Assembly (NCBI GenBank): GCA_002269645.1
Contig: NIVC01002797.1
Span: forward strand, 8,430-72,429
Reading direction: 5' to 3'
Origin: Macrostomum lignano
Taxonomy: Eukaryota
Length of the DNA stretch: 64,000 bases
Part shown: positions 1 to 64,000 of the stretch, piece by piece
Numbering within the stretch: position 1 is the stretch's first letter
How the letters are laid out: every line of letters starts with the position of its first letter
Notes under the pieces: generated by a model
What the model saw: only the letters and a program-made list of their open reading frames with translations
Database searches by the model: none
What the model was told of the DNA's origin: nothing
Position numbers and translations under genes: made by a program

Positions 1-1120
1 TGTCGCAGCCGTATCTGTGTGGAGTTTAGAGGTTGGAACGAAATAATAGTAAAATTCTGGAATTACAGATTGACCCAAAACTGTTTAGAAGCGTCAGCAC
101 GTAGTACGTTTGTCGATATACATATGGGAGACAATTACTTGGCGGAGTGACTTCTCATACAAAGGGCATCCGCCCTTGCCGGAGCGTCAAACATAGCTGT
201 TAACGGGTGGAGTCGCAGAACCCTCTGCTGACCAGTGGCGTCCACGTAAGCGACTCCATTGTGGCGAAGGTCGTTGAGAACGTCAACAACGACTGGCAAG
301 AAGGCAAAAAACTTCAACTCTTTGCTACTCGCCCAGACGCCAAGGGTAATAACGAAGCGAAGCCGCTGCTTGCTATGTACCTCCGTGATACTGAGGTACA
401 CGGGACACACCTTGATAGGGGTGGTTCGATGGTAGGGGAAAGCGTCCGAGGCGACGGTGTAGGAGACGTCTTCGTTGTCTGCCAGACGTATTCCCTCCAC
501 GAACTCCAGTAAAGTACACTGCTGTGGACGTCTAGTACGCCTGAGGGTCACTAGGGCGGATTAACACAACTAAATAGAATACCCGGTACACCAGCTGCGC
601 TTATTTCGAAATGCTGCTGTCATAATTGTGACAGACGTAATACCTGGAACTGGTATGCGATCCACAATCCGTCGCATCCGTCGCAAGCAATCCGTCGCAT
701 TCGATGTGCGTCCTAATGTGTCTCTTGACGTCGAGCACCCAGAAGTTGCCGACGTTGGTACTGCCACAGTGGGAGCACACATCACCCGGTCGACACGAGC
801 CGGTCGAATTGCTGGCACACGCACTGCAGATGGTGAAGCACTTGGACGTACCCAACACACTTGTGGACGCATTGGTGTACGATGTCAGTTTATAGACCGT
901 GCGAGGCCAAGCGTTGTCTGGTACAAGAAGGCGCTGGACGCCATTCTGCGACAATGCAAGGTCGCGCCTGCCCACTTGAATCTCAGAGACCGCGTCGCCC
1001 AGGGTGACAGGCAGAGAGGCGTGGAAGGGAACGTTCAGGAGCTCCTCGGCAGCGCCAGCATTGACTGGGTCAGCGGCATTCTCGGCCGCGACAGCGGCAT
1101 CCTCCAGCTCCGCGGCCTGC
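1..1120 (-). pseudogene. EnSpm/CACTA (Tnp2-like) transposase, frameshifted
   Basis: N-terminal motifs VPFHASLPVTLGDAV...LLVPDNAWPRTVYKL and CSAC...CSHC. Catalytic region VSYTVASDAFPY...VCPVYLSITEV...FDAPARA. A GT-AG intron (15-138) joins HSA-K to YGCD, restoring the conserved H-x-x-x-YGC motif. Frame disruptions occur around 500-690. Confidence 0.8.
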
Positions 1121-1132
1121 AGTAACTCACCC

Positions 1133-2372
1133 CGACAGTTGGCCAATGCGTGCACGAAATCATCGCCCGTGCAGCGAATAAAGCGGCAGGGCGAGACGGT
1201 TAGCAGCTGTATGGCCGACGGTAGTGGTTGGCGGGCCCGACCCGAGACACTGCCGTGGAGGCGGGCTGGAGCGTCTAAGCTGGCCAGGATTACCAGTTCG
1301 CGAAGCTCCGGCTGACGGGTAGCCAGCAGGCCTTCAGCTCGGAGCTTCTCGCACTGGAGCAGCGTCAGGCTCCTCAGCCTAGGCCACGCGGCGAGAAAAG
1401 AGCGGAGGCCGCGATCAGTCAATCGGACGCACTTTTCTAGACTGCATTACGCAGCTGGCTGCCGTTACGGCCGACGGCTGCAGACATTTGCGCGGCGAGT
1501 GCATCCGAAATAGCCGTACCGCCCACTGTCAACTCTCGCAGACTGGGCAACAACAGCCAGCAGTTCTGTAATTTGTATTTTGTTCAGTACCAGCTTAAAT
1601 ACTGGGTGGATGAGTGGTAAAACAAGTAAGTATTACAAAGTTAGTGGGCAAGAAAGTATCACTATGCAACAACTAAGTAACTACGCAAGTATTGAACACC
1701 CACCAACACTAGCGCCACATAAATCGACCACGACCAGGCCGCGCAAGCAAATCCCGCAATCCGATTGTAAGGCCGCGTCAATAACTCGGCAACGCCCGTC
1801 AAACGCCAGCCGTATCGATGAGAGCTGGCAAAGGAGGCTGCGGAACATTGGCTCGCAGGTAGAGGGGTCCGCCAGTGCTCCGACGTCGTCTATCTCGACG
1901 TGGGTGAGGCCTGGACAGCCGTCCACAATGGCCCTCAGAGCCTCGGCTGTCAGCATATCTCGGCAGTCCAGGAGGCGGAGTCTACGGAGTCGGTGACAGC
2001 CGCGGCCAACGGCGACCAGTGGGTTGGGTGCAGACTCGGTTTGATCAATCGCCGTTAGAAGGAGGTCCGGAGGTTGCGACAGTCGCGCAGCATGAGCGAC
2101 AGCTGCTGCAGCGTGGCGTCCCTCGGTTGATCCAGGTAGCCAAACTCCACTTCCTCCACCGTAGCCGCCAGCCAAACCCTCAGACATGATAGTGCCGATG
2201 CGGATGGGTCCCCGGCCTCGATAAGTGCCGGATCCAGCCGCAAGCGGCGCCACAGCAGGGGCTGCATTGCGACATCCAGGAAGCGGCGATTCACGTAGGC
2301 GCATTGCATAAGGCTCTGAACGTCGAGCTCCGCGAAAATCTGCGTCAGTATCTCGCATGGCAGTGCGTCCAT
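1133..2372 (-). pseudogene. F-box/LRR-repeat (FBXL-like) gene with at least two 1-nt frameshifts
   Basis: F-box MDALPCEILTQIFAELDVQSLMQCAYVNRRFLDVAMQPLLWRRL starts at ATG 2372. LRRs follow: CHRLRRLRLLDCRDMLTAEAL, CPGLTHVEI, LRELTVGGTAISD, KCVRLTDRGLRSFLAAWPRLRSLTLLQCEKL. Frameshifts lie near 2065 and 1445, and there is an intron at about 1567-1703. Confidence 0.85.
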
Positions 2373-2693
2373 GTTTAGCTGCAACAATGTTTAATGTCCG
2401 GGTCGATCTCATGCTCCTGCTCATTCTCTAGCTATATATAGCCTACGTGCCCATGTACTTTCCTATAGTTCTCCTACGATAAGTCTTATGTTCCAGCGAA
2501 AAGAGAAAAAGGAACTCTCAAAATATGTCGCTGTGCGCAAACGAACGCTTCTTCCGTAGTTACAGAATACAATTCATTTATTTATTTTCATACAGACAAT
2601 AAGTCTCGCAATGTGCAGGTACAAACCAAAGTAGCGCGCGCAAGGATACATCTGTTGGAAAGTGAACAAGTGACAAATGGTATTGGGGCCACA

Positions 2694-2978
2694 TTTTGAC
2701 CGCATCTGACCGCAATCCGATCTTTTTTTACCGCATTTCAACCGTATTTGACCTCATCAATTTGACCGCAAAAAACGGTCGAGGTGAACGTTTTTGGCCC
2801 GTTTCTTGACCGAATCTGACCGCAATTCGACCGTTTTTGACCGTATTTCGAACGTAATTTGACCTCATCAATTTGACCGCAAAAAACGGTCGAGGTGAAC
2901 CGTTTTTTGGCATGGTACGCGAAATCCGGTCAACTGCGGTCGAAGTGCGGTCACAAAGCCTAATTATTTTTTGCCGGG
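2694..2978. repeat. CACTA subterminal repeat block and terminus
   Basis: Multiple (T)GACCGCA motifs, an internal ~115 bp duplication, reversed GCGGTC motifs next to the end, and a ...TTGCCGGG end followed by TA. Confidence 0.75.
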
Positions 2979-3139
2979 TAAGCGTCTTAAAGATTAACCA
3001 AAGCTGCATATTAGCTGATAAAAATAAATTCCCAACTGTTGTGTTGTGGCGCAAACAGACAACGATTAATTACTTGTGAGCAGTCGAAATTTGAATGATT
3101 CTAAGTAAATAAGTAAATGATTATAAGTAAATAAACTAC

Positions 3140-3700
3140 GAGTATTTAAGGTCTGAGAACATCTAATTCAATGACCAGGTTCCAACAGTAATTGGAGCCC
3201 CAGAAATTATCAAAAGCAGCAATTACTTCTCCACTTGCCTCCTCCGCCAGCCTCTGACGCTTGGAGTTCTTGTCTGGATTAATTATTTTATCTTTAAGGT
3301 AACCTGTTCCAAACCTTTGACGCAGAAAGTCCCGAGCAAAGTGTTTCGGGCTGGCAAATTAACCCGATCCGTGTTCAGGCCTTCAGTGTGGTTGGCTTCA
3401 TTGAAGCCGAAGCTCTAGAAGAATAGGTAGGTTGGTATGCTCTAAAAAGGCATCATTGTCGATGGTATTCCACTAGAACAAAGGCTTACTGACTTTCTTT
3501 TCTTGGAAGCTTGAGAAAGGCCTGATTTCCCAGGCTGAGATCCAAAAGTCTTCCGGCAGGCTGCAAGTTTCGCAATCTCCTTTTGAAAGCCAAAGGCACT
3601 AACAATGTCAACTGACTGTTTTACTCGTAATGGAGCACCCTGGCACTTAGTGGCTTGATGATTTCAGCTTCACTGCTGCTAGAGCTACTACTTGAGCTAA
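3140..3700 (-). pseudogene. Degraded coding segment with a BEN-domain-like C-terminus
   Basis: An open frame at ~3145-3360 reads ASPKHFARDFLRQRFGTGYLKDKIINPDKNSKRQRLAEEASGEVIAAFDNFWGSNYCWNLVIELDVLRP*. A Ser-rich stretch lies upstream. The BEN resemblance is by eye only. Confidence 0.3.
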
Positions 3701-4899
3701 TATTTTAACTCTACGAGCTTGTATTGCAATCAGACTCCAATTCAAGACCTTTTACTCTCACTCTCAGAATCACAATCAACTTTAGTCTTAATGTGATGAA
3801 CCAAGGGAAGAATCCCAAGCGAAACTTCTTATTTCCTTGAGCGCTGCTGTCGCAGAGTCGGCTGAGATCAGGCTGATCGAGCGTACAATACACGATGGCC
3901 TCTTGCTAGGTGTATGACGCTGAGCTGATTGGGGTGGGAATCAGCATACGACACTCCTAATCCTGGCTCAGCTCTATGCAAGCAAATCCCGAAAAGACAG
4001 ACAGTAGGAGTGCTCACGATTTGCTCGCTGAACAACCGGGGGCATTGTTGTTCGCTGAAGGGCAACGGCCCGGCCCGGTCGTCGGCTCGGATTCGGTGTA
4101 ATAAAGGCGTCTCCTTTATTTATAATCGCAGCCCCAGGACACGTAGGCGCAACGGGGCAGCGTTGACCGAAAAGGGTCGAGCGCGAGGAAAGCAGGAGCC
4201 GTTGAGGCCTCATATAAATGTTCTAGGCAGGCCAGGGCAGGAATAAAAAGGGGGTTCTGTCAAACAGACGGACTCGCAGCCAATCAGAGTGAGCCAACTG
4301 GCTAAGCCAGCGCCGCGGGATACATTGCAAAAGGGTCGGGGAGGGGTTGACAGTACTAAAATACAAGACGAGAGGGGGGAACACTGCCCAATCAGGCACC
4401 GGTCGGCTTACGCAGGCGCCAGAGGGGTGGGACACAAACACAATGGGCGCAAGGACCACTAAAGTAGGAAAGGACGCAAGACTCAGAATTGGTGAAAATA
4501 TCATTGGATGCCGATTTTTCAATGTTTCTCCTGTGTACACTTTTGAACGTAAGATGCTTATTCTGTCGCAGAATAGGCATTAAAATATGCTCTTTGTATT
4601 AACACATCGATAAGTTGACAAATATTTTGAACTGTTAAAGTCTACTTCATTCAAAAGTACATCTAGTATCCATCTAGAATTATTGATTTTATTATGTCAG
4701 AACTAACAAAACAAAACATGTCATAAGAGACCAAAAAGCAAGGTACTCGTAGTATAAAAAGGGGAAGGGGTAAAATAATATTGCCCCCACAGAGCGAAAT
4801 ATTGCAAAAATACAAAAAATCAATGTACAGTAGAAACTTTCGGAGCCTGCGCGCATTAGAAGTAGACTGAGAAACCTTCGTTTCGCACAAGTCCTTTAA

Positions 4900-6700
4900 A
4901 AACATTCGATAGACGTCTGCATGGATATGCGAGCGACCAGGTCGGAACTGATTTGAATGGATTTGATTTGAATGTCAATAAATGTTTCAAAAACTGAGCA
5001 AAAACGTCCAATCACACGATTCAAACGAGTTGAGTGCAGCGAATTGAAATACGAATAGTCGTAGCACAATAGAGCGAAAAAGCAACCATTGGGGAGGATT
5101 CACCAGCTTTCCTCGAGATAAGACTCGTAAATTCACTGCATGCCTTACTATCTACAGTGTGACGAAAATCAGCAGAATCAGATTGAGGGATATCTTCCTT
5201 GCGTGCAGTGTAGCCACATATATAATAAAGTGCAGCTCCTTCTGTCTCAGAAACAGCAGCTTCATCAACTGACAAATGGTCAATGGCTGTGAGTTCAGCA
5301 TCACTTAAGTCTTCCTCGCTACAACATGCAGATTGTGGTTGCTCTGGTATTTTGGCATCAAGCTAGGCATACAACTCCATCCGAAACAATTTTGCAGTCA
5401 GGAAAACTTGCTCAACAGAGATAAAATAGCACCCTCCATGTCCTTGCCTATAGATTGAGAACTCGCCCTCAAGGGGGTCAGATTGGAAAGCACCTGGAAG
5501 TGGAAATACTAGCTTGGTTTTTTATGTATTTGCTATTCTATTCTTACCTAGAAAGACAAAGGTGAATAGCTGCTTGGATAGCAGGCATTTCGAAAGCTCC
5601 ACAAGACCTCTCCAGATTTGAATGACAGCTTTCTGTGTCTCTGTTGTGAGAGAACGCTGCCGTGCGGGACCCCGCCCTCAGCCATCTGCTCCGTCATGGA
5701 AGCAAATTGAAGAAGATAGTTTAAAGCTATGCGAGGCATCTGACACAATTGGAGCTCGTCTGGGGTGATTCAGAGTCCGGCGATCTTACATTGACGATCT
5801 TCAAAATTCAACGACAGAATGGACAAATTCGGCAGTGTCGCTATTACCATTGATGCGCAGTGTTGCAACTGTTTTTTTCGTTGAGCACATTTAATACGAT
5901 ATAAACTTCCTGGCGTTCAGGAGGCACAGGATTGCATGCCACCGCTGTGAGGGTGGTAGAACGAACTACCAGTTGGTGAGACTGTTGCTCAATTTGAACA
6001 ATGTGCTGCCATCTGGCACGGCGTAGAGGTTGCTCAGGTGTACAGCGAAAATCAATTTCTCCATGTCATTGTGTTAGCCAATTGTTGCGAATGTTTTTAA
6101 GCAACCGCATAGCAGAAACAATGAAGTGTAAAGGCAGATGGATTAATTGCCTTCCATGGTGACGCAGGTGATGGGTTCAACAACTGGAAGCAATTACGGT
6201 TCGTAAAGTGGTCATCACAAACCAAGCTCAGGAAAATGCCACCACATACATGGATTATTGCAATAAGTCGCACAAGTTGCTGGTGAAAAAAACGGGATTC
6301 AAGCTGTAGATTGGTATAAGACGAGCACCCGTGAGTGGTCTAACCATAATGGCCAAAACTGTACGTGCTAGCTTAGTTGAGTCATCTTCGGCATGCCCAA
6401 CTATGTGACAGCCACGAAGTCGAGTGGAAGATAGAACATAAACCTCATCAAAATTGATGGAGCAGAGCTTCTGTGATGTGGACACCACTCTAAATTGTGC
6501 TTGCACTAATCTCCGATAGTCCATATCGTTTCCAAAAGGGCCCCAACTGCCAAGATAGCACCTTAATGTAGCAGCGTGTGGTAGTGTGGTAGTCAGTAGG
6601 TCCTTCAGTGCGCGATATCCATTTCTGCGAGCTAAGTACGGTCTTTCAGTCGTTAAAATGTCATTTGATGTCTATCGCTCACTATGTTAAAGTCATTTGC
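4900..6700 (-). pseudogene. P-element/THAP9-like transposase, heavily decayed
   Basis: Motifs appear in family order: GYRALKDLLTTTLPHAATL, CSINFDEVYV, LVCDDHFTNRNCF, LLKNIRNNW, NEKTVATL...TAEFV...IVNVRSP, FQSDPLEGEFSIYRQGHGGCYFISVEQV, ALYYICGY. There are many stops and frameshifts. TIRs were not located. Confidence 0.85.
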
Positions 6701-7739
6701 AACTGGCGAAGTATGAACTGTTGCCTCTATCTTCGCCTTCGGATTGTTATTAAATGAATATATCCTTTAAAGTAGATCTGTTAGATTATGGATAAATTGT
6801 TTAAATTACCAAAGAAGAGACATTAACATTTTGTTTGAAATATTCTTCTTGAGGACATTATGTTATATATAACTACATAAGGGTCTATTAGCTAGACCGA
6901 TGTGGACAAGCGTGGTACCTCGCGGGTAGGCTACTGGTTTCTATTGCTAAGGATTTTACTAGTGGATTTACTTCCTACTGGTTTGAGACTTTTGGTAGTT
7001 CGCTGCCACCAGGTTCCTGCTGTTCCCTAATTCTAGCTTTAGGTTTAAGAACGCAGTCAGGACACCGATAAAGTTAGTTAACACAAGTTTAATAAAAGAA
7101 GTAAATTAATTGTTACGGTACAAAAGTTGGTTTGCTTTTACATTAACTCCCTATTTTAAGTTTCCCCGTTTATTTCCCCGTTCCCCGGGCAAGACTCCCA
7201 GTTATAGATTTGTTGTTGTTGTTGTTAAAACGAGGTGCCGTCGAAACCGGCGCGGGTCAGTTCCGAAGAACTCTGCCGCAGTTATATTTTGTATTTGATC
7301 GAAAGAATTAAAAATATTTACAAGATTTCGATTTGAATATTTATACGAATATTGAAATAAAAATATACATATATAAAACTATTTTTCAATAGTTTGCAGT
7401 ATTTTGCACGCATTTGGGGATAAAAAAGAGGGGAGGGAAATCCCACACAAAGAAGGGATCTAAAAAAACAGGACATCTAAAAAATACGTGCTAGGTATTT
7501 GAAGGCCTATTGAGAATAAAAGCAAGACATTTAAGTAAAAAATAGAGATTAAAAATGCAATAGCGCATATTTGAATTTAGCAGTAAAGGTGTAAAATATA
7601 GCGATTATGAATATTTGTAAAAAACAGTAGGATAAAAACACAGTTTGAGCAGTATAAAAAAACGAGCGCAGGGAGACTAGAGATTACCTAATCAGTCCTA
7701 GTGTCTGATCAGATCAGCCGATCTCTGTCTCAGGCAGCA

Positions 7740-8460
7740 AGTTTAGTTTTATTAATTGCGTTTCAGAGCGTAGTCACTTCCGGTTTGGGAGGCTGGTGGC
7801 CAGCCTAACGCTGGAGTGGGATTCCCCTGTTTCTTTCCCGACGCCTCATGGCATCCCAGAGGACATTGAGGACGGGGGTTCGGCCCGGAGCCCGAGGGGC
7901 ATCCGGCTCAATGTGGAAGCTGTGGAGCTTGGCTGCCCTCATCTTGAGCAGCCAAGCCACCCCCAGCTGCTTGACCCTGTCTGCGAGCATCGGCATACCT
8001 GCCAGCTTGTGCAGGTATTCGATGCTGATGTAGGATGGCACACCATAGCAGATACGGAGAGCCAGGTTTTGAATTTTTTGCAATTTGATTTGGTTAGTCG
8101 CACAAATTTGGCTCAGGATTGGCGCTCCGTAGGTGAGAGCGCTTTCTCCGTATGCCCTGTACAGCATTCTGAGGGTGGTGCTACTCAGCTTTGTCATTTT
8201 TGCAATTCTGCACAGTGACATTACAATGGCTCTGCTAGTATCTGCCATGTTGTCCACATGTTTGTTCAGGCAGAGGCTCTGGTCAAGGAGGACACCCAGG
8301 AATTTCACCTCCTGACAGTACGGAACTTCAGTGTCCCCCAGATACAGTTTGGGTCGCAAGTCCATGCGCCTAGTGGGTTTGTAGTTGAAAGCGATTGTTA
8401 AACGAGTGGTACGAATGTAGCGCACCTCGGAAGTTAATTGTCGGAGGACGGGAGAAGATG
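7740..8460 (-). mobile_element. 5'-truncated non-LTR retrotransposon (LINE, Jockey/I-like), RT C-terminal region
   Basis: ORF 7805-8425 reads EVKFLGVLLDQSL...KHV...LYRAY...LTYGAPI...KLQKIQNLALRICYGVPSY...LHKLAGMP. An AATAAA and A-rich tail follow on the minus strand near 7745-7755. Confidence 0.85.
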
Positions 8461-9154
8461 CTTTCCCAAGAGCCCAACTGCTCTGTAGTTCTAGAGAAAC
8501 CCCAAAACTAGCGATTTACCCCCGCTCTAATTATTTTCCCGGGTTAAAACTACTGATAGTAGGCAAAAAGCATATTTGAACCCACAATAATTCCCGTTCC
8601 TAAAATAATGCCCTACTACAGATGGCTATCGTATAATTACATTGCAGTCAAATGGCACAAAAACAGCACTAGCTACTAAATAAATAAAATCAAGGTAAAT
8701 ATACTGTTCTAGTATATTTCGTAAGAAATAATATAAGATCTGCACAAGTAGTAGCTATTAAAATATACTAAATAGGTCCAACAGTGTCAAAATCGCGGAA
8801 TAAGCAAAATATTGAATATATTCTTATATATTATTTTATAGAGGTTAGGCAAAACACTTCAAGGGCATGCTGAGGGAGGCGCATTCAGCACATTAACTAT
8901 TGTTACCCTTGCCACGGACTTTTTGCCTCCGTGCTAATTAAAGTTGATGCAGCTTGCTTAGAAGAGGCAGGCTACTTTTCTTTAATAAAATTGAAAAACA
9001 AGGCCAAGCCAAGGGTGGCGGCCCATTCTAAGAATCTAGGATGATGGTGCCTCATTCTTGAAACAACTGAGGATCTGGGAGACTGGCCCAGCAACTGAGA
9101 ATCTGGATTAGCCCATAGTCAGGCATACATCGCACACTTCTCTCTCCTAATCAG

Positions 9155-11718
9155 ACTCGGTCCTGCAGGCCAAAGAAGACGAGCGACCCCTGGTGTTTCT
9201 GCTGTACCGCTCCGAGAAGGACTCCGAGCCGGAGGCGCGCATCGAACTCGGCGCCATCGTACGCGGCCTTCTGGCCCAGCAGTTGCTGCTGCAGACAGTC
9301 GGCGAGCTGTCCGGCCAGGCCAAGCCCGTGTCCGCGGCCGACTATGTGCAGGGCTCGCACGCGATGCAGCTGGCGGCTGCACTGCTGGAGTGCTACAATC
9401 TCAGCAGCCAGTTCGACCAGCGGCCCGGTCTGAAGTTTCTGCTACAGAAGGCCTGCAGAGTGCGGGTGGCCGCTAATCTCTATAAGCAGGCCGGATTAGC
9501 TGTGGGGTACCTGGCTGGCTTGCTCATCCCTTTGGCTGTGCGGCACTCGCTTGGTAGGTTAAATTGCTCATGCGTGCTCCATAAGATTACCGCCCGAAAT
9601 TGCTTGTATGAGTCACCCCTGACCTGCTGCTGACCCCATGAGTCTGACCTGCTGCTGACCCCATGAGTCTGACCTGCTGCTGACCCCATGAGTCTGACCT
9701 GCTGCTGACCCCATAAATCTGACCTGCTAACCCCATAAATCTGACCTGCTGCTGACCCTATGAATCTGACCTGCTGCTGACCCTATGAGTCTGACCTGCT
9801 GCTGACCCTATCAATCTGACCTGCTGCTGACCCCATGAATCTGACCTGCTGCTGACCCCATCAATCTGACCTGCTGCTGACCCCATGAATCTGACCTGCT
9901 AACCCCATAAATCTGACCTGCTGCTGACCCTATGAATCTGACCTGCTGCTGACCCTATGAGTCTGACCTGCTGCTGACCCTATCAATCTGACCTGCTGCT
10001 GACCCCATGAATCTGACCTGCTGCTGACCCCATCAATCTGACCTGCTGCTGACCCCATGAATCTGACCTGCTGCTGACCCCATGAATCTGACCTGCTAAC
10101 CCCATAAATCTGACCTACTGCTGACCCCATGAATCTGACCTGCTGACCCCATCAATCTGACCTACTGCTGACCCCATCAATCTGACCGACCTGCTGCTGA
10201 CCCCATGAATCTGACCTGTTGCTGACCCCATTAATCTAACCTGCTGCTGACCCCATGAATCTGACCGACCTGCTGACCCCATGAATCTGACCTGCTGCTG
10301 ACCCCATAAATCTGACCTGCTAACCCCATAAATCTGACCTACTGCTGACCCCATGAATCTGACCGACCTGCTGCTGACCCCATGAATCTGACCTGCTGCT
10401 GACCCCATCAATCTGATCTGCTGCTGACCCCATTAATCGCCCCTGACCCGCAGGCCGGTCGGACTTTGCCGCTCTGCCCAGCTCAGCCCTGGAGGCCAGC
10501 CCTTTCATGCGCCTGCCGCCGGGCTCTGATTGGCTGGGCAAGCCGGAGATCGCCTACCTGATTGGCCACGCCATGTCCGTGCTGACCCACACCTACCTGG
10601 ACCTTCTGGCCAGCCGCGACTGCCTGCAGGCCGCCGACCGGCTGTCCGAGCGGCCGCTGCTCTTCCTGCTGGTTGCCCAGCCTGACGATGTCGCCTCGGC
10701 CATCGCCAGCGGCACGTCGGCCAGCTTGGACGGCGGCGTCGCGACGACGTCCGGGGAAGCAGCAGAATCTCCGGCCTCTTCCACTGCGGATGCACAGCAG
10801 CAGCAGCAGCAGCAGGTGTACAGCCTGGCTGGTGACAAAGCCATCGGCAAGCTCATGGCCGAGTACAAGCGGCGCAAGCTGGCGCACAGTCTGCCTCAGC
10901 AGTCGCGTCATCATATTGGCCACGCTGCGCCGTCTGCAGCTGCTGCTGGCGCCGGCGGGTCCAGCGGCTACTCCGCCGAGAGTCAGCAGCATCAGCAGGT
11001 GGGGAGTGTGTGGTAGACAGGGACCGGGAGTGTGGTAGAAAGGGACCTGCGTGTGTGGTAGACAGGGATCTGGGAGTGTGTGGTAGACAGTGACCTGGGA
11101 GTGTGTGGTAGAAAGGGATCTGGGAGTGTGGTAAACAAGGATCTGAGTGTGTAGTAGACAGGAATCTGGGAGTGTGGTAAACAAGGATCTGAGTGTGTAG
11201 TAGACAGGAATCTGGGAGTGTGTGGTAGAAAGGGATTTGGGAGTGTGGTAGACAGGGATCTGGGAGTGTGTGGTAGACAGGGACCTGGGAGTGTGTGGTA
11301 GACAGGGATCTGGGAATGTGTGGTAGACAGGGATCTGGGAGTGTGTAGTAGACAGGGATCTGGGAGTGTGTGGTGGACAAGAACTGAAACTTCGAGCTTG
11401 TGAACGCGACACAACCGTGACCCTTGCTGCTCCGGCCAGGTGCACGCCGAGCAGGCCGTCTCCCTGCTGCGTGACTCGGACGCCCGGCTGGCCAGCCTGG
11501 CCGGCATGATCGCCCAGCTGCTGCGCCCCATCCTGGACCTGCCGGACTCGGCATTCGCCGCCTGCCTGCCGGCGGTGTCCAGCCAGCTCGGCCTGCTGGT
11601 GGCCGGCGCCGAGGACCGGCGGCTCCGCGACCTGCTTGGCCGGTTCAGCGGCCGGCTGGCCGGCTGCTTCGGCTTCCTGCCTGACTGTCTGGCGGAGGAC
11701 CTGGCCGAGGATAACTAA
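9155..11718 (+). CDS. ARFGEF3: ARFGEF3/BIG3 C-terminal part; exons 9155-9553, 10454-10998, 11440-11718
   Basis: SQFDQRPGLKFLLQK...AANLYKQA and the terminal ILDLPDSAFAACLPAV...DRRLRDLLGRF match the BIG3 C-terminus. GT-AG sites are canonical and phases are consistent (1,0). Upstream exons are not in the window. Confidence 0.85.
9621..10435. repeat. Intronic minisatellite, 25-bp unit GACCTGCTGCTGACCCCATGAATCT with 22-bp variants
   Basis: Tandem copies fill the ARFGEF3 intron 9554-10453. Confidence 0.95.
11006..11380. repeat. Intronic minisatellite, 25-bp unit GTGTGTGGTAGACAGGGATCTGGGA
   Basis: Tandem copies in the ARFGEF3 intron 10999-11439. Confidence 0.95.
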
Positions 11719-12253
11719 ATAACTGGCCAGAGGGGCTCAAGGATTTTTATCTACAATTTAAACTGGATTGGCAAGCCTCGCATATCTGTAATTATAACTA
11801 CAGAGATTCCGCCAAGACGTTTCATGTTTCATCTAAGTCCCTCCGGCTCTCAAGGGACTAGCTCGTAAAGGGGTAAAATGAGGGTTTCATGTCAATTTAA
11901 TGCTCTCGAATGGAACTAATGATAGCAATATTCACACGACGGTTGTGAGCACACTCCTTCGGTGACATGGTCCCACAGCCCATGGTCCCATGGTGTACCA
12001 GGGTGTACAACGGCCCGACTTTCTAATCGTCAGGCATGTACACTCCCTGTACCTTTAGGGTTGGCTCAACAGGTGTGAATCCCACGACAACCCACAGGCT
12101 AATTTTCGTGAATTTGAAGTCCACTGTTCCTGAAGTTATCGATATTGCAACCGATATGTATAGTAAGCCATTAAAAGCACTTCGGAGTGAAAATTAACAA
12201 AATATTCGGCAGGATCGCGAGTCTAACTATCTGGGCCATTTAACGCATGTAAG

Positions 12254-12467
12254 CTACTTTCAGTTCAGTAGAAAGTTAAGCATTTTAAGCTTTTTCCAAG
12301 CCTCTTTCCCGGACCTGCCGTCCAATTTTTATTGCCTTCCTCGGGAGTTCCGGAATCTCAGCGGCGCTGACTAATGTACACTAACGGCATCCATCACTCC
12401 AGCTCCAATTGGCTTTCTTTTCATGAAATAGCTTACGCATGCTTCCTTGCTACTGAACTGAAAGTAG
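12254..12467. mobile_element. MITE-like element, 214 bp
   Basis: Perfect 18-bp inverted repeat CTACTTTCAGTTCAGTAG (12254-12271 / 12450-12467), extended imperfectly inward. AG dinucleotide on both flanks. Confidence 0.6.
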
Positions 12468-13322
12468 AGTAGCTGTCATGCCGAGCTTTTTTCTCAAAGC
12501 GCAGATCTCTAGTCACAAAGTAATTTTATTTTTAGTCAGCCAGGCAAAGCCAGCTTAATTGATAATTTTGATAATTATTATGCAGCTTTTCTTTTGTCTC
12601 CTTGTGCGTCCTGTGTGCAGCATTTGTTGTGCAACAAAGACCTACTGTTGTTATAATGATTAATCTTATTATTATCAAGTCAAATCTTGCATTATTTTCA
12701 TCTCTCTCTCACTAATCTATACGCTCGTATTGGTGTTGGCTACTTTTGTTGGATATTTTGGTAATTTAATCAGACAAAATTGATTGTGTACCATCAAGCA
12801 GAGTTTAATATCAAATTCAACATAATAATCATGATATTGATTTACTATGACTGTTAGTGATTTTGTCTTGTTTATTCCAATTTAAATCCAAATGCATTTT
12901 TGGTTCCGCATGTTGTCCGCGTCCGCGTGTCCAATGGCTTCTTTCTCCGCTAGGTTAGTTGTTTTTCCTTTGTTTTCCATTTTAACTCTTAGATTTGACG
13001 AGTAAGATATTATATTCCTGTTATTGATATAAAGTGAGCCACCTTGTATTTTCATCAGCAATTATATTAATTTATTGGTGTTTCGGTGTTTTCTGTCTTC
13101 TTTTCCGTGCAAGCAAGTTTTGAGCAGATTTCTCAGCCATAATCAAGAATATTGTGTCTCGTGTCTGTTATAAATATAATGCATTATATACGCAGCCTCC
13201 CTCGCGCCTTGCGGGAAAGAGATGTGCATATTAGCTAATATTGAAATGTCGGCTTAATGTAGATGCTAATTGAAACCATACTTCAATGTATATATGTGAT
13301 ATACTATTAATAATTCATAACT

Positions 13323-13341
13323 TATATATATATATATATAT
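13323..13341. repeat. (TA)n microsatellite
   Basis: Pure TA run. Confidence 0.9.
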
Positions 13342-14463
13342 TTGCTTTATACCCCAGGACAGCAATAGCCTATACAAAAGCAAAAGGAAATGTGCGAAAC
13401 GGGGACGCTAAGCAAGCCAGATATTAACAAATTTTAAGCGAAAAACAAATAATAACAAAAAGATGGCCTGGAAGGCAAAACGAGGCGGAGGGTCAGGCAG
13501 CGAAATAATATACAAAGCTGTTACTGTGCAGTGCAGTAGTAAACTACTCGCAGTAGTGCGCAAAGGACATGGACACGCGATGATTGGAGCATTGGAGGTG
13601 TTAATTTTACTGTTAATACGGCAGCACCGCCTAACCTGAAAGCTGGGTGAGAAAGCTCAGTTATTTTGCTATTAAATAAGCATTCACTAGTCACATAAAA
13701 AACAGTACATGATGTATATATATTATCTAATACATTCGATTAAATCCTGTATATATTTAAAAGTACATTTGTGCAATCACTGCTTAAAATGGGTCGCTTA
13801 TTCGCCAAGTGCCAGAAGCATGCAGAAGTGCAATGCTCAGAAATTTGATTGAGTTAATTTAACATTCATTCCCTCACACCGGACATAAAGTGCCACCAGC
13901 CAACAGCGGTGCAATTGTTGGGGAAATTGCATTCAAAACATTTAGCTAGAAATGTATGTTCAACTTCTAAAAAACAAGCCAAACAATTGGCGGTTTAAAA
14001 AGACAAACAAGCAACATTGCAGAAAGACGATAACTATACAGAATCCAAAAACTGCTACTAATAGTATTATTAGTAATCAAATAAAATTAACAATAACAAG
14101 CCGAAGAGAATTGCAAATCAGAAATTTCATGTTATCTTCATGTATCAGTCAGTTATGTGTGAGTGTCTAAATAACAGCGATAATGACAGTCAAGACAAGA
14201 GACAGAAAAGTCAGTAAGAGAAAAAAAGCAGAAATTCTGGGCAGTAGCAGTAGCAGCAGCATACCAAAGAGATTCTTTGCTGAGCTAAAATTGCATGTGT
14301 CAACTGTTAAAAAATATAATAAAAATGCGCCAAATTTAAACAAAAAGTAAAAGATATTATTTGCACATTATATGAAAAAACCTGCACTGTTCTTCTACTT
14401 AAAGTAGCAACGACATTTTAAATGTTTTAAAATAAAATTTATTAATTTGAATTTAAATGTTGC

Positions 14464-17347
<2,884 letters not shown>

Positions 17348-18099
17348 TTATGCTAGAACATAATCTGAGTGCTGATGTGTGATATATAGAATCACATTGA
17401 TGCAGATTATAAACTACAATGCATTGCAAAAACTTCAATTCAATAGATATTAGAATGTGGACAAAATGGGACAAACTAAATAAAAGGTAAAATTAGTTCT
17501 TAGACATTTTAGAATCAGAGTTTGATTAAGCATAGTATATTAAATAATCATTTATAAATAGACTTCAAGAAAATGTTCCTTTTCACATCCAGCCTTCTGT
17601 ATTTTTTTAGATTTTCAATGGTTATATTAAATCATTGAAATTATTAATTGAATGGTTGCTTAAGACAAAAAATTCAGTTTAATACTTTACTATGCAAAGT
17701 CTAATTACAGGATTATATTGATCAGATTTAGTATATTAATATTTCTTGTTTAAATAAAGAAACTATTATCTATAATAAAAGATGATAGATTCCAATACTT
17801 TGTGAATTAAAATTGACACATAAATTTGGGGGGGGGGCAATCTTTGAATCCTAGGATTTGGCCTTTTTTAGTCTGGGATATATGGGTATTAACCTCAGGG
17901 ATCTTTAAAGGATTAAGGAATATTATATGGTTTGCACAAAAGTTCTAGATTTTAAGATTTTAGTAAAAGAAAAGTTTGGGATTTTAATTGAAGTCCCTAA
18001 GAGAAATATGCTGTTTTATTATTCATGCCTGAAGTCAAAATTGCAATAATAACAAATAAAACTAATATTGTTTTATAATTAACTTGATATATATAGGAT

Positions 18100-18176
18100 T
18101 CAATACTTGGTTTTGAGTGCTTAAATGTCTAGGTCACAAGTGCACAGACATTTAAGCAAGAGAAACCAAGTATTGA
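18100..18176. other. 77-nt near-perfect hairpin
   Basis: 31-nt arms (18100-18130 / 18146-18176) are complementary at 27/31 positions, with a single 4-nt internal mismatch and a 15-nt loop. Confidence 0.7.
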
Positions 18177-18694
18177 GTAGTATTATAACACAATATATAT
18201 TTCTTGTGCATTAAATGACTCCAGCCAATATCTATATAATCACGAGCCATATAAAGCATACTTTTAGTGTTTAACTAGCATCTTACAACCCCCTTTGGAC
18301 TTGGAAGACTTCAACCAGCAGTGAAAAAACTCATTTATTTTTGTCTGCAAGTTACTTACCATTACAATTAAGACACAACTTTAAGAAATTAAATCTCACA
18401 GACCTCATCTTTTTTATAGAAAAAAAGCTTTTAAAAACCTTGAAATTCTCATAAAAGATATCTTCGCATGATTTTTTTATAAGATAAATCCCCTCCAATT
18501 GACTTTGTACCAGTTAAAAAGATTGCTACCCTCTCCCATAAGCATTTGAACTTAAGGCAGAAGCATTGACCATAAACAATAGGATTTGCATCTGCACACC
18601 AAATTTTTATTTGTGGCTGTTATTTATTATATTATATTATAAAATAAATGCAAAAACACACATGTACACAATGGTCTTAGCTTTAGTATATTTA

Positions 18695-18762
18695 TTGCAA
18701 TCTCTAGAGTGTTATGGACATTCAAGCAAGCATACAAACCTTAGAGATTTAGTATATTTAGA
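18695..18762 (-). mobile_element. Isolated 5' fragment of the Helitron-like family
   Basis: The reverse complement reads TCTAAATATACTAAATCTCTAAGGTTTGTATG...ATGTCCATAACACTCTAGAGA, like the unit starts at 23229 and onward. Confidence 0.75.
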
Positions 18763-19378
18763 TAGATTATAGTTCAAGATTACGTTATATATTATATCAG
18801 CAACACAGATAAAGCTCAAGAAAATTCAGGACAATCGAAATCAGCCATGGGCTATGGGCTATATAGCCTGTAATATATATGTCCAAGTTGCTTCTACATA
18901 CTTTTTATCTGCCAATGTTCAGGAAACAAGTTGGTTCAACATACCAACTGTGCTCTTTCGCTTTCTGCACAAGGCAGCAATTTGTTTGCAACAACTGCTT
19001 TTTTCTCTCTACCTATTTCTGTCTGGGCACATTCAGAAACTTATTGCTCAGCCCTCATATAGTCAGGTGTAGGTCTATCTTTAAGTGAAGTATATAATGA
19101 CTCAAAGAATGTACACCAATATATATATAGGATATATATATATATATTCAAATGTACAAGTGTACATATACAAGTTAGTTTGCCAGACATATACAGTATG
19201 TAAAGAGTGTAGCCTACAGGCATAGGGTATAGGCTACAGTGCAGTTTAGTACTACAGTCTACAATGCTATATAAGTGAATAAATGAATGATAAATTGGCA
19301 ATCTTCCAGTTTGTTTGGCAATATTATTTTTGAGTTTGAAATGGTATGTCAATATAGTGAAGCAGCAGAAAACAATAC

Positions 19379-20256
19379 CTATAGCCAAAAGGGATACAAA
19401 ATAGAGTCTGATAAGTAACAGTAATAGTTAAGGGGCAGAAAATAGAGTTACAGAGGATAATAATGTGCTACCCAATACAGCATAGCGCCAAATGCTGCAC
19501 CAGGGTATAGGTAGTACAACAGAAATTCCTAAGATGCAGTTCAAAGAGGGCATCAGATATACTATGCATATTGTTAGTTTCTGGGTTGTTAGGTTCAGCA
19601 GTTCTGCCATAGGCCGTATCTTGTTTGGTGGCACAATAAAACTTGGTATTGCTGGTTGACCAGCCATGTTAAAGAAATTCATGTAAATATGAGAGTAAGA
19701 ATCTAAGTGAAGTCAGTGAAATCAAAATGTCTTTAACAAGGCAGTGCTTATCCCCACGGTATCGTAGGAATAATTTCTGTCTTATTCCAATGGTACCGTG
19801 GGAATAATTTTCTGCTTATTTGCACGGCACACTGACGAGATCGCTGCCATATCTTTTACATATATATGCTCTACATGAATAGTTTATAGCTTTTTGAAAG
19901 GGAATTTGAATTGAGGATACTAAGAAGCTGTTGATCTGGATCAACACCATGACCAGCGTTTTTTGTATAAAAAAGCCATTAAATCTTTACTTCTATTAAA
20001 CAAATTGTCGAGCAAAGTTATGTTGTTATACTGCACTTGAACTGTAAGTACTAAACTAAATTATTCCCATGGCATATGTAGAAGATAGGCCAGCTATCTT
20101 ATCAGTGTGCTGTGCGGATAAGCAAAAAATTATTCCTATGGTACCGTGGGGATAAGCACTGCCCTTTAACAATGCTATTTTGCATCCCTTTTGGCCATAG
20201 ACTATTACTGTCACTGTTACTTGTCAGACTCTATTTTGTATCCCTTTTGGCCATAG
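19379..20256. mobile_element. Inverted-repeat element (~50-bp TIR-like arms) hosting a nested MITE
   Basis: CTATAGCCAAAAGGGATACAAAATAGAGTCTGATAAGTAACAGTAATAGT at 19379 is mirrored at ~20205-20256. No clear TSD. Confidence 0.55.
19740..20163. mobile_element. MITE, 424 bp, 9-bp TSD (Merlin- or MULE-type)
   Basis: ~50-bp TIRs start GGCAGTGCTTATCCCCACGGTA. A perfect TSD CTTTAACAA sits at 19731-19739 and 20164-20172. Confidence 0.9.
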
Positions 20257-21111
20257 TCCATAGACATAATTTTCTGGCATGCTATTAAGTTGTAGCACCA
20301 ATCCAAACTTGAAAATAATGTCGCAAAAGAAACTGGAAGATTGCCAATAAATCAATCAGTAAAAAGAGTGAGGGCAAGAGAAAGGGAAGAGAAATAAGGT
20401 ACTTCCATTTTTTAATAAGCATGCTACCCCCCCCCCCTAGTCCTTCAGTGTGATGGTACATAGGTAAGTCACAAATCTGGACAAAACTAAGTTGTACTAG
20501 ATGGTTAAAATTTTGAGGTTGGGCATATATGAGTAGCATTTTAGGTAAAAAAGTAAGTCACATAGTCAGTGTAAATCAGGGGAATTGTACATGTATATGT
20601 GCCAGTATCTATGATATTTCAGGTTATACAATAGGTATGCAAAAAATGAGGACTTATATACTTATGTTATAATTTAGTATTCAAATTAGGCCCTAGAAAA
20701 AAACATCAAAATTAGGCCTAACCAAATTTATATGAACAATTAGACAAAAAAATATTATAAAGCAATATAATCTAATATTATATTTATACTTATATATCAT
20801 GTAATCATTATTGTGACTAAAAAATCTAATGGCCAAACTAATTAGTGGGTATAATAGGCCTAGTCACTATAGATGAAATACTTGTCTTTGGGGCAAAACA
20901 TCTATGGTCAGAATGGATTTAGGATAAAACAACTAGGCCTTAGAATTCATATTTTTTAATATAGATAATTAACATTTATATATCTAGTATAGATATAGAT
21001 TAGATTCCCCCCCCCTTCAAAAATGTTCTGGATCTGAGCCAGGCCTAAAATACTAACAGACATTGTTCATAATTCATAAAGGGCCTAGGCTAGGCTTAGG
21101 CCTATAGGCCT

Positions 21112-21507
21112 AAAGTCCTACTTTGCTGCGTTAAATTATTTTGACGATAAAAAGTTAAAATCACGCTAATTAGAGTTACAGTTACACTGGAGTAGAGTTA
21201 GGAGAGTAGTTAGAAGGACGTAGGCCCATGTCAGCAATTAATAGTAGTGAGCAACCCAGTACATGAAGTTGCCGAACGTCTTCTCTGGGAAGAGGCGGCG
21301 CCAGAGGAACTCATTCAGGTGAGTCTCGAACAGTGCATCACTCGTGCCATGCATCCTTCGGAATTTGTCCTTGACATGTGCCCACGATCCCTCAATGGTG
21401 TTGGTGTGCACGGTGGGGTCGTTAGGGTCGACAAAGTGCAGACGGTGGTTCACCGTTCAAAAAAAAAGAGGTCAAAATAATTTAACGCAGCAAAGTAGGA
21501 CTTTGCC
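21112..21507 (-). mobile_element. Internally deleted Merlin (IS1595/ISXO2-like) DNA transposon
   Basis: Perfect 34-bp inverted repeats (21112-21145 / 21471-21504). The retained transposase C-terminus at 21238-21453 reads VNHRLHFVDPNDPTVHTNTIEGSWAHVK...HLNEFLWRR. Confidence 0.85.
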
Positions 21508-22299
21508 GGCCTAACCTATAAGCATTGAAAACAAGCCTGCAGATCTTAATTATCCATACGAGTTATAGGCCTAGACTAGGCTACACGCTAGTCTTAGGGC
21601 CTACCGCCTAACCGAGGTAGCGAGCGATGGTGTGAGACTGAGAAATTTTAGTCAATTGCCATTGATCGTGAGCGTCTACCTACTAACGTAACGTCTTATT
21701 GAGGTCGACGACGAGCGGGTTAAGATTATGATTATGGTTTAGAGTAAAAATGGAAGTTCAGAATTAATGATAAACAACCTATTTTTTTAAGTTAGCAAAA
21801 ACGCACATTACAATTTTAATTTTTTTTAAAGTTAAATCAAAATTGTTTTATTTGTTATATTATCAAATAAACAAGATTTTAAATCTGCTAACTTTTACTT
21901 CATTTTAGCCTCGGGAATGACCCCCAAATTTAAGTCCAGCCTTTAGCTTATTTTCTGTGGCTTAATAATGCATTTAGACTATGCTATAAAATTACAAAAT
22001 TAGAGGAGACTGCGATTGATCATTAATTTGTGTAGCTACCAAAATAAAAAAATTGCTCATATTACAAGAATTTTTACGGATTGCCAGGATCGGATATGTA
22101 ATGTAATGCAAAAACTGTCTTACATGTATCGTCGGGTCGCCTGCCAGGTTTACATGTAGCTGAATGGGTCATGGAGGCGACGTCTCCCCGCTAATCTGAA
22201 CCTAGGAAATTTATACGGGCCGCGTAGTAGCCTGCAACTACGCGGTCCTGTCAACGGTCAGAGTAGAGTAGTAGTCGATCTTCTGGCAACTAGTAGCTT

Positions 22300-22950
22300 G
22301 TCAACGGGAGAAAAACCGAAATGATGCACATCGGCACCAGCACCGCGCCCGAGCTGAGCCTGCCGAGCGGCGAAGCGATCTCAACCTGCCAAGACTTCTG
22401 CTACCTTGGGCGCGCTCATGATCTTGAATCCAGAAGATATCATCACGGACCGGAAAGCACAAGCCTGGCGTGCTGCAGTCAAGATCAGCCCTATCTTCAG
22501 CTCGGCAGCGCCCGACGCCCTCAAGATCAAGTTGTTCCGCACCACAGTCAAACCGATCCTGCTCTACTACGGACTGGAAGCCGTACCGGTGACTACCACC
22601 CAAGAAAACGCGCTAAACGGCATCCTCCGGGCGCTTCTCCGCTACACACTCGGCATCCGATTCCCCGAGACCATCTCGAACCGCGATCTCGACCGGCGCA
22701 CCGGCCTTCCACCTCTCAGCGTTATCCTGCGGCGGCGACAAACCCTCGCCGGCCACGTTTCACCCACCGCGAGAACGGCTTCGACGCGGCCAAGGCCGGT
22801 GCTGCCACGCTGATCCAGACTCTGACTGACGACCTCAGCGACCTTGACCTGACCCCGAGTGACACTGCTGATCTCTGCCCCTCTGAGCTGTTTCGCGAAC
22901 GCGTGCGCGCTAGGATTCTGTAACCCAAATTCTATTCCTCTATTCTATAG
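22300..22950 (+). mobile_element. 5'-truncated RTE-like LINE fragment, frameshifted
   Basis: QDFCYLG / RKAQAWRAA...KIKLFRTTVKPILLY(Y)GLEA...LRALLRYTLGIRFPETISNRDL...LPPLSVILRRRQTLAGH. A short ATTCT-like repeat tail follows 22923. Confidence 0.85.
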
Positions 22951-23228
22951 TAGCCTGCAGCAAAGTCAACCATCTGTATACTTGGTATACATGCAAGTGT
23001 CTTGAACTAAATTTGTGACCGAGATAACAATTATAGGGCTTCCGTGCTACTTTCACCGATCTGAGGCACGTACTATTTTCATAGATTCTGTATGTTTGAA
23101 AAGCTATATTTCCTACATGTATTTCATTTACTCGGAACTCGATTACTCGCCGACCAGGACTCGTACAGTATCGTCGTTTAAAATCATTCAAAATTATTAA
23201 GTATTTTTGGATATCCTCTATCACAATA

Positions 23229-25637
23229 TCTAAATATACTAAATCTCTAAGGTTTGTATGTTTGAATGAATGTCCATAACGCTCTAGAGACTGCAATTCT
23301 TCACCGATTTTGATCGCGTTTTCGCCAAAAGATTCAAAATTGTCTGGAAAGAAGACGGTTAAAATTTCTTTAATCTGCTTCAATGCTAAAGGGATTAAAT
23401 ATTCGAAAAACTGTTTTAAATGGCCTTTTTCAATGCAAATTTTATCAGCCAGAAACTTCACTGCCAATTTTAATTGATTGCGCCAGAGCCAACTGATAAG
23501 AAAACTCACTCCGCTCCACTTAAAGGGGGGCAATAAAAAAATTCTTCTGGCTGCTGGCAGCCAGCTCTAATTAGCTAGTCTAAATATACTAAATCTCTAA
23601 GGTTTGTATGTTTGAATGAATGTCCATAACGCTCTAGAGACTGCAATTCTTCACCGATTTTGATCGCGTTTTCGCCAAAAGATTCAAAATTGTCTGGAAA
23701 GAAGACGGTTAAAATTTATCGTATCTGCTTCAATGCTAAAGGGATTAAATATTCGAAAAACTGTTTTAAATGGCCTTTTTCAATGCAAATTTTATCAGCC
23801 AGAAACTTCACTGCCAATTTTAATTGATTGCGCCAGAGCCAACTGATAAGAAAACTCACTCCGCTCCACTTAAAGGGGGGCAATAAAAAAATTATTCTGG
23901 CTGCTGGCAGCCAGCTCTAATTAGCTAGTCTAATCTAAATATACTAAATCTCTAAGGTTTGTTTGTATGTTTGTCCATAACGCTCTAGAGACTGCAATTC
24001 TTCACCGATTTTGATCGCGTTTTCGCCAAAAGATTCAAAATTGTCTGGAAAGAAGACAGTTAAAATTTCTTGAATCTGATTCAATGCTAAAGGGATTAAA
24101 TATTCGAAAAACTGTTTTAAATGGCCTTTTTCAATGCAAATTTTATCAGCCAGAAACTTCACTGCCAATTTTAATTGATTGCGCCAGAGCCAACTGATAA
24201 GAAAACTCACTCCGCTCCACTTATAGGGGGGCAATAAAAAAATTATTCTGGCTGCTGGCAGCCAGCTCTAATTAGCTAGTCTTCTAATCTAAATATACTA
24301 AATCTCTAAGGTTTGTTTGTATGCTTGAATGAATGTCCATAACGCTCTAGAGTGAGCAATTCTTCACCGATTTTGATCGTGTTTTCGCCAAAAGATTCAA
24401 AATTGTCTGGAAAGAAGACAGTTAAAATTTCTTGTATCTGCTTCAATGCTAAAGGGATTAAATATTCGAAAAACTGTTTTAAATGGGCGACTTCAATGTA
24501 TTTTTTATCAACCTGCTCGCAGCGAGAGAATTTCACAGCCAATTTTAATGATTGCGCCAGAGCCAACTGATCAGAAAACTCAGTGAGCCCCACTGCCCAG
24601 ATAATTACTTTATTTAAATTGCGCAACCATACCAGGGGTCAAAAATAAAATTACTCTGAATGCTGGGCATATTCTAAAACTCTAATCTATGTCCATGTAA
24701 AACGCTCTACAGACTGCAATTCTTGACCAATTTTGATCGCGTTTTCGCCAAAACATTCAAAATTGTCTGAAAAGAAGACAGTTAAAATTTCTTGTAGGTG
24801 CTTTAATGTTTAAGGTATTAAATATTCGAAAAACGAGCTTTTCGAATGCTTTTAATGAAAGGCCAAGCAAGGTTGAATTCTTGACTGGCTGAATTTTCAT
24901 TCTAAATGATTGCGCCACAACAGCGTTTTGCATAGTCTCGCTATAAACTGACTCTGAGCTTTTTAGGTGGACGCAGTGTGCCAAGCATTGCGCAAGCATT
25001 TAACTGCTCAGTGGCTGTGTGTGCATTCTTCTGACCCTGGCTGAATGGCTCCGTCAGAACCAAACCTGTGCACACTGAGCATGCCTAACACTGCTATGTA
25101 TTTGACTGCAATGTCGAAGCATATATGGCTGATTTTTGCGCCCTTCCATCAGTAGGCGGAATAGCCGCAGTGTAGGCACTAGGTCTAGGTTTAGGCTAGG
25201 CGTAAGGTCCCAGGTTCGAGTCCACCTCGGTGGATAATTAAAACAAATTAATTCATTCATTTGTAGCTTGTGACTAAATATATATCTAAATATACTAAAT
25301 CTCTAAGGTTTGTTTGTATGAATGTCCATAACGCTCTAGAGATCGCAATTCTCGACCGATTTTGATCGCGTTTTCGCCAAAAGATTTGTAATCAGCCTGG
25401 GATCGTATGGTTAAAATTTCTTGTATCTGCTTCAATGCTAAAGGGATTAAATATTCGAAAAACTGTTTTAAATGGCCTTTTTCAATGCAAATTTTATCAG
25501 CCAGAAACTTCACTGCCAATTTTAATTGATTGCGCCAGAGCCAACTGATAAGAAAACTCACTCCGCTCCACTTATAGGGGGCAATAAAAAAATTATTCTG
25601 GCTGCTGGCAGCCAGCTCTAATTAGCTAGTCTTCTAA
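23229..25637 (+). mobile_element. Short ~350-bp Helitron-like units in tandem (23229-23578, 23579-23928, ~23934-24279, 25285-25629) plus a longer truncated unit (24288-25284)
   Basis: Near-identical copies with 3' hairpin CTGGCTGC-TG-GCAGCCAG then CTCTAATTAG-CTAG. Confidence 0.85.
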
Positions 25638-27486
25638 TCTAAATATACTAAATCTCTAAGGTTTGTTTGTATGCTTGAATGAATGTCCATAACGCTCTAG
25701 AGTGAGCAATTCTTCACCGATTTTGATCGTGTTTTCGCCAAAAGATTCAAAATTGTCTGGAAAGAAGACAGTTAAAATTTCTTGTATCTGCTTCAATGCT
25801 AAAGGGATTAAATATTCGAAAAACTGTTTTAAATGGGCGACTTCAATGTATTTTTTATCAACCTGCTCGCAGCGAGAGAATTTCACAGCCAATTTTAATG
25901 ATTGCGCCAGAGCCAACTGATCAGAAAACTCAGTGAGCCCCACTGCCCAGATAATTACTTTATTTAAATTGCGCAACCATACCAGGGGTCAAAAATAAAA
26001 TTACTCTGAATGCTGGGCATATTCTAAAACTCTAATCTATGTCCATGTAAAACGCTCTACAGACTGCAATTCTTGACCAATTTTGATCGCGTTTTCGCCA
26101 AAACATTCAAAATTGTCTGAAAAGAAGACAGTTAAAATTTCTTGTAGGTGCTTTAATGTTTAAGGTATTAAATATTCGAAAAACGAGCTTTTCGAATGCT
26201 TTTAATGAAAGGCCAAGCAAGGTTGAATTCTTGACTGGCTGAATTTTCATTCTAAATGATTGCGCCACAACAGCGTTCTGCATAGTCTCGCTATAAACTG
26301 ACTCTGAGCTTTTTAGGTGGACGCAGTGTGCCAAGCATTGCGCAAGCATTTAACTGCTCAGTGGCTGTGTGTGCATTCTTCTGACCCTGGCTGAATGGCT
26401 CCGTCAGAACCAAACCTGTGCACACTGAGCATGCCTAACACTGCTATGTATTTGACTGCAATGTCGAAGCATATATGGCTGATTTTTGCGCCCTTCCATC
26501 AGTAGGCGGAATAGCCGCAGTGTAGGCACTAGGTCTAGGTTTAGGCTAGGCGTAAGGTCCCAGGTTCGAGTCCACCTCGGTGGATAATTAAAACAAATTA
26601 ATTCATTCATTTGTAGCTTGTGACTCGACTGAATATAACATATTTTTTATTAATTTTAATTGCAACATTTTTTATTAATGCAAATTAATTTTTGCTACTT
26701 GGCACAAGCCACTTATCAAATTTGATTTTAAAAAACTGCTTCGTGTATTACTGATCCCATCAATGAGTACTGCCTAGCTCCATGAAAGTATGAAATTGCT
26801 ATTAAACTGCAGACTATTCTGCTAAAATTGCTTAAAGGTATTGCTAAATTTTGAGCTTTTTAAGAATGCCGATATGAATTGAAAATTGATTAGTGAGCCG
26901 TAAAATGCTGAGCACATTTTTATATTATTGGAGATGAGAACTGCAGATGCTGAGGGGAACTGCAGATTGTCGAAGCTATCATTCATGCACAGTGGATACT
27001 TGCAGGCTGCTAAGAGTATGACTGCAGTCTGTTTGCGGGATTAGAAGTGATAGCTAATTTCAGGTTGTTGTGGAGATAACTGCCGATTTCTGGGGGGAGG
27101 GGTTAACTTCAAACTGCTGAAGTTACTAAACCTCTTGAATAGTATAAGGCTTTTAGTAGAAGGTCGGAAGCTCGAGTCTGTAGTGAAGCAGCGAATTTAT
27201 CTTTGTGACAATAATCATTGTTTCCTATGAGTATTCATGCAAATTTTTAGCATTTTCATTTTGTAGATACTTTTGCTGGGGCTACGCTAAGCTTTAAGAG
27301 CAGCGCTAATCGGGGAGAGCAGTGCTAATCTGATGTATAAAATAAAATAATAAATATGTAAGGGGATTACAAATCAACTTTAACCTGCAAGTTGACAAAG
27401 CATTTCATATGGTTTCGATTATCCAGAAACAATATGGCAATAAGCAAAGATTAGTGGCCATCTGCTCACTGATTGTGCAAAACAGT

Positions 27487-28152
27487 GCTGGTGAATCATT
27501 GCTAAACTGCTGGTGAAGCATTGTTAAACTGCTGGTGAAGCATTGCTAAACTGCTGGTGAACCAGTGCTGAAATGCTGGTGAACCATTGCTGAAATGCTG
27601 GTGAACCATTGCTAAACTGCTGGTGAAGCATTGTTAAACTGCTGGTGAAGCATTGTTGAAATGCTGGTGAACCATTGCTGAAATGCTGGTGAACCATTGC
27701 TAAACTGCTGGTGAAGCATTGTTAAACTGCTGGTGAAGCATTGCTGAAATGCTGGTGAACAATAGCTAATGCAAACTGCTGGTGAAGCATTGCTAAACTG
27801 CTGGTGAACCATTGTTGAAATGCTGGTAAAGCATTGCTGAATGCTGGTAAACCATTGCTGAAATGCTGGTGAAGCATTGCTAAGCTGCTGGAGAACAATT
27901 GCTGAAATGCTGGTGAACCATTGCTGAATGCTGGTGAAGCATTGCTAAACTGCTGGTAAAGCATTGCTCAACTGCTGGTGAACCATTGCTGAAATGCTGG
28001 TGAAGCATTGCTAAACTGCTGGTGAACCATTGCTGAAATGCTGGTGAACCATTTCTGAAAGGCTGGTGAAGCTTTGCTAAACTGCTGGTGAACAATTGCT
28101 GAAATGCTGGTGAACCATTGCTGAAATGCTGGTAAACCATTGCTAAACTGCA
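27487..28152. repeat. 22-bp tandem repeat TGCTGGTGAACCATTGCTAAAC
   Basis: About 30 tandem copies. Confidence 0.95.
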
Positions 28153-29054
28153 GAAAGCTATGGTAAAATATTGTAATTTTTTTAATAAAAACTTTTAAAG
28201 AGAAGAAAACACAACGCAAGAAAAAGCGAACAAGAATCATCATATCAATCATAAATGAAGCGCCCTGTCGAACGTAAAAGTCTCATCGGGAATTGCTTAG
28301 ACTGTTAAGACTGCTAAGACTATTGCTGCGAGCATAATGCTGGTATGGGAAATTGCTGTGATATCAAGACTCACGGTAGAATTTATAAGATCTCAAGGCT
28401 CAGGGGAATTGCTATAATTATGTTATTCTGGGGAGAATTGCTTTGATTTCAAGTATCATTTGTGAAATTGCTGAAATTAATTGTTGAAATGCAAGTTCAA
28501 AGATATCAAAAGGTTAGTCACTCAATTTTCAGGCTCATGGGGAAATTGCTAACATTTCCAAAGCTCATTGGGGAATTGCTGAAATTCTACTACAAGGGTT
28601 ATGGTTTTGGTTCAATTATAGAGCGATCGTCGTGACAATCGTTAATGATCCATCGAGGAGTTGCTAAGATTAAATGCTCTTGGGGGAAAACTTAAATGCT
28701 TTGGCTCTACTACGGGGAATTGCTGACAGGTCAAGGCTTTCGGTGAAATTCTGATTACAAAGCTTATTTATGAGGAAGTTACTTTAATGCTGAGGCTCAA
28801 GGCTTATGGTGGAAATTTCCAACACGCCAAGACTCACTTATGGGTTAGGGTGACCATTAATTAAAGACTTGTTTAGATATAATCAAAGTTCATTGTGGAA
28901 TCGCTCTGTTGACAAAGCTCATAAAGAAATTGCTGAGTTATCAAGGCTTATAAGGATATTGCTGAATTCTTGGGAAAAGGGAGTTGGGTTGTTGGTATGT
29001 CAAGGCTTACTGCGCTGGTAGAATTGCGTGATGTCAAGGCTCGAGTTTAATTGC

Positions 29055-29460
29055 TGTGATGTCGAGGCTTAATGGGATAACTGCTGAGATGTCAAGGCTT
29101 ACTGGGGAATTGCTGAGATGTCAAGGCTTACCGGGGGCAATTGCTGAGATCTCAGAGCTTATGGGGGGAATTTCTGAGATCTCAAGGCTTACTAAGGGAA
29201 TTGCTGATATGTCAAGGCTTACTGGGGAAATGCTGAGATGTCAAGTCTTACTGGGAATTGCTAAGATTTCAATGCTTACTGGGGGAAAGCTGAGATTTCA
29301 AGGCTTACTGGGGGAATTGCTGATATGTCAAGGCTTACTGGGGCAATTGCTGAGATCCCAAGGCTTACTGGGGGAATTTCTGATATGCCAAGGCTTACTG
29401 GGGGAATTGCTGAGATGTCAAGGCTTACAGGGGAATTGCTGATATGTCAAGGCTCATGGA
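29055..29460. repeat. 30-bp tandem repeat GCTGAGATGTCAAGGCTTACTGGGGGAATT
   Basis: About 13 copies. Degenerate copies occur at 28300-29050, 33960-34960, 38330-39280 and 59460-59585. Confidence 0.9.
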
Positions 29461-30474
29461 CGATGGCTGAATTTTGGGGGGGGGGGGGGTTACTAGGTTA
29501 TTGGGCGATTGTCAGATAGTCAGGTAGTACGGCTCAAGTAGCTCATGTAATTCAGATAATGAAAAAGTACACAGAAGTGATGCTGATTTCTGCTAATAGG
29601 AAATACCAGCGCATTTATTAAAGGTTTTGATCCTTTGATTTAGGCTAATAAACAGAGAGGGTCTAAGGCCGTCAGGGATTTGCATTTTGAGCTCCTGCTG
29701 CGGATCAGAATATGCCCCGGCCAGTGACGATATTCACTAAGAGTTTGTGCTTGAACGGATAAGCACTATTTGCTGATTGAGAAAGGGTTTTGGGCTGATG
29801 AAGGAAACTTTGGCTAATGAAAGTTCTGATTCATGGCAACTTATTTTTTCAAACGTGAGAAAAGGTAATTTTTGATTAATGAAAATCAACATTTTGGATA
29901 ATTATAGTAAGGTTGCTGTTGTGCCAAAATAAAAACCAATTGGTGTCATTTTCAAGGCTCCCCAGAGGGGGGCTAAATGGCTAGTCCTATATACTAAAAA
30001 TGGTCTGTCTGTGTCTATGTGATCGATTAGAGAAAAAATGGCTGGACCGATTTTGTTCGAACTTGCACTGTTCGATCAGAAATTTTCCCGTGACTGTACA
30101 TGCATCGTGGCTAAGAAATTGCTCGATGCTAAAGGCATTAAATATTCGAAAAACATGCTTTTTTGCAAAGGTCAAGCAGCTCTTTCGACTTGAAATGCAT
30201 TGTAAGAATGCTAGAGAAAAAACTGACTGGTTGAATTCTGATTCTGAAATAGATTGCATCATAACTGAATTGTACCTCCGACTTGAATTGAAAATACAGT
30301 GTGGAAGCGTAGCACCAGACTTGATTTAAATTGCGTAACCATATTGTTAACTGATACTGACTGACTGAGAAACTGATTATGTCATAACTGCTTCGTGTGA
30401 TTTACTCTATGCTTGGATTTTAAAGTGTTGAATTATATAAGTGCAAAATTTGATGTTATCAAAACGATGAGAGC

Positions 30475-30528
30475 TAGCCTAGAGGTGAACAAACTGAACT
30501 GCCAAATGCAGCGACGATGGTTCGAATT
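30475..30528 (+). other. tRNA-derived (SINE-like) head, family 1; further copies at 35572-35624, 37176-37228, 48176-48223, 48804-48856
   Basis: A-box-like TAGCCTAGAG(G) and B-box GGTTCGAAT are about 45 nt apart. The 35572 copy has GACTGCTAAT, resembling a tRNA-Ser(GCT) anticodon arm. No acceptor stem. Confidence 0.65.
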
Positions 30529-30589
30529 TTCATAGAGTACAATTTTTTTAATTAAAGCTTTTCAACGTCAGGAAAACTAAAAGACTTTT

Positions 30590-33500
30590 TAAAAAGAAGC
30601 ATCATGTAAAAAATCATAGAAGCGTCATATAAAAATCATAGAAGCGTCATGTAAAAAAACATAGAAGTGTCATGTAAACAATCATAGAAGCGTCATGTAA
30701 AAAATCATAGAAGCGTCATGTAAAAAATCATAGAAGCGTCATGTAAACAATCATAGAAGCGTCATGTAAACAATCATAGAAGCGTCATTTAAAAAATCAT
30801 AGAAGCGCCATGTAAAAAATCGTAGAAGCGTTATATAAAAATCATAGAAGCGTCATTTTTAAAAAAATCATAGAAGCGTTGTGTAAACAGTCATAGAAGC
30901 GTCATGTAAACAATCATAGAAGCGTCATTTTTAAAAAATCATAGAAGCGTCATGTAAAAAATCATAGAAGCGTCATGTAAACAATCATAGAAGCGTCATG
31001 TAAACAATCATAGAAGCGTCATGTAAACAATCATAGAAGCGTCATGTAAACAATCATAGAAGCGTCATGTAAACAATCATAGAAACGTAATGTAAAACAA
31101 TCATAGAAGCGTCACGAAACAATCATAGAAGCGTCATGTAAACAATCATAGAAGCGTCATGTAAAAATCATAGAAGCGTCATGTAAAAATCATAGAAGCG
31201 TCATGTAAACAATCATAGAAGCGTCATGTAAAAATCATAAAAGCGTCATGTAAACAATCATAGAAGCGTCATGTAAACAATCATAGAAGCGTCATGTAAA
31301 CAATCATAGAAGCGTCATGTAAACAATCCTAGAAGCGTCATGTAAACAATCATAGAAGCGTCATGTAAACAATCATAGAAGCGTCATGTAAACAATCATA
31401 GAAACGTAATGTAAACAATCATAGAAGCGTCACGAAACAATCATAGAAGCGTCATGTAAACAATCATAGAAGCGTCATGTAAACAATCATAGAAGCGTCA
31501 TGAAGCAATCATAGAAGCGTCATGTAAAAATCATAAAAGCGTCATGTAAACAATCATAGAAGCGTCATGTAAACAATCATAGAAGCGTCATGTAAAAATC
31601 ATAGAAGCGTCATGTAAACAATCATAGAAGCGTCATGTAAACAATCATAGAAGCGTCATGTAAACAATCATAGAAACGTAATGTAAACAATCATAGAAGC
31701 GTCACGAAACAATCATAGAAGCGTCATGTAAACAATCATAGAAGCGTCATGTAAAAATCATAGAAGCGTCATGAAGCAATCATAGAAGCGTCATGTAAAA
31801 ATCATAAAAGCGTCATGTAAACAATCATAGAAGCGTCATGTAAACAATCATAGAAGCGTCATGTAAACAATCATAGAAGCGTCATGTAAACAATCATAGA
31901 AGCGTCATGTAAACAATCATAGAAGCGTCATGTAAACAATCATAGAAGCGTCATGTAAACAATCATAGAAACGTAATGTAAACAATCATAGAAGCGTCAC
32001 GAAACAATCATAGAAGCGTCATGTAAACAATCATAGAAGCGTCATGTAAACAATCATAGAAGCGTCATGAAGCAATCATAGAAGCGTCATGTAAAAATCA
32101 TAAAAGCGTCATGTAAACAATCATAGAAGCGTCATGTAAACAATCATAGAAGCGTCATGTAAACAATCATAGAAGCGTCATGTAAACAATCATAGAAGCG
32201 TCATGTAAACAATCATAGAAGCGTCATGTAAAAAATCGTAGAAGCGTCATTTTTAAAAAATCATAAAAGCGTCATGTAAAAAATCTTAGAAGCGTCATGT
32301 AAACAATCATAGAAGCGTCATGTAAACAATCATAGAAGCGTCATGTAAAAAATCATAGAAGCGTCATGTAAAAAATCTAGAAGCGTCATGTAAACAATCA
32401 TAGAAGGTCATGTAAACAATCATAGAAGCGTCATGTAAAAAATCGTAGAAGCGTCATGTAAAAATCTAGAAGCGTCATGTAAACAATCATAGAAGCGTCA
32501 TGTAAACAATCATAGAAGCGTCATGTAAAAAATCGTAGAAGCGTCATGTAAAAAATCTAGAAGCGTCATGTAAACAATCATAGAAGCGTCATGTAAACAA
32601 TCATAGAAGCGTCATGTAAACAATCATAGAAGCGTCATGTAAAAATCGTAGAAGCGTCATGTAAAAAATCTTAGAAGCGTCATGTAAAAAATCATAGAAG
32701 CGTCATGTAAACAATCATAGAAGCGTCATGTAAAAATCATAGAAGCGTCATGTAAACAATCATAGAAGCGTCATGTAAACAATCATAGAAGCGTCATATA
32801 AAAATCATAGAAGCGTCATGTAAACAATCATAGAAGCGTCATGTAAACAATCATAGAAGCGTCATGTAAACAATCATAGAAGCGTCATAAAAATCATAGA
32901 AGCGTCATGTAAACAATCATAGAAGCGTCATGTAAACAATCATAGAAGCGTCATGTAAACAATCATAGAAGCGTCATTAAAAAATCATAGAAGCGCATGT
33001 AAAAAATCGTAGAAGCGTTATATAAAAATCATAGAAGCGTCATTTTTAAAAAATCTTAGAAGCGTTGTGTAAACAGTCATAGAAGCGTCATGTAAAAAAT
33101 CATAGAAGCGTCATGTAAAAAATCATAGAAGCGTCATGTAAAAAATCATAGAAGCGTCATGTAAAAATCGTAGAAGCGTCATGTAAAAAATCTTAGAAGC
33201 GTCATGTAAAAAATCTTAGAAGCGTCATGTAAAAAGTCATAAAAGCGTCATGTAAACAATCATAGAAGCGTCATGTAAAAAATCTTAGAAGCGTCATGTA
33301 AACAATCATAGAAGCGTCATGTAAACAATCATAGAAGCGTCATGTAAACAATCATAGAAGCGTCATGTAAACAATCATAGAAGCGTCATGCAAACAATCA
33401 TAGAAGCGTCATGTAAAAAATCATAGAAGCGTCATGTAAAAATCATAGAAGCGTCATGTAAACAATCATAGAAGCGTCATGTAAAAATCATAGAAGCGTC

Positions 33501-33860
33501 ATGTAAAAAATCATAGAAGCGTACTGTAAACAATCATAGAAGCGTCATGTAAACAATCATAGAAGCGTCATGTAAACAATCATAGAAACGTCATATAAAA
33601 ATCATAGAAGCGTCATGTAAACAATCATAGAAGCGTCATGTAAAAAATCATAGAAGCGTCATGTAAAAATCATAGAAGCGTCAAGAAAAAATCATAGAAG
33701 CGTACTGTAAACAATCATAGAAGCGTCATGTAAACAATCATAGAAGCGTCATGTAAACAATCATAGAAACGTCATATAAAAATCATAGAAGCGTCATGTA
33801 AACAATCATAGAAGCGTCAAGAAAAAATCATAGAAGCCTCATTTAAAAACTAATGAAAGT
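30590..33860. repeat. 23-bp satellite AATCATAGAAGCGTCATGTAAAC
   Basis: About 140 highly homogeneous tandem copies. Confidence 0.98.
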
Positions 33861-34745
33861 GTCATTTAAAAAATTAGGAAGCGTCACGGTAGAATAAAAG
33901 AAACGTCATGTCAGACATGAAGGGTTCATGTAAAAATTAAATGCAACTATAATGCTGTGCTGGGGAGAAAAACTGAGACGTCAAGGCTCTCAGAGAATAA
34001 CTGAGATTACGGGGGGGGGGGTTTCTGAGATGTCAAAGCAAAAGTCAGAAGCTACTTCAAAGTTCATGCACTTTACTCCATTTTTTTATTGCATTCTTTG
34101 TTGGCTCGTCACGGGGGGGGGCGCTGATAGAAGAAAAGTCATGTAAAAAATAAAAGTAGCACTATGTATACATAAAAGAAAAGTCATGTCGAAGTTAAAA
34201 GATTCATTTGGGAATTGCTACGATGTCAAAGCTTGGTGGAAATCGTTATAGTGCTGTGATTCTTAAAGAAAGAATCACTAAAATGTTAAGGCTTAGGGGA
34301 GAAGAATTGCTGAGATTTCATGGCTTTAGGTTGGGTTAAAGTTAGGTTTAGGTCAGGTGTGGGTTGAGGGTTATATTTTATCGGGTTTCAAGGTTAACAG
34401 GGGATTTTTTAGATTTCAAGGTTTATGGGGGCCATTGCTGACATGTCAAGGCTTACGGGGGGAATAGCTGAGATGTCAAGGCTCACGGGGGTATAAATGA
34501 GATTTCAAGGCTAAAGTCAGAAGCTACATGTAGTTTATTGAAAACTTTTTATTACATTATTTGATGCCTCCTCAGGGGAGGGATCGCTGATAAAAAAGCG
34601 TAATGTAAAAAATAAAAGAAGCTTCATGTCGAAGTTAAGAGATTCATTTGGGAATCCCTACGATGTTGAGGCTTGCAAGGAATCGCAATAATGCTGTAGT
34701 AGTGCTATAATGACTCTTAGGGAGAATTACTGAAATTTCAATGCT

Positions 34746-34807
34746 TTAGGGTTAGGTTAGGGTTAGGGTTAGGGTTAGGGTTAGGGTTAGGCTAGGGTTA
34801 GGGTTAG
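34746..34807 (+). repeat. Interstitial telomeric-type (TTAGGG)n tract
   Basis: About 10 units with two variants (TTAGG, CTAGGG). Confidence 0.9.
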
Positions 34808-35694
34808 AAGGTTGACAGATATTTTTAGATTTCCAAGGCTTATTGGGGGCATTGCTGAGATGTCAAGGGGGGAAGTTGATATGTTAAAGCTTGTGGGGGG
34901 ATAACTGACATGTCAAGGCTTACAAGGTTTGACAGGAGATTTTTTAAGATTTCAAGGATACATGTAGCTTATTAAAAAAACGTGTATTGCATTTCTTTGG
35001 CTCCCCAACGGGGGGCGTAGATTGCTAGTCTAATATACTAAAAATGAAATGCTTGGTTGCTTGCTTGTAATTGATTTTCTCCCGAACGGCTCAACCGATT
35101 TTCTTCAAACTTGCACCATTCGATCAGAAATTTTCCCGGGACGGTACATGCATATTGGCTAAGAAATTGCTCAATGTTAAAGGGATTAAATATTCGAAAA
35201 ACATGATTTTTTGCAAAGGTCAAGCAGCTCTTTCGACCTGAAATGCATTGTAAGAATGCTAGAGAAAAATCTGACTGGTTGAATTCTGATTCTGAAATAG
35301 ATTGCATCACAATACACTTTATTTATCGTCTGTGTACTGGCTGAATTTGACACTCAATTGAATTGCGTCACAGCTTTGAGGGTGAAAGTATAGTGCAGTA
35401 CTGAATTTATATTACGTAACCATATTGTTAACTTTCATAGACACTGGTACTGACTTGCCTAAGAAATTGATTATGTCATAACTGCTTCGCGTGACTTTTT
35501 ACTCTACCTGACTTGGTGTGAGTGTTGAATTATATAAGTGGTACAAATTCACTGATAACTTCGATGAGAGCTAGCCTAGAGCTGAGCAGACCAGACTGCT
35601 AATGCAGCGACCTGGGTTCGAATCTAAGTAGTTTAAAAGTAGTAGTGTAAAATTTTTTATTAAAAGCTTTTATTAAAGGACTAAATAAAAACAC

Positions 35695-36890
35695 TTAGAT
35701 TACTGCACTCGATAAGCTAAGGATTATTGCTCTTGGCAAACCAAGGAATACTGCACTCGATAAGCCAAGGATTATTGCTCTTGGCAAACCAAGGATTACT
35801 GCACTCGATAAGCCATGGATTATTGCTATTAATAAACCAAGGATTACTGCACTCGATAAGCCAAGGATTATTGCTATTAATAAACCATGAATTACTGCAC
35901 TCGATAAGCCAAGGATTATTGCTATTAATAAACCAAGGATTACTGCACTCATAAGCCATGGATTATTGCTATTAATAAACCAAGGATTACTGCACTCGAT
36001 AAGCCAAGGATTATTGCTATTAATAAACCAAGGATTACTGCACTCGATAAACCAAGGATTATTGCTATTAATAAACCAAGGATTACTGCACTCGATAAGC
36101 CAAGGACTATTGCTATTAATAAACCAAGGATTACTGCACTCAATAAACCAAGGACTATTGCTCTTGGCAAACCAAGGATTACTGCACTCGATAAGCCAAG
36201 GACTATTGCTCTTGGCAAACCAAGGATTACTGCACTCGATAAGCCATGGATTATTGCTATTAATAAACCAAGGATTACTGCACTCGATAAGCCAAGGATT
36301 ATTGCTATTAATAAACTAAGGATTACTGCACTCGATAAACCAAGGATTATTGCTATTAATAAACCAAGGATTATGCACTTGGCAAACCAAGGATTACTGC
36401 AATCGATAAGCCAAGGATTATTGCTATTAATAAACCAAGCATTACTGCACTCAATAAACCAAGGACTATTGCTCTTGGCAAACCAAGGATTACTGCACTT
36501 GATTTATCAAGGATTATTGCTATTAATAAACCAAGGATTACTGCACTCGATAAGCCAAGGATTATTGCTATTAATAAACCATGAATTACTGCACTCAATA
36601 AACCAAGGACTATTGCTCTTGGCAAACCAAGGATTACTGCACTTGATTTATCAAGGATTATTGCTATAAATAAACCAAGGATTACTGCACTCGATAAGCC
36701 AAGGATTATTGCTATTAATAAACCAAGGATTACTGCACTCGATAAGCCATGGATTATTGCTATTAATAAACCAAGGATTACTTACTGCACTTGGCAAACC
36801 AAGAATTACTGCACTCGATAAGCCATGGATTATTGCTATTAATAAACCAAGGATTACTGCACTCGATAGCCAAGGATTACTGCGCTTGAT
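35695..36890. repeat. 48-bp dimeric satellite (CCAAGGATTATTGCTATTAATAAA + CCAAGGATTACTGCACTCGATAAG)
   Basis: Two related 24-mers alternate. Confidence 0.95.
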
Positions 36891-36924
36891 AAGCTTGGCT
36901 ACATGTATAGGATTATTTCTATCC

Positions 36925-37135
36925 AGGGATGCTTGCTATTTAGGGATTCTTGCTATGTGCAGGATGCTTGCTATCTGGAAGGATGCTTCTACATTATTTG
37001 GGGTATGCTTGCTATCTGCAAGATGCTTGCTACCTGCAAGATGCTTGCTATCTGCAGATGCTTGCTATCTGGGTGGATGCTTGCTAGGAGTATTAGGGGA
37101 TGCTTGCTACTGGGGGATGCTTGCTGTCTTGGGAA
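36925..37135. repeat. Degenerate ~17-bp repeat (G)ATGCTTGCTATCTGG; a homogeneous version lies at 51710-51915
   Basis: The TGCTTGCTATCTG core is repeated at both sites. Confidence 0.85.
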
Positions 37136-37269
37136 TATTTTCTATTTAGGGGTAATGACTAAAATTCATGAGAGCTAGCCTAGAGGTAAACAGACTAAAC
37201 TGCTAAATGCAGGGACGATGGTTCGAATTTTTAGAGAGTAGAGTTTTTTTAATTAAAGCTTTTTAACGC

Positions 37270-38170
37270 CAAGACAAAAAAAATTATGGAAGCGTCATGT
37301 AAACAATCATACAAGCGTCATGTAAACAATCATAGAAGCGTCATGTAAACAATCATAGAAGCGTCATGTAAAAATCATAGAAGCGTAATGTAAACAATCA
37401 TAGAAGCGTCATGTTAAAATCATAAAAGCGTCATGTAAACAATCATACAAGCGTCATGTAAACAATCATAGAAGCGTCATGTAAAAAAATCATAGAAGCG
37501 TCATGTTAAAATCATAAAAGCGTCATAAAAAAATCATAGAAGCGTCATGCAAGCAATCATAGAAGCGTAATGTAAACAATCATAGAAGCGTCATGTTAAA
37601 ATCATACAAGCGTCATGTAAACAATCATACAAGCGTCATGTAAACAATCATAGAAGCGTCATGTAAAAAAATCATAGAAGCGTCATGTTAAAATCATAAA
37701 AGCGTCATAAAAAATCATAGAAGCGTCATGTAAACAATCATACAAGCGTCATGTAAACAATCATAGAAGCGTCATGTAAAATCATAAAAGCGTCATGTAA
37801 ACAATCATAAAAGCGTCATGTAAACAATCATAGAAGCGTCATGTAAACAATCATAGAAGCGTCATGTAAACAATCATAGAAGCGTCATGTAAAAAATCAT
37901 AGAAGCGTCATGTAAAAATCATAGAAGCGTCATGTAAAAATCATAGAAGCGTCATGAAAAAATCATAGAAGCGTCATGTTAAAATCATAGAAGCGTCATG
38001 TAAAAATCATAGAAGCGTCATGTAAAAAATCATAGAAGCGTCATGTAAACAATCATACAAGCGTCATGTAAACAATCATAGAAGCGTCATGTAAACAATC
38101 CTAAAAGCGTCATGTAAACAAGCATAGAAGCGTCATGTTAACATAGAAGCGTCATGAAAAAAATTATAGA
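37270..38170. repeat. Second array of the 23-bp AAGCGTCATG satellite
   Basis: Same monomer as 30590-33860. Confidence 0.97.
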
Positions 38171-39125
38171 AGCCTCATATAAAAACTAATGAAAGTTTGT
38201 CATTTAAAAAATTAAGAAGCGTCATGGAAGAATAAAAGAAGCGTAACGTAAAAATCAAAAGAAACGTCATGTCAGACATGAAAGAAGTGTCATGTAAAAA
38301 TTAAATGAAGCTATTGTGCTGTGCTGGGGAGAATCACTGAGACGTCAAGGCTCACAGAGAATAACTGAGATTACAGGGGGGTTTCTTAGATGTTAAAGCA
38401 AAAGTCAGAAGCTACTTCAAAGTACATGTACTTTACTTAAGTTTTTTTATTGCATTCTTTGTTGGCTTGCCACGGTGGGGGGGGCGCTGATAGAAGAAGA
38501 GTCATGTAAAAATAAAAGGAGCACTATGTATACATAAAATAAAAGTCATGTCAAGTTAAAAGATTCATTTGGGAATTGCTACGATGTCAAAGCTTGGAGG
38601 GAATCGTTATAGTGCTGTGATTCTTAAAGAAGGAATCACTTAAATGCCAAGGCTTAGGGAAGAAGAATTGCTGTGATTTCAAGGCTTTAGGTTGGGTGAA
38701 AGTTAGGTTTACGTCAGGTTTGGGTTGAGGGTTAGATTTTAGCGCGTTTCAAGGTTAACAGGGGATTTTTTAGATTTCAAGGTTTATGGGGGGCATCGCT
38801 GACATGTCAAGGCTTACAAGGGGAATCTATCTATCTATCTATCTATAGCTGAGATGTCAAGGCTCACGCGGGAATAAATGAGATGTCAAGGCTAATGTCA
38901 GAAGCTACATGTAGTTTATTGGAAAAAAGTTATTACATTATTTGTTGGCTCCTCACGGGAGGGATCGCTGATAGAAAAAGCGTAATGTAAAAAAAAAAAG
39001 AAGCTTCATGTCAAAGTTAAGAGATTCATTTGGGAATCCCTACGATGTCGAGGCTTGCAGGGAATCGCTATAATGCTGTAGTAGTGCTATAGACTCTTAG
39101 AGAGAATTACTGAAATTTCAATGCT

Positions 39126-39165
39126 TTAGGGTTAGGGTTAGGGTTAGGGTTAGGGTTAGGGTTAG
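39126..39165 (+). repeat. Interstitial (TTAGGG)6+ tract
   Basis: Six perfect units plus TTAG, in the same flanking context (ATGCT...AGA) as 34746. Confidence 0.9.
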
Positions 39166-40267
39166 AAAGTAGACAGATTTTTTAAGATTTCAAGGCTTAT
39201 GGGAGCATTGCTGAGATGTCAAGGGGGGAGTTGATATGTTAAGGCTTGTGGGGGGGATTGCTGACATGTCAAGGCTTACAAGGGTACTGGTAGCGTACTG
39301 AAGCATACTGGTAGAAGTAGCTCTGAAAGAAGGCAAGTATGGTTGAATTTCAATGTCTGTTTTAAAATTCTGCACAAACATGTTTTATTGGTACATAAGC
39401 CTGGAATTAAAATGAGAATTCGATTCCTAGCCCCCCTCCCTAAGAATTTTTTTTTCATTTTAAAGGATTCGTCCCTTGCTTATTGGCCACCCCGAAGGCC
39501 ATTTTTTTATCAAAAATGATAAAAATAATTTTTATCAAACACGTTGACATATACAGGGCTCTAAACTAAAAACTGTAAAAAGTTGATAGTTTTGTTTTAC
39601 CTAAAATGCGTTATTAACGATCTCCAAAAATTCCTATTTTAAGCTTAAGCTTAAGAAAAACACTTAAAGTACTCCTGCTAAAAGGTATATTATATTAGAC
39701 GAATATTAATTATTTCTGCTCCCCGAAGGGGGGCAAAACTTTAGCTAGTACTAAATCTCTAAGATCTGTCTGTCTGTCTGACCGGTATTCCAGTCCACAG
39801 CCTGAATGCCTGAACCGATTTTTTTCAAACTTGCTTCACTCAATTGCAAATTCTTGTGAGATTGTGTGGGTGTAATTGCATTTAAAAAATTCGAATGGGA
39901 AGATGGTTAAATAATCGAAAAACGAGTTTTCCCTATGCTTTCGATGGGAGGCTAGAAAAGGTCAAAATCTCACTAACTGAATTTCAATTCCAATTAAGAT
40001 TGCGCCACAACTTTTCTCTGTTCACTGTGTACGCCTTCAATACTGGCTGCAATAAGGGAAAGGAAAATAATGCTCAGTGGCTGCGTGTGTACATTCTGAC
40101 CCTGGCTGACTGGCGGACTGCATAGACAATTGCTATTAATAGATTTCACTCAACTGTGCATTGGCTCTGCCTGCATACAACCTGTGCATACTGAGCAGCC
40201 TATCACTGCTATGTATTTGACTGTAGTGCCGAAGCATATATGGCTGATTTTTGCGCCCTCCGATCAG

Positions 40268-40345
40268 TAGGCGGAATAGCCGCAGTGTAGGCACTAGGAC
40301 TAGGTTTAGGCTAGGCATAAGGTCCAAGGTTCGAGTCCGCCTCCC
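40268..40345 (+). other. tRNA-derived segment, family 2; copies near 25156, 26506, 42688, 45420
   Basis: GGCGGAATAGCCGCAGTG (A-box-like)...AAGGTCC(C/A)AGGTTCGAGTCC (variable loop plus T-arm/B-box-like). Confidence 0.5.
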
Positions 40346-41239
40346 CCAGCATTATTAAAATTAAATAAATTCATTCATTAGTAGCTTCTGCCTCGACTAT
40401 TTTGAACATTTTTTGATTAATTGTAATTAATTTTTTTATTAATTACAATAATTTATTTTTGCTACTCGCACAAGCCACTAAGCAAATTTGATTTGATTTG
40501 TAAAATCCTAAGATCCCATTAATTGTTATTATCTAGGTCTATAGAAGTAGATATTACTAAACTGCAGGGGATTAAATTACTAAACTGCAGGGGATTAAAT
40601 TACTAAACTGCAGATGATGCTGCTAAACTGCTGAGGTATTGCTAAATGCTGAGTGGTGCAAAAGATTGCCGATATGTATCGAAAATCGATTAGTGCGCCG
40701 TCGTAAATGCTGAGCAAATTTTTAAATCATTGAAAAGATCATTGCAGTTTGCTGAGAATACTGAGGGGCCAGTTGAGAGAACTGCAGACTGCTGAGGGGA
40801 TAAATGAGAATTATTAAGGAAACACTTGCTGACTGCAAATGAATTGACTGCAGACTACTGAGGGGAACTGCAGATTGTTGAAGGGATCATTGCAGACTGC
40901 AAAGGGGACAAACTACAAACTGCTGACGTTGGTTAGTTTCTCGAGACTTATGAGCGTATAAGCTGCAAACTGCCAAGGGGATAGCTGCAGACTGCTAGGA
41001 TAATAATGGCAGACTTCTGAGGAGGATATCTAACTGTGAAGAATTGTAGCTTGCAGAAGGGACAATTCTGGGTCCCTGAGGGATAAATGAATAATAATAA
41101 TAAAAGTTGTAGAGTGCAAATGAGTTGTATGACTGCAGTCTGTTTTGCGGAATTAGAAGGGATAATTTCAGGTTGTTGTGGGGATAACAGCCAATTTCTG
41201 GGGAGGGTTAACCTTTAAACTTCTGAGGCGATAATAGTA

Positions 41240-41910
41240 GTCACCTTTTAGCAGTTTGGGAGTGGTGCTAATCTGGGGAGCGGTGCTAATCTAAGGGAGT
41301 GGGGCTAATATATAGGAGTGGGGGGGGCTAATCTGGGGGATTGGGGCTAATCTGGAGGAAGTAGCGGTGCGAATTTTTGCGGAGTGGTGCAAATCTGGAG
41401 AAGTAGTGCTAATCTGGAAAGGTGAAACTATCTGGGAAGCGGCGGTAATCTGTGGAGCGGTGCTAATCTAGGCTGAGTGCTAATCTAGGCTGAGTGCTAA
41501 TCTGGGCTGAGTGCTAATCTAGGCTGAGTGCTAATCTGGGCTGAGTGCTAATCTAGGCTGAGTGCTAATCTGGGCTGAGTGCTAATCTAGGCTGAGTGCT
41601 AATCTAGGCTGAGTGCTAATCTGGGCTAAGTGATAATCTGGGCTGAGTGCTAATCTAGGCTGAGTGCTAATCTGGGCGCAGTGCTAATCTGGACGTAGTG
41701 CTAATCTGGGGGAAGTGGGGCTAATCTGGGGGTGTGCGGCTAATATGGGGGGAGTAGTGCTAATCTTGCACGTAGTGCTAATCTGGGGGAAGTGGGGCTA
41801 ATCTGGGGGTGTGCGGCTAATATGGGGGGGGGGGTAGTGCTAATCTGGGGGAAGTGGGGCTAATCTGGGGGTGTAGGGCTAATGTGGGAGAATAGTGCTA
41901 ATCTGGTGAG
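41240..41910. repeat. 17-bp satellite GCTGAGTGCTAATCTGG, first array
   Basis: Homogeneous core flanked by degenerate GCTAATCTGG monomers. Confidence 0.9.
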
Positions 41911-43809
41911 GATTTAAAAATAACGAATAATCATAAAAGAACTATAAATGAATTGAAATTGCAGTTTCAAACATTAGGAAATGTAACTTTTTAGAACTTT
42001 TTAGTCTCAGTAAAATTGGTGTGAAACTGCTGAGAAATTTGCTACTGCAGAACTGCTCGGAGATTAGTGAGACTTGCTCAGCGACTGTGCAAAACTGCTT
42101 ATAGACAAGCGCTAAACTGCTAAGAAGCCACCCGGAGGGGGGCTAAATGGCTAGTCACAATATACTAAATCTCTAAGATCTGTCTGTCTGTCTGACCGGT
42201 ATTCCAGTCTACAGCCTGAATGCCTGAACCGATTTTTTTCAAACTTGCTTCATTCAATTGCAAATTCTTGTGAGATTGTGTGGGTGTAATTGCATTTAAA
42301 AAAATCGAATGGGAAGATGGTTAAATATTCGAAAAACGAGTTTTCCCTATGCTTTCAATGGGAGGCTAGAAAAGGTCAAAATATCACCGACTGAATTTCA
42401 ATTCCAATTAAGATTGCGCCACAACTTTTCTCTGTTCACTGTGTACGCCTCAATACTGGCTGCAATACAATAAGGGAGAGGAAAATAATGCTCAGTGGCT
42501 GCGTGTGTACATTCTAACCCTGGCTGACTGGCGGACTGCATAGACAATTGCTATTTATAGATTTCACTCAATTGTGCATTGGCTCTGCCTGCACATAACT
42601 GCTTAATGAACTGAGCAGCCTATCACTGCTATGTATTTGACTGCAGTGCCGAAGAATATATGGCTGATTTTTGCGCCCTCCGATCAGTAGGCGGAATAGC
42701 CGCAGTGTAGGCACTAGGACTAGGTTTAGGCTAGGCATAAGGTCCAAGGTTCGAGTCCGCCTCCCCAGCGGATAATTAAAATTAAATAAATTCATTCATT
42801 AGTAGCTTCTGCCTCGACTATTTTAAACATTTTTTGATTAATTGTAATTAAATTTTTTTTATTAATTACAATAATTTATTTTTGCTACTCGCACAAGCAA
42901 CTAAGCAAATTTGATTTGATTTGTAAAATCCTAAGATCCCATTCATTGTTATTATCTAGGTCTATAGAAGTAGATTTTTAGTATACAGGACTAAACTGCA
43001 GGGGATTAAATTACTAAACTGCAGACGATGCTGCTAAACTGCTGAGGTATTGCTAAATGCTGAGTGGTGCAAAAGATTGCCGATATGTATCGAAAATCGA
43101 TTAGTGAGCCATAAAATGCTGAGCTTATTTCAACATTGTTGAAAGCATCATTGCAGTAGACGATGCTGCTAAACTGCTGAGGTATTGCTAAATGCTGAGT
43201 TGCGCAAGACTGCCAATATGTATCGAAAATTGATTAGTGCGCCGTCGTAAATGCTGAGAAAATTTTTAAATCATTGAAAAGATCATTGCAGTTTGCTGAG
43301 AATACTAAGGGGCCAGCTGAGAGAACTGCAGACTGCTGCAAAGGGATAAATGAGAATTATTAAGGAAACACTTGCTGACTGCAAATGAATTGACTGCAGA
43401 CTACTGAGGGGAACTGCAGATTGTTGAAGGGATCATTGCAGACTGCAAAGGGGACAAACTGCAAACTGCTGACGTTAGTTAGTTTCTCGAGACTTATGAG
43501 CGTATAAGCTGCAAACTGCCGAGGGGATAGCTGCAGACTGCTAGGATAATAATGGCAGACTTCTGAGGAGGATATCTAACTGTGAATAATTGTAGCTTGC
43601 AGAAGGGACAATTCTGGGTCCCTGAGGGATAAATGAATAATATTAATAAAAGTTGTAGAGTGCAAATGAGTTGTATGACTGCATGTCTGTTTTGCGGAAT
43701 TAGAAGGGATAATTTCAGGTTGTTGTGGGGATAACAGCCAATTTCTGGGGAGGGTTTAACTTTAAACTTCTGAGGCGATAATAGTAGTCGCCTTTTAGCA
43801 GTTTGGGAG

Positions 43810-44640
43810 TGGTGCTAATCTGGGGAGCGGTGCTAATCTAAGGGAGTGGGGCTAATATAAAGGAGTGGGGGGGGCTAATCTGGAGGAAGTAGCGGTGCGA
43901 ATTTTTGCGGAGTGGTGCTAATCTGGAGGAAGTAGCGGTGCGAATTTTTGCGGAGTGGTGCTAATCTGGGAAGGTGAAACTATCTGGGAAGCGGCGGTAA
44001 TCTGTGGAGCGGTGCTTATCTAGGCTGAGTGCTAATCTGGGCTGAGTACTAATCTAGGCTGAGTGCTAATCTGGGCTGAGTACTAATCTAGGCTGAGTGC
44101 TAATCTGGGCTGAGTACTAATCTAGGCTGAGTGCTAATCTGGGCTGAGTGCTAATCTGGGCTGAGTGCTAATCTGGGCTGAGTGCTAATCTGGGCTGAGT
44201 GCTAATCTGGGCTGAGTGCTAATCTGGGCTGAGTGCTAATCTGGGCTGAGTGCTAATCTGGGCTGAGTGCTAATCTGGGCTGAGTACTAATCTAGGCTGA
44301 GTGCTAATCTGGGCTGAGTACTAATCTAGGCTGAGTGCTAATCTGGGCTGAGTGCTAATCTGGGCTGAGTGCTAATCTGGGCTGAGTGCTAATCTGGGCT
44401 GAGTGCTAATCTGGGCTGAGTGCTAATCTGGGCTGAGTGCTAATCTGGGCTGAGTGCTAATCTGGGCTGAGTGCTAATCTGGGCTGAGTGCTAATCTGGG
44501 CTGAGTGCTAATCTGGGCTGAGTGCTAATCTGGGCTGAGTGCTAATCTGGGCTGAGTGCTAATCTGGGCTGAGTGCTAATCTGGGGGAAGTGGGGCTAAT
44601 CTGGGGGTGTAGGGCTAATGTGGGAGAATAGTGGTAATCT
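43810..44640. repeat. 17-bp satellite GCTGAGTGCTAATCTGG, longest array
   Basis: More than 30 homogeneous copies at ~44025-44580. Confidence 0.95.
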
Positions 44641-47600
44641 GATGAGGATTTGAAAATAACGAATAATCATAAAAGAACTAAAAATGAATTGACATTGCAA
44701 AGTTTCAAACATTAAGAAATGTAACTTTTTAGAACTTTTTGGTCTCAGTAAAATTGGTGTACAACTGCTTAGAGATTTGCTACTGCAGAACTGCGCGGAG
44801 ATTAGTGAGATATGCTCAGCGACTGTGCAAAACTGCTTATAGACAAGCGCTAAACTGCTAAGAAGCCACCCGGAGGGGGGCTAAATGGCTAGTCACAATA
44901 TACTAAATCTCTAAGGTTTGTCTGTCTGTCTGACCGGTATTCCAGTATACAGCCTGAATGCCTGAACCGATTTTTTTCAAACTTGCTTTATTCAATTGCA
45001 AATTCTTGTGAGATTGTGTAGGTGTAATTGCATTTAAAAAATTCGAATTGGAAGATGGTTAAATATTCGAAAAACGAGTTTTCCCTATGCTTTCAATGGG
45101 AGGCTAGAAAAGGTCAAAATCTCACTAACTGAATTTCAATTCCAATTAAGATTGCGCCACAACTTTTCTCTGTTCACTGTGTACGCCTCAATACTGGCTG
45201 CAATAAGGGAGAGGAAAATAATGCTCAGTGGCTGCGTGTGTACATTCTGACCCTGGCTGACTGGCGGACTGCATAGACAATTGCTATTTATAGATTTCAC
45301 TCAACTGTGCATTGGCTCTGCCTGCACACAACCTGTGCACACTGAGCAGCCTATCACTGCTATGTATTTGACTGCAGTGCCGAAGCATATATGGCTGATT
45401 TTTGCGCCCTCCGATCAGTAGGCGGAATAGCCGCAGTTTAGGCACTAGGTCTAGGTTTAGGCTAGGCATAAGGTCCAAGGTTCGAGTTCGCCTCCCCAGC
45501 GGATAATTAAAATTAAATAAATTCATTCATTAGTAGCTTGTGCCTCGACTATTTTGAGAATTGCTTGATTAATTATCTATTGCCTGAGCAATTAAAATTC
45601 TTTTATTAATTACAATAATTTATTTTTGCTACTCTCACAAGCCTTTAAGCAAATTTGATTTGATTTGTAAAATCCTGAGATCCCATTAATTGTTATTATC
45701 TAGGTTTATAGATGTATTAATTAAATTACTTAACTGCAGACAATGCTGCTAAACTGCTGAGGTATTGCTAAATGTTTGAGTGGTGCAAAAGATTGCCGAT
45801 ATGTATCGAAAATCGATTAGTAAGCCATACAATGCTGAGCTAATTTCTACATTGTTGAAAGGATCATTGCAGTTTGCTGAGGATACTGATGCTGATACTG
45901 ATTGCTGAGGTAGTTCCTCCAGACTTATGAGTGTATAGCTGCACACTGCTGAGGGGATAACTATCTAGATCTAGAGAGTTTTAAGTGGATAATAACGGTG
46001 AAGTATTAAGTGCACGTTGTTGAGGCGATAACTGCGGACTGCTGAGTGAATTATTGTAGTTTGCTGATGTTAATGAAAGTTGTAGACGGCAAAGTGGATA
46101 ACTGCAGGCTGCTAAGAGTATTACTGCAGTCTGTTTTGCGGGATTAAAATGGATAGCTAATTTCAGGTTGTTGTGGGGATAACTGCCGATTTCTGGGGGG
46201 AGTCTGAGAAAGGTTAACTTCGAACTGCTGAAGTTACTAAACTTGTTGAATAGTATAAGGATTTTTTGACCATCTGTCAATAGGCAAAATAGCCAGGCAA
46301 TAACAGGCATAGACTAAGCAGAAGGTCGGCAGTTCGAGTCTGCGTTGAAGCAGCAAATTTATCTTTGTGACCTGTGAGAATAATCATTGTCATGCAGGCA
46401 TCAAACATTTAAATTTAAAGGAAGGTACTTTTGCTGGCTGCGTTAAGCTTCTAGAGCAGTGCTAATCAGTGAGCCGTACAATGCAGTCATACATAGGCTG
46501 CTAAGTTGCAGACGATGCTGCTAAGCAGCTAAACTCCTGAAGGTATTGCTAAATGCTGAGTTGCGCAAGACTGCCAATAAGTACCGAAAATTGATTAGTG
46601 AGCCATAGTAAATGCTGAGCAAATTTATCATTGGAGTTTACTGAGAATACTGAGGGGCCAGCTGAGAGAACTGCAGACTGCTGAGAGGATAAATGAGAGT
46701 TATTAAGGAAACACTTGCTGACTGCAAATGAATTAACTGCAGACTACTGAGGGGAACTGCAGATTGTTGAAGGGATCATTGCAGACTGCAAAGGGGACAA
46801 ACTGCAAACTGCTGACGTTAGTTAGTTTCTCGAGACTTATGAGCGTATAAGCTGCAAATTGCCTAGGGGATAGCTGCAGACTGCTAGAAGAATAATGGCA
46901 GACTTCTGAGGAGGATATCTAACTGTGAATAATTGTAGCTTGCTGAGGGGACAATTCTGGGTCTCTGAGAGATGATTGAATAATAATAATAAAAGTTGTA
47001 GAGTGCAAATGAGTTGTACGACTGCAGTCTGTTTTGCGGAATTAGAGGGGATAATTTCAGGTTGTTGTGGGGATAACAGCCGATTTCTGGGGAGGGTTAA
47101 CTTGAAACTTCTGAGGCGATAATAGTAGTCCCCTTTTAGCAGTTTGGGAGTAGTGCTAATCTGGGAGGGGTGCTAATCTAGGGGAGTGGGGCTAATCTAA
47201 GGGAGTGGAGCTAATATAACGGAGTGGGGGGCTAATCTGGAGGATAGGGGCTAATCTGGAAGAAGTAGCGGTGCGAATTTTTGCGGGGTGGTGCTAATCT
47301 GGGCTGAGTGCTATAATCTGGGCGCAGTGCTAATCTGGGGGAAGTGGGGCTAATCTGGGGGTGTAGGGCTAATGTAGGAGAATAGTGCTAATCTGGTGAG
47401 GATTTGAAAATAACGAATAATCATAAAAGAACTATAAATTAATTGACATTGAAAAGTTTCAAAAATTAAGAAATGTAACTTTTTAGAACTTTTTAGTCTC
47501 AGTAAAATTGGTGTACAACTGCTTAGAGATTTGCTACTGCAGAACTGCTCGGAGATTAATGAGATTTGCTCAGCGACTGTGAAAAACTTCTTATAGACAA

Positions 47601-47646
47601 GCGCTAAACTGCTAAGAAGCCACCCGGAGGGGGGCTAAATGGCTAG

Positions 47647-50600
47647 TCCTATATACTAAAAATGAAATGTGTGTCTCTGTGAGATAGATTTCAGAAAAAA
47701 CGGCTTAACCGATTTTCTTCAAACTTGCACCATTCGATCAGAAATTTTCCTGGGACGGTACATGCATCTTGGCTAAGAAATCACTCAATGTTAAAGGGAT
47801 TAAATATTCGAAAAACATGCTTTTTTGCAAAGGTCAAGCAACTCTTTAGACCTGAAATTCATTGTAAGAATGCTAGAGAAAAAACTGACTGGCTGAATTC
47901 TGATTGTGATAAAAATTACATCACAACAACAAGTTGAAAAAGTCTCAAAAAATGCGCACAAGACTTGATTGAGATTGCGTAACCATATTGTATTCATTTA
48001 TTGTCCGTGTGCTGGCTGAACTTTACTGAGTTTTACTGGCTGAAACTGATACTGACTGTTTGAGCAACTGATTATGTCATATCTGCTTCGTGTGATTTAG
48101 TCTAAGGCGGGAGTGTTGAAGGTGTTGCATTGCATGTATAAGAGCTAAAATTAATATTATCAAAACGATGAGAGCTAGCCTAGAGTTGAACAGACTGAAC
48201 TGATGCACGATGTGGGTTCGAATTTTCAGAAACTTTTTAACGCAGGAAAACTAAAGAAAACTTTAAAAGAATCAAAACAGTGTGGAAGCATAGCACCAAA
48301 CTTGATTGAGATTGCTTTAAAATCCTATATACAAAAAAAATTTTGTTGTCTGTGGGTAGGTAGGTATGCGATAGATTTCAGAAAAAATGGCTCAACCGAT
48401 TTTCTTCAAACTTGCACCATTCGATCAGAAATTTTCCTGGGACGGTACATGCATCTTGGCTAAGAAATTGCTCAATATTAAAGGGATTAAATATTCGAAA
48501 AACATGCTTTTTGCAAAGGTCAAGCAAAATTTTCGACTTAAAACCCATTGTAAGAATGCTAGAGAAAAAACTGACTGGCTGAATTCTGATTCTGATAAAG
48601 ATTGCATCACAACAAGTTGAAAACAGTGCCAAAGAAATGCACACACGATTTGATTTAAATTGCGTAACCATATTGCTAACTTAAAATGAGACTGGTACTG
48701 GCTGACTGATAAATTGATTATGTCATAACTTTTTACTCTAATTGACTTGCTGTAAGAATTGAATTATAAGGGCCACAATTCATGTTCTCCAATTGAAAAG
48801 AGATAGCCTATATACGAACAGACTGGACTACCAACGTAGCGACCTGGGTTCGAATCTTAGTAGTGAAAAATAATTTTTTTATTAAAACACCTTGAAAACA
48901 CGAAACTGCTAAACATAAAAAAGCACAATGTCAAACATAAAAGAGGCACCATGTCAAACATTACATGGGTACCATGTAAAACATATACGTGACTCTTTGT
49001 CAAACAAGCCACCATGTCGAACATTAAAGAGCCACCATTTCGAACATAAAAGAGCCACCATTTCGAATATTAAAGAGCCACCATTTCGAACATTAAAGAG
49101 CTACCATTTTGAACATTAAAGAGCCACCATTTTAAACATTAAAGAGCCACCATGTCAAACATTTAGGAGCCACAATGTCAAACATTTAAGAGCCACCATG
49201 TCGAAAATAAAGAGCCACCATTTCGAACATTAAAGAGCCACCATGTCAAACATTTAGGAGCCACCATGTCAAACATTAAAGAGCCACTTTGTCGAACATT
49301 AAAGAGCCACCATTTTGAACATTAAAGAGCCACCATTTTAAACATTAAAGAGCCACCATGTCAAACATTTAGAAGCCACCATGTCAAACATTTAAGAGCC
49401 ACCATGTCGAAAATAAAGAGCCACCATTTCGAACATTAAAGAGCCACCATGTCAAACATTTAGGAGCCACCATGTCAAACATTAAAGAGCCACTTTGTCG
49501 AACATTAAAGAGCCACCATTTCGAACATTAAAGAGCCACCATTTCGAACATTAAAGAGCTACCATTTTGAACATTAAAGAGCCACCATGTCAAACATTTA
49601 GGAGCAACCATGTCAAACATTTAAGAGCCACCATGTCAAACATATATGTGACTTTATGTCAAACATTAAAGAGCCACCAAGTCTAACATAAAAGAGCCAC
49701 CATGTCGAACATTAAAGAGCCACCATTTCGAACATTAAAGAGCCACCGTGTCAAAAAATTAAGATCCACCATGTCAAACATTAAAGAGCCACTTTGTCGA
49801 ACATTAAAGAGCGCCATGTCAAACATAAAAGAGCCAACATGTCAGACATTAAAAAGCGACCGTATCAAACATAAAGAGTTACCGTGTAGAACAAAAAAGA
49901 GCCACCATATCGAACAAAAAAGAGCCACCATGTCAAACATTTAGAAGCCACCATGTCAAAGATTTAGAAGCCACCATGTCAAACATTTAAGAGCCACCAT
50001 GCAACCATTTAAGAGCCACCATGTCAAACATAGAAGAGCCACCATGTCAAAACACAAAAGTGCCATCATGTCAAACCTAAAAGAGCCACCATGTCTAACA
50101 TAAAAAGCCACCATATCGAACATTAAAGAGCCACCATGTCAAAAGTTAAAGAGCCATTATGTCAAACCTAAAAGAGCCACCATGTCGAACATTAAAGGGC
50201 CACCATGTAGAACATTAAAGAGCCACCATGTCAAACATTAAAGAACCACCATGTCGAACATTAAAGAACCACCATGTTAAACATTAAAGAGCCACAATGT
50301 CAAAAATAGAAGAGCCACCATGTCAAACATAAAAAAGCCACCATGTCTAACATTAAAGAGCCACCATGTCAAACATTAAAGAGCCACCATGTCGAACATT
50401 AAAGAGCCTCCATGTCTAACATTAAAGAGCCACCATGTCAAACCTAAAAGAGCCACCATGTCAAACATAAATCTGGCATGATGTCAAACATTAAAGTGCT
50501 ACCATATCGAACATTAAAGAGCCACCATGTCTAAAAGTAAAGAGCCACCATGTCGAACTATAAAGGGCCACCATGTAGAACATTAAAGAGCCGTACCATG

Positions 50601-52084
50601 TCAGACATTAAAAAGCCACCGTATCAAACATAAAAGAGTTACCATGTAGAACAAAAAAGAGCCACCATGTAAAACATTTAGGAGCCACCATGTCAAACAT
50701 AAAGAGCCACCGTGTAAAACATTTAGGAGCCACCATGTCAGACATATATGTGACTTTAAGACAAACATTAAAGAGCCACAATTTAAAACATTAAAGAGCC
50801 ACCATGTCTAACATAAAAGAGCTATACCATGAAGAAAATTAAAGAGCCACCATGTCGAACATTATAGAGCCACCATTTCGAACATTAAAGAGCCACCATG
50901 TCAAAGATTTAAGAGCCACTATTTTGAACATAAAAAGAGCCACCATGTCAAACATTCAAAAGCCGCATTGTCAAACATTAAAGAGCCATTAGATCGTACA
51001 TTAAAGAGCCACCATTTCGAATAATAAAGAGCCACCATGTCAAACATAAAAGAGCCACTATTTTGAACATAAAAAGAGCCACCATTTCGAACATAAAAGA
51101 GTCACCATGTCGAACATAAAAGAGCCACTATTTTGAACATAAAAAGAGCCACCATTTCGAACATAAAAGAGCCACCATGTCAAACATAAAAGAGCCACTA
51201 TGTCAAACAGTAAAGAGCCACCATGTCGAACATTAAAGCGCCACCATGTCGAACGTTAAAGAGCCACCATGTCAAACATTAAAGAGCCACATTGTCAAAC
51301 AGTAAAGAGCCACCATGTCGAACATTAAAGAGCCACCATGTCGAACATTAAAGAGCCACCATGTCGAACGTTAAAGAGCCACCATGTCGAACATTAACGA
51401 GCCACGATGTCAAACATAAAAGAGCTACCAAGTTAGACATAGAAGAGCCACCATGTGAAACATATATGTGACTCCATGTCAAACATTAAAGAGCCACCGT
51501 TTCTAACATTAAGGAGCCACCATGACAAACATAAAACTGGCACAAACATAAATTGTCAAACATTAAAGAGCCACCATGTAGAACATAAAATAGCCACCAT
51601 TTCAAACACAGGAGAGACATTTTCAAACGTAATAAGAAGCGTCATGCCAATCATAAAGGAGCCCTCAGAAAGCTAAAAGGAAATGTTGCACCATATTCTT
51701 TTTGTCTGGTGGATGCTTGCTATTTAAGGATAGATACTTGCTATCAATTGGATGCTTGCTATCTGGGGGTGCTTGCTATCTGGGGGTGCTTGCTATCTGG
51801 GGGTGCTTGCTATCTGGGGTGCTTGCTATCTGGGGGTGCTTGCTATCTGGGGGTGCTTGCTATCTGGGGGTGCTTGCTATCTGGGGGTGCTTGCTATCTG
51901 GGGGTGCTTGCTATCTGGGAGGAGGGGGGGTGTTTGCTGTCTTGGGATGTTTTCTTTTTGCATTGCGCTTCATTTGAGCAGTTTTTCTGTTGTCTTTGTG
52001 AAGACTCTATTTGGCGGGTTTTTTTACTTGTAGAGAACAGAAGTTCTATCCAGATGTCCCCCATCGGGGGGCGAAGATTGCTAG
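47647..52084 (+). mobile_element. Truncated unit (47647-~48322) plus final Helitron-like unit (48323-52084)
   Basis: Starts TCCTATATAC at 47647 and 48323. The final hairpin CCCCC-ATC-GGGGG precedes CTAG 52081-52084, followed by T. Confidence 0.8.
48925..51640. repeat. 23-bp satellite AAAGAGCCACCATGTCAAACATT
   Basis: More than 100 moderately diverged tandem copies. Confidence 0.97.
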
Positions 52085-52377
52085 TAGAAATTCTGATACT
52101 GTACCCATGTAAAAGGCAATTGCAGAATGCTTCATATACGATAGCTTGAGGAAATATCACATTGAAAAGTTTTAAAATGTTACTTGAGAGAGTACATAAT
52201 TAATGTATAAAAACGTATTAAGAGTTCTTCGCCAAGTCGAACAGCTCTTTGAGTCTTTATAGTTTACGAAGGCGTCCACGAGTAAATGTACGTTCAAGGA
52301 CCACTCGGACGATACGTACGTTACGAGTAAACTCCTAGTAAAAGCTGCGTTAGGGTCTTTTATAAATTTCAATTTTA

Positions 52378-53095
52378 TCAACTGAACACAAAATCTTTGT
52401 CCATCTTTTGTCGCCTGTTGCTAGCCTCGCTACGATTCTGCAGATTCGCGATCAGCTGACCAGTCTGGCTACCGACCTTGTTGCCATAGTTACCAGCCTC
52501 CGTGCTGGGCACTGTGACTGCCAACCTGTCAGAGGTGTCCAGTAGACTTCGTTCAGTTCCCCCTTCGGAGCCATGCTTAGCTGCTGTCTTTGGTTGGCCC
52601 TGAAATTGAGGCAAACTTCTAAAACTGTACCCGATACAAGCATGTACATGCGCCGAAATACATATGCCATGTACGCGCTGTAGAGCTAACACTTACGCGT
52701 TGATCGTAGTTGGCTAGAAATCCCCACTGCTCATCTCTACAAAAAGGAATGCATGAATTTTCATCATTGATTAATTTATGCATGCTAGTACATATGGCGT
52801 GCGCACAGCTAGCAGGCCCCAAAGCCCCCAAAGGGTAACCAAGCTCGACAAATGACAGGAGCTCAACTTTTGGGCCTCTTGGACGCGGCATCTACCGGCC
52901 GAAGGCAAGGGTAGGGAGGCACTCACCAAGAGTCATAGGCGCCCACCATGATACCAAATGTTCGCGTCCCTAAAGCATGCTAAACTAAAGTATGCTAAAA
53001 TTTTCGAATCGAACTCGCCTCTGCCGATCAAGACGCGCCTCGCGTATCAAATTTTGGCGCCAAATTTCGTCGCGCAATGCCGGATCAATCGCCAT
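52378..53095 (-). CDS. C2orf50: C2orf50/CIMIP5-like small ciliary protein, 112 aa; exons 53019-53095, 52697-52736, 52378-52599
   Basis: The spliced product MAIDPALRDEIWRQNLIREARLDRQR-DEQWGFLANYDQR-G...VTVPSTEAGNYGNKVGSQTGQLI...RRQKMDKDFVFS resembles the C2orf50 family pattern (D..WR....E......W.FL..YD..G...VP.T....G). Phases are consistent (2,0). The first intron needs a GC donor. Confidence 0.75.
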
Positions 53096-53809
53096 GGAAA
53101 CTGCGACGCGAGATGACCAACTCGCAACTTGAGTCTTTAGAAGATTGAGTCTAGACAATGCTCCACGGTAGTTACTGCAGTGGGAGGGCAACATGCAGCT
53201 GCTTACTAGTTTTACAGTGCAGTCTGGTCGAACTAGAGGAGTGCAGCAACCAAACAGCTCTCTCTTAGCTACCGACTCCGCATCCAGTCGCATTGAAGCC
53301 ACAACTGCTGTACAGGTACCCCATCTGGGGGGGGGGAGGATCAGGCGAATCCCAACAACAGCTCTTAAAGCTATAACGCTTCTTCCCCTCTGCCCAAAAG
53401 CAGATGTATTTAGCAGCGGAGAAGTCGCGCAGACAGCCTATTGTTCTCAAACGGAATGGATCGATATAGTCGCCTGCTCTCATCTCTAACCGCTGTCTGT
53501 CTGCATCTCTCTTACCCTCTCGTCTATCTCTCATCCCCCGAAAATGGTTTTTTTTCCCATGCGACACTTAATTAAATTGGAAATGGCATTTTTCCTTTGG
53601 AATTTTTTTCATTACCCCACGGTTGGTGCGGGACTAGCTAGTAGACTGATGGAGTAAGGAGTGGTGCAGTACCGCTGTATGGGGCCAACTATGCAATTGG
53701 GAATTATACTGCCTAATCATGGGGATTTCAGTAATTTTTTTATTATATGTTTAGCCAAAAAACATCTTCATTAGACTTCCATACGGAACCTTCTCATGGA
53801 TAACTATAA

Positions 53810-54400
53810 TCGACTTGGCAACCTTCCAGTCTACAATCATCCAATCGGAAACTCTCCTGTCTACAATCATCCACTCGGCAACCTTCCAGTCTATAGTCAT
53901 CCAATCGGCAACCTTCCAGTCTATAGTCATCCAATCGGCAACCTTCCAGTCTATAGTCATCCAATCGGCAACCTTCCAGTCTCCAGTCCTCCACTCGGCA
54001 ACCTTCCAGTCTATAGTCATCCAATCGGCAACTTTCCTGTCTACAATCATCCACTCGGCAACCTTCCAGTCTATAGTCATCCAATCGGCAACCTTCCAGT
54101 CTCCAGTCCTCCACTCGGCAACCTTCCAGTCTATAGTCATCCAATCGGCAACTTTCCTGTCTACAATCATCCACTCGGCAACCTTCCAGTCTATAGTCAT
54201 CCAATCGGCAACCTTCCAGTCTCCAGTCCTCCACTCGGCAACCTTCCAGTCTACAATCCTCAACTCGGCAACCTTCCAGTCTATAGTCATCCAATCGGCA
54301 ACCTTCCAGTCTCCAGTCCTCCACTCGGCAACCTTCCAGTCTATAGTCATCCAATCGGCAACTTTCCTGTCTACAATCATCCACTCGGCAACCTTCCAGT
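53810..54400. repeat. 30-bp minisatellite GGCAACCTTCCAGTCTATAGTCATCCAATC
   Basis: About 20 tandem copies between the divergent C2orf50-like and CLCA-like starts. Confidence 0.95.
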
Positions 54401-54864
54401 AGACGAAAATCTTCATCCAGAAACCAATCCAATTTCTAGCATGTACCGTCCCCATCAAAAAGAGCTCAGCCCCTGCCTGAGCAATATTCGACATAGTACA
54501 AGCATTCCGTCAGTTCAAAGCAGGATGGAATCTAAAAAAAACGAAAAGTTGAACTCCCGCGGACAAGAATTTCTAGATAAGCAATGATGTACACTCCTAC
54601 CATCATTGGTTTAGCAATACTCTCTATCTAGGAATGTTAAATTGCCTGCAGGAAAAATTGAAAGTCTCAGAGCCAACTACTGCTGACTTTGTACGCTTTT
54701 TGTTTTAAAAATAAAATTCTTATCAATTCAAATTTGTGGTTGCTCAAGCTTGCAACACACTTGAGAACATTTATTATCTTTAGTAGCTGCAGATATTTGA
54801 GACCATTGGTCTGCCTGAAAATATCATACTGCACCTGTCAGTTTGAAGTCTTCTGCTATTTCTG

Positions 54865-57800
54865 ATGAAGCTCATGAATTGTGAATTGATTTGGATTATT
54901 CTATCAGCGCTGCTGTGCTGCGGTCAGCTGGGATCATCCGGCATTGAATTGGGATCGGACGGCCGATTCAGCGGTATTCGAGTGTCCATCGATTCTGGCG
55001 TACCTGTCAACAGGACTGCGTTAGGGAAGCTGAAGGTGAGTGAGGAATGCGATTCTATGCAAATGACTGATGTAGATAATTAGGTAAATAGTATACGAAG
55101 ATTAATTAGTCTGTTTAGGTTTTGTTACGAGTTGAGGTGGCTACGTGAGGTAGGCTATGTGAGGTAGGCTAGGTGGGGTAGTGTATGTGCGATGGACTAA
55201 TGGTGGAGGTGGGGTGGCCTGAAGGTAGGTGGGCTGAAGATGAGGTGAGCTGAAATTGCAGTGAGCTGAAGGTGGGTGGTCTGAAAGTGCAGTGAGCTGA
55301 AGGTGCGGTGAGCTGAAGGTGGGTGGTCTGAAAGTGCAGTAAGCTGAAGGTGCGGTGAGCTGAAGGTGCGGTGAGCTGAAGGTGCGGTGAGCTGAAGGTG
55401 CGGTGAGGTGAAGGTGCGGTGAGCTGAAGGTGCGGTGAGGTGAAGGTGCGGTGAGCTGAAGGTGCGGTGAGCTGAAGGTGCGGTGAGCTGAAGGTGCGGT
55501 GAGCTGAAGGTGCGGTGAGCTGAAGGTGCGGTGAGGTGAAGGTGCGGTGAGCTGAAGGTGCTGTGAGCTGAAGGTGCGGTGAGCTGAAGGTGCGGTGAGC
55601 TGAAGGTGCGGTGAGCTGAAGGTGCGGTGAGCTGAAGGTGCGGTGAGGTGAAGGTGCGGTGAGCTGAAGGTGCTGTGAGCTGAAGGTGCGGTGAGCTGAA
55701 GGTGCTGTGAGCTGAAGGTGCTGTGAGCTGAAGGTGCGGTGAGCTGAAGGTGCTGTGAGCTGAAGGTGCGGTGAGCTGAAGGTGCGACGGGCTGTGCACT
55801 GAATAACAGAATCCAAATCAAAAAATTGTTCCAGACAGCATTTCAGCTGGCTTCGGAACTTTTGGCCGTGGCCACGAAGCCCGTAATGAACGGCAGGAAG
55901 TCTTACGCGTTCGGCTCGGTGAAATTTCTGCTTCCGGACAGCTGGAGCAGCGCCGGATTGCCGAGTCGCTTTGGAATCAGTGGCAGGCAGGACGAGTTGG
56001 CGCACTTCCGGGTGCACAACGCACAGGATGGGAGCCAGGAGCCGTGGACGCCTCAGCCGTTGGGCTGCGGGAAGCCCGGCCTGTTCACCCTGCTGCCCTG
56101 GCCGGCTGTGACTGCGCTGGACGAGGAGACTCGTGAGTGGCGAGACTTGCTCTCGATCTCGTACACCTTACGTTTCAATCGCATCTCAGGACTCAGTCTC
56201 ACCTTAGGACTCAGTCTCAACTTTGAGCTGTCAATCTCACCTTAGGACTCGATCTCACCTTAGGACTCGATCTCACCTTAAAGACTCGATCTCACCTTAG
56301 GACTCAATCTCACCTTAGGACTCGATCTCTCACCTTAAGGACTCCATCTCACCTTAGGACCCAGTCTTACCTTAGGACTCCAAGTCTCATCTTTGAGCTC
56401 TCAATCTCACCTTAGGACTCCATCGCACCGTAGGACTCAATCTCACCTTCGGACTCGATCTCCCCTCAGGACTCAATCTCACCTTAGGACTCGATCTCAC
56501 CTTGGGACTCAATTTCTGAGTGTCTGCCACAGCGAGCTACAGGGAAGCGGGTTTTCTTTTGTTTCAGTCAGCCGCGTCATCCTGCGCGAGTTCAGCCGGC
56601 TCCGCTGGGGCGCATTCGCCGAGTTCAACGGGCACGCCGGGCCGCACGGCTACGTGAGCGGCAACCGGCTTCACCCGGTGCGCTGCTCGGCCGCCCTGAG
56701 CGGCATATTCGCTCACAACGAGACCTACGGCAGGTGCAAAATCGACCGGGAGACGCTGACTTTGGAGCCTAACTGTAGATTCTTTCTATACCCCGATCAG
56801 CCCACAGCCGAGGCGTCGCTTATGTACACCGTCTACATTGGCGCGGTGCGGCACTTCTGCGCCAGCGTCGGCCAAAGCGGCCTGGCGCACAACCCGGACG
56901 CGCCGAACCCGCACTACCGGCACTGCCCGGCCGGAGCCAGCGTGCGAGACGTGCTAGCGGGCCACGAAGACTTCCGGTTCGGGCCGGAGATAACTGACCC
57001 GGACACGAAGATCAACTTTACGGAGGTGACGCCGATAATCGATCGTCGACTTGTCGTAGTCATGGACGTGTCGCGGAGCATGCGGGTAAAATCGCTGGGA
57101 AAAGGCCTTTTTAAGCACGCTCGTACTTATACATGAGGGTTGCAGGTTGCAGGCACCCTGGCCTGGCGCAACTCCTTCGACGACATTGTCCCATAAAAAT
57201 GTTGAGGCAATTCTGCCCATTCCGCTGGCTCCTGAGCACAATACAAGCGCGCCAATGCTGTACGCGGCACAGCACTCATGCACACGCTAACACACTCTTT
57301 GTGCCTTGTGGGTTGGTCCTCATCGGTGTGAATCGGCCAATTTTAGACAATTGCTTTTGGCCATAACAGTCACGTATTGCCATTTGAAAGTGACAAAGAC
57401 TCTTCTATTCATCCAAATGCTACGGGCTGCACAATATTGCATAGAATTGTTCAGTCATTCTATCTTTTATGCGTGCTTGCCATGCTTAGAAGTGAAATCG
57501 CTTACTAATTAGTAGAAATTCAAGGATAGGAATTGAATACCTTGTCGTTCATGCAGAACTCGCGGCTCTTAAAACAAAGAAGAGCAGCTGAACCAGAAGA
57601 ACCAGCAAAAGTGCCCAATCTACTAAAATGCGACTCACCAAAGATCTCCCAAGGTCTATCCAGCTGAGGATGAATGCTACTGAATGGATCCTGGGAACCA
57701 GTACATCAAAATCAGACCCTCATATCGGTTACTTTCACTTCAGGGCCAACCGTTGGACAAGATGAAGCAGTCGATGCAGAACCTGTTGAGCCAGCAGCTG

Positions 57801-60800
57801 GCAGACGATGTGCAATGCGCCCTGATCTCATACTCCACGTCTGTGCACATACTGGCACCGCTCAGGCAGCTCAACAGCTCGGAGGCTCGGCAAGCTCATT
57901 GGGGGCTGGTGAGGAGTCTGACTGCAAGCGGCGTCACCGCCACAGGCGATGCGATGGCAGCTGCCCTGGAGGTAAAAACATTACAATGGCATTGACGACG
58001 GGCCTGCAGCTCTTGCTGAGATTTACTCGTATGATCATGCGTAACTCGATTCCATCTCTATTTTTCGATTTAATGCTAGACGAATTTCATTTCTTATTTA
58101 AGTCCAGATTTTAAGGCGATCCAGATATTTACGATCCGTACTCCAAAATGCACGAAATTTAAATCGATTTTATTAAGGCAGTTTCATAAACAACAACAAC
58201 AATACAAGATACTGTTAAAATGTTTCAAGTGAAAAAAGATAGAACGGTCACCAAATATGTGCCGTTGCGCTGTCGACTGAATGCAGCCAGCAGGCAGTCG
58301 ACGAAATGCCGAGTGTGCACCTGTCCTCGCCGGTAGGGTGCCTGCAGCGTCAGCAACAGCATCCCCTGCACCAGCTGCTGGCAGTACAACTCGGCGGGGA
58401 TGATGCGACCTGCTAGCTGGAGTCGCCGACGGTGCTTGGACGGACTAGACCGGCGGTACTTCACACTCGCAGCCAGCCAAGTCTTATTGGCCTTCAAAAC
58501 TTTCTCTCTAAGCCTCTTGGGATTCCTACTTAATTATATTGAAGATGTGATCTCCCCTTCATCTCCCACCGCAGCTGCTCGGCTGCAACCTGACTCAGCC
58601 GTCCCGTTCCAACACCGGCCAAGTCCTGCTGATCACCGATGGCGAGGAGAACCACCAGTTGCGCTACAGCCTGAGCGACATCGTCCGGATCGCTGCTCAG
58701 ACGTCCGTGACTGTGGACACTGTGGCCTTCGGCCGGCTGGCCGACACTCGTCTAGCCCGACTGTCCGCAACTACTGGAGGCACAGCGCACTTCTCCAGAT
58801 TCCTGGGCCCCGTTAACGATATGGTGGAGAGTCTCGGACAGGTGGCCGGCCGAATGGCCGACAGTCCGGATGCCTGGGTCAACGTGAGTACTAGCCGCCA
58901 GTAGCAGAGATGGCCAGTAGCCAGTGGCCAGTAGCCAGTAGCCAGTAGCCAGTGGCCAGTAGCCAGTAGCCAGTGGCCAGTAGCCAGTAGCCAGTGGCCA
59001 GTAGCCAGTAGCCAGTAGCCAGGAGCCAGTGGCGAGTAGCCAGTAGCCAGTGGCCAGTAGCCAGTAGCCAGTCTGATTCCAGCCTTCACAATGCCCTTTC
59101 CACACAGCTGATTTCAAGCCAGCTCCGAAGCAGCCGCAACGCCACACCAGCGGCGCTCAGTTTTACCGTCGACTCTTCGGTGAGCGGCGCCGGTCTGCAG
59201 GCTTTCGTTATTGGCGCAGTCAGGCCGGCGCGGGTTCTGCTGCACCTGGCGCCAGTTGGCGACGCCCTCGACGCTGCAGTCGAGGAGGATCTGCAAGGCG
59301 ATGTGCAACTGGGCAGCGGGCTGCTGCGGCTGAAAGGAAGAATTCGGGTGAGGAGCGACTCACCGTGCTGCTCAGCTCACAGGCTAGTCTAGCAATCCAT
59401 TCTGTTCCTAAATCTAAAGATAGCCTTAGACTCTAGAATTATCTGTCAAACATAAGAGACTCATGGGGGAATTTCTAAGACGTCAAGGTTCATGGAGGGA
59501 ATTGCTGAGATTTCAAGGCTCATGAGGGAATCGATGAGATGCGAAGGCTCATGGGGAATTGCTGAGATGTCAAGGCTTATGGGGAATCCATTGATTAGAC
59601 TAGCAATCCATTAAGCTGTTTATCGAGTAGTTTATAGAATTACGGTATTAAAAGTACAAGATAATTACTCTAAGTAGCTTAACAAGCTGTAAACGCTGTA
59701 CATTATCACTGTTAATCTGGGCAGGTAACTCGAAATCTAGTGTATTAACCAGAATGATTTTGATAAGCTTTCTACTCTCTATCCACCTATGCATGCACAA
59801 CGCATTTCTGCCATAATTCAAGCCTTTAAATGCGGATAATTGCAGGAATTCCTATAGCAATGGCGTTGGAATGCAGCAAAAATTATTGCTTCTGCTATAC
59901 AGCCTGTCCCCTGTTCTTCCCAGCTTCACTTTTTATCATCATCGCAAGCATAAACTCGGACGGCCCAGGGCCGTTCCTTATCGAATTTGCAAGAACAGCC
60001 ATATTTGCTGGCAATTATGATTATTTACCGAAACTCCTGCAGTTTTCACATGCAAATCTTCTACCTGATAGCTATAGAAATTCTCGTTCAAGCGGTTGCT
60101 CGCCGTCTGCGGCCACACAAAAAGTGCATCGTGTCCTTACTAAATAGGCCTTCAGGTTCCTATAGCAACCATTTCCCATGACTTTGAAGTCCCAGCTCCT
60201 TGAAGAGTCAAGAGCATCTTTTAGCACGGGGCTCTGATCTCTGATTCTCTCTGGCGGTAAACCCATGCGGTCCCGTGAGAGTTGAGATCAGGTTGGCTGT
60301 GGTCTTGGGTTGGGAGTCGCAATGCCCTCCTTAGTCCTCGGGTTCGATGCCACAATAATTTTAGACTCGGAGACTGGCCCACACCGCCAAGGCACAGAGA
60401 TTGTACACATGCGTGACGACGAGAAAGTGAGAGCCACTGTCCACCCTGTGTGAGCGTGTGCCCGCGTACTTTTTCAACTCAGCCTCCTTGCAAACTTTTC
60501 ATGCTGACGGAGTAGAGCCCAAAAGCTTTATTTTCATGCTTAATCTCAGCTCAACCAGCTTGAACTCTTTTCCAACCGAACTCCAACGCAGCCGGGCCGG
60601 TGGAAGCTGTACGTGTCTGTGTTGCCCACTGCCAGCCAATCGGAGGCCGCCACGTCACTCTACCATTCTGTCCTGATCTCGGGCCAGCCGGCCGCCTCTG
60701 ATTGGCCGCCAGTCAGACTAACCGGCTTTCTCAGCCAATTGGAGGCGAGGCTCGACTCGAGCAGCCGGCATTCGGTGCACGCGTACTTGCACCGCGGCTC

Positions 60801-63269
60801 CGCTGACGGATTCGTGCGTCCGGCCGAGCTCTGGGCCAGCGTCGAATCTGACGATGGCACCGTCGCCAACTTTCAGCTGTTCGATCACGGAGCTGGTGAG
60901 TGAAATCTGTGCAGCCTGGAGATTTTGCAAAGATTATTGATTTTTGAACAGCTCTGAACGGGGTTTCGCCATAGACAAATAAGATTGGAGCAACTGAAAA
61001 GCCACCGATGCCATTTTATTAAAACGGTAGCATTATTTGTACACGAAGACAGTTTTCCTCACGTTTCACAGTCAATATCGTCTGCCTTGCAGTCGTCTGT
61101 TAGCGCAAATCGTAAAGCCAAACTCCGTGCACCTGTTGTCAGGCGCTGACGTGTCACCCAACGATGGCATTTATTCTGCCTACCTGCCGCTGCACCGGAT
61201 GTCCGGGCCGCCGCAGGACTACAGCGTCCGCCTGCGGAGCCTCAGCCCAGTTGACCGAGTCGCCTCCGCTGGCAAGTTCACCGTCACCGCGGTCGACTCA
61301 GTCGATTTGGCCCGTCTGCCGCCGACTCGCGTGACCGACTTCGGCTGCACTGTCAATGCCACCAGCGGCCGGCTGCGGATGCGCTGGACCTCCGTTGGCG
61401 ACCAGCTGGACAGTGGCGCTGGTGGGTTCTGTGTGGATTGCGCATGGCTGCTGATTGGGCATTGTGTGTCTCAGTAGTCTCAGTAGTCATTTGTCTTTCG
61501 TGTCTGCGTGCCCTTCGATTCTACCTTGAAATTCTACTCTTACTTTTACCTCTATTTGTGTTGAAAACTTTTTTCCGATGGTGTCTCCAGTGTTTGTGTT
61601 GTCGGGCTGTATTCCTTTTATGTCTTCAAGAATTTTCTTCTGTGTCCTATTATGTGTCTTTACCATGTGTCTTCCGGTCTTCCAATTGTTTCTTTCTGTG
61701 TTCTCGAGTCTTCCAGTTGTGTCTTCAGTGTGTATTTCTGTGTTCTCGAGTCTTCCAGTTGTGTCTTTAGTATGTGTCCTCCGGTCTTCCATTTTTTCCA
61801 AGGACTACTTAAGTAGATATATACGTTACTTTAGTCATCCTTGATTTTGTCTTTATGTATTCTCCATTCTTCGAATTGTGTCTTTAATGTGTGTTCTCCG
61901 GTCTTCCAATTGTGTCTTTATTTTGTCTTCCGGTCTTTCAATTGTGTCTTTAATTTGTGTCTTCCGTCTTCCAATTGTGTCTTTAATTTGTCTTCCGTCT
62001 TCCAATTGTGTCTTTAATTTGTCTTCCGGTCTTCCAATTGTGTCTTTAATTTGTCTTCCGGTCTTTCAATTGTGTCTTTAATTTGTGTCTTCCGTCTTCC
62101 AATTGTGTCTTTAATTTGTCTTCCGGTCTTCCAATTGTGTCTTTAATGTGTCTTCCGTCTTCCAATTGTGTCTTTATTTTGTCTTCCGGTCTTTCAATTG
62201 TGTCTTTAATTTGTGTCTTCCGTCTTCCAATTGTGTCTTTAATTTGTCTTCTAGTCTTCCAATTGTGTCTTTAATTTGTGTTCCTCGGTCTTCCAATTGT
62301 GTCTTTAATATGTGTCTTCCGGTCTTCCAATTGTGTCTTTAATATGTGTCCTCCAGTCTTCCAATTGTGTCTTGAATATGTATCTGATTGTATCCGCCTG
62401 CCATCTCTCCAGCAAGCCGCTACTTGATTCGAGCATCCGCCAACCGCAGCCTGCTGGAGCTCGACTTCGCATCAGCAGACGACGTAGGGGCGGCCGCCCA
62501 GCTGCCCTCGGTGCCCTCCGGGCAGCCCATGACGCTGGAAGTTGCAGCTGCCGACGAGCTGCCCAGCTACCCATCCGTCACATTCTACCTGGCAGTGCGG
62601 GCCAACAACTCAGCAGGCGTGCTCAGCCAGCTGTCCAATGTGGCTGCCGTGCAGCTGACCATGCCCGACAATCTGGCTGAGATTGGCGTCGACGTTGGGG
62701 GCGAAAGCTCAACATCTAGCACAGAATCCAGCACGACATCTAGCTCAGAATCCAGCACGGCATCTAGTACAGAATCCAGCACGACATCTAGCACAGAATC
62801 CAGCACGACATCTAGTACAGAATCCAGCACGACATCTAGCTCAGAATCCAGCACGGCATCTACTACAGAATCCAGCACGAAATCTAGCTCAGAATCCAGC
62901 ACGACATCTAGCTCAGAATCCAGCACGACATCTAGCTCAGAATCCAGCACGACATCTAGCTCAGAATCCAGCACGGCATCTACTACAGAATCCAGCACGA
63001 CATCTAGCTCAGAATCCAGCACGGCATCTACTCCAAAATCCCACACGACATCTAGCTCAGAATCCAGCACGACATCTAGCTCAGAATCCAGCACGGCATC
63101 TACTCCAAAATCCCACACGACATCTAGCTCAGAATCCAGCACGACATCTAGCTCAGAATCCAGCACGACATCTAGCTCAGAATCCAGCACGACATCTAGC
63201 ACAGAATCCAGCACGACAACAGGGCTGGATTCTAGTAAACACAGTCAGAGTTGGTGTCATACATGGTAA
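54865..63269 (+). CDS. CLCA: CLCA-family (calcium-activated chloride channel regulator-like) protein; exons 54865-55035, 55835-56132, 56568-57085, 57744-57971, 58575-58883, 59108-59347, 60592-60895, 61143-61421, 62413-~63265
   Basis: Signal peptide; FLLPDSW; PWTPQPLGCGKPG; LRWGAF; VWA domain VVVMDVSRSM...VLLITDGEEN; LFDHGAGADVSPNDGIYSAY; LRMRWTSVGDQLDSG; SRYLIR; FYLAVRA...SQLSNVA. All eight introns are GT-AG with consistent phases. The 3' end is uncertain. Confidence 0.9.
55240..55790. repeat. Intronic 16-bp minisatellite GGTGAGCTGAAGGTGC
   Basis: Tandem copies in CLCA intron 1. Confidence 0.95.
56180..56515. repeat. Intronic 18-bp minisatellite CTCACCTTAGGACTCGAT
   Basis: Tandem copies in CLCA intron 2. 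Confidence 0.9.
58895..59072. repeat. Intronic heptamer repeat CCAGT(A/G)G
   Basis: Tandem copies in CLCA intron 5. Confidence 0.95.
61850..62375. repeat. Intronic ~30-32-bp repeat TCTTCCAATTGTGTCTTTAATTTG(TG)TCTTCCG(G)
   Basis: Tandem copies in CLCA intron 8, ending just before the acceptor. Confidence 0.9.
62704..63220 (+). repeat. Coding 24-bp repeat encoding STTSSSES-type Ser/Thr units (mucin-like)
   Basis: About 21 units in frame with the last CLCA exon. No strong donor precedes it. Confidence 0.75.
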
Positions 63270-64000
63270 TTGTTTTGGCCCTAATTTTCGCACCTTCAAT
63301 TGCAGCATTATTAGGGTCGTTCTTACTGTTTGTTCACTCGAAACTCCCGAGCAGAAGCCTTCATCTACGCAATAAAAAAGTATATCCAATCTGATTGCTA
63401 CCTGATCATGGGATTCCTAAACTCACTATATTTTTTCTAGTCTGTATGTTTGTAAATAAAAGTGAATATTTTACTGAACCGTTTCTCGAAGTGCGAAAGC
63501 TCCGCAGAAAATCCAAAAGTCTGCCATGTCAGAAGTGAAAAAAATCTATCAGACAGACCCGATTATTTAAATTTTACTATTCTTTAACTGTATCCTTGTT
63601 TTGTATTTGGAAGTCCTTTGTAGTGATCCGCTAGTTGATGTTAGGCGTCCCGCTTTGTCAGCAGTCTCCCTCGCCCTCGCCTGGTTGCTGTCTGCCGCTG
63701 TCAGCTTCCCACCCCCTTGGCCCGTCTGTTGCTCCCCTTGGCCTGTTCTGCCCTTCTGCGTCTCTGTTCTCAGCCTCAGCTCTTCTGGTGGTCTGTCTCT
63801 GTTTCGTTCCCGTCCGTTTTCCTCTGTCATGTGAGCAAGTCACATGACAGACTCTGCGTTCTTCGAGTCCTAAAGTGCAGTAAACATGTTTACTGCACTC
63901 GTTGGCCTGTTTACGGGAGAATCACGTGCTTTCGGACCCCTCCCTTCTCTAAGGAGAGGAGTGACTCATGTTGCTAAAAATAGCAACTGAGTCACAGCCG

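Follow-up and report, generated by a model that had tools for sequence, protein, structure and literature searches.

The window analyzed here is a 64,000-nucleotide stretch of Macrostomum lignano DNA, and its positions 1-2978 carry, on the minus strand, the 5' part of a decayed EnSpm-like DNA transposon with an F-box/LRR gene (Table 1). Read from 2978 down to 1, the element begins with the terminus CCCGGCAAAAAAT and its subterminal repeats, followed by a candidate TATA box, the ATG at 2372, an F-box, CC-type LRRs, and a Tnp2/EnSpm-like transposase. The transposase reading extends past the window edge, and both the gene and the element continue outside. On the other side, the flank of the element begins at 2979 (TAAGCG). 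Since the opposite end of the element is beyond the window, a target-site duplication is not readable there. A preliminary description of this DNA had already placed the F-box/LRR gene inside the element, between the terminus and the transposase and on the same strand, and the Pfam matches, the alignment with FBXL2, and the match of the transposase to a related protein (P0001) all bear this out. The earlier outline of the gene is corrected here, with two GT-AG introns at 1699-1543 and 138-15.

Table 1. Features of the decayed element, listed in minus-strand order from the outer terminus to the window edge (positions are those of the window).
Feature	Positions	Strand	Details
Outer terminus	2946-2978	-	Minus-strand letters CCCGGCAAAAAATAATTAGGCTTTGTGACCGC; aligned to both inverted repeats of L001 and of L004
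Subterminal repeats	2696-2953		1.9 tandem copies of a 111-bp unit, and part of a unit in inverted orientation
Candidate TATA box TATATATA	2433-2440	-	61-68 nt upstream of the ATG; predicted from the sequence
Start codon (2372-2370) and F-box domain MDALPCEILTQIFAELDVQSLMQCAYVNRRFLDVAMQPLLWRRL	2235-2372	-	Pfam PF12937, PF00646
Exon 1: F-box and first LRRs	1700-2372	-	Colinear with the L004 F-box/LRR gene
Intron 1, 157 nt, phase 2	1543-1699	-	GTGTTC...CCCAG; GC 0.38 vs. ~0.6 in exons
LRR part of exon 2 (LRELTVGG ... ALANCRG)	1131-1542	-	40% identical to L004 16295-16729
Junction GTGAGTTACTGCAG	1117-1130	-	Donor conserved with L004, then acceptor-like CAG; translated through as ELLQ
Acidic, Ala-rich stretch of 33 aa AAELEDAAVAAENAADPVNAGAAEELLNVPFHA	1018-1116	-	Remnant of the low-complexity acidic N-region of the transposase, from the alignment and the N-termini of relatives
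Conserved N-terminal region of the transposase	604-1017	-	Cysteine cluster CSAC (817-828) and CSHC (766-777)
Degenerate segment	540-603	-	Stops in all three frames and a frame change; relatives have ~8 codons here
First part of the catalytic core	139-539	-	Aspartates in SDAFP (D 444-446) and FDAPARAD (D 186-188)
Intron 2, 124 nt, phase 2	15-138	-	GTAATT...CACAG; GC 0.38; not in L001
Start of the next transposase exon (YGCD)	1-14	-	Continues outside the window

Two complete relatives, L001 and L004, have inverted repeats (CCCGCTGAAAAAATCGTCCGG and CCCGATTGAAAATC, respectively) to which the terminus of the window copy can be aligned. L001, whose transposase is the closest to that of the window, has inverted repeats of 33 nt that are 97% complementary. 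L004 is a 13.85-kb element from Macrostomum lignano (9053-22906; NIVC01002297.1, about 83018-96871), bounded by perfect 14-nt inverted repeats (14/14). The terminal bases, CCCGGCAAAAAAT in the window, CCCGCTGAAAAAAT in L001, and CCCGATTGAAAAT in L004, all start with CCCG, with neither CACTA nor CACTG, and CCCG together with an A-run is common to the window terminus and to the inverted repeats of both relatives. Next to the terminus, the tandem repeat covers 2696-2907, and inverted arms lie at 2817-2850 and 2920-2953. The TGACCGNA motif is found in these subterminal repeats in both orientations: they hold nine of the 11 sites present in the whole window, where 4.4 are expected and where 11 were reached in no shuffle. 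These motifs are presumed to be transposase-binding sites. Analogous subterminal arrays are found in L001 and L004, and in the latter the TCGGCACT motifs cluster at both ends, with a lone internal site at 13603. The tandem and inverted repeats, the enrichment of the motif, and the likeness to the ends of L001 and L004 thus confirm the terminus with subterminal repeats that had been described at 2694-2978. The same region was considered as a stand-alone miniature element, a reading rejected because its inner edge has no matching terminus. A terminus-like site inside L004 (18242-18255) has no adjoining subterminal motifs and is probably due to chance. Searches for further copies or fragments inside the window by blastn, tblastx, tblastn, and terminus pattern gave a sole pattern match, at 8530 and at chance level. 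The window is rich in repeats.

In the F-box/LRR gene, the F-box-like model PF12937 matches residues 7-51 of the ORF at 2055-2387 with an E-value of 5.9e-13, and PF00646 matches with an E-value of 6.7e-06. The CC-type LRRs are recognized from their alignment with FBXL2 (residues 91-300; phmmer, PDB; E 2.3e-10) and FBXL17 (E 5.6e-4); among the Pfam LRR models, none is above threshold on this protein. GC and GC3 composition do not distinguish the cargo from the transposase. The whole conceptual protein and its F-box/LRR part, each used as query in a word-indexed protein search, gave no significant match among 8000 candidates; the low-complexity LRR words had probably saturated the filter, and the negative outcome does not mean that related proteins are lacking. 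The generic LRR matches seen in the representative search (plants, ticks, and metagenomes) are uninformative about this gene, and an AlphaFold prediction from the single F-box/LRR sequence is unusable (mean pLDDT 35.5).

A homologue of the gene is found in L004, where the order is transposase (10001-13589), F-box/LRR gene (~15234-17368), and second gene (19106-21312). Its F-box matches PF12937 with an E-value of 3.8e-12, and the F-box/LRR proteins of the window and L004 are colinear from the first F-box residue, with 34% identity over 374 aa (145 bits, E 3e-43; 125 bits with phmmer). The presence of this homologue inside a complete related element shows that the F-box/LRR gene is cargo in the transposon lineage. 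A conserved position of intron 1 was considered and rejected, the acceptor in L004 being 11 codons upstream of that in the window. The gene is absent from L001, L002, L003, L005, and L006, so that two of the seven related loci, the window and L004, are carriers. It is upstream of the transposase in the window and downstream in L004, so that one ancestral acquisition would have had to be followed by a rearrangement, the alternative being two acquisitions. The earlier proposal of a family with its own F-box/LRR gene is thus strengthened by the homologue in a complete element, but tempered by the five relatives without it and by the change in position. A second gene downstream of the transposase is common to L001, L002, and L003, and the matches of L004, L005, and L006 to it are weak (E 0.12, 0.0033, and 0.013). 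Exact look-ups of two ORFs in public assemblies gave no match, and nothing was found in metagenome contigs scanned with the junction ORF and the transposase alignment, or in the viral contigs scanned.

The transposase homology starts at SLPVTLGD (1017). Its top match among 1.84 billion representatives is P0001, with 40% identity and an E-value of 3.7e-49 (query 132-419 against protein 108-388), and the proteins P0002-P0007 are also related to it. Among 64 relatives recovered by phmmer with the window protein, PF02992 (Transposase_21) is found in 41 (best E 7.1e-18), Plavaka in three, and DUF4218 in two. On the transposase fragments of the window and on P0001-P0007, Pfam gives zero matches, PF02992 not being reached. 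Through transitive homology, the transposase of the window can be assigned with some caution to CACTA/En-Spm (CMC) at the superfamily level. D286 is invariant and D372 nearly invariant across the 64 relatives, and both aspartates are present in the window. Splicing of intron 2 yields ...SHSAK|YGCD, which restores the family motif AKYGCD. The broken segment 540-603 was also considered as an intron and rejected as such, since residues conserved in the family would be lost.

Within the Tnp2/EnSpm-like (CACTA-Mirage-Chapaev) group, the transposon represents a family of its own. Its members have CCCG termini and long subterminal arrays, measure ~10-14 kb, and encode a transposase of ~850-950 aa, with a second gene further downstream. 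With CACTA/En-Spm elements (CMC, Tnp2-type, PF02992) it shares a transposase of the DDE type that has a cysteine cluster in its N-terminal part. Further shared traits are the short subterminal repeats, arrayed in either orientation, and the large size, 10-14 kb in relatives, where the transposase gene is followed by a second one. The family differs from CACTA/En-Spm elements in its termini and in the flanks of the two complete relatives (AAT/CCT for L001 and CAG/TCA for L004), where no 3-bp target-site duplication is visible. Moreover, the Pfam model is reached neither by the window transposase nor by its six nearest relatives, the hosts are animals, flatworm included, and not plants, and the element here has an F-box/LRR gene. 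The name “CACTA” used in the preliminary description is too specific, as the termini are of the CCCG kind and the PF02992 threshold is passed by relatives of the transposase but not by that of the window itself.

A single ORF (601-1422) spans the LRRs (...ALANCRGELLQ), the 33-aa acidic stretch, and then the transposase homology. This ORF had been pointed out before and is real, but the join within it does not look like a designed fusion. The similarity between the F-box/LRR genes of the window and L004 ends at CRG, i.e., at a splice donor that is conserved in both (G|GTGAGT; TGTCGTG|GTGAGT in L004 and TGTCGGG|GTGAGT in the window). In L004 this donor splices in frame into an additional exon of ~160 aa. 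In the window only 14 intron-like nucleotides lead from the donor to the acidic N-region of the transposase. In the relatives, the transposase opens with a basic N-terminus and then has a long acidic one, an arrangement missing in the window copy, where neither the basic N-terminus of the transposase nor the last exon of the F-box/LRR gene is left. Since the homology ends at the donor, a 14-nt remnant follows, and both flanking parts are lost, an internal deletion best explains the join, and the in-frame F-box/LRR-transposase reading is most likely its product rather than a design; such a deletion leaves one reading frame by chance in one case out of three. A natural spliced fusion via the 14-nt remnant was also considered and rejected, the remnant being too short and the donor in phase 1 against an acceptor in phase 0.

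The frame is broken at three places: by a 1-nt deletion in a G run at 2067 in exon 1 (CRNLR|DLLL), by a second frameshift at ~1444-1445 in the LRR part of exon 2, and in the segment 540-603. With two 1-nt frameshifts and one segment stopped in three frames, the window copy is dead, in agreement with the decay noticed earlier. Frameshifts are present in the F-box/LRR gene of both carriers, although those of L004 may be assembly errors.

Taken together, these observations are best explained, and with good probability, by a dead and internally deleted copy of a transposon family that has an F-box/LRR cargo gene, the inactivating lesions having come later. In such a family the F-box/LRR gene would be a recurrent or inherited accessory gene, and not a one-off capture. 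Judging from the anatomy of the locus, the deletion would extend from just inside the third F-box/LRR intron into the region coding for the acidic N-terminus of the transposase, with loss of the final exon of the F-box/LRR gene and of the basic N-terminus, the frame being kept by a one-in-three chance; the frameshifts and stops that killed the copy would have followed. In the intact protein, if it works as F-box proteins are known to do, the F-box would bind SKP1, and the target bound by the LRRs would be handed to the SCF ubiquitin ligase. This target might be the element's own proteins or a host factor that keeps the element in check. Taken further, an EnSpm-like lineage in flatworm-like animals would encode its own F-box/LRR adaptor and with it deliver either a host protein or the transposase itself to SCF, an idea that we put forward tentatively and regard as possible rather than probable. 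Factors for silencing, chromatin, or repair would be candidates for such a host protein; degradation of a silencing factor by the F-box/LRR protein is speculation.

That the same divergent F-box/LRR type is found in two related elements (E 3e-43), each protein being only weakly similar to canonical FBXL (43 or 26 bits to FBXL2/SKP2), makes it unlikely that a host F-box/LRR gene or fragment was passively captured here, and separately in L004, as cargo that never served the transposon. The same kind of gene would hardly be caught twice by chance without selection, and the cargo has its own ATG and a candidate TATA box just inside the subterminal repeats. Passive capture would nevertheless agree with the lack of the gene in five of the seven related loci, its differing position in the window and L004, the frameshifts in both copies, and the host-like introns of the cargo, with a GC content near that of host exons. 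Plant CACTA and Mutator-like elements do capture genes, usually as fragments that are specific to a single family. The window resembles them in having host-like, intron-bearing coding sequence between a transposon end and the transposase, but its gene is near-complete and recurs in a related element. If passive capture is right, the locus amounts to a dead transposon that had captured a gene in the ordinary way.

It is very improbable that a subfamily encodes a working F-box/LRR-transposase fusion protein of which the window copy is a decayed example. Although one ORF covers both parts, the F-box is complete with its start codon, and the conserved transposase parts are all kept from SLPVTLGD on, the join occurs 1-14 nt past the conserved splice donor, i.e., within an intron. 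Both the L004-type C-terminal LRR exon and the basic N-terminus of the relatives are lost at this point, an in-frame join would arise by chance one time in three, and splicing from the phase 1 donor to the phase 0 CAG would break the frame. Moreover, an F-box or LRR domain is joined to the transposase in none of the 64 relatives. Host F-box genes with captured transposon domains have been described, namely F-box::Mariner HTH in Caenorhabditis and F-box::CxC7 KDZ/Zisupton in zebrafish (PMC12062965). In F-box::CxC7, an F-box and a CACTA/KDZ-type cysteine cluster share one polypeptide, so the pairing itself has a precedent. However, the Caenorhabditis and zebrafish fusions are expressed host genes with no transposon ends and one transposase domain kept, whereas the window copy lies inside transposon termini, is followed by the whole catalytic transposase, contains LRRs, and is dead. 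The preliminary description knew of no such pairing in CACTA elements: no report of a transposon-borne F-box/LRR gene was found in the searchable literature, but an F-box with a KDZ/CACTA-type cysteine cluster is already published in zebrafish host genes (PMC12062965).

Chance juxtaposition of a separate terminal fragment (2694-2978) with a host F-box/LRR pseudogene abutting a 5'-truncated transposase, or its variant, a decayed host gene with a domesticated transposase, is hardly credible even in a repeat-rich window with the other end of the element outside it and the boundaries not closed, because the terminus faces outward as expected 5' of a transposase gene, as in L001 and L004, the gene order, the strand, and a degree of decay common to all parts suit a single unit, L004 has the same gene within closed inverted repeats, and a domesticated gene would be intact and without a terminus, whereas the window has a terminus and three frame breaks.

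The preferred reading, a transposon family with an F-box/LRR cargo gene, has a parallel in the fungal DNA transposons (KDZ, Plavaka, and EnSpm-like) in which a TET/JBP dioxygenase gene is found (PMC12730594). In both cases related transposase groups recurrently hold one kind of accessory gene, potentially acting on the host's control of transposons. The fungal gene encodes a DNA-modifying enzyme, while a ubiquitin-ligase adaptor is presumed here, from two known carriers, both with frameshifts in the gene. Among viruses, the polerovirus P0 and the poxvirus ankyrin/PRANC proteins are F-box proteins, and a genetic parasite with its own SCF adaptor is the analogy behind the mechanism proposed above. 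Their bearers are viruses and not transposons, there is no sequence relationship, and the target here is hypothetical. Few eukaryotic DNA transposons are known to have accessory genes that act on the host, examples being the VANC proteins of VANDAL elements and the fungal TET/JBP genes. If the F-box/LRR gene is a true accessory gene, then a ubiquitin-ligase adaptor can be supplied by transposons themselves, as it is by viruses, and the LRR target would give a handle on a host protein that limits these elements. Transgenesis is feasible in the laboratory flatworm Macrostomum lignano, and together with the complete carrier L004 this makes the idea directly testable.

The minus strand of 1-2978, at the left edge of the window, carries a dead transposon copy. 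Elements of its family are bounded by CCCG termini with subterminal repeats and encode a Tnp2-like transposase along with a second gene; in two of them, one being the window copy, a homologous F-box/LRR gene lies within the element ends. Joining the pieces of a three-frame translation leads to one spliced gene, whose exons, introns and lesions are listed in the table. The F-box (Pfam F-box-like, E 5.9e-13) is followed by cysteine-containing LRRs, which align with FBXL2 over the FBXL2 repeats (E 2.3e-10). This confirms the preliminary description, which had placed an F-box/LRR gene within the element, between the terminus and the transposase and on the same strand. Removal of intron 2 yields ...SHSAK/YGCD, and thereby the AKYGCD motif kept in all relatives. 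The suspected decay of this copy is also borne out, the gene being broken at three sites.

Coordinates of the element end, gene structure and lesions in the window
Feature	Position	Strand	Details
Outermost bases of the element, CCCGGCAAAAAATAATTAGG...	2978 downward	minus	
ATG	2372	minus	F-box follows
Exon 1	2372-1700	minus	
Intron 1	1699-1543	minus	157 nt, GT-AG, GC 0.38
Exon 2	1542-139	minus	
Intron 2	138-15	minus	124 nt, GT-AG, GC 0.38
Exon 3	from 14, continuing off window	minus	
Lesion, 1-nt deletion	2067	minus	CRNLR/DLLL
Lesion, frameshift	~1444-1445	minus	
Lesion, stops in all frames	540-603	minus	

The query for the transposase search consisted of the ORF spanning the last LRRs and the transposase N-terminal region (601-1422) and the core fragment; a complete HMMER scan against 1.84 billion representative proteins returned 82 matches in total. 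The top match, P0001 (863 aa), is 40% identical (E 3.7e-49; query residues 132-419, protein residues 108-388), and after it come two metagenome proteins and several from Macrostomum lignano. No Pfam model matched the window fragments or these nearest relatives. Among 64 relatives, PF02992 (Transposase family tnp2) is matched by 41, Plavaka by 3 and DUF4218 by 2, and two aspartates are conserved across the 64, both present in the window (444-446 and 186-188). Judged by these matches and aspartates, the window transposase can thus be classed as a distant member of the EnSpm/CACTA-type group. The coding region for the N-terminus of another relative, P0007, contains a 60-nt tandem repeat in seven copies with 97% matches (L004:10265-10690); the low-complexity stretch at the N-terminus of these transposases is therefore very plastic.

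Two relatives are complete. P0001 is carried by a 10.2-kb Tara Oceans marine metagenome contig (L001; ERZ976238 k127_1411745), in which a 9.95-kb element of the window's family occupies L001:97-10043. Its 33-nt inverted repeats show 97% complementarity (CCCGCTGAAAAAATCGTCCGG...). Both ends have subterminal tandem arrays, whose unit is ~153 bp on the 5' side and ~111 bp on the 3' side, and a 3-kb AT-rich non-coding stretch lies 5' of an intron-less transposase of 863 aa. P0007 is encoded at L004, a locus of M. lignano, where the element extends from 9053 to 22906, with perfect 14-nt inverted repeats (CCCGATTGAAAATC) and 42 TCGGCACT motifs, all in the two subterminal regions save one internal site at 13603. 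The family's second gene is conserved across L002:5097-6365, L001:7509-8237 and L003:2932-4416. It shares the motif ...YWVV...(L/I)LKGP(F/Y)E.K..A..A..., has no Pfam match, and in L003 and L002 includes a long coiled-coil-like, low-complexity tail.

Inward of the window terminus, read on the minus strand, a 111-bp unit is present in 1.9 copies together with an inverted partial unit. Of the 11 TGACCGNA sites in the window, 9 fall in this subterminal stretch; 4.4 would be expected over the whole window, and no shuffle reached 11. Between the repeats and the ATG there are 320 bp of AT-rich sequence, with TATATATA at 2433-2440. The end itself (CCCGGCAAAAAAT) agrees with the inverted-repeat pattern of L001 and L004, and points outward 5' of the transposase gene, as the ends do in both of these relatives. 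The proposed terminus is therefore real, but its CACTA label cannot be kept: the element works like CACTA/En-Spm, yet its end begins with CCCG. L001 and L004 show no visible target-site duplication, and none can be read in the window because the opposite end of the element lies beyond its edge.

That a transposon family might own an F-box/LRR gene, as first suggested, is partly supported. F-box and LRR domains are absent from the proteins of all 64 transposase relatives, and neither tblastn nor an HMM built from the window and L004 F-box/LRR proteins revealed an F-box/LRR gene within reach in L001, L002, L003, L005 or L006. However, the conceptual F-box/LRR protein of the window finds matches in L004 (15329-15820 and 16295-16729), on the transposase strand. 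This gene has at least four exons and an F-box (Pfam 3.8e-12), and is flanked by the transposase (10001-13589) on one side and by a gene at 19106-21312 on the other. The latter corresponds weakly to the second gene of the family; its equivalent ORF comes straight after the transposase in L005 and L006. The two F-box/LRR proteins are colinear from the first F-box residue over 374 residues (34% identity, 145 bits, E 3e-43; phmmer 125 bits), while their similarity to FBXL2/SKP2 is weak (43 and 26 bits). They have diverged about as much as the two transposases (28-34%). The pairing of F-box/LRR gene and transposase is therefore present in two elements of one transposon family. Passive capture of such a gene, possibly twice, is a serious rival that we consider rather improbable. 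It would fit the gene's occurrence in only two of seven loci, its differing position (upstream of the transposase in the window, downstream in L004), and the frameshifts in both copies, although those in L004 may be assembly errors.

A transposon-borne F-box/LRR gene is the likely reading, and it would be either an accessory gene travelling with these elements or one repeatedly acquired by them. F-box proteins bind SKP1 and present targets to the SCF ligase. Given this role, the intact protein would be expected to bind SKP1 and to present its LRR-bound target to that ligase; that putative target could be a host factor holding the element in check, or proteins of the element itself. Our literature searches turned up no DNA transposon described as carrying an F-box/LRR gene. 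The pairing of F-box and transposase domains does have precedent, since zebrafish host genes combine an F-box with a KDZ/CACTA-type cysteine-cluster domain, and in Caenorhabditis an F-box is combined with a Mariner HTH (PMC12062965). A further likeness is found in fungi, where related transposase groups carry a particular accessory gene, TET/JBP (PMC12730594).

The in-frame run of the last LRRs into the transposase is unlikely to be a designed fusion. The alignment between the window and L004 F-box/LRR proteins stops at ...CRG, where the L004 DNA reads TGTCGTG/GTGAGT; splicing from this donor to an acceptor at 16892 keeps the frame and adds ~160 LRR residues before a stop. The window has the same donor, TGTCGGG/GTGAGT (1137-1125), but only 14 nt past the splice point (GTGAGTTACTGCAG, 1130-1117) lead into 33 acidic, alanine-rich codons, after which conserved transposase sequence begins at SLPVTLGD. 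In the relatives, the N-terminus has a basic stretch (P0001: GERRRRYMRLYRLRGRARAE) and then 60-200 acidic residues; the window transposase is without the former and most of the latter. Because both partners are truncated exactly at the join, which falls within an intron, the simplest reading would be a deletion that began in intron 3 of the F-box/LRR gene and extended into the transposase 5' coding region, with a 1/3 chance of being in frame. The 14 nt were rejected as a working intron, as they cannot function and their excision would break the frame. On these grounds we regard the fusion protein as having arisen by accident in this copy or its sublineage; it may have been made and used for a time.

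The remainder of the window, which is animal genomic DNA, contains exons of a JNK-like kinase, a gene resembling CLCA and non-LTR fragments. ORFs resembling the C-terminal part of a non-LTR retrotransposon reverse transcriptase are found at 7805-8425 (minus) and 22321-22923 (plus), with no Pfam match at E 0.01. An ORF at 9193-9633 (plus) gives a weak match, short of the Pfam cut-off, to the BIG2 C-terminal domain (E 2.2e-4); it may be an exon from a gene for a Sec7-type exchange factor. The kinase exons, at 14464-16735 (minus), belong to a gene for JNK, a stress-activated MAP kinase; its best full-length matches have only ~60-66% identity, none exceeding 66%, and no Macrostomum protein is among the best 120 of 2170 matches. 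Beside or within this region, one minisatellite occurs at two sites ~5 kb apart (10483-11554 and 16135-16735), giving long false ORFs in several frames. On the minus strand, one ORF family (...LKLAVKF...HLKQFFEYLIPLALKQI.EILTVFFPDNFESFGEN...) is present four times (22940-23533, 23944-24234, 24306-24626 and 25656-25976); two copies are identical as protein, and none matches Pfam. These copies form a local family, of repeats or of genes, that is unclassified. Two long, coding-looking tandem-repeat arrays with several frames open on both strands (53751-54587 and 55141-56017) are probably satellites, not genes. The CLCA-like gene is at 56393-57136 (plus; Pfam CLCA N-terminal, E 1.2e-18), and ~6 kb downstream a Ser/Thr-rich tandem-repeat coding stretch (SSTESSTT...; 62388-63375, plus) is possibly its mucin-like tail.
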